DNA of 64,000 nucleotides from Marsupella aquatica. Taxonomy: Eukaryota; Plantae; Marchantiophyta. The stretch lies in assembly GCA_973895155.1 (NCBI GenBank), contig OZ316894.1, forward strand, positions 2,682,457 through 2,746,456. The letters are read 5' to 3'. Position numbers and translations under genes: made by a program. The notes beneath the pieces were generated by a model that worked only from the letters and a program-made list of their open reading frames with translations, did no database searches and was not told the origin of the DNA. Below, piece after piece: positions 1 through 64,000 of the stretch. Position 1 is the stretch's first letter, and every line of letters starts with the position of its first letter.

Positions 1-304
1 ATATTTGAGACTCCCTAGATTATAATAACACACTCTAGACTATAGTACACTGGAGCCTCCCAATGGATGCTCATCAGCCGTCGTGGGCAACTGCTACACC
101 CTGAGGCCTGAGCTGGTTGGCTTGTAACGCCGTCCCTCCGCCCTCTACGGTCCGACCCTACCGTAGGGAAACCCCCTGAAGGTTCCGTCGCTACGGAAGG
201 GGAAACTCCTGAGGGGTTCCCGTCTCTACTCCCTACCGTAGTCCGTGCTGACGGGAAATTGCTAAAAAGGGTCCATCACGCCCCCCGCCCCCCCCCCCGC
301 CCCC

Positions 305-332
305 CTCTCTCTCTCGCGCTCTCTCTCTCTCT
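305..332. repeat. (CT)n microsatellite following a C-rich tract
   Basis: ctctctctctcgcgctctctctctctct read directly. Confidence 0.8.
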
Positions 333-838
333 AGTTCGAAAGAAAGAAGAAGGTCGAGATCGCTTTGGAGAAAAATGTTCTCGAGGCGGAAAAGGGCGGA
401 AAAGAGCGGAAAAGAGCGGAGAAATCACTGTTGCGAGTACTTTTGCGAATCTTGAGAGAGGACTGACGACGATCTGACGATGAGAGGAGGGGAAGGGAAA
501 GGAAAGGAGTAGAGGGTACTGAGAAAGAGAGTCGGGACACAATTTGTGAATAGGAAAAGCAGAGAGTTACGTTGATGTACAAGGGAGAGCGAGAGCTCGA
601 GAGACGACGAGAACGGAATTCTAAAAAAGAGTGCGAAAAGGAGAAGCAGAGGTGGAGGAGGAGGAGGAGGAGCGGCACGTGCAAGGAGAGCCAGAAGGAA
701 AGAAGAGGAGGAGAGGAAGGGGCGGAAGAGAAGGAACAGGTGTGGTGCGTGCGCTCAATATAGAGGTTGGAGAGGAAAGGAGGAAGGGAGGCAAGGAGGG
801 AGGGACGAAGGAAGGAAGAAAAAAGGTTTGAAGGAATT

Positions 839-839
839 G

Positions 840-867
<28 letters not shown>
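839..867. repeat. (GA)n microsatellite in the purine-rich upstream/5'UTR region of the DIS3L2 gene
   Basis: Uninterrupted gagaga run. Confidence 0.9.
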
Positions 868-870
<3 letters not shown>

Positions 871-1231
871 GCGGGATTTGGATTGATTGGATGGTATTGA
901 TTCCGTGGGGCTGGGACCTTTCGAAGTGTGGAGGAGGAGAATTAGGAGTAGCGGTACTTTAGTGGACATTGTTTCGTTAGCAGTTGTGCGTGTGGATTCA
1001 TCGGTGAACTGTTGATTGGATAACAGGAGGGAAAGAGGAGTCAGGAGAGGATCGGGACTGTCTATGATGCCTCAGTCATCAGGAGCAGAGGGAAGGTTTG
1101 TGAAACTGGAGGTTGAGCAGGTGTGTTCAGTGGAGTGCGCGCGTTGTTTCATTGACGGCGAAACGAGAGAGAGAGTCCGGTGGAAGTAGAAGAGGAGAAG
1201 GAGGGGGACAGGGAGAGGGAGACCAAGAAGA

Positions 1232-4200
1232 ATGAGGCCGGACAGGAAGAAGGAGAAGATGGTGGGACAGAACGCAGTGCCTCCTTCGGCAGGGATGATG
1301 AATGTTGTGAGTAGTAACGGGATTGGAATGTCTACGTCGTCGGGCACGGTAGCGGGAGGGGGTTCTTCCTCCTTCCGTGCTGCTGCTGGTGCGGGCAAGC
1401 AAGAGAAGCCCTCCTATAATGCATGCCCGCCTCCTCCCAATTTGTACGGGCCCCCCTCTGCTGCTGCTCCACCACCTCCGCCCCCGGTGGCCGAGAAGGT
1501 CACCAAGGGTGGTGGTGCTGGTGCTCCTCCTTGCGCATCGTCATCCGGGAACACGAGCGACGGAGAGAAGAAGGGCAGAAAACGCCCCGGGCGCAAATCT
1601 AGACAAGTCGTCGATCCAACTTGCTTACTGAACGGTTATGGCGATTCCGCTTTACCATCTGGTACAGTAATACAAAATTTGCCCCTTGTCCACGAATTCA
1701 TCTCTTTCTTCACTGCTTGTATATGCTACAACCCGGTGTAGCTGGCAGGAAAGTCTCTTCCAAGGCGGTAGGACCGTTGAATCGTGAACTGACTGTGACT
1801 GTTTGTTGGCTGAATTAGGGTTGCTGGTTTTCACGTATGACTTGTAACAGTGTGCCAGATAGTTGGTCTATGCCTCTGGCCTTCTTTGCACTTGTCTCCA
1901 TAAGCCCAGACGCATTGTTTGTCAGTTTTTGACCTTCCTCGTTTTCTTCTTCGATTAGCTTGTATTATCATCTAGACATGCTATTCTTCATATGTATTTC
2001 TGCATTAGACATGCTTCTATTTGCAGTCAGTTTCTCTGTATTTGAGGTTTTTCTGTATGGAACGGTAATCTACGCGATAGTGGAATGCTTCACTTCTGCA
2101 GTGAGCTTCCTGGTTTTAGCTGAAAGCTTATCGGCATACATCGAATCTATGTACTGGTAGCACCGGTCGCAAGCCTGGTGCGTTGGTGCACCACTGGGTT
2201 CTCTTTCGAACAGCTCTCCCACAGCGCGCGCTCTGTTCATCCTCCCAGGCCTTGCCTAGTTTCCTACATTGATGTCCGGGTGAATACCATGCCTCTTCGT
2301 CAATTGCTCTACAGATTGAAGAGCTCACAGTTGGTTTCTTTAATTGTTGTTGCGCAGGCAAAACCGAAGGAACTGGTACCGTTGGACAACTCTCACAAGA
2401 AATTAAGAAGCAAGCGAATGGGTCGTCTCATCTTCCAAGCCCAAGCCCAAGTTCTATGCCCAACCCTAGTTTTAAAATTAAGCCAGTCCATGAGTCTTCG
2501 CCAGATTCTGTAGTAGTTGTGAAGTCGTCAGGTAGATCAGAAACTAGGAATGTAGATCTAAGCATTGCTGAGCAGATTCAGGGCAAGCCCACTGCTCAAT
2601 TAGAGCAGTCGTATAGCTCGTCATTCAAGTCATCCACTTTGATGGCTTCTCTTACCTTAGATGCGTCGTGTACAGTAGAGTCCGGAACCGGACAAAAGAC
2701 CAAGACGAAGGACACACTTCCAGTAGGAATTCCCAAGTTGAAATCAAAAGATGCAAACAAAAGTTCGAAGTCCAATGCGGGACCTGGCCCAAAGCGTTCA
2801 GGTTCGTTAGGTGTAGATCCTAAACAATCGTCTCAGAAAGGCTGGAGGATGTGTAATCCAGCAGGGACCACTTCCTCGTATAGTACCGGAAGTATTGATG
2901 TTCCAGATAGTACTGGAATTGCCTGTTCTCCAGGGGACGGAGTGGAAGCCTTTCTTCCTATAGGGAGGTCTTCAGAAGGGTGTTTTTCGCATCCTAGTTC
3001 GTGGCCAGAGTCTAGTAATCTGGCCGCACCCGCTATTTATGTGACTGGACCTCCCGACAAAATTTCAAATGGAGGAAACTCGCACGCGCAGAACTCATCT
3101 CGGTCAAGTCACTTCAATGAGCACCTGTCACCTGAAGCTACTGCCCAATGCCTTGAGGTGAGAATCTGACAACAGGACTTCCTGATAATTACGACCAAAA
3201 ACATCTCAGCTTTAAGCTCTCTTCTTTGCACTCAGAGAGTAGTGCTCCTGGCTTGGAAAGCTGTTTTATGTGCAATATTGGTGGCGTGAATGGTATTGTA
3301 ATTGCATCTTTTAGATTGATTTAGTCGTGCGTTTTACAGGATGGAACAGCTTTCAGGGGAGTCATGCGAGTGAATCCACATTATCGAAGCGAGGTACAGA
3401 GCCTTCACTCTAAACTTGGCCGGGAGCCCTAGCAGGACAGGATTTTGTGCTGAATGGTTATTACCTTTTTAGGCTTTTTGTATGGTGCATGCAAGGGATT
3501 GTAGCTTTGATAAAGGTCTTCGATTTTGTTGCGGTAAAAATTGTAGCTTGTGCATTCTTAATTATTGACATTTTGTCGCAGGCATATGTTACACTCGAGG
3601 GAGTGCCAACCGATATTCTTATTGATGGTCTAGTCTCTCAGAATCGTGCGGTATGTCTCCCTACTTTTTCGTTTTTTCTTATGCAATTAATACTTCTTTT
3701 CCTCAGAGGTTTTCCACTCTGTGTTGTTTGATTCAAAAGCGTTGAAGAATTGAATGCGTTTTTCTTGCATTGCAGATGGAGGGTGATGTAGTCGTTGTGC
3801 AGCTGAATTCGACGTCACATTGGCCTCGGTTGAAAGGGACAAATAACAAGCAGGGCAGCAGCTCAGTGGTCGAGGACTCGACCATCAGATCGCCAAATTC
3901 TGTAGATAACGATGCAGTGTGTGATAGTACGCTAGACCATGACGTAGTTGGTCTTTCGGAGTATTCCTCAGTTTCGAATTGGGACTCGGAGGATACTCTT
4001 GATGGGCAGGCAGTGTTGAGTTCTCTTGGTTCCTCTTTGGGTGAGTGCCAGCCTCGACCTCCTGACGGCGGAGGCTGGGATGACCCCATACCAATCCATG
4101 TTCCTTCCGAGGGTTGTGTCCGTGAGAAACTAAATGGTAATTCAATGGCCGGTTCGTTGAAAGATCTAGTAAGTGCACAAGAGATCGCTGGAAATGGTAT

Positions 4201-7200
4201 TTTAGAAAGTGACAAAACCCCCAGTGAGCAGTCTCTCGCGAAGGTTGCAGCGTTGGTTGCATCTATGCCTGGCAAGCGACCAACCGGCAGGGTTGTCGCA
4301 ATCGTTGGCAAGTCATCTCGTCGAGAAGCAGTCATAGGATTCCTGGAAGTGCAAGGAAATAGCTGCGGAGGGAAGGGCCACAGCAGCGGCGCTGACTTCT
4401 CCCCCCAAAAGTCAGGCAAAAGACAGGGCAGCAGGTTTGGAGGGATAGTGACGTTTGTTCCAATTGATAGCCGATTTTCGAAAATGGTGGTCTTTGGGAA
4501 TGGCATTCCAGAGCAACTGAGTAAGCGGATAAAGGATGGTGACCATACAGTTAGTAACGAATTGGTCGTTGCCCAGGTCGAAGGGTGGAAAGCTGACAGT
4601 GCTCTACCTCGTGCCACGGTGAAGCAGACACTCGGTCCGGGAGGTACCATTGAAGCTCAAACAGAAGCTATCCTCTGTGAAAATGCAATTCATGGATTAG
4701 AGTTCCCAGAGCCTGCGTTGGCCTGTCTACCTAAAGTCCCATGGAAGATCCCCGAGCAAGAGGTGAAGAAAAGAAGGGACTTCAGAGGACTGCGAATCTT
4801 CACTATTGACCCACCAACGGCGAAGGATTTGGACGATGCTTTGTCAGTTGAGCAGTTGGGTGATGAAAATGTCCGCATTGGAGTGCACATCGCCGACGTT
4901 TCATTTTTTGTGCAACCGGACACGGCCCTGGACAAAGAAGCTCAAAACCGGTCAACTAGTGTCTACCTTATTCAGAAAGTGCTGCCCATGTTGCCCCCGC
5001 TTTTGTGCGAGGAGCTGTGTTCTCTCAACCCTGGAGTAGATCGATTGGCCTTCTCAGTGATGTGGGTTATGGACCCAGAAGGGAACATTTTGGATCAGTG
5101 GATTGGTAGATCGATCATATGCTCCTGTGCCAAGCTGACTTATGGACATGCACAAAGCATGATCAGCGAAAAAAGTTCGGAAATGAACGAAGAGCAGTGG
5201 CAGGTGGAGCTAAGTAATGGAGCTAGCGTAGCCCCCCTTCATGGAGAGCACAGCTGGCAGGAAGTTGTGGCTGACGTTCGGAAACTGCATGAAGTTGCAA
5301 AAAGGAGAAGAGAGGCGCGCTTTGATGGTGGGGCACTGAAGCTAGAGAACTCGAAACTAGTGTTTTCTCTAGATGAAGATGGTGAACCTTATGATAGTAC
5401 AATGTACCAGCACCAGGACTCGAATTTTTTGGTTGAAGAGTTCATGCTGTTGGCGAACATGACAGTTGCCAGAGTCATTTCCAGCGCGTTTCCCGAGCGA
5501 TCTTTGCTTCGGAGGCACCCTGAACCAAATATGCGGAAACTGAAAGAGTTTGAGGAATTTTGCACCAAGAATGGATTTGAGCTTGATACATGCTCTTCGG
5601 GAGCACTTCATCTCTCTCTGGAGAAGATGCGGGAGAAATTTCAAGACGATCCTGTTATGTTCAACATTCTGATGTTGTATGCAACCAAACCGATGCAGCT
5701 TGCGAAGTATTTTTGTACGGGGGATCTGAAAGGTCAAGAGGACGATTGGGGCCATTACGCTCTTGCAGTTCCTCTATATACACATTTTACTTCCCCCATT
5801 CGCAGATATCCAGACCTTGTTGTTCATCGAACAGTGGCTGCAGCTCTGGAAGCTGAAAATTTCATTACCAATGATAAGAGAAGTGGTCAATTTGAATGTG
5901 GTACATCATTGCAATGCTTCAGTAGATCAACCGTAGGGAAAGGCGTAAGTGACATTGTTGCAGTACAGAAAGCGCTTGTGGAAGCGGCAGTAAGACACAA
6001 GATCCCACAACTTTCTGAGCTTTCGTTGGTGGCTGCCCATTGTAACGAGAGGAGACTTGCCAGTCGCAATGTCAAAGAAGCGAGTGATAAGTTGTATCTA
6101 TGGTCCTTGCTGAAAAAGAAGCAGGTGAGTTGTAACCTAGACCTAAAGAGCATTCTATTTTGTGCCTGTGAGGTGAGGTAGCCAGTAATTTCTAGGAAGG
6201 TGAGTTGTGACCTAGCCCTGAAAGAGCATTCTATTTTGTGCCTGTGAGGTGAGGTAGCCAGTAATTTCTAGGGATCATGGTCTGCCTTTCATTTTGAGCG
6301 AATCGTCAAGAGGATATACAGTTTGTTCACGGTGATGTTCTTTTAAGATGCTACAGAAACTCATCAGCAGGTTGTTATTTCGTGCAGGGTATGCTTTCAA
6401 GTGCACGGGTGCTGGCTTTGGGCCCAAAGTTTATGTCTCTGTATGTTTGCAAAATCGCGGTATGTGCAATTTCACAAACTCCTTCACTTGTACATTGGGT
6501 CCCCAAGGGCGGGATCAATGCGGGCCTCATAGAAATGTTTTATGTGGATATGGTGTAGAAAGGATCTGTGGAGATAGTTTCATGATTTACTTCATCAGGA
6601 ATTCTTGTTCAACCGAGAAATATTTGTTTAGGATATCCCGGGTTCATTAGGAGCCTCAATGGGTTTTGCTACATCAATTTGTTGTCTCCGACTCATTTAC
6701 CATTTTCTTAGCTGCAGTGGCAGTGAGAAAATCGGCGTAGCGAACGGACCTTACTTGTATTGGATAAAATCATATTTTTCAACAATCTACCGTTGACACT
6801 TTACTTATGATACTTGTGGTTTTTCAACAGATGGAACGTCGCATATATTATGATGAAATAGAGGGGCTGAATGCAGAGTGGTTTGAAGCTACAGGAACTT
6901 TAGTACTGAGCATTTCTTCTGAAAAGCCCACTCATAACAAGAAATACGGTCAGACAAGAGGAAAGCCTAAGAGAACTGTTGCTGATGTAGCTCTTCTGGT
7001 AAATCCAACAGATTCTCTTGCTTCAAATACAAAGGAAGAGACTTACGAAGATTTGATCCGGGAAGTGGAGGCTCGGCTTGCGGGGAAGATCATCTCAGAC
7101 GATGAAGGTATCTTAGGAGATAAAGGTAGTGGAAGTGATGTGGAGGTTGAGCCAGCTGTGCTGCCATTAACTCTGCGGTGGTTCTCGTCAGTGCCAGTAT

Positions 7201-7277
7201 CAATACATGCAATTGGAGGAGAAAATCGACCATTGGATATCGCTGTGCGGCTATATGTGAGCTCGTATGCAACCTGA
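1232..7277 (+). CDS. DIS3L2: DIS3-like exonuclease 2 (RNase II/RNB family, SOV-like). Predicted exons 1232-1661, 2358-3157, 3340-3393, 3582-3650, 3776-6124, 6388-6459, 6831-7277
   Basis: RNB motifs TIDPPTAKDLDDALS, GVHIADVS, LVEEFMLLAN and YTHFTSPIRRYPD; CSD segments FRGVMRVNPH / AYVTLEGVPTDILIDG / QNRAMEGDVV. GT-AG junctions keep the frame. The N-terminal exons are less certain. Confidence 0.93.
6123..6272 (+). repeat. ~75-bp tandem duplication that includes the 5' splice donor of the intron after the large DIS3L2 exon
   Basis: AGGTGAGTTGT.ACCTAG.CCT..AAGAGCATTCTATTTTGTGCCTGTGAGGTGAGGTAGCCAGTAATTTCTAGG occurs twice, at ~6123 and ~6198. Confidence 0.9.
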
Positions 7278-9955
7278 GCAAGCTGGAAGGAATAAGTACT
7301 TTGTCATCTACCTCCCATCATCCATCACTTGGGTGGTGCGCTGTTGATAATTGACTTCCATCCCTTCCTTTCCTTTCTCCGTTTGCATATAGGCCAGGAT
7401 CTTGTCGCTTCCCTGTTGTCTCCCAATTGGTGCTCGCCTATCAAAGCATCACTGATTCAGGGGTAGTGAGTAATATGGTGGATTCCTTCTCCTTAGGCAA
7501 GTGGGATGCGGCCTTCTGGGTTACTACTTCTTTACTATCCTTTCTCATCATTATTTATGAGTCAGGATCTTCTAGTTGTTCTGGTGTTAAGCTCTCGTCG
7601 CTATCTATCAGAATCAGTGGTGCAGGGACCGTTAGTAATATGGTGGAACCTTTTCCTTCGTTATGCTTTTTCTGCTGCCATACCATTCCCGTGAGTATTC
7701 TTCTGAATACGATTCGAATCTACTTTTCCCTATCTTTAGGGCAACGGTTCTCATCCGGACCCTCTTCCAGTTTCCATATCTTGTCTTGTTCCCTGATCTC
7801 AGTGACTATCAGTCATCCAGACCCTCTTCCAGCTGTTTTATGATCGTTCCCTGATTCCAGTGACTATTTATCAGCGTCCTCTGGAGTTCAAGGACATGTC
7901 ATGCACAACCGACGTCAAAGCCCTGGTTATGTAAGGGTGATGCAAGTTTCACACATGGGCACTCTTGTCTATTTTTCTCTAGGTATTTCCATTCGTGCTC
8001 TATTTTGCGTGCAGCACAAGTTGGTGGAAGTCCCTTAGAGTGACCCTTTCCGTCTGTTTCTGTTTATAGAAGGTGAGGTACCTTTGTGGTACTGGTCCCC
8101 TTTGCCGCCTTCACGTAGCCATTTACTAAGGTGCTACTGTTGGCCATACTGATTCATGACTTCGTGTCTGGATCCCACGAACAGACCAGGGCTCGAGTTT
8201 GCCATCGTCTTTCTATGCTATTCGACAAAAGGAGTTAGAGGCTCAGTTGCGATTCCCCAATTCCAGATGCAGCCACTAAGGCAAGTAATGGATGCACTGC
8301 GCATTTCGGATCATCTGTCGTTCAGTTTCCCTATGTTGAATAGCAGCTGCTGGGCCTGTTCACATTGGAGCGGGGAGGAAGCATTTGGCATCCTGTGAAT
8401 ATGCTATGTACACCCCGAGTCGGTCCTCTTTTTTTTTGTGGCCACTCAGTTGGTGTAGGTTTGTGTTAACCTGTCAAGACCTGCAAGATTACAGTAAAAG
8501 ATGTGGGCGACAGTGAGGAGGAGGTCCAGATTGTGGGAAGAAGGTGTGATTGGTTCTGTAGGAGGAGACGAAGAAATTCTCTCAACGTTTGGGTGTGCAA
8601 AATCATACGCGATCAATAAAATGTCTCGCAGGACTACTTCATGTCACATGACTCGAAGCTACTTACAATCATCTCAATATTGTGATAGTTGGATGTACTA
8701 GAGTGTAAGTTGAGCCATCTCATTAATCTACAAGTTTTGTAACTTGGGTGGGCATGGCACGGTAGTTTCTTGTCGTCTGTGTCTAGTCTTGGTTTCATGT
8801 ACTGGGTGTGGACCATAACGAGGGGAAACTTGGAGGGTTATGGAATTCAGCCCTTTTGCTCTGGGCAGGCGACAATTTGACAGGGTCATGCTTTTCGGCT
8901 TAAGGGCATTGAATCAAACGAAGCTTTACGGATAACATATTAAAGGAAGATGTAAAGAAAGCTCACGACGATGCATTGATGAGTAACAACCGATGATATT
9001 TTTAGTACTGTCATGAAACCTTTTAGCTTCGTTTTCCTTCGGGAAGGTTGGTACGGTTATGAATTGAGGTGTAAGTTTGATTAATTTCGCTTCGTTATTA
9101 GTTCCTTCTCAGAATGTAAAAAAAATTCCGTCAGACCATGTGAAAGTTTTTTGCCGCTTGTAGTGGACCTCGAGATATAATAGTGGCTGTTTAGGATCTT
9201 TGATGGCCTGGTTTGGTAGCTCAAAGCTAGAAACAGGAACTATTTTATGCCACCGTTTCCGGTACTCCAAGTATTATTCATAGTATGGGCACCAAATCGG
9301 TGTTACTAACACTTGCTCCCAAATATAAGTTGTCACAGGTAACAAATCGATTGCTGAAAGAACTGTTCTTATTGTGGTCATGATTGCAATTTGTCATAGA
9401 GCCAAACCTCAGAAATATGCTTGGTTGGAGCCTTTGGGAAAAACGGTTGCACCTGGTAGGTGGGCAGACTATTAGCTTGATGGGCATCTCCAAGCCGGGC
9501 AGTGAGCAGCGTTCTAGCAGCAAGAGCACATTAAAAATGCTAAACATTGGAATTGTTTGGAAGGCAGAGTGTGCCCAACGGGTTCCCTGTTGTCGTTTTC
9601 TTTTTGGTCAGTGTTTCCGTCGGGCACTAAGAGCACAATCATGTCAAATACTGATCTTGCTTGGAAATCAGAACCATTGACATGTGTTCAAAGTGGTGTA
9701 AGTTAAAGTGCCCAACAGGTTCCCGTACTATACCTTGTGAGTATGTGCCCACCATCATTCTTGCAGCATGCAAAGTCCTTGATTTTGTTGGAGGTTTTTC
9801 GAGCCAATGTGATCAACTTCAGCTTTTGTCCCGTTTCCTCCTGTGCTCACCATCAAAGTCGTCCTTGGTTACCTGCTGTTACAAACTAAGGAAGAATGTG
9901 TTTATTTACCACCAGCTTCTTCCTTGAGAACCTAAGCTAAAACAGAACGTAGACT

Positions 9956-10699
9956 TGTTAGGGTTGTGGACCTCATGAGGAGTTCTAACCTCCATCCAAA
10001 ACAGGACTTTGCTAGAGAGAGCTTGGTTGCACCTTCCTGTACGGCAAAGGTGGGGGACAATTTAGAGGATAGACCTCATCCTCACATCCCAGTAGGAATT
10101 TTGCAAAGCTGGTACTCTTTGGAGCACTAGCACGAGCAAATACTCCATCATGTTGCTACACGGCAATGGCTTAGTAGGAATTTACAACACTTGGCAGAGA
10201 GAGAACACCAAATGGCCATTGGCAAAAGTGCCCTTGTCTTAGTTGAGAATGGGAGGCCAAGCTTTTAATGCAGCGAGGGTTACATATCTAGACCTGGTGG
10301 GGTGAGCAATCACAAAAGTTCCCAAGGGGAGAACATAGGCACTTACAAAGGATGAAGTAGGACACTATGAATTGAATGAAGGACCTCATAAGAGGGAAAT
10401 ATGAGATGTAATCTCTTAAGGACTTACTCTGACAAGTAATGGGGTTATCAGGTTGATTTACGTGGTAGTAGGTTATGTGGCCTTCAATGTGAGTTTAATA
10501 ACTTTCTGTGTTAGTGATCTGCTAGCTTAGGAGGTCATAGAGCTTGCTCGGGACCTGTGTGCACAGGTTACCACATGTTTTAGGATGAGTCAGCATCTTC
10601 ACTTCTCAGTGGGCAGTTGGATACTGGGAAGAGGCCAGAGGAAGGTCCCATGGATGAACCTTGGGATAGGGGCCAGGATAGACCCTAAGAATTCCAACA
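9956..10699. mobile_element. Candidate old solo LTR (~740 bp)
   Basis: TGTTAG...CCAACA termini, no ORFs, LTR-like composition; no clean 5-bp TSD. Confidence 0.35.
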
Positions 10700-11576
10700 C
10701 TTGTTGTGTGTTGGCTCTTTTCATACAATCTACTTAACAAAGAGTGAGATATTTTTTGATATCAGCAACTATTTTGCTGTTTGCTGACACAATTAACTAT
10801 CCAATATTATAGCCCGGAGTATAGATGTGCAAGACAAGATACTTCAATTCTTGCCTCTCAATATCCCATAGCTAATCTGTGAATCTCAAGGCATCAAAGA
10901 TATAATTGAAGATTGGACATCAACTGGCCTTTCCTAGAACGCTATCTCCTGTTTCATCCCTATCTAAACTTCTCAAAAGAAACTCAAGCTAATAACTGTC
11001 CTGACACATAATTACTGTTGTAGCCATAGTATATTGAAGCAGCAGAGCGTCTCAACAAACAGTACAGAGAATAGGATATCCTTTGTGCCTCCTAAACCCA
11101 TTGTGAAGCTGGAGAGCTACCCAAGCGGAAAAAAAGAAACAAAATTTGATGCGCTCAATAAGCCTGGAAAACAGGGAAATGTACTCTCAGAAAAGCCAGC
11201 AAAAACTCCCATGTGACAACATTCAAGTTGTAACTCCCCCCTCCCGCCCCAAATTGCTGGTGAAACGCAACAATCATGAAGTTTAAGTGTAAACAACCCA
11301 CAAAACATGTGTAACAAAATTGGCAGTAGTTGAGAGTGAAGAAACCAAATAACCATCATAAAAATGTCCAACTCAATTGACAGATGTTAAGTATATACAA
11401 TTTGGAAAACCCATCTCAATTTGTAACAGTACAAAAAAAGTCCTGATGGAAAGACAGTGACATTGCGGAATCCTAATGGCATGTATGCGCACAAAAAGCA
11501 GGGGCACCTGAAAAAGAGATCATAAAAAACTACCCCCTCCTTCCCCTCTTTTCTTTGTAGTTGTGGACTTCCCACA

Positions 11577-11920
11577 TGTTGAGCATAGACGACATTCGTA
11601 ACAGCAAGCCCGTGAACCATCCAACGCACAATAGTCGACATAGAGAGATACGTGGTTCACCTCCACATGAGGCTACGTCCACGGGAACACACAAGAGCTT
11701 TACTGCACTCTAGGCCGACCGGCCATACCAAGCATCCACAGCACAAGCTCTCCCTATCTCTCGACTAGCTCCGTAACAATGAGCCTAAGTTCCACCAAGG
11801 TCTGGCATCAGCCCTGGCTATATGCACAACAGCACTACCGCTAACATTAGCTAAGTCCTAACCCGAGTTAGACTAACTGTGGTTAGCTCATGAGTCACAA
11901 GACTAGAGCAATATCTAACA
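11577..11920 (-). repeat. Copia-1 3' LTR, with adjacent PPT (AGGGGGAGTT on -, 11921-11930)
   Basis: Direct repeat of 27143-27486, about 13 substitutions by manual count. Confidence 0.95.
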
Positions 11921-12535
11921 AACTCCCCCTTGACTCTTGTCTTGGGGACTAGACTAAATGCTACCATATGGATTCCTCAGCGGGAAGTTCTAGACAATCA
12001 CCAAACTAGGTCTCCCCCTAAAAACCACAAGGGTTAACTAAGGGTTAACTAGAACTAAGCCGTAGCCTAACAGGAATGAGTAATCCATATACAAATAGTC
12101 ACACATTGCTAAATAACTCTACTTGCTACTACATTAATCCCAGCTGACAACCATCGTCTATTCCAGCCTCCTCCCGATCAGGGTCTTTCCAGAAGACATC
12201 TAGCTGCAAAGATCCATGACTATTCCCGCTAGTTCACCTAATACCACAAAATCAGACGGAAAACAAAACATTCATGCAACCACAGCCCGAAAAGAATCCA
12301 CACCCAAGAACCCTTAGAAAATTGGGAAGCGCCCGGCGCTAGCCAATATTGCACCTAAGAACACGTCTTCACAACTCAAACTTCAAGAAGCTGAAATAAA
12401 AATATAATAGTGACAGTATGTTTGAGGAGCGCCTGGTGCTAGTAAAAGTTGAAAGGGCTTAAAATCAGCCAATTCATCGAAATGGTTACATATTGAAACA
12501 TTAAATAACGTATTTGAAGAAAACCCCATTTCTAC

Positions 12536-15500
12536 CTATAAACTACCAGATGTTTCTGATGCGAAGCTTTCAGATCTGTCCGTGGACTCGGCTTCGTCAT
12601 CAATGTACTTGCTTCGGGAAACATCATCTATATAAGGGTTCCTCATGAACTTCCTGTCTGCTCCCCTCTGAAGACGTAGACCTTTTGTTTCCCAACAAAG
12701 AGTTCTAATTTTGTCAACCCTCCTAGCGGCATTTTTAGCGTATGAGGGCAAAACAAACGGCTTCTCAGGAGTGATAATTACATTCCTAGCTAGTCTCCTC
12801 CGGAGTTGGAAACGCTTCCTCAGATTCCAATCTGACCTGATCCAGTAAAACGGAAAAACATATGAGTTTAGGAGATAAGAGAGCAAGAACCCAGAATTGT
12901 CAACAACACTTGAAAGGATAAAGAAGCTTACTGGAAGAACATTACTCGTCTGAGTCTTTGCTCTTCTCCGAAGAATCTTCCTCCTGTGTTTTCTTTGTGT
13001 CATCTCCGACTTCTCCAGAGGTACCTTCCTCTTCGTCGGAATCAAAATTGAGAACAGATCGGAGCCTATCTTTCTTTTTGCGACCACTTAAATTGGTCGC
13101 AGGAGGAGGCAATATCGGAACATGCCTGGGATCAAGAAGTTCTAAGAAAACCCTTGATGCGGTCTCAACAAACTCACGCCTATTTTCCAACCCAATCACG
13201 ACCAGAAAAATCACCAGCAATGAATGTGCTTCCTGAACCTACAGTCCAATCAAGGACAATATCTCCAGGAAGAGTAAAAAGCTCTATCACCGACTACATA
13301 AAACCAACTGAAAGACAGGCGTTCCCAGCAAAATCCAACTCCGGGCAATGATCTGTCTTCAAGGTTGGGAGCCCAATCAAGTTAGAGATCAAAGGATCTT
13401 CACTTATTGATAGAGGCTTAAACCTTGGATCCTTTGGTACCTTTCCTTTTGAAGAAGTCCGACAAAATATGTCTAGCCTAAGCGTAAATACCTACACGCA
13501 TCGCACACGTTTGGCTCACATTATCAACCGACGGGTAATGTTTCGAGAACTACAGCAAAGACTAAATTAGCGCCGGGCGCCAACAATAAACAAGAGATGC
13601 AACGATCTGTACCTGAATATCGGTCTTTGCTCTGTACATGGGCATAGACATGACGACATTGTGAGAATTGACACAATGGAACTTTTTTGACTGCTGGCAT
13701 GCTGAAATGACCTACGAGACCTGGTCATGGTCATCTGAATACAAGATCGCAAGCATGCCATCATCAGAAAGGAAAGGGTCCATTGCTTTGAAGAAAGAAC
13801 TGGGAACTATGTGGTCTGGTACATTCCACTTTGGAACCCGACGGTCCATGAGCGTAGGTTTAAGTCCAATAGGAAGATAGATGAATCCTGCATTGACACC
13901 AAACGATCTTTCTTTTCCTCCTCTGATTACTCCCTTTACTCGGGAACCTGACTTGATTAAGTCCTTTCCCCATTTCTCTGCATCAGTCACCCAATCTGGT
14001 TTCGCTGCTTTGTTGAAAGCAGTATCAATAAATTCTTGGATACTTGTTTCCACCATGCAATGCCTAGAAGATTTGCTCTTGAAGGTTCCCACATCTCTCT
14101 GAACATCAGTTCCAGCGGCATCATCTCGGGAAGATTCTCCAGCTTGAATTGCCCTTTTCTTCTTCTTCTTTGTATTGGTTGCATCAAGAGGGACGATCTC
14201 TTTCACTTTGTCAATTGGAGTTACTGGGTCTGACTGGGCACCGGTATTGGCTTCGAAAGGCTCCGGAGTGGCATCTACTTTTGTTTCGTCGGTTGCAGCG
14301 TCAGACTTTCTCCCACCTAAAGGAAAAAGAGCAGAATTTATTCAACGTTGAATAATAGCGCCAGGCGCTGTCCAAACCAATTGAAAAAACAAACCAATAG
14401 ACATAGTCATATAGCAGCGCCTGGCGCTAACCAAAATGTGAAGCTACAAGCTGAATGACAACTTACGTTTTTTGGCGGACCGTGTTGAGGTACTCGGTGC
14501 CGCAACTTCGGTTTTTGCTTTGGCTCTGGGTTTGCGACTTCGATCAACATGAACAATCATAGTTTCGCACACCGATTGCAATTCTGCCGCCGACTTGCTC
14601 ACATCACCTTTGATTCCCTGCTTCATGTCGGACACAAACTTGGGAGGGACTTGAGACTTTGAAAGCTTATGAAATGCGTCTTTCTCAATGTCTTTGAATG
14701 GAGAGTCCCATCTATCGGTGTCCAAATACCAAGGACAATGAATTCTCTCCCATTCTGACAGTTTCCTTGGTGGAAGACACCCTTCAGTGGGATACATTGA
14801 ATACACGTCGGCCAGTATGTCTCCTTCAGGAACAACAATCCACTTTTGGAAAGCAGCAGGGTATGCCCAAAAGTAATCTGGCTTCACAATCTCCATATGC
14901 ATTAAGAAACGGTACAGGTATCGTTTGGCCCTCTTCTGATTCTTGAGGGTGTAGTCAACCTTGTCGGGATACTTGGAAGGCCACATTGTATTAAAAAACT
15001 TGCCTTTCACAGCGTCCCTGAATTTCTTGAAGTCATTTGAGACTATTTCAATAAGCGATTCAATCGACTCACACTCCCACTCCCACTCCTACAACCGATT
15101 GGCGGGGACTATATCACTGACCTGGCGTAGGGAGGTTTGCAGCAAACCAATAGCGATTCCCTCCACAGTGTTCCAAGTTTGCCAGGTATGGCACCATTGC
15201 TTCACTGGATTGTCATTAACGCTCTGTGGATGGAAGAATTGTTTCCTCAGCTCCGGTGTACAATGGGCAACCAGAAGGGTACTCCTCAAACTTTTTGTTC
15301 TCTGCGACCCAAATTGCATCCTAGGAAGGACGAATCTCTGGCGTGCAGATCTTGACTTCACCATTGGAATTTGTTGGTTGGACATAAAACAGCATGCCGA
15401 TCTTAGAATTGTATCCTGTGCTCTGAAAGGAGTCTTTCAGCTTCTCTATCGAAGGACTTCCCTTCTGTAATGTTCGCACTACTTCCATATGAAGTAGTCG

Positions 15501-15828
15501 GCACATTGGAATCCTTGGCGGATCCTTGTCATGTCCTCGAGAAATCTTTTCCAAACGACATAATGTGTTTGGAGATCACATCGTAAATAGTCAGTGACGT
15601 CTCTCTGAAGTCCTCCACAGCAAATGAATCAGAATCATCCATCTTCCCTCTCTTGCTATTTGGGAACGATACAGCGGGTTGTGCTTCAGAGGCTCGCGAA
15701 GCAGTGGATCGAGTCACTCGACGACTGTACACGGATCCTGAAAATGAGCACTCAGATGTTTGCGAGGGAACGACCTCTCTGTGTCTGTTTCCACTAAAGC
15801 ATTGAGAGGAGGATAAGGTAGGGTCCAT
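12536..15828 (-). pseudogene. Intron-containing accessory gene: ParB-like N-terminal segment plus beta-class N6-adenine/N4-cytosine DNA methyltransferase-like domain; disrupted by stops and frameshifts
   Basis: Minus-strand translation at ~13295-13150: SVIELFTLPGDIVLDWTVGSGSTFIAGDFSGR/VIGLENRREFVETASR (motif I-II signature). A degenerate motif IV-like AGFIYLPIGL...VPKWN...FLSDDGMLAI lies upstream at ~13890-13750. ParB-like RIPMCRLLHMEVVRTLQKGSPSIEKLKDSFQSTGY at ~15515-15410. Introns at ~13493-13612 and ~14318-14466. Confidence 0.65.
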
Positions 15829-16828
15829 TGCTCGCACAAGGACGAAGGAAGCAATGACGACCACCGCGCTCTTTCTGTACAGCGAACGGCAAAAACCCGT
15901 CACACAGCTTCGATCGTAATGTACTTAACATGGGAAATAAGAAGAATCTAGAGCACAGAGCGTGACATATACGCTAAGGAAACTGAACTCCTGGCCTGGA
16001 TCTATGACACATGTCATTATCTTATTCGACAACACATAAGGGGATCAATGTATTGAGGGTCACGCAACCTATAGTTACCGTTAAATATGACCGTTGAAAG
16101 GAAAACCTGAGAATATATAGAATTAATTCTTACTCACCAAATAGTAGTGCCCGGCGCTAGTAATTTCCAAGACCTAAAATCTTTAATTTTTATGTCAGTT
16201 GGAAATTCAATATAGAGCCATAAGAGGCGCTAATATGCCATTACTTTCCCCAAAATCCGGTTTTCTCGTATTTCTGATACAAAAGAAAACTAGCGCCCGG
16301 CGCTAGCAAAAAACAAAGCTTTTTCATCCTTTTGAAGCCTCATACTTGTAGTTTTTACCATTGTGTACGTTCATAATATGAATGATATCAATACTAGCGC
16401 CTGGTGCTAATCATCCAGGGTCTCCGTTAGGAATTTATTTTATGTCATTTGCTTTTATTAGCGCCTGGCGCTACACATAAATTGACGTTAGGTGGACCCC
16501 AACCTTTTGGATTGTTATGAATAGCGCCAGGCGCTGAACATAAATTGACTCTGCATGGACCTCTACTTTTGCAATGTTTTTAATAGCGCCTGGCGCTATT
16601 CATCATCTGATATTTCTAGAACAAAAGGGTTCTTCCTAAATGACGTTTATCGTTAATGCCGTTGATCGTAAATGACATTGATATAACGACAAAACACATT
16701 TATGGTGTTAGAGGATTGTCTTATTATAACGGCTTTAGGGAACTGTTAGTCAGGATTGATAACAGTCCTCGTAGGTGGAATTTTGATTCATAATTTTCCT
16801 GCGCTCATTCACTTCCAAGGCTTCTGTG

Positions 16829-19800
16829 ATGTCTCAGTCAATCGTAGTTACCCGTATGTCCACCGGTGACATTGTTTCCATTCCAGTGTCTGTGGCCAAA
16901 AGGTACAGGCAAATAAGTAAGGTTTATCTTTGTGGAAGGTTTGATTTGCGCATGAATGACATAGAGGCAATCGTTCAGGAGGGAACGAAAGCCAATGACT
17001 TTGAATCTGTCGCACTTTTTGATGTCGATGACGGGGTGAGATTTTGGCACCTTAATGCTGGGTTGCGCTACTCCATTGTCATTTGGGAACCAAATCAAGG
17101 AGATCGGCAATCCCCTTAGAGGGATCCGGTGGATGTAGTTGCTCTTTCCGATAGTGATGATGAGGAGCCACCAAGGATCCCCTTCGTGGAGCCTTCGGCG
17201 CCTGAAGTGGTCTTGGTCAAAGAGGAGATGCCATCGTCGCAATCCCATATTGTATACCGGAGAAGTGCAATGGACGCGCTGCTCAAGTCAACTGGGTCCA
17301 GCGAACTTTCGAGGTTCATTTCGGCTGGAAACTTCCGGCATGAACAAGTACCTTGTTTGCCACCGAAGTACGATGGAAACGTAGTGTTTGAGTTGCCTCC
17401 ATCGTCGGGAATTCTTTCAAAAGGATCCCGTCTACGGGACATGGACCGAACCAAGGATTGCTACATCTGGACTAGAATATTTTCTACCACTGCAAACGTG
17501 CAGCCCAAGAAATACTGGGAATTTGGTAAAGTCACTTGTACTGGATTTATTGAGTGCAGGAATAAAACTTGTGACTACTTCCGCCAAAAGAAGAGGCGGA
17601 ATGCAAAGGCATGGGCTGGTACCCCAAAACTTGGAGGCTCTCACCGTGTTGGATCGTTCATTGAGCAGGGTGGAGTTGTTTGTCATTATTGCCAGCAGCT
17701 CCCTTTTTGTGTAGAGGCATGCTTTGCAAGACTGTTTTATATGTATCCTCAAGTTCTGCTTGACTAAGATACCTGTAGTCACATGTCTCGCCTTGCGATT
17801 CATATGGGCACCCACAACCATCCTTGTCGTAAGGTATTTTCCTGGAGTGCGGAAAAGGTAGTTGAAGATGTCATAAAAAAAAATTTGGAAGGCAATCCGA
17901 CTTGGACGCCTGCCAGGATTAAAAATGTAGCGACAAGATCTTTTGTACAGTCTTTGTGTGAGAGCCTGGATGAGATTGAAGATATCGAAGAGACAGAGAT
18001 TTTCCAGTCTCTAATGGTAGTTTCTACTCCACAGAAGTTTGCATCTCTTTTCAAGAGTGTTAGACAGGACCAGAAAGGCCGTGGAGAGTTGGATTTTCTT
18101 GTTCGGTATCAAAAGAATATAAACATGCCTTTTCTACATAGGTACATCCTTCCAGGTCAAGGATCTCAAGAAGACAGACCTCACATATTTAAGATGGCTT
18201 CCAAAGGCCATGGGTCTGGGGTGGATCTTTTGCGGCAAATGCAACCTGGAGGGATGCTTGAAGGTGCCTGGGTAAGCTTCAATGTCATGAAATGAATGAC
18301 CAAGGATTGGGTGACTTTCAGCGCACACGTTTACAATCACAATTACCGCGCATTGTGTACAATATTTACTTGCGAGCTAAAAGCTGAGGACACGGCGTCG
18401 TTCGAGAAGGCTTGGAGATTAATGATTGAGGTTTCCAAAGAGAATGGGTTAGATAATCCAACCATTCATGGCTTCATGGCAGACAATGCCCAAGCCGGAT
18501 GGTTAGCAGTCCGAAATGTTTTTTTTGGAGGGCACCCAAACCCTGAACGAGAGAGGACATACGCTTTTCATTTTTACCAAGCTTTTCATCGCCATTCTGT
18601 TGAAGGAGTGTTGGAAGAGAAGCAGGCGGAACATCGAATGCTATCGGATAAATTACGGAACGCACCGACATTTGTAGAGGCTTACCGACTTTCAAGAGAG
18701 ATTGACCTATGGTGGCAGTCGGGTAACTGCTTACCTGGAAAGCTCCGAATGCTTCAGAGTTGGATATCGTGGTGGGTCGTGCGTTGGAGGCAGTGGGGAA
18801 ATTTTATTCGCTTGGTGAGTAATAGCGCCTGGCGCTAGTAATATGCAACTCAGATTGCTTTGTAGAAGTACATTTTTCAGATGACATTCCTCAACATTCC
18901 ATCCAAAGAATCCAAATAATGTAATTGATTCTCAAATATTGACCTGTTTTCATAAACATGTGATTACACAATAATATTCATGGTTTTGTCTAAATGTTCT
19001 GCCTAGCGCCTGGCGCTAGTATGTTTTGTGCATTCTTACTAGTGTTTATGCTTTGTCGTTCCAGGACAAAAGTGTTGAAGAAGGCGCTAGGATTCCTAAC
19101 TGTACCGGGTCAGAGTCTGTTCACGCAGGAATGAAAGCATGGGTAATGAAAAAAAGGTTGGGCTCTTTGAGGCATGTGAAATGGATCAGAATCAAGCTGT
19201 AGTTTGCCATAGAGAACCAAAAATCACATTTTAAAGTCTCCAAACTCGGTATTCGTTCCCTTTAAGAACAAGATGGGGTTGGTTTGATGTAATAAACTAA
19301 AAACAAAGCTTTAAGCTCTTGTGTCACACATAGTAATCAATCTTGACTACTTTAATCAGGTACTTTGAAGATCGCTCCACAGCGGTGAGTAGTTTTTGAT
19401 GATAACTCAACATCAGATAACCTTCAATTAAGCAAAAGATTGCAATTAACAAAACACAAGGAAAAATCTCTCAGAGTATGCTTAAGGGAGTCTGGAATAG
19501 ACCAAGGTTACTCCTTAGACATAAGTAATAATGGAATGACTTTAAGGGAATCCAAATCCACACGGCTTTTCAGATCTAAACTGCATACTAGAGTATCCTT
19601 TTAAAATGCCGGCAACATGTCTTGACCTTTCTTCCTAAGTGATACTTAGTCAAGATCTAAAAGGATAAATACTTCAGCATTTAGATGGTACTAAGCAACA
19701 TGAAGGTGGAAACATCATTTCCAATGCAACTTAAACTCAATGAGTTAACTCTAAGAACTTGTGAGATTACAATGTGTCACCAAAGCGGAATCTGACATTA

Positions 19801-22555
19801 TAATTCACGAGATTCATAACTGAGGTTTTACTTCAAGTATTTGGGTTCCAAAATACAAGAAGGAGGTAAGTCTCTCCAATTATTAAGTCTGATTTAGAAC
19901 TCGTAGGTTCAGAATCAATAAACTTAACAAAAGGGAGGCAAAAATGCAGAACTTAACCATCTCTCTACACTAGGGGAAGAGGTATAAATAGTGATGAACT
20001 ACAGAATAAGAGGTCACAGGGTCGAAGAGACATGCCTCTTCATAACCCTCAAAAAGTCAAAATGACGATTCAATATGTGGAAAGCCGGAAAAAATGGCTA
20101 AGTATGAACTCTTAAACTCTTAAAAACTTAAACTCTTAAAAACGTAAAAACTTAAACTCTTAAACTCTTAATTTCAGTATACTAAAAATTGAGTAGATTC
20201 AACTATTTTTAACTTTCTACTCCTGGTTCGGAAAACTCTGAAATTTTTCCAGTAGGGTTTCCTAGGTACAGACTACAGCCTAAAGAAGTATGACAGCTTC
20301 TAAAGCTCTAGAACACATTTCTAAAAATCAGATAAGATGCACTACTCTAAAAACTAACTAAGAACACTTAGAGACTTCTTCAAGCTTGCTGTCGGATGTC
20401 CTCTGGTTCTAGTAACTCCACAAGGGTAACAATTCGGTTCTGGGTAACCTCTATCAGCTTAGCTTGGCGTGGGGATCCTCTGGAGTATGGTAGGCACCTC
20501 AGTTGTCTCTCAGGATACATCAAAGGCATTCTCTTCATCAAATAACAGGAATCTATACGAAGAGCTTCTCTGTATATCCCGATCACATCATAGTTGTTGC
20601 AGGTAGCAGCATACACTTGAGGATAATGAAACAGGAACTCATCACTACTCATCATCCTGGAATAGAAGGGTCGAAGTCTCCATTTGACATCTCTGAAATA
20701 CCGGTTGAAGCTGGGCAGAGTTTGAGAGGTAAGGTGGAAGAGAAGTCAGTAATGAGCGCCTATGTCTTGCATTCCTTCCCTCTTCAAGGCCTGCTCCTCG
20801 TTTTGTTGCAAAGTCCCGTTGGAGTTAGCCGAGCCTGTCACAATCGCGGGGCTCGCCAGTTCGCAAGTCGCAACTCTTAAAGTCGTAAAGTCTTAAAGTA
20901 GGGTTTACTCGTAAACCCTTAAACTCTTAAACTATTAAACACTTCAACTCTTCAACTCTTAAACTCTTAAACTATTAAAGTAGGGTTTACTCGTAAACCC
21001 GTAAACTCTTAAAACACTTCAACTCTTCAACTCTTAAACTCTTAATCTTCGGCAGAGTTTAGTTTACTCGAGTTATCAGCAAATATAGTTTAACTACTTC
21101 AAAAATTTAAAAATTTTCCGGTTTTCTTCATGACTTTGGAATTACTGCCTATCTACACAAGCTATATCGCAGGTTGCAGCATATACCGCATATCGGAAAG
21201 GATTGAGTAGAGGAAGAGGTCCTACAATATGGGAACTGGCTTTCTGTTCAGGTGACCAGGCAAGTTCCCCAAAGCTGTTCAAGGATGCAATGAACATGCT
21301 CCTCTCCAATGCAGCTGAGTTTGACTTGGAGAGAAGCGTTCCTCTCAATGGAGATGTTCTAACAAAGTCTGTCAAGAGGAAAGGACCTGCAACTGGGATT
21401 GTCTCGCCACAAGACTCCCATCGGCATGATAAAGTCCTTATCACATTGCCGAATACCAGATCAATCAAGCGTAAAAATCTGCACCACACAATGTTTGCTT
21501 TCGTATTGGAAGAAAAACCTGATGACATTTCCGTTGTCAATCTCTCAGGAAGTGATGATTCAAGGGATGTAGATAGTGATGATTTCAGTACACCGCAGAG
21601 TCGACATCAATCACGTTCAACACAATACCCACAAAGCGCCCCCACTGTACTTTAGCAGACATCGCTCCAATCTCCAGTTCTTGAAACAGAAGTCATGCAG
21701 GGTTCATGGCATCTGCGTCGAACATCAAGATTTGGGGCCGATCCACACTGCAACGCGTCATTTGGTGGTAGTTCCGAGAGAGATGAGTGTCAAAATAGAG
21801 TGAAGAAAGTTGGGTTCCCCTCATCAAACGGTGTCATTGGAATTGTTGTCAAAGGACAACGCATGTTCAGGGGGGAACCCATAGCCGAAATGATATGGTT
21901 CTGCCCAAACAACACATGTTATCGGGGCCGTCCCCGCCGTGGTGTAGTGAACCTGCCCTCCGTTCCTGATGTTCTTCCTGTTATAAAAGGAACAAATGTT
22001 TCGGAAGCTGAGATGAAGTATCTTGTTGACCAGGGAATACCTATAGCCCGAGGAAGAGACGGTCCTCTACCTCCACCATCACTTTTCGAGCTTCAAATCA
22101 ACGTAAACTTATTTCCAGAGAGAGTGAATCTTTTGGAACCCACTGTTCGTCTCCAAAGTTGGAATGGAAAGAACACGGTTCCTCGATCAACCTTGACCCA
22201 TGGCCACATGACGAGGATTGAATCTGCAAGAAAAGAGACCATGTCCGTCCAGGGACAGTGTGATGTTTCTATTGGGAACTCATGGGGGAAGCAATTCAAA
22301 GTACAAACACATGAGAATCTAAGGACGCCGAATAGTTACTTTGTGCAGATTTGTATTTTTCCGACTTGTTCTTGTGAGGATTTCTATCATCGACATTCTC
22401 ACAGACATTCATATATGCCTTGCAAACATTTGTACTGGGTTTTCCAGACCGTTTTCAAACTAGAGGTTGAGGAATCTACTTTGACCAGCCAACCAATTCT
22501 CACAGTTGGAGAAGTCCGACTGATCTTGGAGAGGGAGAATGCTCATGGTTTATAG
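16829..22555 (+). pseudogene. Mutator-like transposase: GCM/WRKY-like Zn DNA-binding domain, MULE DDE core and C-terminal SWIM finger; in-frame stops, intron 18815-19064, solo-LTR insertion
   Basis: C-x-G-x3-C-x4-C...C-x2-C...RLAIHMGTHNHP; WVSF(N) in the first-Asp position; FMADNAQA (second D); ERT(Y)AFH (CxxH-like); SESVHA (E); SWIM CSCEDF...CKH. ORFs 16826/17129/17783/18296 share a frame separated by single stops, as do 21203/21695. Confidence 0.85.
19198..21157. mobile_element. Solo LTR (1960 bp) inserted in the MULE transposase
   Basis: TGTAG...CTACA termini; TSD CAAGC at 19193-19197 and 21158-21162; removal restores MDQNQA|ISQVAAY; internal AAACTCTTA tandem tracts at ~20107-20170 and ~20915-21045. 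Confidence 0.9.
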
Positions 22556-23203
22556 AGAAGGATATATTTGTCCTATACTTGAAACGGTTATATTAGTTTT
22601 TGTCGTATTACAACGGTATAGTTTTATGTTAGCGCCTGGCGCTGGGATGGAAGTCTTCCTTATTATCATTTACTTCATTGTAATCCTATCAATACAAATG
22701 ATATTTTAAATTTTTGTTTCCCACATTATGCATTCATCCAATGTCATTTTCTAAATGGGTTGGTTGTTTCCACCATCGCCGGTGGTCTTTCAAATTGTCC
22801 AGAGTTTTCATTTCTGGTTTTCTGCCTTATTGTTGGCCGATAATATTATGTTACTTATGGTGGGACCGACCATGTCAATGTTTTTTCCCATGGCATTCAC
22901 TGGTAAATGTTTGTGTGTCAGTGGTTTTTGGGACACTATTTTCCAGAAGTATGTTGGTGATTCCGGACTCACTTATCATCAGACAACAATTGTTGCCCTG
23001 TTAGTTGGTTCTAAGCTCTAGAGCGTAAATGAAGCGTAATGCATATTGCTTTTTTCAGATGTATCTGGCTTGAAGTAATGAAGTATTCTCCTGTTCCAAT
23101 GACTAACATTTCCTGGTAACAGCAACCTATCCCTAATAACAGCAAAAAAAAATCTGCTACCAGAATTCCTGTTTTCCTGTTTCATGTCTCGGTGGCCATA
23201 CCC

Positions 23204-25676
23204 AATCAGGCCTAGTACAAGTCATCAAATACATCAGACTCCCTACTGCCTTCTCATAAGGAATCTTAGCCATCAGACCTTTCTCCACAACATCCGTAGG
23301 AGAAAAAGCCGATGATAACTTGAAATGTGAAGCTAAAGGAATACTCACTGGCTTACAGTTCTCCATGTTGAATCGTGCAAGTACTTTCCTCGCATACTAG
23401 CCTTGACTCAAGCACAACTGTCCAGTCTTAGAGTTCCTAAAAATCTCCATCCCTAAGATCCTCTTGGCCTTACCAAGATCCTTCATCCTGAATTCAACAC
23501 TCAATTTTGCCTTGAGACTATCAACCTCAGATTGATCTTTAGCCACAATCAGCATGTCATCCACATAGATCACCAGAATGATGAAACCAAATACATCATT
23601 CTTGACTGATTTCATATATACACAAGGATCATACACCATCCTTGTAAAACCTTGAGCAAGCATGAAATCATCAAACCGCTTGTTCCATTGTCTGGGAGAC
23701 TGCTTCAATCCATACAAGGACTTGAGCAATCTGCAAACTAAGTTCTCTTGGCCCTTCTTCATAAAGCCTAGTGGTTGTCTCATGAAGATCAACTCTTCCA
23801 AGTTGCCATAGAGAAAAGCAGTAACAACATCCATCTGATCCATCACCAGACCAAAAAACACAACAAGCTGACACAAGATCCGAATTGTGGAATACTTAGC
23901 CACCAGTGAAAAGACCTCATTGTAGTCCACTCCTTTCTCCTGAGTGAATCCCTTGGCAACAAGCCTTGCCTTGTAGATCTTATCTCCACCCTCTGAAGGA
24001 CTGTCCTTCACCTTGTAAATCCACTTACTGTCCACCACTTGCTAACCTCTTGGAAGCTCCACCAGCTCCCATGTCTTGTTGTCACTCAAAGATTGCAACT
24101 CCCTTTGCATTGTTGCATTCCAATCATGCTTCTGCTCTGAAGCACAAGCCTCACTGTACGAAGAAGACTCTCCTTCTTCCAAGATCAAAGCCATATCATC
24201 TTCATCAGGTGCAATGTCAATATCATCTAGCTTAGATGAGTCTGCCCATTGACCATACCTGGTAGGAGCTTTAGTAGAACGACTAGAAGTTCTTCTAGTA
24301 GATGACTCAGGTTGATCTACTGCTGCTGCTGGTTGAATTTGAGGTACCCCAGCAACAATCTGCTCCTCTTGTTCCATCACAGGAACTAGCTCCAAGCCCG
24401 GAGCTTCTCCATCTCTCCTGCCATGAACAACATCTGAAATCTTACAGATCCAAGTCCAACAACTTGACATGGGATTCCATTTCCCATCAACACTAACTCG
24501 TTGGAAACCATGTAAGAACTGAAAAAATCTCTCCTAGAGCAAATGTGAAAAGTACATGTATTATCTAGAATCCAGTTATCACTACCTAGATTTGACACTA
24601 CGTTGAGCATAACCTTGACATCACAATATGTCATCATCATCAAGTAAATCTACCTCATGCGAGCTTGATGTCGCGTTAGCAGATGCAGTAGGGACCTTTA
24701 CTCGACAATCCCTTTTCATGTGGCCAGGCTTGCCACAATTCCAACATGCAAGAGGCTTCCTCTCTTGCAATTTCCCTCTAGATTTAGATCTCCCCCGTGA
24801 TGTAGATCTAAACCTGTTCTGCCCATTCGTGCGCTGCGCTGCTCTTCCCCTGTTCACATTGAGCGCAGTGCCAGAAGAAGATGTTGTCTGTGATTGATCC
24901 AACTTCTTCTGAGCATCATCAAACTGTAAAGAGCTCACCACCTCATTATACAAAATGGACTTCAGATCTCTGTACAAGAGCACCTATTTCAAGCCCTGAT
25001 AAGACGGCGGTAAGGAGCTTAGCAAAAGCAAGGTCTTATCCTCATCTTCAACTCCTTTTCCCACGTTTGACAGATCCACCGCTAGACTATCAAACTCATC
25101 CAGGTGATCCTGCATCTTGCTCCCTTCCTTGAGCCTGAGGCTCATCAAGAGAGACTTCTTGTACAACCGGTCTGACGCATCTTCCCGGTAGTACTTCTCT
25201 CTAAGAGCCTTGAACAATGACGCGCATTCCGCATAATCATCCAGCTGCTTGATGATGTGCGGCTTGAGATATAGCATCACTGCGTTGACAACAATCACCT
25301 GCTCCTGTCTCCATTGTCTCACAGAAATCTCCTCCTCTCCATCATACTGCTCTCGCAATGAAAGCAGATGAGCTAAGCCCATGGCCCATAGAACACCCTT
25401 CACTTGCTTCTCCCAGAGCAAGTAATTAGTACGATAATTGTACTTCTCCACCTCAAACTTTACTCCTCCGAATCTTGCCATCTCCCTCTTCTTTCCTACT
25501 ACCAATAGCTCTGGTAGTAGTACAGCTTCCTCCACTGCACGCCTCACAGGTGATTGTACCGGTGATACAAGTTCCTCCTCAAACGGTAGCAGCTCCTCCT
25601 CAGACTCTCTGTGTGATCGTTGCGATCTTGAAGCTCCACCGACACCAATTCTTCTAGTATCCTCCGAGTCACTCAT
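23204..25676 (-). pseudogene. Copia-1 gag / protease / RT remnants; integrase and RNase H missing
   Basis: UBN2-type gag; CWNCGKPGHMKRDC knuckle; WILDNTCTFH protease; RT motifs YKARLVAKGFTQ, SLYGLKQSPRQW and YVDDML; RT ends at CTRPD. Confidence 0.9.
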
Positions 25677-27128
25677 ATGAAACAATCACGAAAAAATGTA
25701 TTTTTTCGAAACTTCTCACAAAACTTGAAACTCAACACCCCTGCATAGCCCACAAAGCTAGGAGTCCAATACTGAAAGCCAAAATCAAAATCAAAATTTG
25801 ACAGAAAAGTTATTCAAATTTCGGTTGGGGTGGGTAAAACCTTGGGAAACTCCCCCGTTTTGACCACCTCGGAGAATAACCAAAATACCAAGTACAACCC
25901 GTCATCGGATCTGTGATGTGATCGGTGCGCCGCGTTGCTAACTCCAGTGGCAACGTCCCCGCCAAAAAAGAACCAAAAAAGTTACCGTTTGGCGGATGGA
26001 ATCTTTGTCGGACGGCCAAAAAAAAGCTCTCTATTTTTTGGGAATATTCCCGCATAGCACCGCAGGTCTCACAGGGGGCCATTCCCCCTGTCGAAGCGGT
26101 TAAAATGCCGGGTCACCTGGCCCGGGAGAACCAATAGAAAGAGTCAGGGAAAGAGTTAAAAATTGGGGCCCTAAAGGGGTTGTTTAAGCCCCTTACCAAG
26201 AAATACACCCGGTATGGGGCCGGGGCACACAAAGGGCGTATCGGACGAGGGTGTACGCATGTATTGTGTCAGGGCGTATGCCAAAAGGAGTCTCAGTGTC
26301 GGGAGGGGGGACAAAACAAGGGCGACCGGCGGTAGCAGCCTACCGTCGCGCAAAGGCGTGATACAAAAGGGGAAAAAAAGGGGGGGAAATCGTGATACAC
26401 ACAAAAAATTCACCCTAAAGTAACCCCAAAAAATGTCGAGTTAAACACAAACAAGGCCGGTTACAAACCTAAACCGTCGCCGTTTCCAATGAGAAAACAA
26501 CGAGTTACCGACAGGATTTGTTGCCGAATCACACCGGCGCCGTCTGCAACTCCAGCAGTGTAAAAGCTCCCGCCGCATCGCCTTCACATAGCGTCAAGTG
26601 CCAATCCCGGGCTCAAAATGACTGCCTTGCCGCGATCAAACCGTTGAGCCGTAGCACTTTGCGTTTCTTCCACCAAGTCGGACATCATGAAGAGAAACCT
26701 GGTTCAGATGTGAACAAGCTCCATAGCTTGTGAAAAAACCTGAACGCCTCCTTCACTCGTCACGACGCACTCGGTAACAACTCGGCAGCAATCCACCTAC
26801 CGAAACGACCAGCTCGCTTCAACCTTCAACTTGAGTTACAACATGCGACGCCTCCCGCACTGCACAGCTCACACCGTTGAAAACACAAACTCTGGTCTCT
26901 CCCCCAAAAAACTGTCGAACACGAATAAAACCTGAATGACGCAAACTTTGATTCCTCCGCACCACGGATACCGATCAGCAAGTTCTAACCACCGTTAGAA
27001 AGCCCTCTCACCTACCTATCTGCACAGCCACACACATTCAAGTTTCATGCAACGAAACTCCGAATGTACCATTGACAATGAACGCTGGAAAAACCTGTCA
27101 TGAAAAAACCTCGTCACCTCCCAGGCAT

Positions 27129-27140
27129 GCTCTGATACCA
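27129..27140 (-). promoter_or_regulatory. Primer-binding site (tRNA-iMet) of Copia-1
   Basis: TGGTATCAGAGC on the - strand, 2 nt inside the 5' LTR boundary. Confidence 0.93.
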
Positions 27141-27142
27141 CT

Positions 27143-27486
27143 TGTTGAGCATAGACGACATTCGTAACAGCAAGCCCATGAACCATCCAATGCACAATAG
27201 TCGACACAAAGAGATACGTGGTTCACCTCCACATGAGGCTACGTCCACGGGAACACACAAGAGCTTTACTGCACTCTATGCCGACTGGCCATACCAAGCA
27301 TCCACATCACAAGCTCTCCCTATCTCTTGACTAGCTCCGTAACAATGAGCCTAAGTTCCACCAGGGTCTGGCATCAGCCCTGGCTATATGCACAACAGCA
27401 CTACCGCTAACATTAGCTAAGTTCTAACCTGAGTTAGACTAACTATGGTTACCTCATGAGTCACAAGACTAGAGCAATATCTAACA
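27143..27486 (-). repeat. Copia-1 5' LTR
   Basis: Direct repeat of 11577-11920. Confidence 0.95.
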
Positions 27487-28779
27487 CCACAAAGCACCCT
27501 TGTCAAGCTAGATCCTCCCTCGCCAAACACTGCTCAACCTCAACCCTATCACAGAAACTCAAGTAGGCTAACTCCGATAAACCCGTCACCACTAGTGGCA
27601 ACTCCCATAGAAAGCCGCACATAATTCACCACGATTGATAGTCACAAACTCAACTTCAACTCATCAATAGCCTGCACACGTATACGGATCCCGATTGTAA
27701 ATACTCCATTCAAGGTAGTTAGGCATAACTTGGTCATTCAGTCTTGTCTCAAGTTCAACAATCATTGGTGAACGGGCTAGCAAATAGAAGTTCTCAAACT
27801 TGCGAGTCTTGCCATAAGCAGAACAAAGGATCAACACCCATTGCTCATTGGAGAAACTTTTATTTTGGGCATGACGTTACTCCCCAATTTCTATTCATCA
27901 ATACTTAACCGCCCTGTCTCCAGGAGATGCCCCTGGCCCTAAGCTCATAGCTTGTCCTCAAATGACGGGACCGCCTCAAGGTCTTAACATTACAACTCAC
28001 AAGATACAATGGAGTCACTCATGGCTTTGCTCAATTCTCATGACAAGCCTGTGCTCCTTTGCTCAGGGGTCTCAGTATATGGAGGCCTCCCCATCACCTG
28101 CCACAGTTTTAGGCCTCGGACCCCCTAAAATGCAAAATATAAAAAAATAATTGTAACCCCTACATGCTGGAATATTCCAGAAATTTGATTTTAAAAAGAC
28201 CCTAATACTCTTTTTAGGGTATTTGATTTAAAAACACCCTATTGTTCTTCCCAAAAATTCTTAACTTCTCCCTTAGAACTAATAAAGTGATCTTATACTT
28301 TGTCATACATGATGTGCCAATTTCATGAAAATGAAACCCCCAAGCTCCTTTGCCTACCTAGCTTCCAGCCCCCCTTTGGCATAGCTAGTCCTCACAATGA
28401 GTATGTACTAACCATCCTCCAAAGTTGGGCCCATTGAGCTACTGGATCCCCATCCAACCCCAATGCACATTCCAAGTTCATGCAAATGTAGCTCTCATTC
28501 ATATCTTTCCAACAATCCCAAAAACTCCTCAAAAAACGAGTTACAATCACAAAGATATTCATTGTTTCTATTTGGGTCACAGTCCCTTGTATTGGGAAGC
28601 GCTTATGGCTTCCTCCAAGACCATTTGAAGAGAGCATTTCCCTCATATACGCTTCTAGAGACCTATCACTCCTTCCCCAACCAACTCTTGTCCTGTAAGT
28701 TTGGACACCAACCTTGGTATCCAAACAGTCCAGGAGATGCCAGAGGGTTCCTGTTAAGTCTTTTCTTGCTTTTTGCATG

Positions 28780-29420
28780 AATTCATTCATCTTCACCATG
28801 TCTGCTGCTTGGTCTACCCCACCCTTGCCTCTTAGCCCAGCCCACGTGTGTCTGTGGAGTGACGCTGGACAAGGACATCCATATTTGTTGATGTGAGCAT
28901 GGTAATGAGGTCGGGTAGTGAGCAAACAACAACACTTGTTGATGACATTTGGGATGTGGTTGCGGCCATTGCCCTGGACTCTGGGCACCATGTCTTGATG
29001 GAGCGGCATCATGTATTACCACCCTAGGATGGCGTTCCAAATTGGTGTTATGCAAATGTGGTCTTCTCTCAGGCTGGTGTTCAAGGCATGGGGATGTGGT
29101 TGTGGCTGACCTTACTAGTGGGACCAACGTGGCAGCGGCTGCCCAGATACCGGGTTATGCAACTGCCCGGGCTGCACTGCTCAATGAGGGGGCTTATGCC
29201 AAGCGTTATTCATGGGACCTTTTCCACCCATTTTTTGTGGAGATCTCTAGGGCTCAACATCCTACCTTTGACCAATTGTTGCGATCATACGCGGTTCACT
29301 ATGCAGGTCATTATGTGGAGCAGAGGCCTTTTTCCCAGTGTCAGTTATCACAACCTTCTTTAGACAGAGAGTGTCGCTTTAGAGGACTTAAAGCATTCAT
29401 TGTTGTTTGTAGGGGTGAAA
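28780..29420 (+). mobile_element. Degenerate 3' fragment of an RLE-type (CRE-like) non-LTR retrotransposon
   Basis: Across frames: LGLPHP...CVCG..LD..H..C..G (CCHC), then DIWDVVAAIALDSGHHVLMERHHVLP and DVVVADLT...G.A...A...E..Y....D.F.PF.VE (restriction-like endonuclease pattern). Confidence 0.6.
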
Positions 29421-32400
29421 CAGTTAGTTTTAGGGCTCCAAGGCACATTCCTTTGCTTGACCCTCCCAAGCATTTTACCCCAGAGCCCTACCAGGCTCTT
29501 CAGTTTGCCCCTCGTTAGGTTTTAAGGTAGGGTTTGGTTGTGTTTCTTTGGTTTTTTTTGTTGCCCTCCTTCATTGGACCTTTCACCGTTGGGATCATGC
29601 CTCCTGGTTGGGCGCCTTTTGTTTTCTGGCAATTTGAAATATAGTTAGTTTCAGACATTGAAACTAATACATGTCAGAATACTTATATAGAGGCCGTATT
29701 TTTCCAAGGCACATGACAGGTGGAAAAATATAAAAGTTGGACCAATGATACTGTGACAGGATATTCCTATTTTATGATTTTCTTTCTAAAGCAAAAAGCA
29801 ATGAAATACTCTATGCAGGTTAAAAATGTATCTGGCAACATACAAAACAATATCTTTTTTTGTATCCTAAGCTCTTTACAAAATTTGTTGATTTCACTGG
29901 AAAATGCCTACTTTATAATGCATAGATTTGTACAATTTTCCATGTAGACTCCCCTATATTGCAACGGGCGTTGTAAACAAGTCAAAACCATTTTTGAGCT
30001 GACACACCCCATTTCAACATTTTTAGTAGAACATACAAGCTAGCAGTCCTTTTGGGGGAGCCCCCATTAGCCCTCGCCTGGCTTCAATATGAAAGGCACT
30101 TGTTGACTTTTGCAATGTTGATCACAGGAGTGAAGTGATTGTGCATGAAGGAAAACAAACTGCCTCCTTCTAATGTAGGGTTTCACTTCCTCCAAGTTGT
30201 TCAGCAGATGTGCATCATCACACCTTCCAGACACATCTTTATTGTAACTCTATATTACATTTGATATGTACCTACCAAAGTTCTTCTTTCCACCACTTCC
30301 TTGCTCTTTGAAACAATCTGTTAATATATATAAAGTACTGCAAAGGAAGAAAAAGTGTCATACCAGGGGGTGTCATACCAGGAGACAGGATCCCAGAGGC
30401 ACCGAACCCAATAAAGGGGGCAACTAAAAGGGAAAAATCCATTAATACCTAAGAGCCAGAAAAACCCAAGAGTCCGGAAGGAGAATTAGAACCCTATTAA
30501 TCAACAAGCGGGAAAACCTGGTAGAGCTGAGGGATATGCTTAGTAGACCCCCTCCTGGAAAATTTTCGCTTAATCAAACCCCTGGATACTTTTCCCCAAT
30601 CTGGACCGTTGATGGACCTTTTGATCTCAGATCTGGGCCATTCATAGACCTCAGGGTGTCGATCAAGTAACAAGTTTCATTTTGCGAGTTGATCAAGCAA
30701 ATACCTCGGTAGAGCTAGTGGGAAGAAGTATTGGATGTTGAATGATTGAGTTCCTCTAGTTTAATTGTTTGAAACTGGAGCTCGCATAAACCACAATATT
30801 TGACAAGTTTTGGTCTGTGGGAGTATTCAAATCAAACACTCTTGTTCCTAGTTTCTTCATAACATGTCTAAGTATGGTGCTGTATTTTATTATAAACTTA
30901 TTCACTCAAGTTTAGTGTGGAATTTAGTGATGTTGATATGGGATGCATGGGATCAAGTGAAATTTGTTCTTCAAACATGTCACCTTGAAGAGTTTATTGA
31001 GATTTGGACTTTTTCCCACGTCTACTGTGGCATAATTTTATTAAAGGCACAGATCTACAGTAGATACTGCAAAGCTTGCATGATAGGATCATAAACAAAT
31101 ACTTGAGAAGCAACTTGTCAAAGTAGACTTTGGATTACGTCAATCACTTGTTAGAATCTGAGATCTAGAGTAAATATCCTAGTTGGCCCATTTGCGCCTA
31201 GAAACCCAAAGAAAATCCACCCATGGCTAGAAGCAAGAGGAGGTCGGTATTAGGGCTCTAGACAAATTTCCTTTAGTCTTGAATATAATTTACTTTTGAG
31301 TTTTATCAGCTTTTTTCAATGTACTGCTAAGTAGAGTTCCTTTGGTCTTAGTGGAGCTTTTACCCTTGTTTACTCCCCTTTACTGGGTTTCCTACCCCGG
31401 ATTCCTTATCAAATGGATGGCCATTTCTTTATGGCCAAAAGTCATCACCAGTATTGGTGAAGCTTTGAGACTCCCTATTGATCACAGCCAAAAGGGAAGC
31501 AGAAGCGCTTGAGCACATCAAGCTTCAAGCAAGCTTCAAGCATCAATAGTGTAGCACATCTAGCATCAATGTTGTTTTTGATAGGGTACATAACTGCTGA
31601 GAGCTTTGCATAAGAGAAGGTTTTTAGAGAGTTTGCAAGGTAAGAGCGTTGACCCATGGCATCCAGTTACACCAGCTGCACCAAAATTTCCATTAGCCAA
31701 GACTTTCACTCTAACCATCCTAGGTGCTTTTTGGTCTTCCTACATTTTCCAAGAAAAAGACTTAATAGGACCCCTCTGGCATCTCTTGGACTTAACCAGA
31801 CCCTTGTGAATAACATGCCATGAAGACTTGGGCAAACAGGCAGTCACGGGGGTCTTGCTAAGTCTTTATGACATCTTGCTGGACTGTTAAGTTAGAGTGA
31901 AAATCTAGGGTTAGAGTGAGAGTCCAGGGTTAGAGTGAAATTTCTTGGACTTTCACTCTAATCCTTGTTTTTTCCTCTATTTTGGGTTTCCTATTGTAAG
32001 GACCTTGTTTCACCATTTGACAATTTTGTTCTTCAGCAGTGTGCTCTATATATCCATCCACAACCCAATATATTTAGTGAGTCAGCAAGACTTTATCTGT
32101 CAGAGCTATATATCTAACTATCCAGAACCCAATCTGTTTAGTGATTCAACAATATATTTTTACCATCCTCAGTGCACCCAAATTATCTAGTGCATCCAAT
32201 TCCACAAGACCCGCCTCTCGAGGTGAAAGGGAAGATCAGCCCTCAACACTTTCTGCCCACCCAATAGGCACGAGTTTTCTGCATCCACCCACGCATGTAC
32301 CTTGCATGGAGCACACGATGAATCACCCCTGCATGCCACTAACACACGCTTGAATGAGTTTGTGGTATCAAAACTCAAAAGGGGATTCTGCCCCTTCCAA

Positions 32401-33740
32401 TCACATGAGAATGAACACTGGATTTATTTGAACTGTAACCATTGACTCAAAGAAAATTCTGTCGTTGAACTATAACTTTTAGTTGTGGGCAAGGGAAGGA
32501 TGCATACCAGCGTTTTTTATTGGCAAAGTTGGCAAATTTGTACCTCACCAAAACCTTTTCTCACCTTTGGTCCAGCTTCTTGTAGTCCATTATTAGCCAG
32601 TTTCCGACCTGGCCACAGAGGAAGGGAAGGGTGCACACTAGCATTTTCTATTGGCCAAATTCCACCTCAATGAAAAATATTCTTCACTTTTAACAAAAAA
32701 TTGCCAAGCTTTTGTGGTCCATACGCCACTTTCCCACCTAGCCACCCATTAGCCACAACCTAAATTTTGGAGATATTAAATTAAGTGTATTCTTAGCATC
32801 TTCTTCTTCACACAAGATGCCATTCAACACAGGCCTAGAAAAATAGTCAAAACCTTAAAAACTTCCCTGGTGCAGACAATATGCTAGCGCACTCAAATGT
32901 GTAAGATTGAAGTTTTGCAGTGAATTCATATGAATCAGTCATTGAGTCGGTTTTTTTCTTGCAGTCATGCACTTGGTTACTTACTTTTATTTATTTATAA
33001 TAAACTTACGTGTCGTTTGAGTTGTGTTCTTCTTTTGGAAATCTGCTTCCAAGTCAGAGGGGTTCTCAATTAGACCCGTGGCTGCTCTCTCTTGTGGGCG
33101 ACTATAACCATATGCCCACTGCCAAATTAAATTTCCTAGGTTCTGGACAACCTGGTGAAACTTCTTTGAGTGGGGTGAAATGGAGGGCAAACATTCAGGC
33201 AGGGTCTACTAGCTAGTACTGACTTACTCTGCCTGAATTTCCAAGTATCAGTAGACCTGGTTCAGTAAAGCAAATGCTTTGGCAACTTCAAACGTGATTA
33301 ATCTTTATAGGGTAATGTCCTCTCAAGTGATTTTTCCCCTTGTTTTAAACAGAACAACTTATGTAAAATCCAATAACTCATAATTCAATAGAAAAAAAGT
33401 GCCAAAGAGGGACACAATCCCAAAGACAGGAGACCCAATAAAAGGGAGGGAACAAGGGAAAAACCCCAGAAAACCAAAGAGCCAAAAAACCAAAAGGCCC
33501 AAGAGTCCCCAACAAAGGCAGAAATAACTATAGCCCTACTGGGCACTACAGTGAAAATCATGAAAAGCATAGATACTAGTATTATACCTAGAATGTCTAT
33601 ATATGTTTAACTGCCAAAAAACAAAAGAGTATACAGGAGAGCACCATGCCCTGTACATGCCTATATATGTTAAACTGCCAGAAAACAAAAGTATCAAGGG
33701 GGACTAGATCCCAAGGGCAAGAGACCCCATAAAAAAACAA

Positions 33741-34010
33741 CTGGCCTCAAATGGCCAGTGAATTAGCCTAGAATTAAGAGGTCCAGGTTCAACCCCCCCC
33801 CCCTCAGCATGCAAGGGTTATGGAGTGTATGTGTGAGTGTCTGGGTGGGGTGTAGTCATGATGGGAGTCACACACAGCACAATAGAGTATCTTCATTTAC
33901 AAGTAGCTGTGCAGCCCTAAATTCTATGGTGGGCTTCAGGGTTTTAGCCCGTTAGTCCAAACAAAGAACTTATTGCACTAGTTGCTACGCCCCTCAATCA
34001 AAATAAAAGA
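33741..34010 (+). mobile_element. Candidate tRNA-derived SINE
   Basis: A-box-like TGGCCTCAAATGG (~33742) and B-box-like GGTTCAACCC (~33786) at tRNA-like spacing; A-rich end at ~34000. Confidence 0.3.
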
Positions 34011-34280
34011 TAACCCTTGAACCTGAAACCCTAAATTACTGTGGCAATTGCTATGACCTAAGATTCTCATTAGGTTCCAAGGAAAAATATACAGTACAGT
34101 CAATTGTCACTAAGTGCACACTCTATGAGTGAAAACCAACTCTGCTGTTTATTGCCAGCCGAGTCTTTCTTCCCTTTTTCCCCTGACCATTTTGCAGTTT
34201 GTTAAGGGGCAAGAGGTCTCCGTAGTTGGAAAATTGGAAGTGCAACCCCTCTACAAGAGTTTGCATTCTTTAGGCATAAA

Positions 34281-34612
34281 TGTTGAACTATGACGTCTTC
34301 CTTCATGACGATACAACCATGACTCACACCATACTCACGTAGTCGACACAATCCATACTTGGTTCACCTCTTCTCCAAGGCTATGTCCACACAAACATAA
34401 CAACTTTACTTCAAGAGTCGTCGAGCACAGAAGCTCTCTCTCGTCCTCAAGTTGCTCTGTTACAATGAGCAAGCACTACATACTAGTGGCTTACACTAGC
34501 CCTAGTATATGCAAGGTCACATACGACTAACCTAACCTTAGCTAAGTCCCTAACTGAGGTTAACCTAATTGCCGTAACCTTTGAGTCACAAGACTAAGAG
34601 CAATCTTTAACA
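34281..34612 (-). repeat. Copia-2 3' LTR
   Basis: Direct repeat of 49289-49620; TG...CA termini. Confidence 0.93.
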
Positions 34613-34860
34613 AACTTCCCCTTGACTCTAGTCTTGGGGACTGCAATTTCTGCTATCCATATGAGATACTCAACGAGAAATTCTAGACAATCACCTAAAA
34701 CCATAGGTGTCCTCCTAAAAACCATTTAAGGTTAACTAAGGGTTAACTAGAATTAAGTCGTAGCCATAATATGATTGAGTTAACCCATATACAAAAATTA
34801 CATATTGTTAAGTTACTCTCCTAGTGCTGCAAATGCAAAACTTGCAAAGTAGCACGGTGT

Positions 34861-35187
34861 TGTCACACCATTCTAGGTAGTGTTAGAATGTATCATACTA
34901 TCTAGATCCGTATGTTTGGTATGTGTGCTATATGAGCCGATAAGGTTCTGTCAGGTTTGTGTGAGAGGGTACTTCTCACTTGTGAGGCATTGAAAGGTCA
35001 TCTTTCAATGTTGAGCCTTGGAGAGAGATAAGCTTGAGTGGCTATGGCGGCTGTGAGCTCCGCTTGTGTAACATGGATTCCTTGAGTAGTGCAAGGTGCG
35101 TTGGCTTGACATACGTGTGTGATCGGATCGGTGCAGGATCGATGGGGTATTGTTGACCGGGATGTTGTGCCGATTGTATTGAGATTA
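34861..35187 (+). repeat. Gypsy terminal repeat B1 (327 bp)
   Basis: Direct repeat of 44004-44331. Confidence 0.92.
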
Positions 35188-36612
35188 CATTGAAAGATTG
35201 CTCAAACTCTACTGCTGTACGGACAAAGCTTCGATTGGAGGTTGTGTATTGGCGACGGTTTGTGGTAGTTCAAATCGATCGTGTTGTGTTGAAGAGGATT
35301 CGTGGTAGCTCGGATCTTATTGTTGACATTGTGTTGGAAGATCTATTATGCCAGGGAGCTGTTGTTTAAGCTTTCGACAATTCCCGAAGGGCTCTGAGAT
35401 GTGTTGATCAAAGGGCTGATCGGCAGCAGAGGGATCTATGCCCGTGTTTGTAGATTTGTTGGACAGGTTCCGGACGGTGTAGTTGACCTTGCTGCGATCT
35501 GTCCCAAGTTGCGATCTGTGACAGTAGCAATCGGATTTGACAGGGCCGGCTATGGCGCTACTGCTTTGATGAAGGAAACGAAGATCAAACTGTGAATGTT
35601 GCGTTTTGCGTCACTACTATTTCCATTCGATCATGTGTATGTTGCCGTCACCAAGCTGCGATTTTGCGTGAAGGGAATTGGCAGCCACGAAGTCGATGTT
35701 TTGTGAGGGAAATTAAGTCTGGATGTTGCGAGAACTGCTGTTGTTTCTGTCGGACTGCTATTGCGATCTGTAATTTTGCGAAGGGAACCGGGAGGCAGAA
35801 GCTGGATGTTGCCGAATCTGATTGTGTGATCCGGCATAGCGGTCGCATTTATGTGAAGGGAAATCGAGGGCAGAACCTGAATGTTGCCCAATCCAAAACT
35901 TGATCCGGCGTAGCGGGCGTGAAGGGCTCACTCTTTGGCTCATCTCGGCGTTCCGAGGCTTCGAGGCAACTCGTGGTTACTCGAGACGTGAGGGCGGAGC
36001 AGGAGCGGGCGGGTACGTGAGGAGAATTGCACGATGGAAGTTTGTGAATGAGAATTCTCCTCACGTACATCGCGCTTAACTATGTGGTTCTTAAGTGCTC
36101 TTGTGTACACACACTCCTTTCCACTTTGATGTTAATAGAATGAGCACTTAGGCATTTTATACACATACTAGTTTGTTTAGATTGCCATTTTGGGGCAAAT
36201 CATAAGCTCCCTCAAGGTTTTTGATGCTTCTGAATCCATCTAGATGCATGGATTGAACCAATTGTGCATGGATCCTTAGCTACAACCTTGAACATTGAGA
36301 GGCCTATTATGAAGGCCCCACATTGAACATTATGTGATTGATGTATGATCACTATTGATGTGGAGAGTTATTGTGGATCTCTTCTTGTTGATTGGATCCT
36401 CTCCACATATGCTTCCTGATTATGCGCCATGTTAGTTTGGCGTGGGCGCTTGATTCTATAGGAGTGATCCGGGTTTGCAACCAGACATTCTAGTTGTGCT
36501 ACGTATTTCTCTCTTGGTGATATTGGAGTGATGCCCAACACACCATGGTGAGTGCTTGTGGTGCTGACAGGGACAGATTGCCCTTAGGGTTAGCATATAG
36601 ATTAGGTTAGGG

Positions 36613-38270
36613 TTGGTCACCACAGATTCTTCTGGTGCTGCTGGGTTACCTGATGGACGACGGACCGGTTTCACTCGAAGTGGGGCGCAGTTTTGGCCAA
36701 CGACATTGGTAGCAATCAGCAATGCAGCTTCATACAGTGATTCCGATGAGGACTCAATGACCAGTTCTCCTCATCATCAGGTGGTTGCACCTTTGTTGTG
36801 GGATATGGACGAGATGTACGGGGCTACAAAGGGCCCATGATGATACTCTGGTGCAGTTGGCACAATTGATCTAGATGACTTCATCCAAGAGTTTGATACG
36901 TGGTGCGATATGCAGACATTGCGTAACGCCACATTGTTTACCCCTTTCATGGCATGGAAGGGATTATTTCAGCATTTGGAGGGGCCACCCATGGATGAGT
37001 ACCATGAGTTCCGGAAGGCTTATTTGGTTGAGATTGAGGCATGGAGGCAACATTGGTCACCTAATTACATGTCCATCACCTATGGCACTAGTGCGGCTGC
37101 TCAACCCATTGCCACAGCTGCTGCTTCTTCTAGCAGCACTAGCCAGAGTGGCACACCATCCACCAGCAGCACTCCAGCAGCATCCACCGCTACTCTTGCC
37201 GATGTGATTATGACGGGAACTGGAGTTGCGCCAGCATTTAACCCTGTGGTGGAATTCTTTGAGGTACTAAAGCAAACTATCAGGGTATGAGAATTGATAA
37301 GTTGAAGGGTCTCCAGGAGTTCCAGCGCAAGACTGGAGAGAGTCTACGTGAGGCATACACTCGTATGCGCAGATTGATCACTGTCACCAAGGGAGTGACA
37401 GAGATTAAGGCAGTCCAGTTTTGATATGCAATTCTGGATAGAGAATTGCGACGCAGAGTGAGAGATGTCACTCTACTTAGGGATGCAGATCCCACATTAG
37501 CAGTTGTTTTTACCCTTTTTGAGCGCATTGAGCTCAATATGGTGAATGAGAAGGTGGTGACTTCCAGATTTGCCAAGGAAGCACCAAAGGCTGCATCTAC
37601 ATCCACACCACAGCCTACTGCACGGAAGAGCCAGAGGGAGAAGCCTACTGCACGAGAGTCTACCAGCCACAGACCTGTGCGCTCTTATGTTGGACAGCAG
37701 TCAGGATGTTGGACCTGTGGTGGGGATCATGCACAGAGATATTTCCCAGATCATAGAGGATCAGGGGGAGCATCAGCGCCTGATCAGCGACAATGTGATC
37801 ATTGTGGAGCTCCTGGACACACCAAGGATAGGTGTTTCTCACTCCACCCTGAGTTACGGAGAGGAGGATCCCGTACACATGATCAGGGAAGAGGAGGAGG
37901 AGGTAGAGGTGGTGGACGTGGTCGTGGCATGCCACATGCAGGGAGACAGGGAGGTGACACTACCCTTGCTGTAACCATAGATCCAAAGGATGCTAAGATT
38001 GCTCAATTGGAGCAACAGCTAGCTACCATGGCTAGTTCCCAAGTGAGACCTACTTCTGGTGATGGGGCATCTACATCCTATGGACCTTCCATATCCCATG
38101 GTCCTTCCACATCTTATGGAGCTGATGGAGACCTTGCCACCATGGGATTCATGTGTGGCAGCCAAAGTCTTGAGCCCCGAGGAGCAGTAGTGGAGTTAGA
38201 TCCACAGAGGGGGGATGCACGTCGGCAGACAAAGCTTCTTCAGTCTTTTACAATGTCAGAGACAGTTTAG
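36613..38270 (+). pseudogene. Gypsy gag (disrupted)
   Basis: TRSG N-terminal motif; DLDDFIQEFDTWCDMQ; ESLREAYTRMRRLI; CCHC knuckles CDHCGAPGHTKDRC and degenerate CWTCGGDH; RGG tract. Confidence 0.8.
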
Positions 38271-38699
38271 ACTGCCTCTATGAACCCGATTCGGACAAAC
38301 CCTAGCGTGGGTAAGCTGGCAGAATCAGGTAGTGATGCAGTAGGGATGACAGGTATCCTGTTGGGGGTGGCTACTGCCATGGTACGCACCCCATTATTTT
38401 CAGCGACAAACATGCTAAAATTGGGAGTTGGTCCTGCAGAAGTGTTCAGATTGGCAGCTACACTCTGTGAGAACACTCCAGTGGTTGCTTCCCATGCAGA
38501 AGCAGCTTGCAATGTTGAAGCAGTGAAGACCATACCACCTACTACTACTAGTGAGACATGGCATGCAGCAGCAGCAAGATTGGTGGATTTACCAGCACGC
38601 CCTGCATTTGAGAGGACTAGGTTTAAACCTAGTGTTGTATCATTGGATAATCGGAGTGGTATCTTCTGATTAGTTGGGCCTTCTGGAGCAGTATACCAG

Positions 38700-39020
38700 C
38701 CAGAGAGGGTGTTACTAGATACTGGTGCTCAACCCTTGATGTTGGGAAAGTCTGTCATACGTGGATTGGGATTGCGTCCAGAGGATTTGGAGGATTGTCC
38801 CTTTCCCATTCAGACTTCATTGGGGGGACCTACACCTACACAGCACATTACCAAGGGACCTCTTGATTTGAGGATTCAAGAGGTCATACCACAGATAGCT
38901 CACAGATACAGGCGCGAGCTATTCTGACTAAGGCAGAGTCATATGATGTGTTGGTGGGATGTACAGTGCTCTACCCTATGGGATTTATTCTTGATTTTTG
39001 GGAGGAATCAGTGTCATATA
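38700..39020 (+). pseudogene. Gypsy aspartic protease (disrupted)
   Basis: VLLDTGAQP catalytic motif and YDVLVG motif. Confidence 0.8.
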
Positions 39021-39419
39021 GACCTGATTGGCAGTCAGGAGATGCTCGATTGGGCAAATTGCCAGTGATATTTAGTGGACCTGTGGGAGGCCCTAAATCC
39101 ACACCATTGTCTTTGGCAGCATTCAGTGGTCTAATTGCTGGACCTGATGATTTGATTGAGGATAATGCGCATGCAGCAAATGTTCCACCATTGGAGGAGT
39201 CTCATAAGGAGCACATCATGCGAGGATTACCTGTTGGCAGTGTTGTGCCACCAGTGTGGGGCACTGCACAGGCCTTGCCACAGACAGCAGCATGATTGGT
39301 ACATGATGCATGGCGTCATGCTTTTACACCACAGTCAGGAGCAGAGCAGCCTCTTGCAAATGGACCTGTGACTCTTTCACCATTGGATACCACTCCTATT
39401 GCTTGGCAGTATCCACCGG

Positions 39420-40380
39420 AGGGTATTTGTTTGTTGGATCTTTTTGGTGGGATTAGCACTGGATTGGCTGTTGTTCTTCAGGCAAGAATTTTTGTGCGTT
39501 TTTATTTGTATGTGGAGTCAGATGAGACAGCATGGAGGGTCTCATTGCGACATGTGGCTATGTTGGTGGATAGATATCCACAGTTGCTGCCAGTGGATGT
39601 TGTTCGTGGTTATCAGCATGCACTACCTGCTGATATTTCATTGCTAGGGGCAGATCATCTGCATCGTGTTGGCCCCATTGATTTGGTGATTCCTAGTTGG
39701 CCATGTCAGGGCCAATCTAGAGCTGGCGTTGGGCATGGACTTCATGATCCACGCTCTGCATTGTTTTGGGAGATGTTACGGGTGCTACGTCATCTCCAGC
39801 TACATCAAACACAGTCTCCAGCATACATTTTAGAGAATGTGTCATTGTTAGGTGATGATCATAGTCGGATTGTTGCCAATGTTCACCAGGTGAGGTCTTG
39901 GATTGGACCTGCTGTGTTATTGGATGCTGCACGTGTGGGTTCTCGTGCACATCGTCCACGCTTGTGGTGGACTAATTTGATCCCATGTGAGGTGCTAAAT
40001 CGCGCATTTGACAGCATTCCACGCTCACCAGCCTTAGTGGTGGATGATATTTTGGATCTAGGGCGTCGTGCACAGGGTGTGACCCAACCTGATAGACCTC
40101 CATTGGCAATGGTCAATGTAGTTGGGTGCCCACGTTGTGCATTACCCACTCTTGTAAGCCACTCTGCTTCATATGCATTCAGAGCAGGTGACCCTGGACT
40201 TGTGTGGGACACAGCTCTCTAGCAGTTAGTGGAACCTACTGCTGATGAGAAAGAGCGTGCTATGGGATTTTTGACTGGCACCATTGCAGTTGCCTTTGTG
40301 TCAGAGGGTTTGCGGCGCCAAGTTCTTGGTCAAACAATGGACCTAAATTGTTTGACTTTGATTATCAGCTTGGGAGTAGC
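39420..40380 (+). pseudogene. C5 cytosine DNA methyltransferase domain within the Gypsy polyprotein
   Basis: Motif I LDLFGGI; motif II YVE; motif IV WPCQ (39701); motif VI ENV (39833); motif VIII AHRPRLWW; motifs IX-X EKERAMGF...RRQVLGQTMD; one stop at ~40220. Confidence 0.92.
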
Positions 40381-40606
40381 TGAACAGTTGCGGATGCGCT
40401 CTACTGGAATTACTGATTGTCCCTTGGTGAGCTTGCGGTCCACTAAGACAGTACTGACCACAGTTGGGGGCGAGCAGACAGTCCATGGACCTATGGCAGG
40501 ATTGGCCAAGGTTGGACAGATTGTTGAGCAGGAAGGGACTGCTCAATCTACTGCTAAATAGCAATCATCGGCTATCTCTTCTACCCTACAAAGAGATATT
40601 AGGGAT

Positions 40607-42050
40607 TTGGTGGAGAGTTGGGAACCACAGCTTGGCCCTAAGTTGACAGGGGAGGAGAGACGTCGCATGCATCGATTCCTGAAGAGTTACTGGAATTGTT
40701 TTGCATTTAGCATGAAGGATTTAGGGATATTAAAGGGTCCTGGTATTCAAATTGGATTGGCTAGTGATGCGCCAATCTTTCGTAGGCCATACCGTTATAG
40801 TGACATGGAGAGAGCTCTGATTCAAAGCAGAACTCAAGATTTGTTGAAGGCTGGATTGGTGGAGATTTCATATGGGGAGTATGCAACTGCCACAGTGATG
40901 CCAGCCAAGAAGGATGTGCATGGCAATTACACAGATAGGTGCATGTGTGGTGATTACAGACTCATTAATCGCCAGACAAAATCTGATAGATATGCCATGC
41001 CCACACCTGAGGAGATCTTTGATGTTGTGGGGCATGCAAAGGTTTTTAGTTCATTGGATCTGAGGGCAGGGTACCATCAGCTTCCAATTAGGCATGTTGA
41101 CAGGTCCAAGACAACATTCTGGGGGATTGATTCTTATGGCAAAGATCGTTTGTATCAGTGATTATTCTTACCATTTGGGTTGAAGAATGCACCAGCTGAG
41201 TTCCAGAGAGTCATAGATCAAATCCTTGCAGGTTTGGATTTTGTCAGATGTTATATTGATGATATTTTGTTCTATTCTTCTACTATGGAAGAACATCAGC
41301 AGCACTTGCAGATTGTGTTGGAGAGATTGAGAGCACATGGGTTGAAGCTCCATCCTAGCAAGTGTAAGTTCTTCCAAGACCAGATTGAGTATTTGGGCCA
41401 CACTATATTCTTAGGGGGATTGGGTGTACAACAGACTAAAGTGGAGGCCATTACCCAGATTCCTTGTCCTACTGATGTGAGTAGAGTTCGTGCATTCTTG
41501 GGATTGGCGAGCTACTACAGGAGGTATGTTAAAGGATTTAGCCAGCTTGCTAAAACTTTGACCATACTCACTAAGTTGGATCAGGAATGGATTTGGGGTG
41601 ATGACCAGGAGCATGCCTTTCAGGAGTTGAAGCAAAGGTTGGCATCATCCCCTATTTTGAGAAGACCCATTTCAGGCAGACCATTTCAGCTACACACTGA
41701 TTGGAGTGGAGTAGGACTTGGAGCAGTGCTGACTCAAAAGGATGATGAGGGGAATGAGTTTGTTGTGGCTTATGCCAGTAGATCAAACAATTTAGCAGAG
41801 ACTAAGTATAGCTCTTATGAGGGAGAGTGTTTGGCAGTAGTGTGGGCTGTTGCACACTTTTGTTGCTATTTGTTTGGTAACCCCTTCACCTTGATCATTG
41901 ATCATCAGCCTCTTAAGTGGTTAATGGAGTCTGACAAGCTTACAAGGAAGTTGCACGATGGGCATTGTTGTTACAGGAGTATGATTTCCAGGTGGTGCAT
42001 AGGCCTGGAAAAGTGAACTTGGATGCAGATGGATTAAGCCGCAATCCATG
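40607..42050 (+). pseudogene. Gypsy reverse transcriptase and RNase H (disrupted)
   Basis: RRPYR, MCGDYR, LDLRAGYHQ, PFGLKNAP, YIDD; RNase H LHTDWS, YASR, EGECLAVVW, DHQPL. Confidence 0.95.
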
Positions 42051-42144
42051 TACCAGTCAGCAGGATGAGACTGGAGCCAGATGGCATGATGAATCAGATA
42101 AGGAGATGGTGCCAGGATGACATGCATCTACCTTTCTTTGTTGG

Positions 42145-43546
42145 GTGTCAGCATACAGTGGATCTGTGGACTCTACCTCATTGGATGGAGTGGATGATGA
42201 GTCTTCAGATGTGGATGTTGGTGAGGTAACTTCTGGACAACAAAATATTCACAATGATGTGAGAGTGTTGGAATATCTGCGCAGTGGTTCTATTGTTGGT
42301 AGTGTTGATGCCAAAGAACGTGACAGGGTTCTACAGAGAGCCAAGAGGTTTCAATGGGAGGGAAACCATCTTTTAAGAGTACTGCATGATGGTAGGGTGT
42401 TGGTGGTACCAAAACCATCACAACAAGTACATTTGGTGCGACATGCACACGAGGAGTTGGGTCACTTTGGTGTGAAGCGCACTTATAGCTTGCTGCAGAC
42501 ACAATATTGGTGGCGTGGTATGCACACTCATGTCCAGCAGTTGATAGCTAAGTGTGTGGTATGTGATAGAGTGAGAGCATCATTTAATGCTCCCACTCCC
42601 CAGTTGCACCCGTTGCCGATCATGGGTTTGGGATATCGTTGGAGTTTGGATTTTGCTGGTCCATTACCTCTTACCCAACGTCATAATTGGTATGTTTTGG
42701 TCATGGTGGAGCACTTCTCCAAGTGGATTGAGCTAGTGGCGTTGCCAGATAAAGCCAGTGGAGGAGTTGCTACTACATTTTTAGATCGTGTACTCAGTCA
42801 TTTTGGAGCACCAGCTGAGGTGTTGACTGATCAGGGAACTGAGTTCCATGGAGAGTTTGAGAGTTTGTGTGAACAAGCTCTGATTGATCATCGTACTACC
42901 TCTCGTGATCATCCTGAGGCAGATAGATTAGCTGAGAGAGTTGTGCAAACTGTCTGTGAAGAGAGGATTGCGTAAGTATGGCTTGCAGGTTGGTCATCTG
43001 GGAGATTGGGATCTCCAGCTACCTTGGTTAGCTATGGGCTACCGTTTCAGTCGGCAAGCATCACTTGCATCCTTTTCACCTTACCTTTTGCTCTATGGTA
43101 GAGAGCCAAATTTTTCAGTAGCTATTCGTCGTGATGATGCACCAGTTGTGAACTTGGATGATCCTGATGTTTGGATCAAGGTGTGTTCAGAGAGAGCACG
43201 GGTATTTTAGAGAGTGATGCCCATGGCTTTTGACAACCTTGCCATTGCCCAACATCGTGATACTTTGAGGTATGCCACTATTCGTGGAGGAGGTTACCAT
43301 GCAAGCATTCGACGATTTCATCCTGGTGATTATGTTTATTTGCAGCAGACAGCACCCACAACACTTGATGTGACCGTAGGCCGGACAATCTTATGTGTGC
43401 GTGAAGTGTTGCCTTCTGGTGTCCTGATATTAGAGGGACTCGATGGTATGGTTTGGAAGGATCATGTGCGCAACTGTGCACCATGTCACCTTCCCAACAT
43501 TGATGGTACAGTAGATCCAAGCTTGGCACATGTTCGTGTTGCTTGA
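42145..43546 (+). pseudogene. Gypsy DDE integrase (disrupted)
   Basis: HEELGHFG...CVVC Zn finger; LDFAGP, TDQG and LAER catalytic motifs; SPYLLLYGREP. Confidence 0.92.
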
Positions 43547-43548
43547 AA

Positions 43549-43686
43549 TGTATGTTGTGTGGATCTGCTCAGGGAGCAGCTACTATGTTGATTTGTGATA
43601 AGTGTTCTAGAGGATGGCACGTCATGTTTGACACCACCATTGTAGGTGATTCCTAGTGGATCATGGTTGTGTCCTTAGTGTCGGTG
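43549..43686 (+). pseudogene. PHD finger at the integrase C-terminus
   Basis: CMLCGSAQGAATMLICDKCSRGWH/CLTPPL*VIPSGSWLCP*C, a C4HC3 pattern with one frameshift and two stops. Confidence 0.85.
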
Positions 43687-43862
43687 AAGCCGACTAGTTA
43701 TCATTTGTGTTCTCTTGGTAGATATGGATTGCAGGTAGGTGATCGATGGGGCTCACTTGCACCCGGCCTCCTGATCTTCACACCTAAAAAGGTGTATATC
43801 AACCTTGTAGAATTCATGGCTAGCTAGAGTTAGGGGATCTTACTTCCAGCTAGGGGGGCGAT

Positions 43863-44468
43863 TGTGGGTTTTGGACATGTGTGGACATGAGTTCCACTAC
43901 AAGTATTCCATTCTCTTGTGTTTGTGATGTGGTAGTGTGACTATGTTTGGATGTATGTGACAAGCGATGTATGTTGTGTAGCGATGTGTATGCTCACGAC
44001 AGCTGTCACATCATTCTAGGTAGTGTTAGAGTGTATCGTACTATCTAGATCCGTATGTTTGGTATGTGTGCTATATGAGCCGATAAGGTTCCGTCAGGTT
44101 TGTGTGAGAGGGTACTTATCACTTGTGAGGCATTGTAAGGTCATCTTTCAATGTTGAGCCTTGGACAGAGAGGAGCTTGAGTGGCTATGGCAGCTGTGAG
44201 CTCCGCTTGTGTAACGTGGATTCCTTGAGTAGTGCAAGGTGCGTTGGCTTGACATACGTGTGTGATCGGATCGATGCGAGATCAATGGGGTATTGTTGAC
44301 CGGGATCGTTGTGCCGATTGTATTGAGATTATTGTGGGTTTTGGACATGTGTGGACATGAGTTCCACTTGTATTCCATTCTCTTGTGTTTGTGATGTCGT
44401 AGTGTGACTATGTTTGGATGTATGTGACAAGCGATGTATGTTGTGTAGCGATCTGTATGCGCACGACA
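43863..44468 (+). repeat. Gypsy 3' repeat block A1 (43863-44001) - GC - B2 (44004-44331) - A2 (44333-44468)
   Basis: A1 and A2 are ~137-bp direct repeats; B2 repeats 34861-35187. Confidence 0.92.
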
Positions 44469-44472
44469 GTGT

Positions 44473-47206
44473 CTTGAGTGACTCTCCAAAGGAATCACTT
44501 TGGTAAAAAGCATCAGTCGGGTTGAGCTTTCCATCAACCTTGATTAGCTCAAAAATTTTACTAGACACTGCTTGCCTAATAAAATGGTACCTGATGTCAA
44601 TGTGCTTCACCCTACTATCCATAACTTGGTTAATAGCTAGGTGAAGAGCACTCTGGCTGTCACAATGAAGAGCCATTTTTCCATGTTTCAATCCCATCTC
44701 AGTGACCAGCTTATCCAACCAAATTGCTTCCTTTGCTGCTTCTGCTGCTATAACATATTCTGCTTCTGTAGTAGATTGAGATACACACTTTTGCAAGGTA
44801 GACCTCCGACTTATGCATCCTCCTCCAAGAGTAAACATATACCTAGTTGTTGACCTTCTTATTTGCAGAGAGCCTCTGTAGTCAGAATCTATATAGCCAA
44901 CCAAAGATTTGGTTTTGTTTGATTTACTTTCAAACAACAAACCATAGTCTATTGTGCCCTTAAGATACCTGAGAATCCATTTCACAGCCTCCCAATGTAC
45001 CTTCCCTAGATTTGACATAAATTTACTCACTTTGCCCATTGCTAGGGCTAGATCAGGCCTGGTACACGTCATCACATACATTAGACTACCCACTGCCTTC
45101 TCATAAGGAACCTTAGTCATCAAGCCTCTCTCCACTGGATCCGTGGGGCAGAAAGCCGATGATAACTTAAAATGTGGAGCCAAATGAATACTTAGTACTG
45201 GCTTACAATTCTCCATGTTGAATCTTGCAAGTACCTTTTTAGCATACTTGCCTTGATTCAACCACAACTGTCAAGTCTCAAAGTTCCTCGTAATCTCCAT
45301 ACCTAAGATCCTTTTGGCTTTCCCAAGATCCTTCATTCGGAATTCAGAATTCAGTTTCGCTTTGAGTTTGTCAACCTTAGACTGATCCTTAGCCACAATC
45401 AACATGTCATCCACATAATGCACCATAATGAGTAAACCAAACACACTATTCTTGACTGATTTTGTATACACACAAGGGTCATACACCATCCTAGTGAATC
45501 ATTGTGCAAGCGTGAAATCATCAAACCGCTTGTTTCATCGCCGAGGAGCTTGCTTCAATCCATCCAGGGACTTAAGCAACCTACAAACTAAACTCTCTTG
45601 GCCCTTCTTCACAAAGCTCAGTGGTTGCCTCATGAAAATTTGTTCCTCCAAGGTCCCATAGAGAAAAGCAAAAACAACATCCATTTGATCTAACACCAGA
45701 TCAAAAAACATAACAAGTTAACACAAAATTTGTATAATGGAATACTTGGCAACTGGTGAGAAGACCTCATTATAATCCACTCTTTTCTCCTGAGTGAATC
45801 CCTTGGCAACAAGCCTTCCCTTGTATATCTTGTATATCTTGTATCCTCCATCTGAAGAGTTGTCCTTTAGCTTGTAAATCCACTTGCTGTCCATCACTTG
45901 TTGATTATTTGACAGTTGCACTAGCTTCCATGTTTTGTTGTCACTTAAAGATTGCAACTCCCTCTGCATTGTTGCATTCCATTCATCTTTTTCATCCAAA
46001 ATGCACGCATCATGATATGAAGAAGGTTCTCCTTCTTCCAAGATTAGTTTAGCAGTGTCCCATGCTGCTAAGCCGCAGAATCGGCTTTGCCGAGAGTAAA
46101 ACTTGCGGGAATCGGCTTGTGCAGGGTCATCCAATTCCAACAATTTGATAAGGGTGATCATTTCTCATCAACACAAAACCGGTTGATACCGAGTAAGAAC
46201 TAAAAATTCTTTCATGTACAATAAATATGATAGGTATAGGCACAATCCAAAATCCATTCGTCAACGATGGTTTTGGATAAAATGCAAAGGGCAACATCTT
46301 GACTAAGTTACAAGATTTCATCATCGAGCAAGTTGGTCATATCAACATCAATGGCTGCATTTGCTGATGGTTGATGAGTCTGCTTGACTCGACAATCTCT
46401 TTTCATGTGGCCAGTCTTGCCACATTTCTAGCATGTAATCGGTTTCCTTTATAGAGATTTCTCTCTAGACCTAGATCTAGACTTAGACCTAGCCTTGTCC
46501 TTGCCTCTATTTTGTGAAGGGAACGATTGTGAAAAGACTTATTTTCTCCAATCATCCGTTGTTAGTCCTCTCACGGTTCACATTCAACACATTGTCGGAT
46601 GAAGATGGTGTCTGGGCATGACCTAATTTCTTCTATGCATCATCTGACAGCAAAGAGTTTACCACCTCATCATATGAAATAGTTTTTAGGTCTCTATACA
46701 AGAGAAACTACTTCAAACCCTAATATAATGGGGATAAGGAGCTGAGAAGAAGCAATGCTTTATCTTCATCTTCCACTCCCTTGCCAAGATTTGACAAATC
46801 CATAACTAGGTTGTCAAATTCATCCAAGTGATCTCTAAGCTTGCCTCCTTCTTTGAGCCGCAAGCTTATCAAGAGACACTTCTTGTACAACCAATCTGAG
46901 GCATCCTCACCGTAGTACTTCTCTTTTAGAGCCTTGAACAAGGCTATGCAATCCTCATAGTCATCCAGCTTCTAGATGATGTGCGGTTTCAGATACAGTA
47001 TCACCGCATTAACATCGATCACTTGCTCCTGTCTCCATTTCCTCAACAGGATCTCCTCTTCACCGCTAGACTCCTTCTAAGTAGATAGCAAATGATCTAA
47101 GCCCATAGCATAAAAAATTTCCTTGACCTACTTCTCCCATAGCAAGCAATCCGTCCGCCCATCATACTTTTCCACCTCAAATTTGACACCTCCAAATTTG
47201 GATGTC
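44473..47206 (-). pseudogene. Copia-2 gag / PR / RT / RNase H remnants; integrase deleted
   Basis: FEVEKYDGR gag; C*KCGKTGHMKRDC; RLVAKGFTQ; YVDDML; RNase H STTEAEY, CDSQSAL, KHIDIRYHFIR. Confidence 0.9.
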
Positions 47207-49288
47207 ATCTTTGTCCTCCCGATGTTCTCCACGTGCTATTGTTGCACTGCTTTCTATATCATTTTGTCACTTTTTCCTTTATTCCGTCCCGGTGACTCAA
47301 CTAAAAATCACAAAAAAATGTCAATTTTTGCAACTTCTCAAAAAACTTGTAGCTTGTCACAGCCACGTAGCCCACCAACCTAGCAAACCAATACCAAAAT
47401 TCAAAATTGAAACAGAGCTCCGACAAAAAACTTTTTCACGTTTTGGTGGGGATGGGTAAAACTCAAAAATCTCCCTTGTTTGGATCACCTCGGGGAATAA
47501 CCAAAATGCCAAGTACCACCCATCGTAGGAAATACAAATTGATTGGTACACCGCATTGCTAGCTTTAGTGGCTACGACCTTGCCAAAAAAGAACCCAAAA
47601 AGTTATTGTCTTCCGGTCAAAATCTTTTACAAACGGCCAAAAACATGATCTCTATATTTTTGGAATATTCTTCAATTGTGCAGTAGGTTTCATAGGGGCC
47701 AATTCCCCCTATCCAAGCGGTTAAATTGGTGGGTCATCCAGCCCGGGATGCTGCTTAACTAATGAGAGGAAGGGAGAAAAATTAAAAAGAAAATAGGCCT
47801 AAAGGGGGGTTTAAGCCCCTTAACATGAAAATACAATCCAAAAAGGCGCACTCGCCCATATGCGTGACGGGCTAGGCAGTATGCGTATGGTAGGTCGGGC
47901 ACGTACAAGGCGAGTGCGAGGGTCAAGGGAGTGGCAGCGTCACGAGTGGCTGTATACGCAGCCGTGTACTCTTGACAAGGCTGGGCCAGGGCTTGGGGGG
48001 TTAACTTTGTGTATATTTTGGGGTACCACATGCTATCCTAGCCTAATATAAACACATCTATTTTATAATGGAAATATTCTAAAAATATTCTCTAGTTTCA
48101 ATATTAATGACCTATTTTACTTTATAAAAGGTATATATTAGAGAATATTCTATAAATATGGGTTTATAATACCTTCTTTTGCTTCCTACGCTTTTTAAAA
48201 CTTTAGCTAATTTCTATGAAAATTACCTATTTTGGATCGCACGTGATTCCTAAATTTTTTTATAGTCAACCCCCCAAAGGCCAGGGAGGCGAGAAGTTGC
48301 GTTGCAACTTTGCGATTGCGTCCGACAGTTGCCGGCAACACGAGGTAACGCGTGGGGGTAAGGCGAGGGCGACCGGGGCACAACGAGAGGGTGGGGTATG
48401 GCCGCAACGGCGGCAACTGCGTCGGCCGGCGCTGGGCTGGCATTGCCGTGAATTAAGTATACAAGGTGGAGGGGTGGTCGTGGGCGTACATGGGGTAAGT
48501 GGGAGTATGGGGTCTGACGGCGTGTGTATACACACACAAAAAATGGCCCTTAAACCCCTTTTAAAAACCACAAGTTTGCGTAAACAAAAAGCCCGGGTTA
48601 CTCACTAAACTGATGCCAACTAACAGGAAAAAATGTTTCCAGATTTTTCCCCTTTGCCGTCATCAGGTCTAGCGGGCAAAATCTCCGCTATGTCTCCCTC
48701 GCTGTGCATCAAGTGCCAATCCCAAACTCAAAATGACCACCTTGTCGTGATCTCTCCGTTTAGCCATAGCACTTAGGGATTCTTCCCCGAGCCGAGCGTG
48801 ATGTCGAGAAACCCACTTCAGCCAAGGCTATGTCTCCATAGCCATGGAAAAACCAGAAACCACGTTGTTACTTGTTGCGTCGTACTCGATTCACCCTCGA
48901 CAACAAACCAGATACCAAAATGACCAACTTTGCACGATCTACAATTTGAGCTATAGTATGCAACACCTCGTGCACCGCACAACTCACACCGTCAAGTAAA
49001 CGATCTCAGGTCCCCCCCCAAAAGAACTGTCGAAGAAAACCGTCGAACACCAATCATAAAAAATCCAGAACGATGGAAACGTGAATTCCTCCGCACCACA
49101 AACTCCATTCAGAGATTTCTTTGCACCGTTAGATAGCCCTTGCCCCGCTCTATCCGATGAGCCCAACACCTCCAAGTTCTATGCAATGGAACTCCGTGAA
49201 ATCAACCAACACTAACCGCTGGAAAAACCATCACGAAAAAACCGATTGTCACCTTAGCGTCACCTCCCAAGATTGCTCTGATACCAAT

Positions 49289-49620
49289 TGTTAAACTATG
49301 ACGTCTTCCTTCATGACGATACAACCCTGACTCATACCATGCTCACGTAGTCGACATAATCCATACGTGGTTCACCTCTTCTCCAAGGCTACGTGCACAC
49401 GAACATAATAACTTTACTTCAAGAGTCGTCAAACACACAAGCTCTCTTTCTTTCTCAAGTTGCTCCGTTATAATGAGCAAACACTACATACCAGTGGTTT
49501 CCACTAGCCCTGGTATATGCAAGGTCACACACGACTAACCTAACCTCAGCTAAGTCCTTAACTGAGGTTAATCTAATTGCCGTAACCTTTGAGTCACAAG
49601 ACTAAGAGCAATCATTAACA
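49289..49620 (-). repeat. Copia-2 5' LTR
   Basis: Direct repeat of 34281-34612, with adjacent PBS. Confidence 0.93.
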
Positions 49621-52600
49621 ATAAATGCATCAACCTTATCATGAACTCTTATCAATAAAGGGTATGCAATTTATTACCATGGTGTATGCTTTGCACTTGC
49701 AAAGTTTTGCAATTTTTACTTTTAGAAAGCACCTAACCTTATTGATAAGTCTCTTATGGAGTCCTGAAAACCATCTATAAATGCATAGCTGGGGTCTTAT
49801 GGGGAGTGTGCATGTATTGAATATTATAATTGTAATGTGCAGTCTATAATATAGAGCACTTTTTTTATCCCCTAATTTCTGTCCGCAATTCTATGATTTG
49901 ACAATGGTGTCTATTACACTATAATGTAGGGCTCAGGCATTCATTATTCTTTGGAGGCCCTAGGTGTGGACACATTTCTCTTTGTGGCCCTCCTATGGAG
50001 TTTGCTACAGAGCTTTCCCAGGCTTTCAGTTTACTACTTGTTAGGGCTTTAGTTCCTTTCGCTGTAGTGGGGGACTCTCAAGGTTTTGGCTCTTTTTGTC
50101 TTCCTGGGTATTTCTCTTCTGTTCTCCCGTGCATTTTGTCTCCCACCTTGGGATACTAACCAGCATTTTTTGTGGTGAAAATTTGCTAGATTGCACTCTC
50201 TGAAAAGTCTTTGGTCTTTTTCCAAGATTTTGCTATGTTTTCTCCCATTAGCCAATTTCCCAATTTCCCTTCTAACCACAAACCCCATTACCTATAATGT
50301 AACCTCATTGTTAAATCTATAGAGATCTGACCATTAGAAATTAATCCAGGAAAATTATTGACTGAACTCTCAGTTCAGCTTTGTGGTAGGGGCCCTAAAA
50401 TGCTTCCAAATCTTTTTCTGCATATAAAATTCTAGCAAAATAAAGTATACAATACTAAAGAGAGTGCATTTATAAAAGTTCAGCTTTTTTGTGACCAAAT
50501 CTCTTTGATCACAGATCTGGTACAAGGTATTTTTGGCATCTTTTCCTTAATTCAAGATGACATTCGTCACTCTGGCAAAGAAAAAGATTAGAAAATTATT
50601 CTGATACTGCCTCCCTGTTTGGCCCCTCTTGTTATTTGGAGAAAATCCCTCCAATCTCGCCTCGGTGACGTGGTGCATTCTCCGAGTTTAGGGTTGTGGG
50701 GAATCTGCAGGTCAAAAATTAAGCCAGAAATGTTAGATAAGCTGCATTCTTATAGCATCTTTTCCATTTGCCACCCTGGTTCTTTGGAGACAAGCAGTCC
50801 GATCTTGCCTTGGTGAATTGGTGCATTCTGGGAGTTCAGGGTTCAGGGAGATCAGAAATCAATCTTTTAGAGTTGGATAGGGAATCTCCCCAACATCTTC
50901 TCCATGGCAAAGGGTGACATTCGCCACCCAGGCCAAAAAAATGCCCCAAAATGACGTCTAAATGTCTAATCCTGTCTCCCCAGTTTGACATTACGCCAAC
51001 ACTATTTCCTCTTTTGGCGGTTTTTGTTCTCTGGCGACAAACAATAATAGTCACTCCATTTCGATTCGTGACTGGGTGCATTCCGGGACAAGCGGAAACT
51101 CCTTATCCACTCATCCGAGTGGGGGTACAGTTTTTATCACACTTTGTGTTCAGACTCAATTACTCATGCTGCACGAAGCCCCACGTCCGACGGATCTTCA
51201 GTACGACACTGCATCGTACGCTCCTCTGCCACACGGCTCCCTTCGTACTACAGTAAGTGACAAGATTATTTTGTCTCACATGGGCGGTGAGTAAGAGTAA
51301 AGACACGTGGCAAGACATAATTTGCGGGACATAAATGGAATTATCGAATTATTCATCCGTACTACATTCTTTTTGCCTATTGGACAGAGCTTTTTAGTGC
51401 TTTCGTACTCCCCTACGTGAGAGAATTTGATAATCAACGTAGTTTAGTACTTTAGTGGACTGTGGTTTGGAATATCTAGACTGATAGTCGAATCCGATCT
51501 CAGTATGTTCGCTCCTGCGATAATATGCTCATCGAACGGTAAGCGATGGCTTACAAAGGAGAGACGATCTCGTCAGTGGGCCCACAACAAGAAGTCCTTT
51601 CCATCCAGACTTTACGGCGTTTCTTTTTTGAGGAAAAGGAGGGCAAAGCCACCATAAATTGGGCAATCTGAAGCTACAGAGGGCACAAACCGTTAGAGTG
51701 GGGGAAAGCTTCCAAAGGCAGCGATCAAACGAACAAAAGGAGAAAGCTAGGCCCAATCAAAAGAGGCAATTGTGAGTGTGGGTGTGTGGGGTTGGCCCAA
51801 GTGCCATACGAATCAACTCTAGTTGAAAAACCAAATTGCCATAAGAAATAAAAGTGGGCCAATAAACGTGGTAACTGCAGATGAGAAAATATTGGTGCCA
51901 TAAGAAGAAGAAGAAAAAACATTCCTGTCAACGTTGCCAATGAAACCAGCCACTCAACTTGCTTAAAGTTGTTTTAAAGAGGGTAGATCACTTTCCCCAC
52001 CAGGAAATAGGACATTTATACCACTCCCCCCTTGCCATCAGTGGTTTCCCTTCCCCTCACCTCTCCAAAATGACACTCTTATTAGACCCTTGGGTGGTCT
52101 TGCCTGCCAGCCCCAAAGCATCTTACATTAATCTTAACCACGTTTGTGAGCCCTTCCTACCAGTTGGGCCAGCGCATCCAAGTTTTCACACTCAATTTAT
52201 CATTGTGAACTATAGGAGAGTCAGAGCATCTCGACCCCCTGCTGGATTTGGTAAAATTACAACTACCCATATATAAGGGGAAGTGTCCTAGAGAAAACCA
52301 GTAGCTCTTGAAGGGGCAGTTGTGGGATGTGGTGTTGACCCCACCCAATAAGCAAAACATAAAAAAGTAGGGTCCAATGGGGTTACTGGCACACTAGTTG
52401 TAGGAACTGGATTTTCATGATCAGGAATGGTAGCGCTTTGACCAGCCTGCAAGGTTCTCAGGGGAATATGGGGAGATTTTGATGAGACAACATTGCGAGC
52501 TCCGCAATCCACTAAGCTGGAAGGTGTGATCAAGAAAATTTGTGTCACTCAATCACTCCCATCTTACAGACTTGAGCGTGCCACTTGAAAAAACTGTTGA

Positions 52601-52622
52601 GTTGTCACGACCTTTTTCAATA

Positions 52623-52907
52623 TGTAGTGGATTTTCACGACGTATGTGAGATCTTGACAATTTATTGAACAGGAACATTAGAGTAATCAATTATTTGCAA
52701 CAAAAACTTTACCTTTGAATATGACAAATATAAGTAAATTATGCTAAAAATTTTTAACGGAAAAGAAAATTCACAAATTATTCAAATATATCAATATATT
52801 TGTTATAGTTAAAAGTAAATTTTTTTTTTTGTAAATAATTAATTACGTTGATGTCCATCTTCAGTAAATCTTCAAGACCTCACATGCGTAATGAAAATTC
52901 AACTCCA
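52623..52907. mobile_element. MITE-like foldback: ~110-bp imperfect inverted arms around an AT-rich loop
   Basis: TGTAGTGGATTTTCACGACGTATGTGAGATCTTGA... aligns with the reverse complement of ...TCAAGACCTCACATGCGTAATGAAAATTCAACTCCA. Confidence 0.65.
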
Positions 52908-55750
52908 TCTCCAATAAACACAAAAATGGTGAAATGATCATTTCACTTAATACCTGAAAAATTTCTAGTGTATCAACAATTTCTAGTGTTCCTGCGTTCA
53001 GGGTCAAGCTACCAAGTAGACGTCTACTGGTAACATTTCAGTCAAACGGTATCATGTTATCCAAGTGTATTTCAGCATTCTGAGCAAGTCCATGTGAGCT
53101 TTTCTTGTCCATCCATCCCGGCTATAAAACAGCTTTCATTTTCTTTTTTGAATCACAAGCACAGCAAAAATTTATTGTGCTACCGAATATATTTTTAGTG
53201 TCATTATGAGATGGTATAAACAAGATAAAAATTCCTTTCTGCTGTATCTGAACAGTTTGGGTGTGTTCGATGCAATCAATGCAACGTGGATTCCTTGCAA
53301 CGTGGATACCTTGCATGAACACTAGAAATAAGTTGCAGTCCACGAAACCCTGTAATGATACAAATGTATTTTAAACAGAAAAAGAAAAAGATATATAGAA
53401 AAGGAAAAGGTGGGTTTCTCGGGTTCACCTGACGAGGACCGGTTGCGACCGGCCCACTCCTCTGGTCCGCCGTTGTTGACGGGATGATCGTGAATATTAA
53501 TTGAGGGCGAAGGCTCTCCTCCGTTCACGACATCTTTTGTTGCCCAGGTACCAATCGCAGCCCATGGAACCGGCAACCTCACTCAGTTCTACGAGGTCGG
53601 AACATAGTTGGAGGAGATAATATATTATTATATATATATATGGAGCGAGGCAGGTCTGTAACCGAAGTACCCGGTGGGGTGGCGGGGGCCGGGACGGCGG
53701 GGTTTCCGGGGAAGGACGACTCCCGTCGAGCAGATAGGGGGACTCTCTCTCCCAGCCGTCAATATCGATGGTGCACATGGCTCGATCGTCATCCTCGGAA
53801 GCCGGAAGCCGTCGATCCCCACCATCCCCTTGATGGCTGCCATCCAGAAGGCGGCCGACTGTACCTGGCTCGTTCTTTAAAACTATTTCGGCAACATGCG
53901 GCGCGTGTGGAGAGGTCGAGGAGTCGAGGAGTCGAGGGTGGGGACACCGCCGGAATAGAGTTCCCGCTTGGCACCCGAGCGATTTTGGCTGGACCAGGGA
54001 TCCATTTCCCATTTCACCTCTACTCTAGCTATGGTAGTAGCACTGCTGGGACAGGGACCGATGCACCGAACAAGAGTCCAAGGAACACGGGGAAAGAGAC
54101 CGTGAACCTTCGAAGATCCGCAAACGACCAGAGGGGAACTGGAACCGAAGGAAGAGAGGAAAAGAGGCAGGCGGGGGAGCGAGCGATGGCGGGGCAGAGC
54201 TTGCCAGAGGAGAGGAGAGGAGAGGAGAGCAAACTGAAGCAGAGCAAGGCCTGTGGATAGAAGAGAGAGAGAAGGAAGGAGGGAAAGGAGGAATCGGCGA
54301 TGGTGGGTGCGATGATGAACGTGACGATGACGATTGAAAAGACTTTGGGAACAGACTGTTGGTGGTGAACAACGACAATAACACTAAGCAAGCAGTTCTT
54401 CCTGTTCGTCCGATTCAAGCTTTGCTCTGTTTCGCTGCTCTCGCTGTCGCTCTGCAGTGCAAGTGTCTCGCTCTCTGTGTCTCCCCTGCCTGCCTCTCGT
54501 TTTCTCCGTTCAACTCCTACTGATTTGTGCTGGAGTGATCCCTCGCTGTGAGTCTCCGCTTTTCTCTCTGCCGGATCTCACTTTTGCCCCTCTGCTGTCG
54601 TCTCGTCTTGTCACGGGCTCTCCCTCGCTTTGTCACTATTCGCTGTTCGTAGAGCTGCCCTCTCCCTCTCGTCTCCTCTCGGAAATGTGTGGGGCGGGCT
54701 TGGGGCTGCTCGAGAAGAGGGGTTCTATGTAGATCGTAGTTGGTGGGTGAGAGTGTCGGAGAGGCTCTGAAGGGAATCCGATTTTGCTCCATGCGGGCCG
54801 CCTCTACTTTTTGCAGCGACCTCATTTGTGTTCACCTCCTGCTTCTCCTGAGATTCAGTGCATTCGTCACATTCCATCCACACGCTTTGCCCTTTCTCAT
54901 TCTCCGCGTGTACCTGTCTCACTCTCATACATTATCTGTGTGTTTCGCTATCATTTTGTCTATCTGGGTGTCATTTCCTCGTTGTGAAATTTGTATCGAA
55001 TCATTGTGAAATTTTCATCGCTGTATGTTTTTCTCATTTTTTCCCTTGAGGTGCTGTGGTCCTCCTGCTAGCTGGGAGGCCAGCGCGCATCACCGGCATT
55101 GTGGATGAGAAGTCGGGAAGCGTGACTGCATTCACTGTCTACGACTGCATTCACTGCCCATTACGGCCTCTCAGCTTCCGTGTCCAGCCAGCATTTTTCG
55201 CAACGTCTGTGCTGGCTGCATCTGTCGCGTGTTTGTTCTTCCTCTGTTCTTTTTTCATTTCTCCTGAGCTTCTTTTATGTCTTTCCTATCCACCCGCATG
55301 ATTTTCTTTTGTCAATTTGGAGTCCTCTCAAGTCTTGCAAATCTTCCGAGCAGGCCATGTGCTCTCGTATGCAAAAAAGAAATTGTTCTTCCTTGAGACT
55401 ACCTGTTCTTAATTCATATCTAGAGCTATCTGTGTATCCATCGTCACAACGCGGCAGGTCCACATCGCCTTGCCATTTTGGTGTTCCGCGGAGGAGGAAG
55501 TGGAGGAGTTGGCCTGCTCTTCCTCGATAAGCGAGGTGGATTGCTGCAGCTACCAGATTAACAGCGCGCCAGGATCTTCTTCTGATTGCGGTGATGCGGC
55601 ACGTAATATGCCGACTAGCACTCATGCTAGTTTTGTTAGGACATCCTTCCGCCCGTAGGCGCCTCCGTGTTCTCCTCTGTTCTTGAAGAGGTCCTTCTAA
55701 CCTCGAGTGAGGTGGAGCGGAGTGGAGAGCAGCGGAACTTCCCGCCTCCA

Positions 55751-58700
55751 ATGGACCTTGAGAGTGGAGCACGTCACTTACGCTCCAGGTTCCAGGTGAT
55801 TCTTTTGACCAACACCTTTGCATCCATCTTGACTAAGGCTCAGCAGGTTGAGTCTTCAGAGACAATTACTGTACTATGAACCTACCGGATCGTTAGATGC
55901 TGTATTTGAAGGGCAACATATGGTTTAATTAGATAGCATTTCCCTAGGTGAAGGAGAGACCGATTCTTCTCCACGGATTTGCAGATTTGATATCCGATTT
56001 GGTAGTGCGATGTGCTGGTCCATGTCCCTGGAACCGAGCAGAAAGGTCGCTCTTTCGGCTCGCAGTATTCCGGGGGGGTTATTCGTCATGGGGGGTGTTT
56101 CGGCATTTGATGCCTCCCGGCCTGCCTGCCCTCGTGGACGTGGGCTTACTTTGAAGGGGGACGTCATGTTTTGGAAGCATTTTGGAATTAGTCTAGTAGG
56201 ATTGATTCCCTGGTTGGATCTTTTGGCCTTGGTTAATCCTTGCATTTCGGAAGAGTTACGTACCAGTTTTTGCTTGCATGTGAGTAGTTGCGAACCAGTT
56301 TCCGCTGGCAGGTGTAATAAATCCACCGACAGACTTGCCCTTGTCTACGGACGAGATAGACAGCCACAGTCACCTTGCCCAATCAAGTTAACGACCCCAT
56401 TGTCATTGATATTGGGTAGATGAGAAGGGACCATGTTTGGGAATGGAGAGTGCCATGGAACTAAGCCTATAGTGCATAACATAGGAGACGAAAGACAGAC
56501 GAAACCAACAATTGTAGGAAGGAAAATGTCGTTTCAATGGGATTAGTCTTTCGAATATGCAAAATTGGGATGAATTTGGGTATGAAACCTTCTTTGGGTA
56601 TGAAGCGCGAATGAGTCACCAGTTCCCACATTTTTCCCAACCTTATTGCTAGTCTTGGCACCGATGTGGAGCAGTACGGTATAAAATGTCTCTTCCCCTT
56701 TGCGGTCCGCGGAGATTTGCCACCGTCTTGCCCTGCCAACAGTTTTGGAGAGGGTCTTGTGATCCCGCATCTGTCTCTTGTCACTTCGCCTTAACCATCA
56801 TCCGCAAAAAATACTGAGAATTCGCCTAGGGGTGAAGGATAATTGGTCGTCTGCGTGACAGGGAAGTATTTGCCTTCCGGATCGTATATAGCTACCAGGG
56901 TATTCGTTAGGAATTTTATTTTTCGAGCAGAGACGACTCTCCTGCTGTCTCCGTAATAGTAGCCAGAGTATTTTGCAGGGATCTCGCGACATGCCATGCT
57001 TGTCGAGAAATGGCAATTACCTTGGGCCGACAATCGCTGACCTTTACAACGTTAGTTCTCTTCAATCGCATGTTAGCTAAGGGCATCTCGCGAGATTATA
57101 AACAACAGGTCAACCTAGGTGCGGGTGAGCTGATGTGTGGAAGTAACAACGGCGATGTTGGTTAGGATGTTTAAATGCCATTAAGGGTCGTGTACTCTGT
57201 TAGTTCTACAGCTATAGTCGTTCATGAGGCGAAATTGGTTCAGTCCTTTCTTACTCTACTTTGGTGCAAGTGTTCGCAGCTGTTTGGGACCCTTGAACTT
57301 GTGAGGGGTGGCATTACCAACGAGAGGTTCGTCCATAAGTATTGAGAGAGCAGCTAATGGGATTTGTACATGAGTACCTCGGATTGAGGTGCTCCAAAAG
57401 CACTGGATATGTCATGGAATTATGTGACTTATTGAAGTTGTTTGCAGGATCGGAGAAAGAGTTGCCTTGCTTTGCTAGGCTTGGCGTATCAGAGCTTTGG
57501 TGTGGTCTACGGAGACCTGAGCACCTCTCCGCTATACGTATTTAAGAGCACCTTTTCTGGTTCTCTTCGGAAGCATGAGGAGGAAATTGTCATATTTGGA
57601 GTTCTTTCAATCGTATTCTGGACCCTTACCCTCGTGCCCCTCATTAAGTACGTCTTCATCGTGCTTAGCGCTCATGACAACAACGAAGGTGAGGGCTCCG
57701 TATTTGCTTGGCCCATCTCCGTCGCATTCATTTTGAACTCCTTCGCAATGCGTCCACGATCACGCCTTGGCATTGGCTCCTGGCTACTGTTGACATGAAC
57801 TTGAAGTATGTTGCATTGGTTATTTAAGACCTCGTACCTTAAACTATAATCGCGTTGTTAGTTGGCCCCCTAGGTTTGGTTTCCTTCCTAGAGCTCATAA
57901 TCTGTAGCTGACAGTGCCTCCCACATTTGGACTCATATTGTTTTGTGCAGTTCGCATCTACGTTAATTTCGAGGTGATCTGATCCGCTTCTCCTACACCT
58001 CGCTTCATGAACGAATTTACCACTTTGGGAATCGTACTGAAACTTCTGTCCTTGTCCGTGAAATCCAGGAGGCACATTTGCTTTGTATTCTTTACTGTGT
58101 CGACACGCAAAGCTGAGCTTGCTGCCGAATCAGCAGACTGTTGACGAGGAGCTCTCCAGTTATGGGATGGCCCCGACGACAGAACAAGAGGATAGACCCA
58201 AACCCTCTAATATGAAGACTTTGCTCGAAAAGCACAAGTATTTGCGCACAGGGCTTCTGCTGGTGGTCCTCCTTGGAACGAGCATGGTCATTGGGGATGG
58301 TGTTCTCACGCCTTCTATATCGGGTATGCAAGCCTTTTGGTCCTTTGTCGTGCAATCGTCGGCCATTTGAGACGGATTGCTATCATTCGCTTAATTTGAG
58401 AAAGTCCTCATCAACTTCAAATGAAAATTTTATTTGTGCAGTTTTATCAGCAGTGACTGGACTCCAAGTTGCTATCCCGGGGGTCCACGATCGTAAGTTG
58501 TCATTACAGCCTCTTCTTGTTAATTTCATTCCGTGATTTAGTGACTTCTCAATTAATTGCCCAGAGCTGTACTGGTCTCCTACCGTTACCTGCCGCCACA
58601 TTTGGTAAGCATTTTGTTCACAAACTGTACTGTGGTTGGTGGCAGATTGGATGGTGGTTGTGGCTTGCGTCATTCTGGTGTGTTTGTTCGCTCTGCAGCA

Positions 58701-61248
58701 CTTTGGAACTCAAAAAGTGGCGTTCATGTTTGCTCCCATCGTTCTCATGTGGTTGTTCTGCATTACGGGAGTCGGACTGTACAATATATTGCATCACAAC
58801 CCCGGCGTCCTTCGGGCACTATCACCCTACTATATATACAAGTATTTCAAAGTTACGGGACAAGATGGCTGGATGGCATTGGGAGGCATCGTCCTTTGCA
58901 TCACAGGTGGGCCAATTCCCGTCATCCTTCCTAGTTGCTATTTCTGGCTAATACTGCTCTGCCTTACTTTGGCTTTAGGACAAGTAGTAATAATGATCAT
59001 GTTCTTCTGTTCCTTTGTTGCAGGGTCTGAGGCAATGTTTGCGGACTTGGGCCATTTCTCACAGCGATCAATCAAGGTTATGCAGTTCTCCACTTACAGC
59101 CTCGGAGTTCAATGTTGATGTCTTAGAAGTAGATATAAAGAGTTGACTATCTTAGTATCGATTTTCTCCTGTTTCAATGCGGATGGTGCAAATTTCGTTG
59201 GGATCGATGGAAGTGCTGATGAAGTAGTAAATCTTGTTTCTGCAGATTGCTTTCAGTGGTATAGTCTATCCATGCCTTGTTATATCGTATACGGGCCAGG
59301 CTGCGTACTTATCAAAACATCCCTGGAATATTGGCAACAGCTTTTTCAAAGCAGTGCCAAGTAAGCAGAGTTCGATTCCCTGGGAATATTCTTAAATAAA
59401 TAGAGCGGTATTTCTAGCCTCTGACTGATATCTCGCATCTCGCTGTGCTGGAATGTCTTGCAAATAAATTTTGACTGGGCTGCACATGCGAAGAAACGGT
59501 TTCTTCATAATTGAAGAAAGTCTTGTAGATGAATTGATTGTTTGGTTTTCGACACTCAAAACTCCGTGAATTGGTCTTTGATGTAGGAGTCAGTCAACTC
59601 GAGGTTTGTACTAGCTTTGTACGCAGGCTCATTGTTGCAGTAGACGGTTCTTTCTGTCCCGTCTGAGATTGTTCTAATTCTGTTTGGTTGTGGTGTTTTA
59701 ATCGAAAGAAGCTGATGTCAGTATATTGCGGTGATTGACGTTCAACGTTGTCTGTAGAAGCCGTTTTCTGGCCCGTCTTGGTGGTCGCCACACTGGCAGC
59801 AGTTGTTGGCAGTCAGGCAGTAATTTCAGCCACCTTTTCCATCGTCAAGCAGTGTCAAAGTCTTGGCTGTTTTCCCCGCGTGAAGGTCATTCATACTTCA
59901 AATGAAATTCATGGGCAAATATATGTTCCAGAGATAAACTGGATTCTCCTGCTCCTCTGTCTGGCAGTTACGATCGGATTCAGAGATACGATCACCATCG
60001 GGAATGCTTACGGTTGGTCGATGCTCCTTGACCATCGGAATACGTGTATATTTGAGTTGTTTATTCTGAGTGGAGCACTTCCGTCCTAATGCAGATTTGG
60101 TACTTTTTTGTTGTAATCCCGTGAAATATTATCTAAGCTCCTGTTGTTTGTTTGTGTCAGGCATTGCGGTCATTACTGTCATGTTTGTGACAACCGCGCT
60201 GATGAGTCTGGTCATACGCTTGGTATGGAAAAAGCACCTCCTTTGGGCGATCTGCTTTTTCGTCGTCTTCGGTTCGATAGAGGGCCTCTACCTTTCTGCT
60301 TCTTTCATCAAGGTTCCTCAAGGGGGTTGGGCACCCCTCGCTCTATCGGCAGTCTTCATGCTTGTGATGTGTTGTTGGAACTATGGTACCACAAAGAAGT
60401 ACGAGTTTGAACTGCAGAACAAAGTATCTATGAAATGGATTCTCACTCTCGGTCCAAGCCTCGGAATCGTACGTGTTCCTGGGATCGGACTAATTTACAC
60501 TGAGCTAGTAACTGGCGTGCCAGCCGTATTTTCCCATTTTGTGACGAATCTTCCCGCCTTCCACAAAATACTCTGCTTTGTTTGCCTCAAATCTGTGCCG
60601 GTCCCACATGTTGCACCGCATGAGCGATATTTGGTGGGTCGAATTGGGCCGAGGGAGTATCGGATGTACCGTTGCATAGTGAGGTATGGTTACAACGATG
60701 TGCACAGAGATGACCACGAATTCGAGAACCAGCTCATAGTAAATATTGCAGAGTTCATTCAGACCGAAGGAGATCAGCAGTGGGTGCCGTCCAGCAGCGA
60801 TTTTTCAGCGGAGGGACGCTTGTCAGTTGTGGGTACACCTTCCCAGAACGGAATGAAGCTATTAATGTATGATGATGATGACAATGATGAGACTTGCAAC
60901 ACGACGATTTCTAGTGGGTCGATTCGCAGTTTGCACGCTCTTCATGAGGTTGAGACTGATGGACTGGGGCGGAAGAAGAAAGTGAGATTCGACTTTTCGA
61001 AGAACTCCGAAATTGTGGACCCTTTGGTGAAGCAAGAGTTGGACGATTTGCTTGAGGCCAAGGAATCAGGAATCGCATACGTGCTGGGCCATTCTTACAT
61101 TAAGGCTAAGAAAACTTCTACATTCTTGAAGAAATTGGTCATAAATTTTGTCTACGACTTTCTGCGGAGGAATTGCCGAGCCCCTGAAGTCGCCCTCAAC
61201 ATTCCGCACTTATGCCTCATTGAGGTTGGCATGGTTTATTATGTGTGA
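55751..61248 (+). CDS. HAK: KUP/HAK/KT potassium transporter. Predicted exons 55751-55795, 57448-57688, 58069-58323, 58442-58492, 58646-58906, 59024-59076, 59246-59360, 59758-60012, 60161-61248
   Basis: Family motifs [73 protein letters not shown] and C-terminal IEVGMVYYV*; GT-AG junctions in frame. Confidence 0.95.
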
Positions 61249-61984
61249 CGGAAACCCCCGCGGAAACCTCTCTTTAGCGGAGCGTATGATCGTTGCTGCC
61301 CTCGTTGGAGGAACTATACAGTAGAAATAGAATGGAGTCAGCTGCCAGTGATTGATGTGGGGAATTTTTCTTAAGCGCCGTACCCATTGCGGACTACAGA
61401 TCAGCTGACCTTTCTATACAACTTGGAGGGCAAGGAGTAATAACAGTTGCCCCGGCCACTTTTGGAGAACGCAGTTCACACGTAGTCGAGAGAAAGGTAT
61501 TCGATCTAGAGGAGGATTGTACAGCCCGTTGTAAAATGAACAGATTTTGTCGTTGTATATTAGTCGAAAGTGTGTTTCAAGCGGATCAACATAGATTTAT
61601 ACGAGACCAGACACAAAGTGTCGACCCTTTTGTGGTTGTCCCAAATTGCTGAGGTTCCGAAAAGGTGACGAAGTCCTGTAGCTAGGACGATAATATCTGG
61701 TTATCCATATTTCATTGTCCGGGGGTGTCAAAACCCTGAATTGCGAGGATAGATTCCTTCAATCTATGAAGAGAGCAGCGTCAATGACGTGGACTTGGCA
61801 TTGAAGTCTCTTTGCATCACATGTCTTGTGGCATCACAAGCTGGAAAGGTCACCTAATCTGTTTTATGCCATGAGTAATCTGGGTGCTGATACGTTTGAA
61901 TGAGGTATATATCTATCTCTTGGAATATGATTGCACTAGAAGGCATTATCTTGAGCACAGCTTTGGGCACCCAGACGGCCGGTC

Positions 61985-62350
61985 CACCACTGGTGCCCAC
62001 CCCTTTTGTGGGCCACCGATGTTGTATGCCAACGATGTTGTATGCTGGCTTTTTGAATGAATTTGAATTGGTTTTTTCAAGTCAAAAAATAACCCCTGGT
62101 GTCCACCCCTTTTGTGGGCCACCCATGTTATATGCTTTTGAATGATGACCCCTGGTGTCCACCCCTTTTGTGGGCCACCCATGTTATATGCTTTTGAATG
62201 AATTTCAATTGGTTTTTTTAAGTCAAAAGATGACCCTTGGTGCCCAACACTTTTGTGGGCCACCCATGTTGTATGTTTTTGAATGAATTTGAATTGGTTT
62301 TTTCAAGGCAATTTTTTGAATGAATTTGAATTGGTTTTTTCTAGGCAAAA
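61985..62350. repeat. Degenerate tandem repeat (units ~55-100 bp)
   Basis: CCCTGGTGTCCACCCCTTTTGTGGGCCACCCATGTTATATGCTTTTGAATGA appears about 4 times, interleaved with TGAATTTGAATTGGTTTTTTCAAG. Confidence 0.85.
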
Positions 62351-63470
62351 GATGAGGGCATGATCATAAGCACAGCACTGCACCAGAGTAGCTTTCTCAT
62401 GAGCGTTTATCATCTCACGTGCTTGACTTTGAGTTGTTTTGATGCATTTGAAAACTGTGAAAACGTACTTATCGGTTGCAGAGGAGGACCCCTATGATTT
62501 GAAAGGGTTTTACATTACTTCATGGCTACGTGTGGATGGTACGGTAATAGTGTCTTACACGGCGGCCCATCCACGGATCGATGCAGGCACATTCCAAATT
62601 CAAATCCCAATGCTGTCTGCAGTGAAATTCCCGCAGTGGAGAGTGGCCATTCTATTGATATGATGAACAATTACAACAGAGTTATCTGGTCAAGTAGATG
62701 GATCGCCAATTCTCCCGAATAGAATGTATGCAAAGAAAGGGTCAATTTGTACTCAAACTCCATTTAATAATGATATGTAATGTCTACGAACTGTAAATGT
62801 CTTATTCTACGGGACAAGTGCCTGACTATCAGCAATGCAAGTGCTTCACGCAATCTACAAATGCTAACTATCAGCAATGCCTCACGCAATCTACAGTTAC
62901 GTGTCTTTATTAATCATGCCATGGCTCTGCTCCATGTTGAGTATCTACACCAGCTACAAAACTTGCCAATCTTAACTGAGAGAGTGCAATTGTGCAGCGA
63001 TGACATGCCACTTTGTTGAATAGTGCCTGCACGGGATTCCCAGTCATAGACCTGCCACCTTGCTGCAAGTTCATGTAATGATCATCCCAGTCATACTGAT
63101 TGAAATTCGGGTACTGATCATCCCAGTCATACTGTTTGATTTACTTGTCAGGGAAGTAGGCGAGAAATATTTAAATTTGTTCTGTTTTAATGAAACTGCC
63201 ATTGGTGGCTTGTGCAATTGATATGGGATCTGAACTGGAGGCATCTCTCTCTGGCCCACTCTAGATGACTGACAATTGGGCTAAACACCATTGGGTTCGA
63301 CAAGAGTAGGGTCTTTTTCTTTCTATTCACCTCATCTGTTGTTTCTTTGTGGCCTTGAATTTTTTGATGTCCATTCAATCCCATTGCCAAGGTGCCAAAC
63401 TCTTATCTTTATCAGGAAATCAAAAGAAATAAAACAAACATGACATATAGCAGCGTTGGTCTCGTCTGCT

Positions 63471-63901
63471 TTAGCAAGATGGAGCAACACATTCTTCCTT
63501 GAGGAGGTCATCTAAAGTTCTTTGGGAGATTGGTCCCTGACCTAGATTCTCAATCTCCAGCATGAACTCAAGCACAACATTCATGGTCGGGCGATTTTCA
63601 GGCAGCACGCTTGCACAAAAAAGACCTAACTGCAAAGTCAACATCATTTGCTGCCTAATGATTGCATCACGAGCACCCTCGAATTTTAGAGTTGGGTCAA
63701 GGACCTCTATTGGTGTAACTCTGGGTGTAATATTTGACTCTTGAAAACTGCTTTGGACTATGTACACTAGACCCTCGTCTTGGCCAGAATGGGGCATGCT
63801 TTGAGTTTGTATAACTGCTTTGCCAGTCAAGAGCTCAAGAAGAACCACTCCAAAGCTATAAACATCTCCTTTGGTGCTGACTCTAGTACCTGTCCCGTAT
63901 T
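63471..63901 (-). CDS. Last exon of a receptor-like Ser/Thr kinase (probably LRR-RLK); the gene extends beyond the window
   Basis: (P)EYGTGTRVSTKGDVYSFGVVLLELLTGK...LGLFCASVLPENRPTM (subdomains VIII-XI); AG acceptor at 63902-63903 at the usual PE intron position. Confidence 0.88.
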
Positions 63902-64000
63902 CTGGATCAACCAGTTATGGAAGAAAACCAAGTCAAAGATTGAGAGTAGCAAGTTACAAAATCACTCCTATCGATAAACTGTATGTAAATAACAATATCT

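Follow-up and report, generated by a model that had tools for sequence, protein, structure and literature searches.

A dead, left-truncated liverwort transposon, likely of the Mutator/IS256 type, with its own palindrome array and an accessory gene predicted to join ParB-like and methylase-like domains

Positions 12125 to 23204 of the window (the whole 64-kb stretch of DNA that was analyzed) hold the remnant of a two-gene DNA transposon. The element is a repeated one, and this copy of it, nested in a Copia retrotransposon, is dead and has lost its left part. The account that we favor, tentatively and as a whole at a little below an even chance, is that this is likely a plant transposon of Mutator/IS256 type, that the palindromes are likely bound by the element's accessory protein, acting as a ParB/KorB-like dimer, which would in this way control the chromatin or transcription of the element, and that the methylase-fold domain of the same protein is likely non-working. 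Recognition of its own element by an encoded protein is the best reading of the locus.

The anatomy of the copy can be read directly from the DNA. Its host, a Copia on the minus strand (11572-27486) with LTRs at 11572-11920 and 27138-27486 that are 96% alike, is split within the RT and lacks the RT end and RNase H. The right end of the transposon (23203-23204) is marked by a second Copia in the window, which aligns from 23205 onward, and contig depth steps at both ends of the remnant, by more than 40-fold between element and Copia. The left edge, placed at 12135 in an earlier note, actually lies at 12125 and is a deletion scar rather than a terminus, because element contigs extend to the left of it. 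At this junction with the Copia 3' region the stump of a 15th palindrome is preserved (12125-12128, plus strand); in all four runs the contigs leftward of 12125 carry its remaining part, and Copia-level depth stops near 12126. The same contigs rule out both a terminus near 12181-12215 with a 3-bp or 5-10-bp target duplication and the assignment of 12135-12200 to a continuation of Copia. A solo-LTR-like secondary insertion (19198-21157; TGTAG...CTACA, with the 5-bp duplication CAAGC) shows elevated depth, and joints spanning it occur in three of the four runs. Contigs from these runs cover all 30 bins, and the summed depth, which does not equal a copy number, is comparable across the two genes (407-851 in run X1, leaving aside the solo LTR); no RNA holder was listed. 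The observed/expected CpG ratio is 0.68 in the element without its palindromes versus 0.53-0.62 in the flanks, a small difference that therefore fails to show protection.

The two genes lie head to head. The accessory pseudogene, on the minus strand at 12536-15828, has exons at about 15828-14467, 14316-13613, 13491-12946, and 12836/12831-12536, separated by GT-AG introns; it is collinear with Riccia R1sor_008990 and is damaged by stops and frameshifts. A gap at about 15288 has removed some 235 codons, among them those of the ParB DGNHR core; two contigs exit the window sequence at this point, and the alignment to one relative (P0028) skips from residue 238 to 474. No GNH motif is present in any frame. 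The transposase pseudogene, on the plus strand at 16829-22555, comprises exon 1 (16829-18814, a single frame with three stops), an intron (18815-19064) whose position is identical in the related locus L002, and exon 2 (19065-22555), which is interrupted by the solo LTR. The earlier proposal of one mobile unit, with a transposase divergent from an intron-containing gene, is supported, and the lesions agree with the view that this copy is pseudogenized. Riccia sorocarpa has 26 accessory paralogues, whose full-length forms (1104-1244 aa) combine a ParB-like domain, assigned with moderate confidence, and an amino-methyltransferase domain in one protein of about 1100 residues. A homologue search with the middle part of the accessory protein gave no match among 406 candidates.

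In the 64-kb window the 13-bp core AGCGCC-N-GGCGCT is present in 10 exact copies and in 14 copies with at most one mismatch, all within 12328-22643, as compared with a shuffled-window expectation of 0.05 at one mismatch; the other 53 kb contain none at up to two mismatches. Only 4 of 168 arm positions deviate, and no additional copies appear within the element at three mismatches. Of the 15-bp form there are 5 exact copies, 13 with at most one mismatch, and 14 with at most two. Two palindromes, 12328 and 12428 (12328-12440), lie either 3' of the accessory gene, in its flank, or in introns of further exons; those at 13569 and at 14357 and 14416 (13569-14428) are in its introns 2 and 1, respectively. 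Six (16146, 16292, 16396, 16460, 16523, and 16585; 16146-16597) occupy the spacer of the divergent genes, 18824 and 19005 (18824-19017) are in the transposase intron, and one (22631-22643) is 3' of the transposase stop. All 14 are thus outside the exon model, which spans about 70% of the element, and the restriction to non-coding DNA reported earlier is borne out. The introns of both genes contain the same palindrome, five sites being distributed over three of the four well-supported introns, one of them 9 nt from a donor. The sequence is CG-rich and contains CCNGG. Enrichment of a family-specific motif in the non-coding parts of an element, a membership feature of the VANDAL/VANC group, is therefore found here; none of nine related loci carries this palindrome, and L002, which has enough non-coding DNA to judge, has a different, non-palindromic motif, the telomere-like ACCCTAA, in 9 copies.

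The first half of the ParB-like domain survives in the window copy (15282-15548, minus strand), as identified through relatives of the N-domain, and the rest is deleted. The N-domain search produced 30 matches, of which 29 are true relatives, P0041 being dropped as an unrelated repeat protein. A ParB/KorB-like fold is predicted for the N-domain of the relatives with moderate support. When the model of one relative, with this domain modeled as part of a longer chain, was compared with known structures, only two of the best 50 rows spanned the N-domain, and both are ParB-family proteins: KorB (Z 7.8, below the tool's caution line of 8; rmsd 3.8, 134 aligned) and PadC (Z 6.4, rmsd 5.0, 132 aligned). 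Atlas neighbors of the N-domain were DUF3723 (0.96) and a ParB_N cluster (0.92; the family is on 11% of its members). HMMER gave no ParB_N match in 26 N-domain sequences, the DndB, DUF1015, and DUF6551 rows being weak; alignment of the N-domain with PDB sequences gave no credible match, and an Atlas search with the 84-aa window ORF gave no usable one. The relatives share a DGNHR motif of the GxxR phosphate-binding type, with Arg kept in 31 of 34 rows and a downstream Asn in 33 of the 34 rows with letters, and these two residues may be equivalent to Arg117 and Asn146 of KorB. The ParB likeness that had been ascribed to the N terminus of this gene is thus seen, with moderate support, in the relatives only, the core having been deleted from the window copy.

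The C-terminal part corresponds to a beta-class amino-methyltransferase-like domain (13186-14062, minus strand), and here the earlier assignment is supported. There is a PF01555 match at 13186-13323 (E 2e-6, 28.3 bits versus a cut-off of 26.7), and a beta-class fold is predicted with strong support for the relatives, the model of one relative giving Z values of 14-16 with M.MboII, CcrM, M.PvuII, and N4CMT (M.MboII: Z 16.1, rmsd 4.5, 209 aligned; Foldseek with CcrM, E 2e-7). The motif order is permuted as in the beta class, with motif IV ahead of motif I. Active beta-class N4C/N6A enzymes have the canonical motif IV (D/N/S)PP(Y/F/W), from which this family departs: all 16 Riccia rows displaying the motif (a stray IPT in P0043 is excluded from the count) read [DN][LMI]P[ST]G, with Asp in 15 of 16 and with Ser or Thr in place of the base-stacking aromatic. 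Of the nine Riccia rows that display motif I, the SAM-binding D...GxG, all keep the Asp and six keep GxG. The window copy reads DWTVGSG for motif I (13231-13251) and YLPIG for motif IV (13865-13879), with Tyr at the Asp position; for the codon at 13869, Thr accounts for most of the depth from other host copies in three of four runs (86 of 195 in run X2). Judging from these motifs, the domain is likely a non-working DNA methylase, or pseudo-enzyme.

The transposase is likely of the Mutator/IS256 DDE-SWIM type. Mutator/MULE-IS256 elements have terminal inverted repeats, a 9-11 bp target duplication, and a transposase with a WRKY/GCM-type finger at the N terminus, SWIM at the C terminus, and a D-D-E triad in which about 60-70 residues separate the two Asp and the second is followed by (C/D)xxH, a feature common to other superfamilies too. 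In five measured transposases the Asp-Asp spacing is 66-67 and the Glu is within ESIH/ESVH; (C/D)xxH is found in six of six relatives (five DxxH, one CxxH) and is YxxH in the window copy, in which the first Asp has become Asn (18281), the second Asp is at 18482, the Glu is at 19113, and the SWIM-type motif is at 22367-22429. Three Cys/His motifs of the N-terminal domain are kept in seven of seven transposases and CxC-CxH in two of two. Foldseek with a model of pLDDT 57 placed ISCth4 in four of the first five rows (E 0.02-0.04), and structure comparison gave VIA with Z 7.7 (rmsd 12.5, 201 aligned). The transposase had no match among Pfam, NCBIfam, or PDB sequences, and viral contigs searched with the transposase alignment gave 60 pattern matches but no relatives. 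The relatives do contain the D-D-(C/D)xxH-E and SWIM-type motifs expected of the GCM-like-DDE-SWIM transposase proposed earlier, but no GCM or MULE Pfam profile matched at E up to 1, and SWIM reached only E 0.58.

In the mechanism that we prefer, the two-fold symmetric 13-15 bp site would be read by a dimer of the accessory protein, and the conserved DGNHR and downstream Asn would form a nucleotide (CTP) pocket, by virtue of which the protein would load at its site and, like KorB, could spread. Placed as they are in introns, spacer, and flank, the sites would tile both genes and leave the coding sequence undisturbed, as VANC sites do, and the methylase fold may act as a SAM- or DNA-binding module or as a decoy. 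Anti-silencing is the preferred outcome, but self-repression would fit the KorB analogy as well.

The foremost alternative, which we judge unlikely, is that the palindromes are read by the transposase, whose N-terminal zinc-binding domain would use them in synapsis of the ends or in self-activation, and that the accessory gene has a helper role directed at a different target. The conserved Cys/His motifs make this domain a candidate reader, the AtMu1 transposase is reported in a 2026 preprint to activate cognate copies in a sequence-specific manner (10.64898/2026.08.24.746577), and the left deletion breakpoint is inside a palindrome, as an abortive cut might leave it. However, the sites are internal and intronic, the right end, which is intact, has none in its last 560 bp, and ParB-like genes adjoin inverted repeats in an unrelated transposon superfamily, which suggests the ParB protein as the common reader.

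It is less probable that the accessory protein works as an amino-methyltransferase, placing 4mC or 6mA at the palindromes or close to them and thereby blocking or mimicking host 5mC. The predicted fold is complete and the Asp residues of both motifs are kept in Riccia, so some methylase activity is possible; eukaryotic 4mC enzymes exist, the palindrome is a CG-rich, CCNGG-containing sequence, and activity of this kind has been proposed for the Ectocarpus Sola1 gene (PMC12477816). Against this, N4CMT and CcrM use the aromatic of motif IV for stacking on the target base (PMC10406627), and the loss of this residue from all 16 relatives makes self-methylation doubtful, as does the Tyr in the window copy; the transposon-borne amino-methyltransferase domains of DIRS1 elements are likewise thought to be inactive (PMC4738411). 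Self-marking, one of the roles suggested in the earlier note, is thus weakened where it would depend on methylation.

Slightly less probable again is a palindrome that serves as a host-factor site or as an intron or RNA signal, with the ParB-methylase gene as untied cargo. The presence of five sites in introns, one of them close to a donor, would suit such a role, and host proteins bind telomere-like boxes of the ACCCTAA type, the equivalent non-coding motif of L002. However, six sites are in the intergenic spacer, the 1-nt spacer of the palindrome leaves no room for a simple RNA hairpin, and the other 53 kb show no copy near either host genes or further elements.

Linkage of the two genes in distant relatives was found in one of three loci with upstream DNA: in L008 a ParB-family remnant (E 6e-18) is head to head with a transposase relative, about 5.2 kb upstream, whereas in L003 no such linkage is seen over 2.3 kb, and L009 is itself doubtful as a relative. 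The chance adjacency of two unrelated elements, for which it may be said that no contig among those listed from the four runs spans both genes and that the transposase and accessory proteins share no homology, is very improbable in view of the same palindrome in the introns of both genes, the level depth across the block, and the recurrence of the head-to-head linkage in L008.

If the preferred reading of self-recognition is true, it would establish a clamp of ParB type in eukaryotes, add a second, independent route of anti-silencing, and give DUF3723 its first functional handle. A wider generalization, which at present we regard as doubtful, is that Mutator-like transposons of land plants rely on a ParB CTPase clamp of bacterial style, which would load at the palindromes in their own introns and spread along the element so as to override silencing by the host, a disarmed methylase serving as reader or decoy. 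In this view DUF3723 and the algal PAG3 and Sola genes would represent one module that unrelated transposon superfamilies of plants, algae, and fungi have reused. Because the candidate site is sharply defined and the family is present in a sequenced liverwort, the protein-site pair is directly testable. The algal ParB-type accessory genes are proposals so far, and the degenerate motif IV cautions that the writing of 4mC or 6mA by such genes should not be taken for granted.

The system had been called undescribed, but genes of this kind are known from algal transposons, with self-binding and self-modification already proposed (PMC12477816; bioRxiv 10.1101/2025.02.11.637652). What is new is the land-plant Mutator-like carrier, the dispersed intronic palindromes, the likely pseudo-enzyme, and the likeness to Starship DUF3723, with the qualification that the supplements of the algal papers and a green-algal reference that they cite may cover plant copies. 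Sola1-1_Ec32 of Ectocarpus, compared here by description, carries, on the other strand from its transposase as in the liverwort element, a gene for 1104 aa that combines ParB-like and N4C/N6A-methyltransferase parts, but it is a 21.5-kb brown-algal element with a Sola-1 transposase; "palindrom" does not occur in the main text of that paper, and its passage on the gene does not discuss catalytic motifs (PMC12477816). The PAG2 and PAG3 accessory genes are carried by red-algal Plavaka and Zisupton and by Chondrus Mutator elements (bioRxiv 10.1101/2025.02.11.637652). PAG3-type genes share with the liverwort gene a ParB-like product, nearby inverted repeats, proposed own-element binding, and homologues on Mutator elements, but their ParB domain is joined to a 2OG oxygenase, the methylase is encoded apart from it as a SET fusion (PAG2), and the repeats form tandem arrays beside the gene, whereas the liverwort palindromes are dispersed through introns.

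In Arabidopsis VANDAL21, as here, an accessory protein (VANC21) goes together with a short motif that is specific to the family and occurs in introns, spacers, and ends; there, however, the motif is asymmetric and in one-orientation arrays, no ParB or methylase domain is mentioned in the portion of the report drawn on, and the function is demonstrated rather than putative (PMC5735166). KorB-OB of plasmid RK2 is the best structural match of the N-domain. It recognizes a palindrome that is interrupted and, being a CTP-dependent clamp, can act from a distance; it differs in being a bacterial plasmid repressor with a partner, KorA, and a ParA, in having GARRYR rather than DGNHR, and in having no methylase domain (PMC11790492). 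DUF3723 of the fungal Starships is likewise a conserved transposon auxiliary gene and the nearest Atlas neighbor, but the Starships are tyrosine-recombinase elements, and the likeness is one of language-model features and not of alignment (bioRxiv 10.1101/2021.12.13.472469). Finally, the beta-class amino-methyltransferases CcrM, M.PvuII, and rotifer N4CMT share fold and motif order with the accessory domain, and Marchantia DN4MT1 is a further enzyme likened by class membership; CcrM and N4CMT keep DPPY/SPPY, whereas the accessory family is transposon-borne and has D[LMI]P[ST]G.

The 13-bp core palindrome AGCGCC-N-GGCGCT has 10 exact copies, or 14 if one mismatch is allowed (range 12328-22643), in the two-gene transposon remnant at 12125-23204. 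Shuffled windows yield 0.05 matches at one mismatch, and a scan of the rest of the 64 kb found none at up to two mismatches. All 14 are non-coding under the exon model, in which ∼70% of the element is coding, so the restriction of 14 palindromes to non-coding parts of the block, as claimed in an earlier note, is borne out. There is no tail of decayed palindromes, because a three-mismatch scan yields no additional site within the element; 4 of 168 arm positions deviate, and all four letters occur at the central base. Our favored but tentative reading, in which we infer every functional step, is that an intact copy would produce from its accessory gene a ParB/KorB-like dimer that would bind the element's own palindromes, might load with nucleotide and spread, and would control chromatin or transcription of the element.

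The element lies within a Copia retrotransposon (11572-27486, minus strand) with LTRs of 349 bp that are 96% alike. The window holds another Copia copy, which matches from 23205 onward and itself runs through RT and RNase H, a stretch missing from the host copy. Contigs of four public sequencing runs, which come from two studies and from organisms A and B, covered 30 of 30 bins, and in run X1 the summed depth over both genes was 407-851, which is not a copy number, with a >40-fold rise into Copia on both sides; none of the contigs listed from the four runs spans both genes. The left edge at 12125 is a deletion that removed the left end of the element and part of Copia, since contigs in all four runs extend beyond it with the remainder of a fifteenth palindrome. 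The break falls within that palindrome, with ∼2 bases of microhomology to Copia. Palindrome-like contig ends flanking 36-37 letters absent from the window hint that the missing part of the element holds further arrays.

The transposase pseudogene (16829-22555, plus strand) begins with an exon at 16829-18814 that is in a single frame with three stops. Beyond these, the copy has one further stop, one frameshift, Asn in place of the first catalytic Asp, and an insertion of 1.96 kb that resembles a solo LTR, comes with a 5-bp duplication, and is absent from other copies. The insertion (19198-21157) contains 8-bp tandem arrays and reaches a higher abundance in the runs than the surrounding element does. 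Seven relatives were found, of which six share 40-63% identity and the seventh, from Riccia, 30%. Features seen among the relatives are D-(66-67)-D, (C/D)xxH with a Glu further on, Cys/His motifs at three places, and a motif of SWIM type; the D-D-(C/D)xxH-E pattern is one that we take to mark Mutator/IS256-type enzymes. Because family profile searches with the transposase gave no match, and the best Foldseek match of its weak model (pLDDT 57) was ISCth4 at an E of only 0.02, a Mutator-like transposase is likely, short of proof. The DDE and SWIM-type motifs read by the earlier note are present in the relatives. The transposase starts with a small domain (16829-17110, plus strand) that has no Pfam match but is modeled with a likeness to ubiquitin-like folds (DWNN Z 7.1). 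An alternative, which we consider unlikely, is that the transposase itself reads the palindromes (10.64898/2026.08.24.746577, available text).

The proposed reader, the accessory protein, is encoded by a pseudogene (12536-15828, minus strand) whose 3' part matches PF01555 above the curated cut-off. In structure comparison, the predicted model of a full-length Riccia sorocarpa paralogue (P0070; 1104 aa, mean pLDDT 66, N-domain mostly >85) matches beta-class amino-methyltransferases in its methylase domain (CcrM, E 2e-7; M.MboII, Z 16.1, rmsd 4.5, 209 aligned), in line with the beta-class signature first read from the DNA. Of 30 proteins found with the 5' part, 29 are true relatives. One of these, R1sor_008990 of R. 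sorocarpa, is collinear with the entire gene and has 25 further paralogues (672-1244 aa) in that genome, as expected of a mobile gene. Relative to it, the window copy jumps from residue 238 to 474, ∼235 residues including DGNHR being gone, and no DGNHR-type motif occurs in any frame; together with the damage to the transposase, this confirms that the copy is pseudogenized. Two contigs depart from the window at 15288 and continue, which suggests that other copies retain this part. Two possible small exons lie beyond the stop (12134-12391, minus strand), where variants of other copies abolish stops in one frame; the gene may therefore continue into the lost left part of the element.

Among the best 50 structure rows, the N-domain of P0070 has two matches, both ParB-family and with middling scores: KorB (Z 7.8, rmsd 3.8, 134 aligned) and PadC (Z 6.4). 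The fold of a relative's model thus agrees tentatively with the ParB-like N terminus claimed earlier; in HMMER, ParB_N matched 0 of 26 N-domain sequences. The Atlas neighbors of the N-domain are DUF3723 (0.96) and a ParB_N cluster (0.92). Viral models include ParB-annotated and methylase proteins. DUF3723 is described in the available text as a conserved gene of Starship elements (bioRxiv 10.1101/2021.12.13.472469); our literature search found no paper mentioning it together with ParB. Among alignment rows with letters, the DGNHR Arg is kept in 31 of 34 and a downstream Asn in 33 of 34, and we infer their equivalence to the Arg and Asn of KorB reported as required for CTP binding and hydrolysis (PMC11790492, in part).

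Methylase motif IV is [DN][LMI]P[ST]G in all 16 Riccia rows showing it and YLPIG in the window copy; its fourth position in other host copies is Thr by most depth in three of four runs. The aromatic residue of this motif, which in N4CMT stacks on the target base according to the accessible text of PMC10406627, is lost in the accessory family, and motif I is mostly retained. Because motif IV is without the base-stacking aromatic, the domain is not classed as an active DNA methylase and, judged from sequence, is more likely a SAM- or DNA-binding pseudo-enzyme, a status likewise proposed for DIRS1 elements (PMC4738411, in part). Active self-methylation of the element by the accessory protein is therefore improbable.

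Five palindromes are intronic (in three of the four well-supported introns), six are intergenic, and three are in the flanks. The spacings of the intergenic cluster (16146-16597) are 146, 104, 64, 63, and 62 bp, or 13.9, 9.9, 6.1, 6.0, and 5.9 helical turns, the last three probably deriving from a single tandem duplication; the three remaining short spacings are out of helical phase. A host-factor or intron signal, for which the intronic sites would speak and against which the intergenic ones would, appears quite improbable. The palindrome was found in none of nine metagenome loci encoding transposase relatives, the majority of which are too short to judge linkage and one of which (L009) is counted as an unconfirmed relative. 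L002, which shares a transposase intron with the window copy, has instead nine copies of ACCCTAA, all within that intron or the 3' flank; the palindrome therefore seems, on sequence grounds, to be a family-specific motif, with the caveat that the L002 motif is non-palindromic and that the upstream gene lies beyond its contig. Non-coding, telomere-like ACCCTAA or AACCT(G/C) repeats replace the palindrome at L002:1886-1985 and 3561-3795 and at L003:1-545.

Locus L008 has a ParB-family remnant (E 6e-18) head-to-head with, and ∼5.2 kb upstream of, its transposase relative, and at L003 there is no ParB-family gene within 2.3 kb upstream. Adjacency of the two genes by chance is very improbable.

Elsewhere in the window, a Ty3/Gypsy-order LTR element (37400-44330, plus strand) includes PF00145, the domain of C5 cytosine methyltransferases (E 7e-10), in an ORF at 39296-40222 (plus strand) that precedes the RT, RNase H, and integrase; the available text of PMC5890265 reports such capture from dinoflagellates and charophytes. 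The nearest host-type genes are an uninterrupted 811-aa RNB/Dis3-like frame (3746-6181) and a potassium transporter frame (60070-61248), both on the plus strand. Neighboring genes and the relatives suggest that the host is a land plant.

The earlier note called the system undescribed, but the ParB plus methylase accessory design on transposons is already in print. Our literature search found, in the texts it covered, no paper on a land-plant element of this type. According to the available text, Sola1-1_Ec32 of Ectocarpus has, opposite its transposase, a gene for a 1104-aa protein that joins ParB to an N4C/N6A-methylase, for which its authors propose self-binding and self-modification (PMC12477816). 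The red-algal PAG3 is a ParB fusion adjoining inverted repeats, and Mutator elements carry homologues of it (bioRxiv 10.1101/2025.02.11.637652, in part). The targets of VANC are likewise family-specific motifs (PMC5735166, in part).
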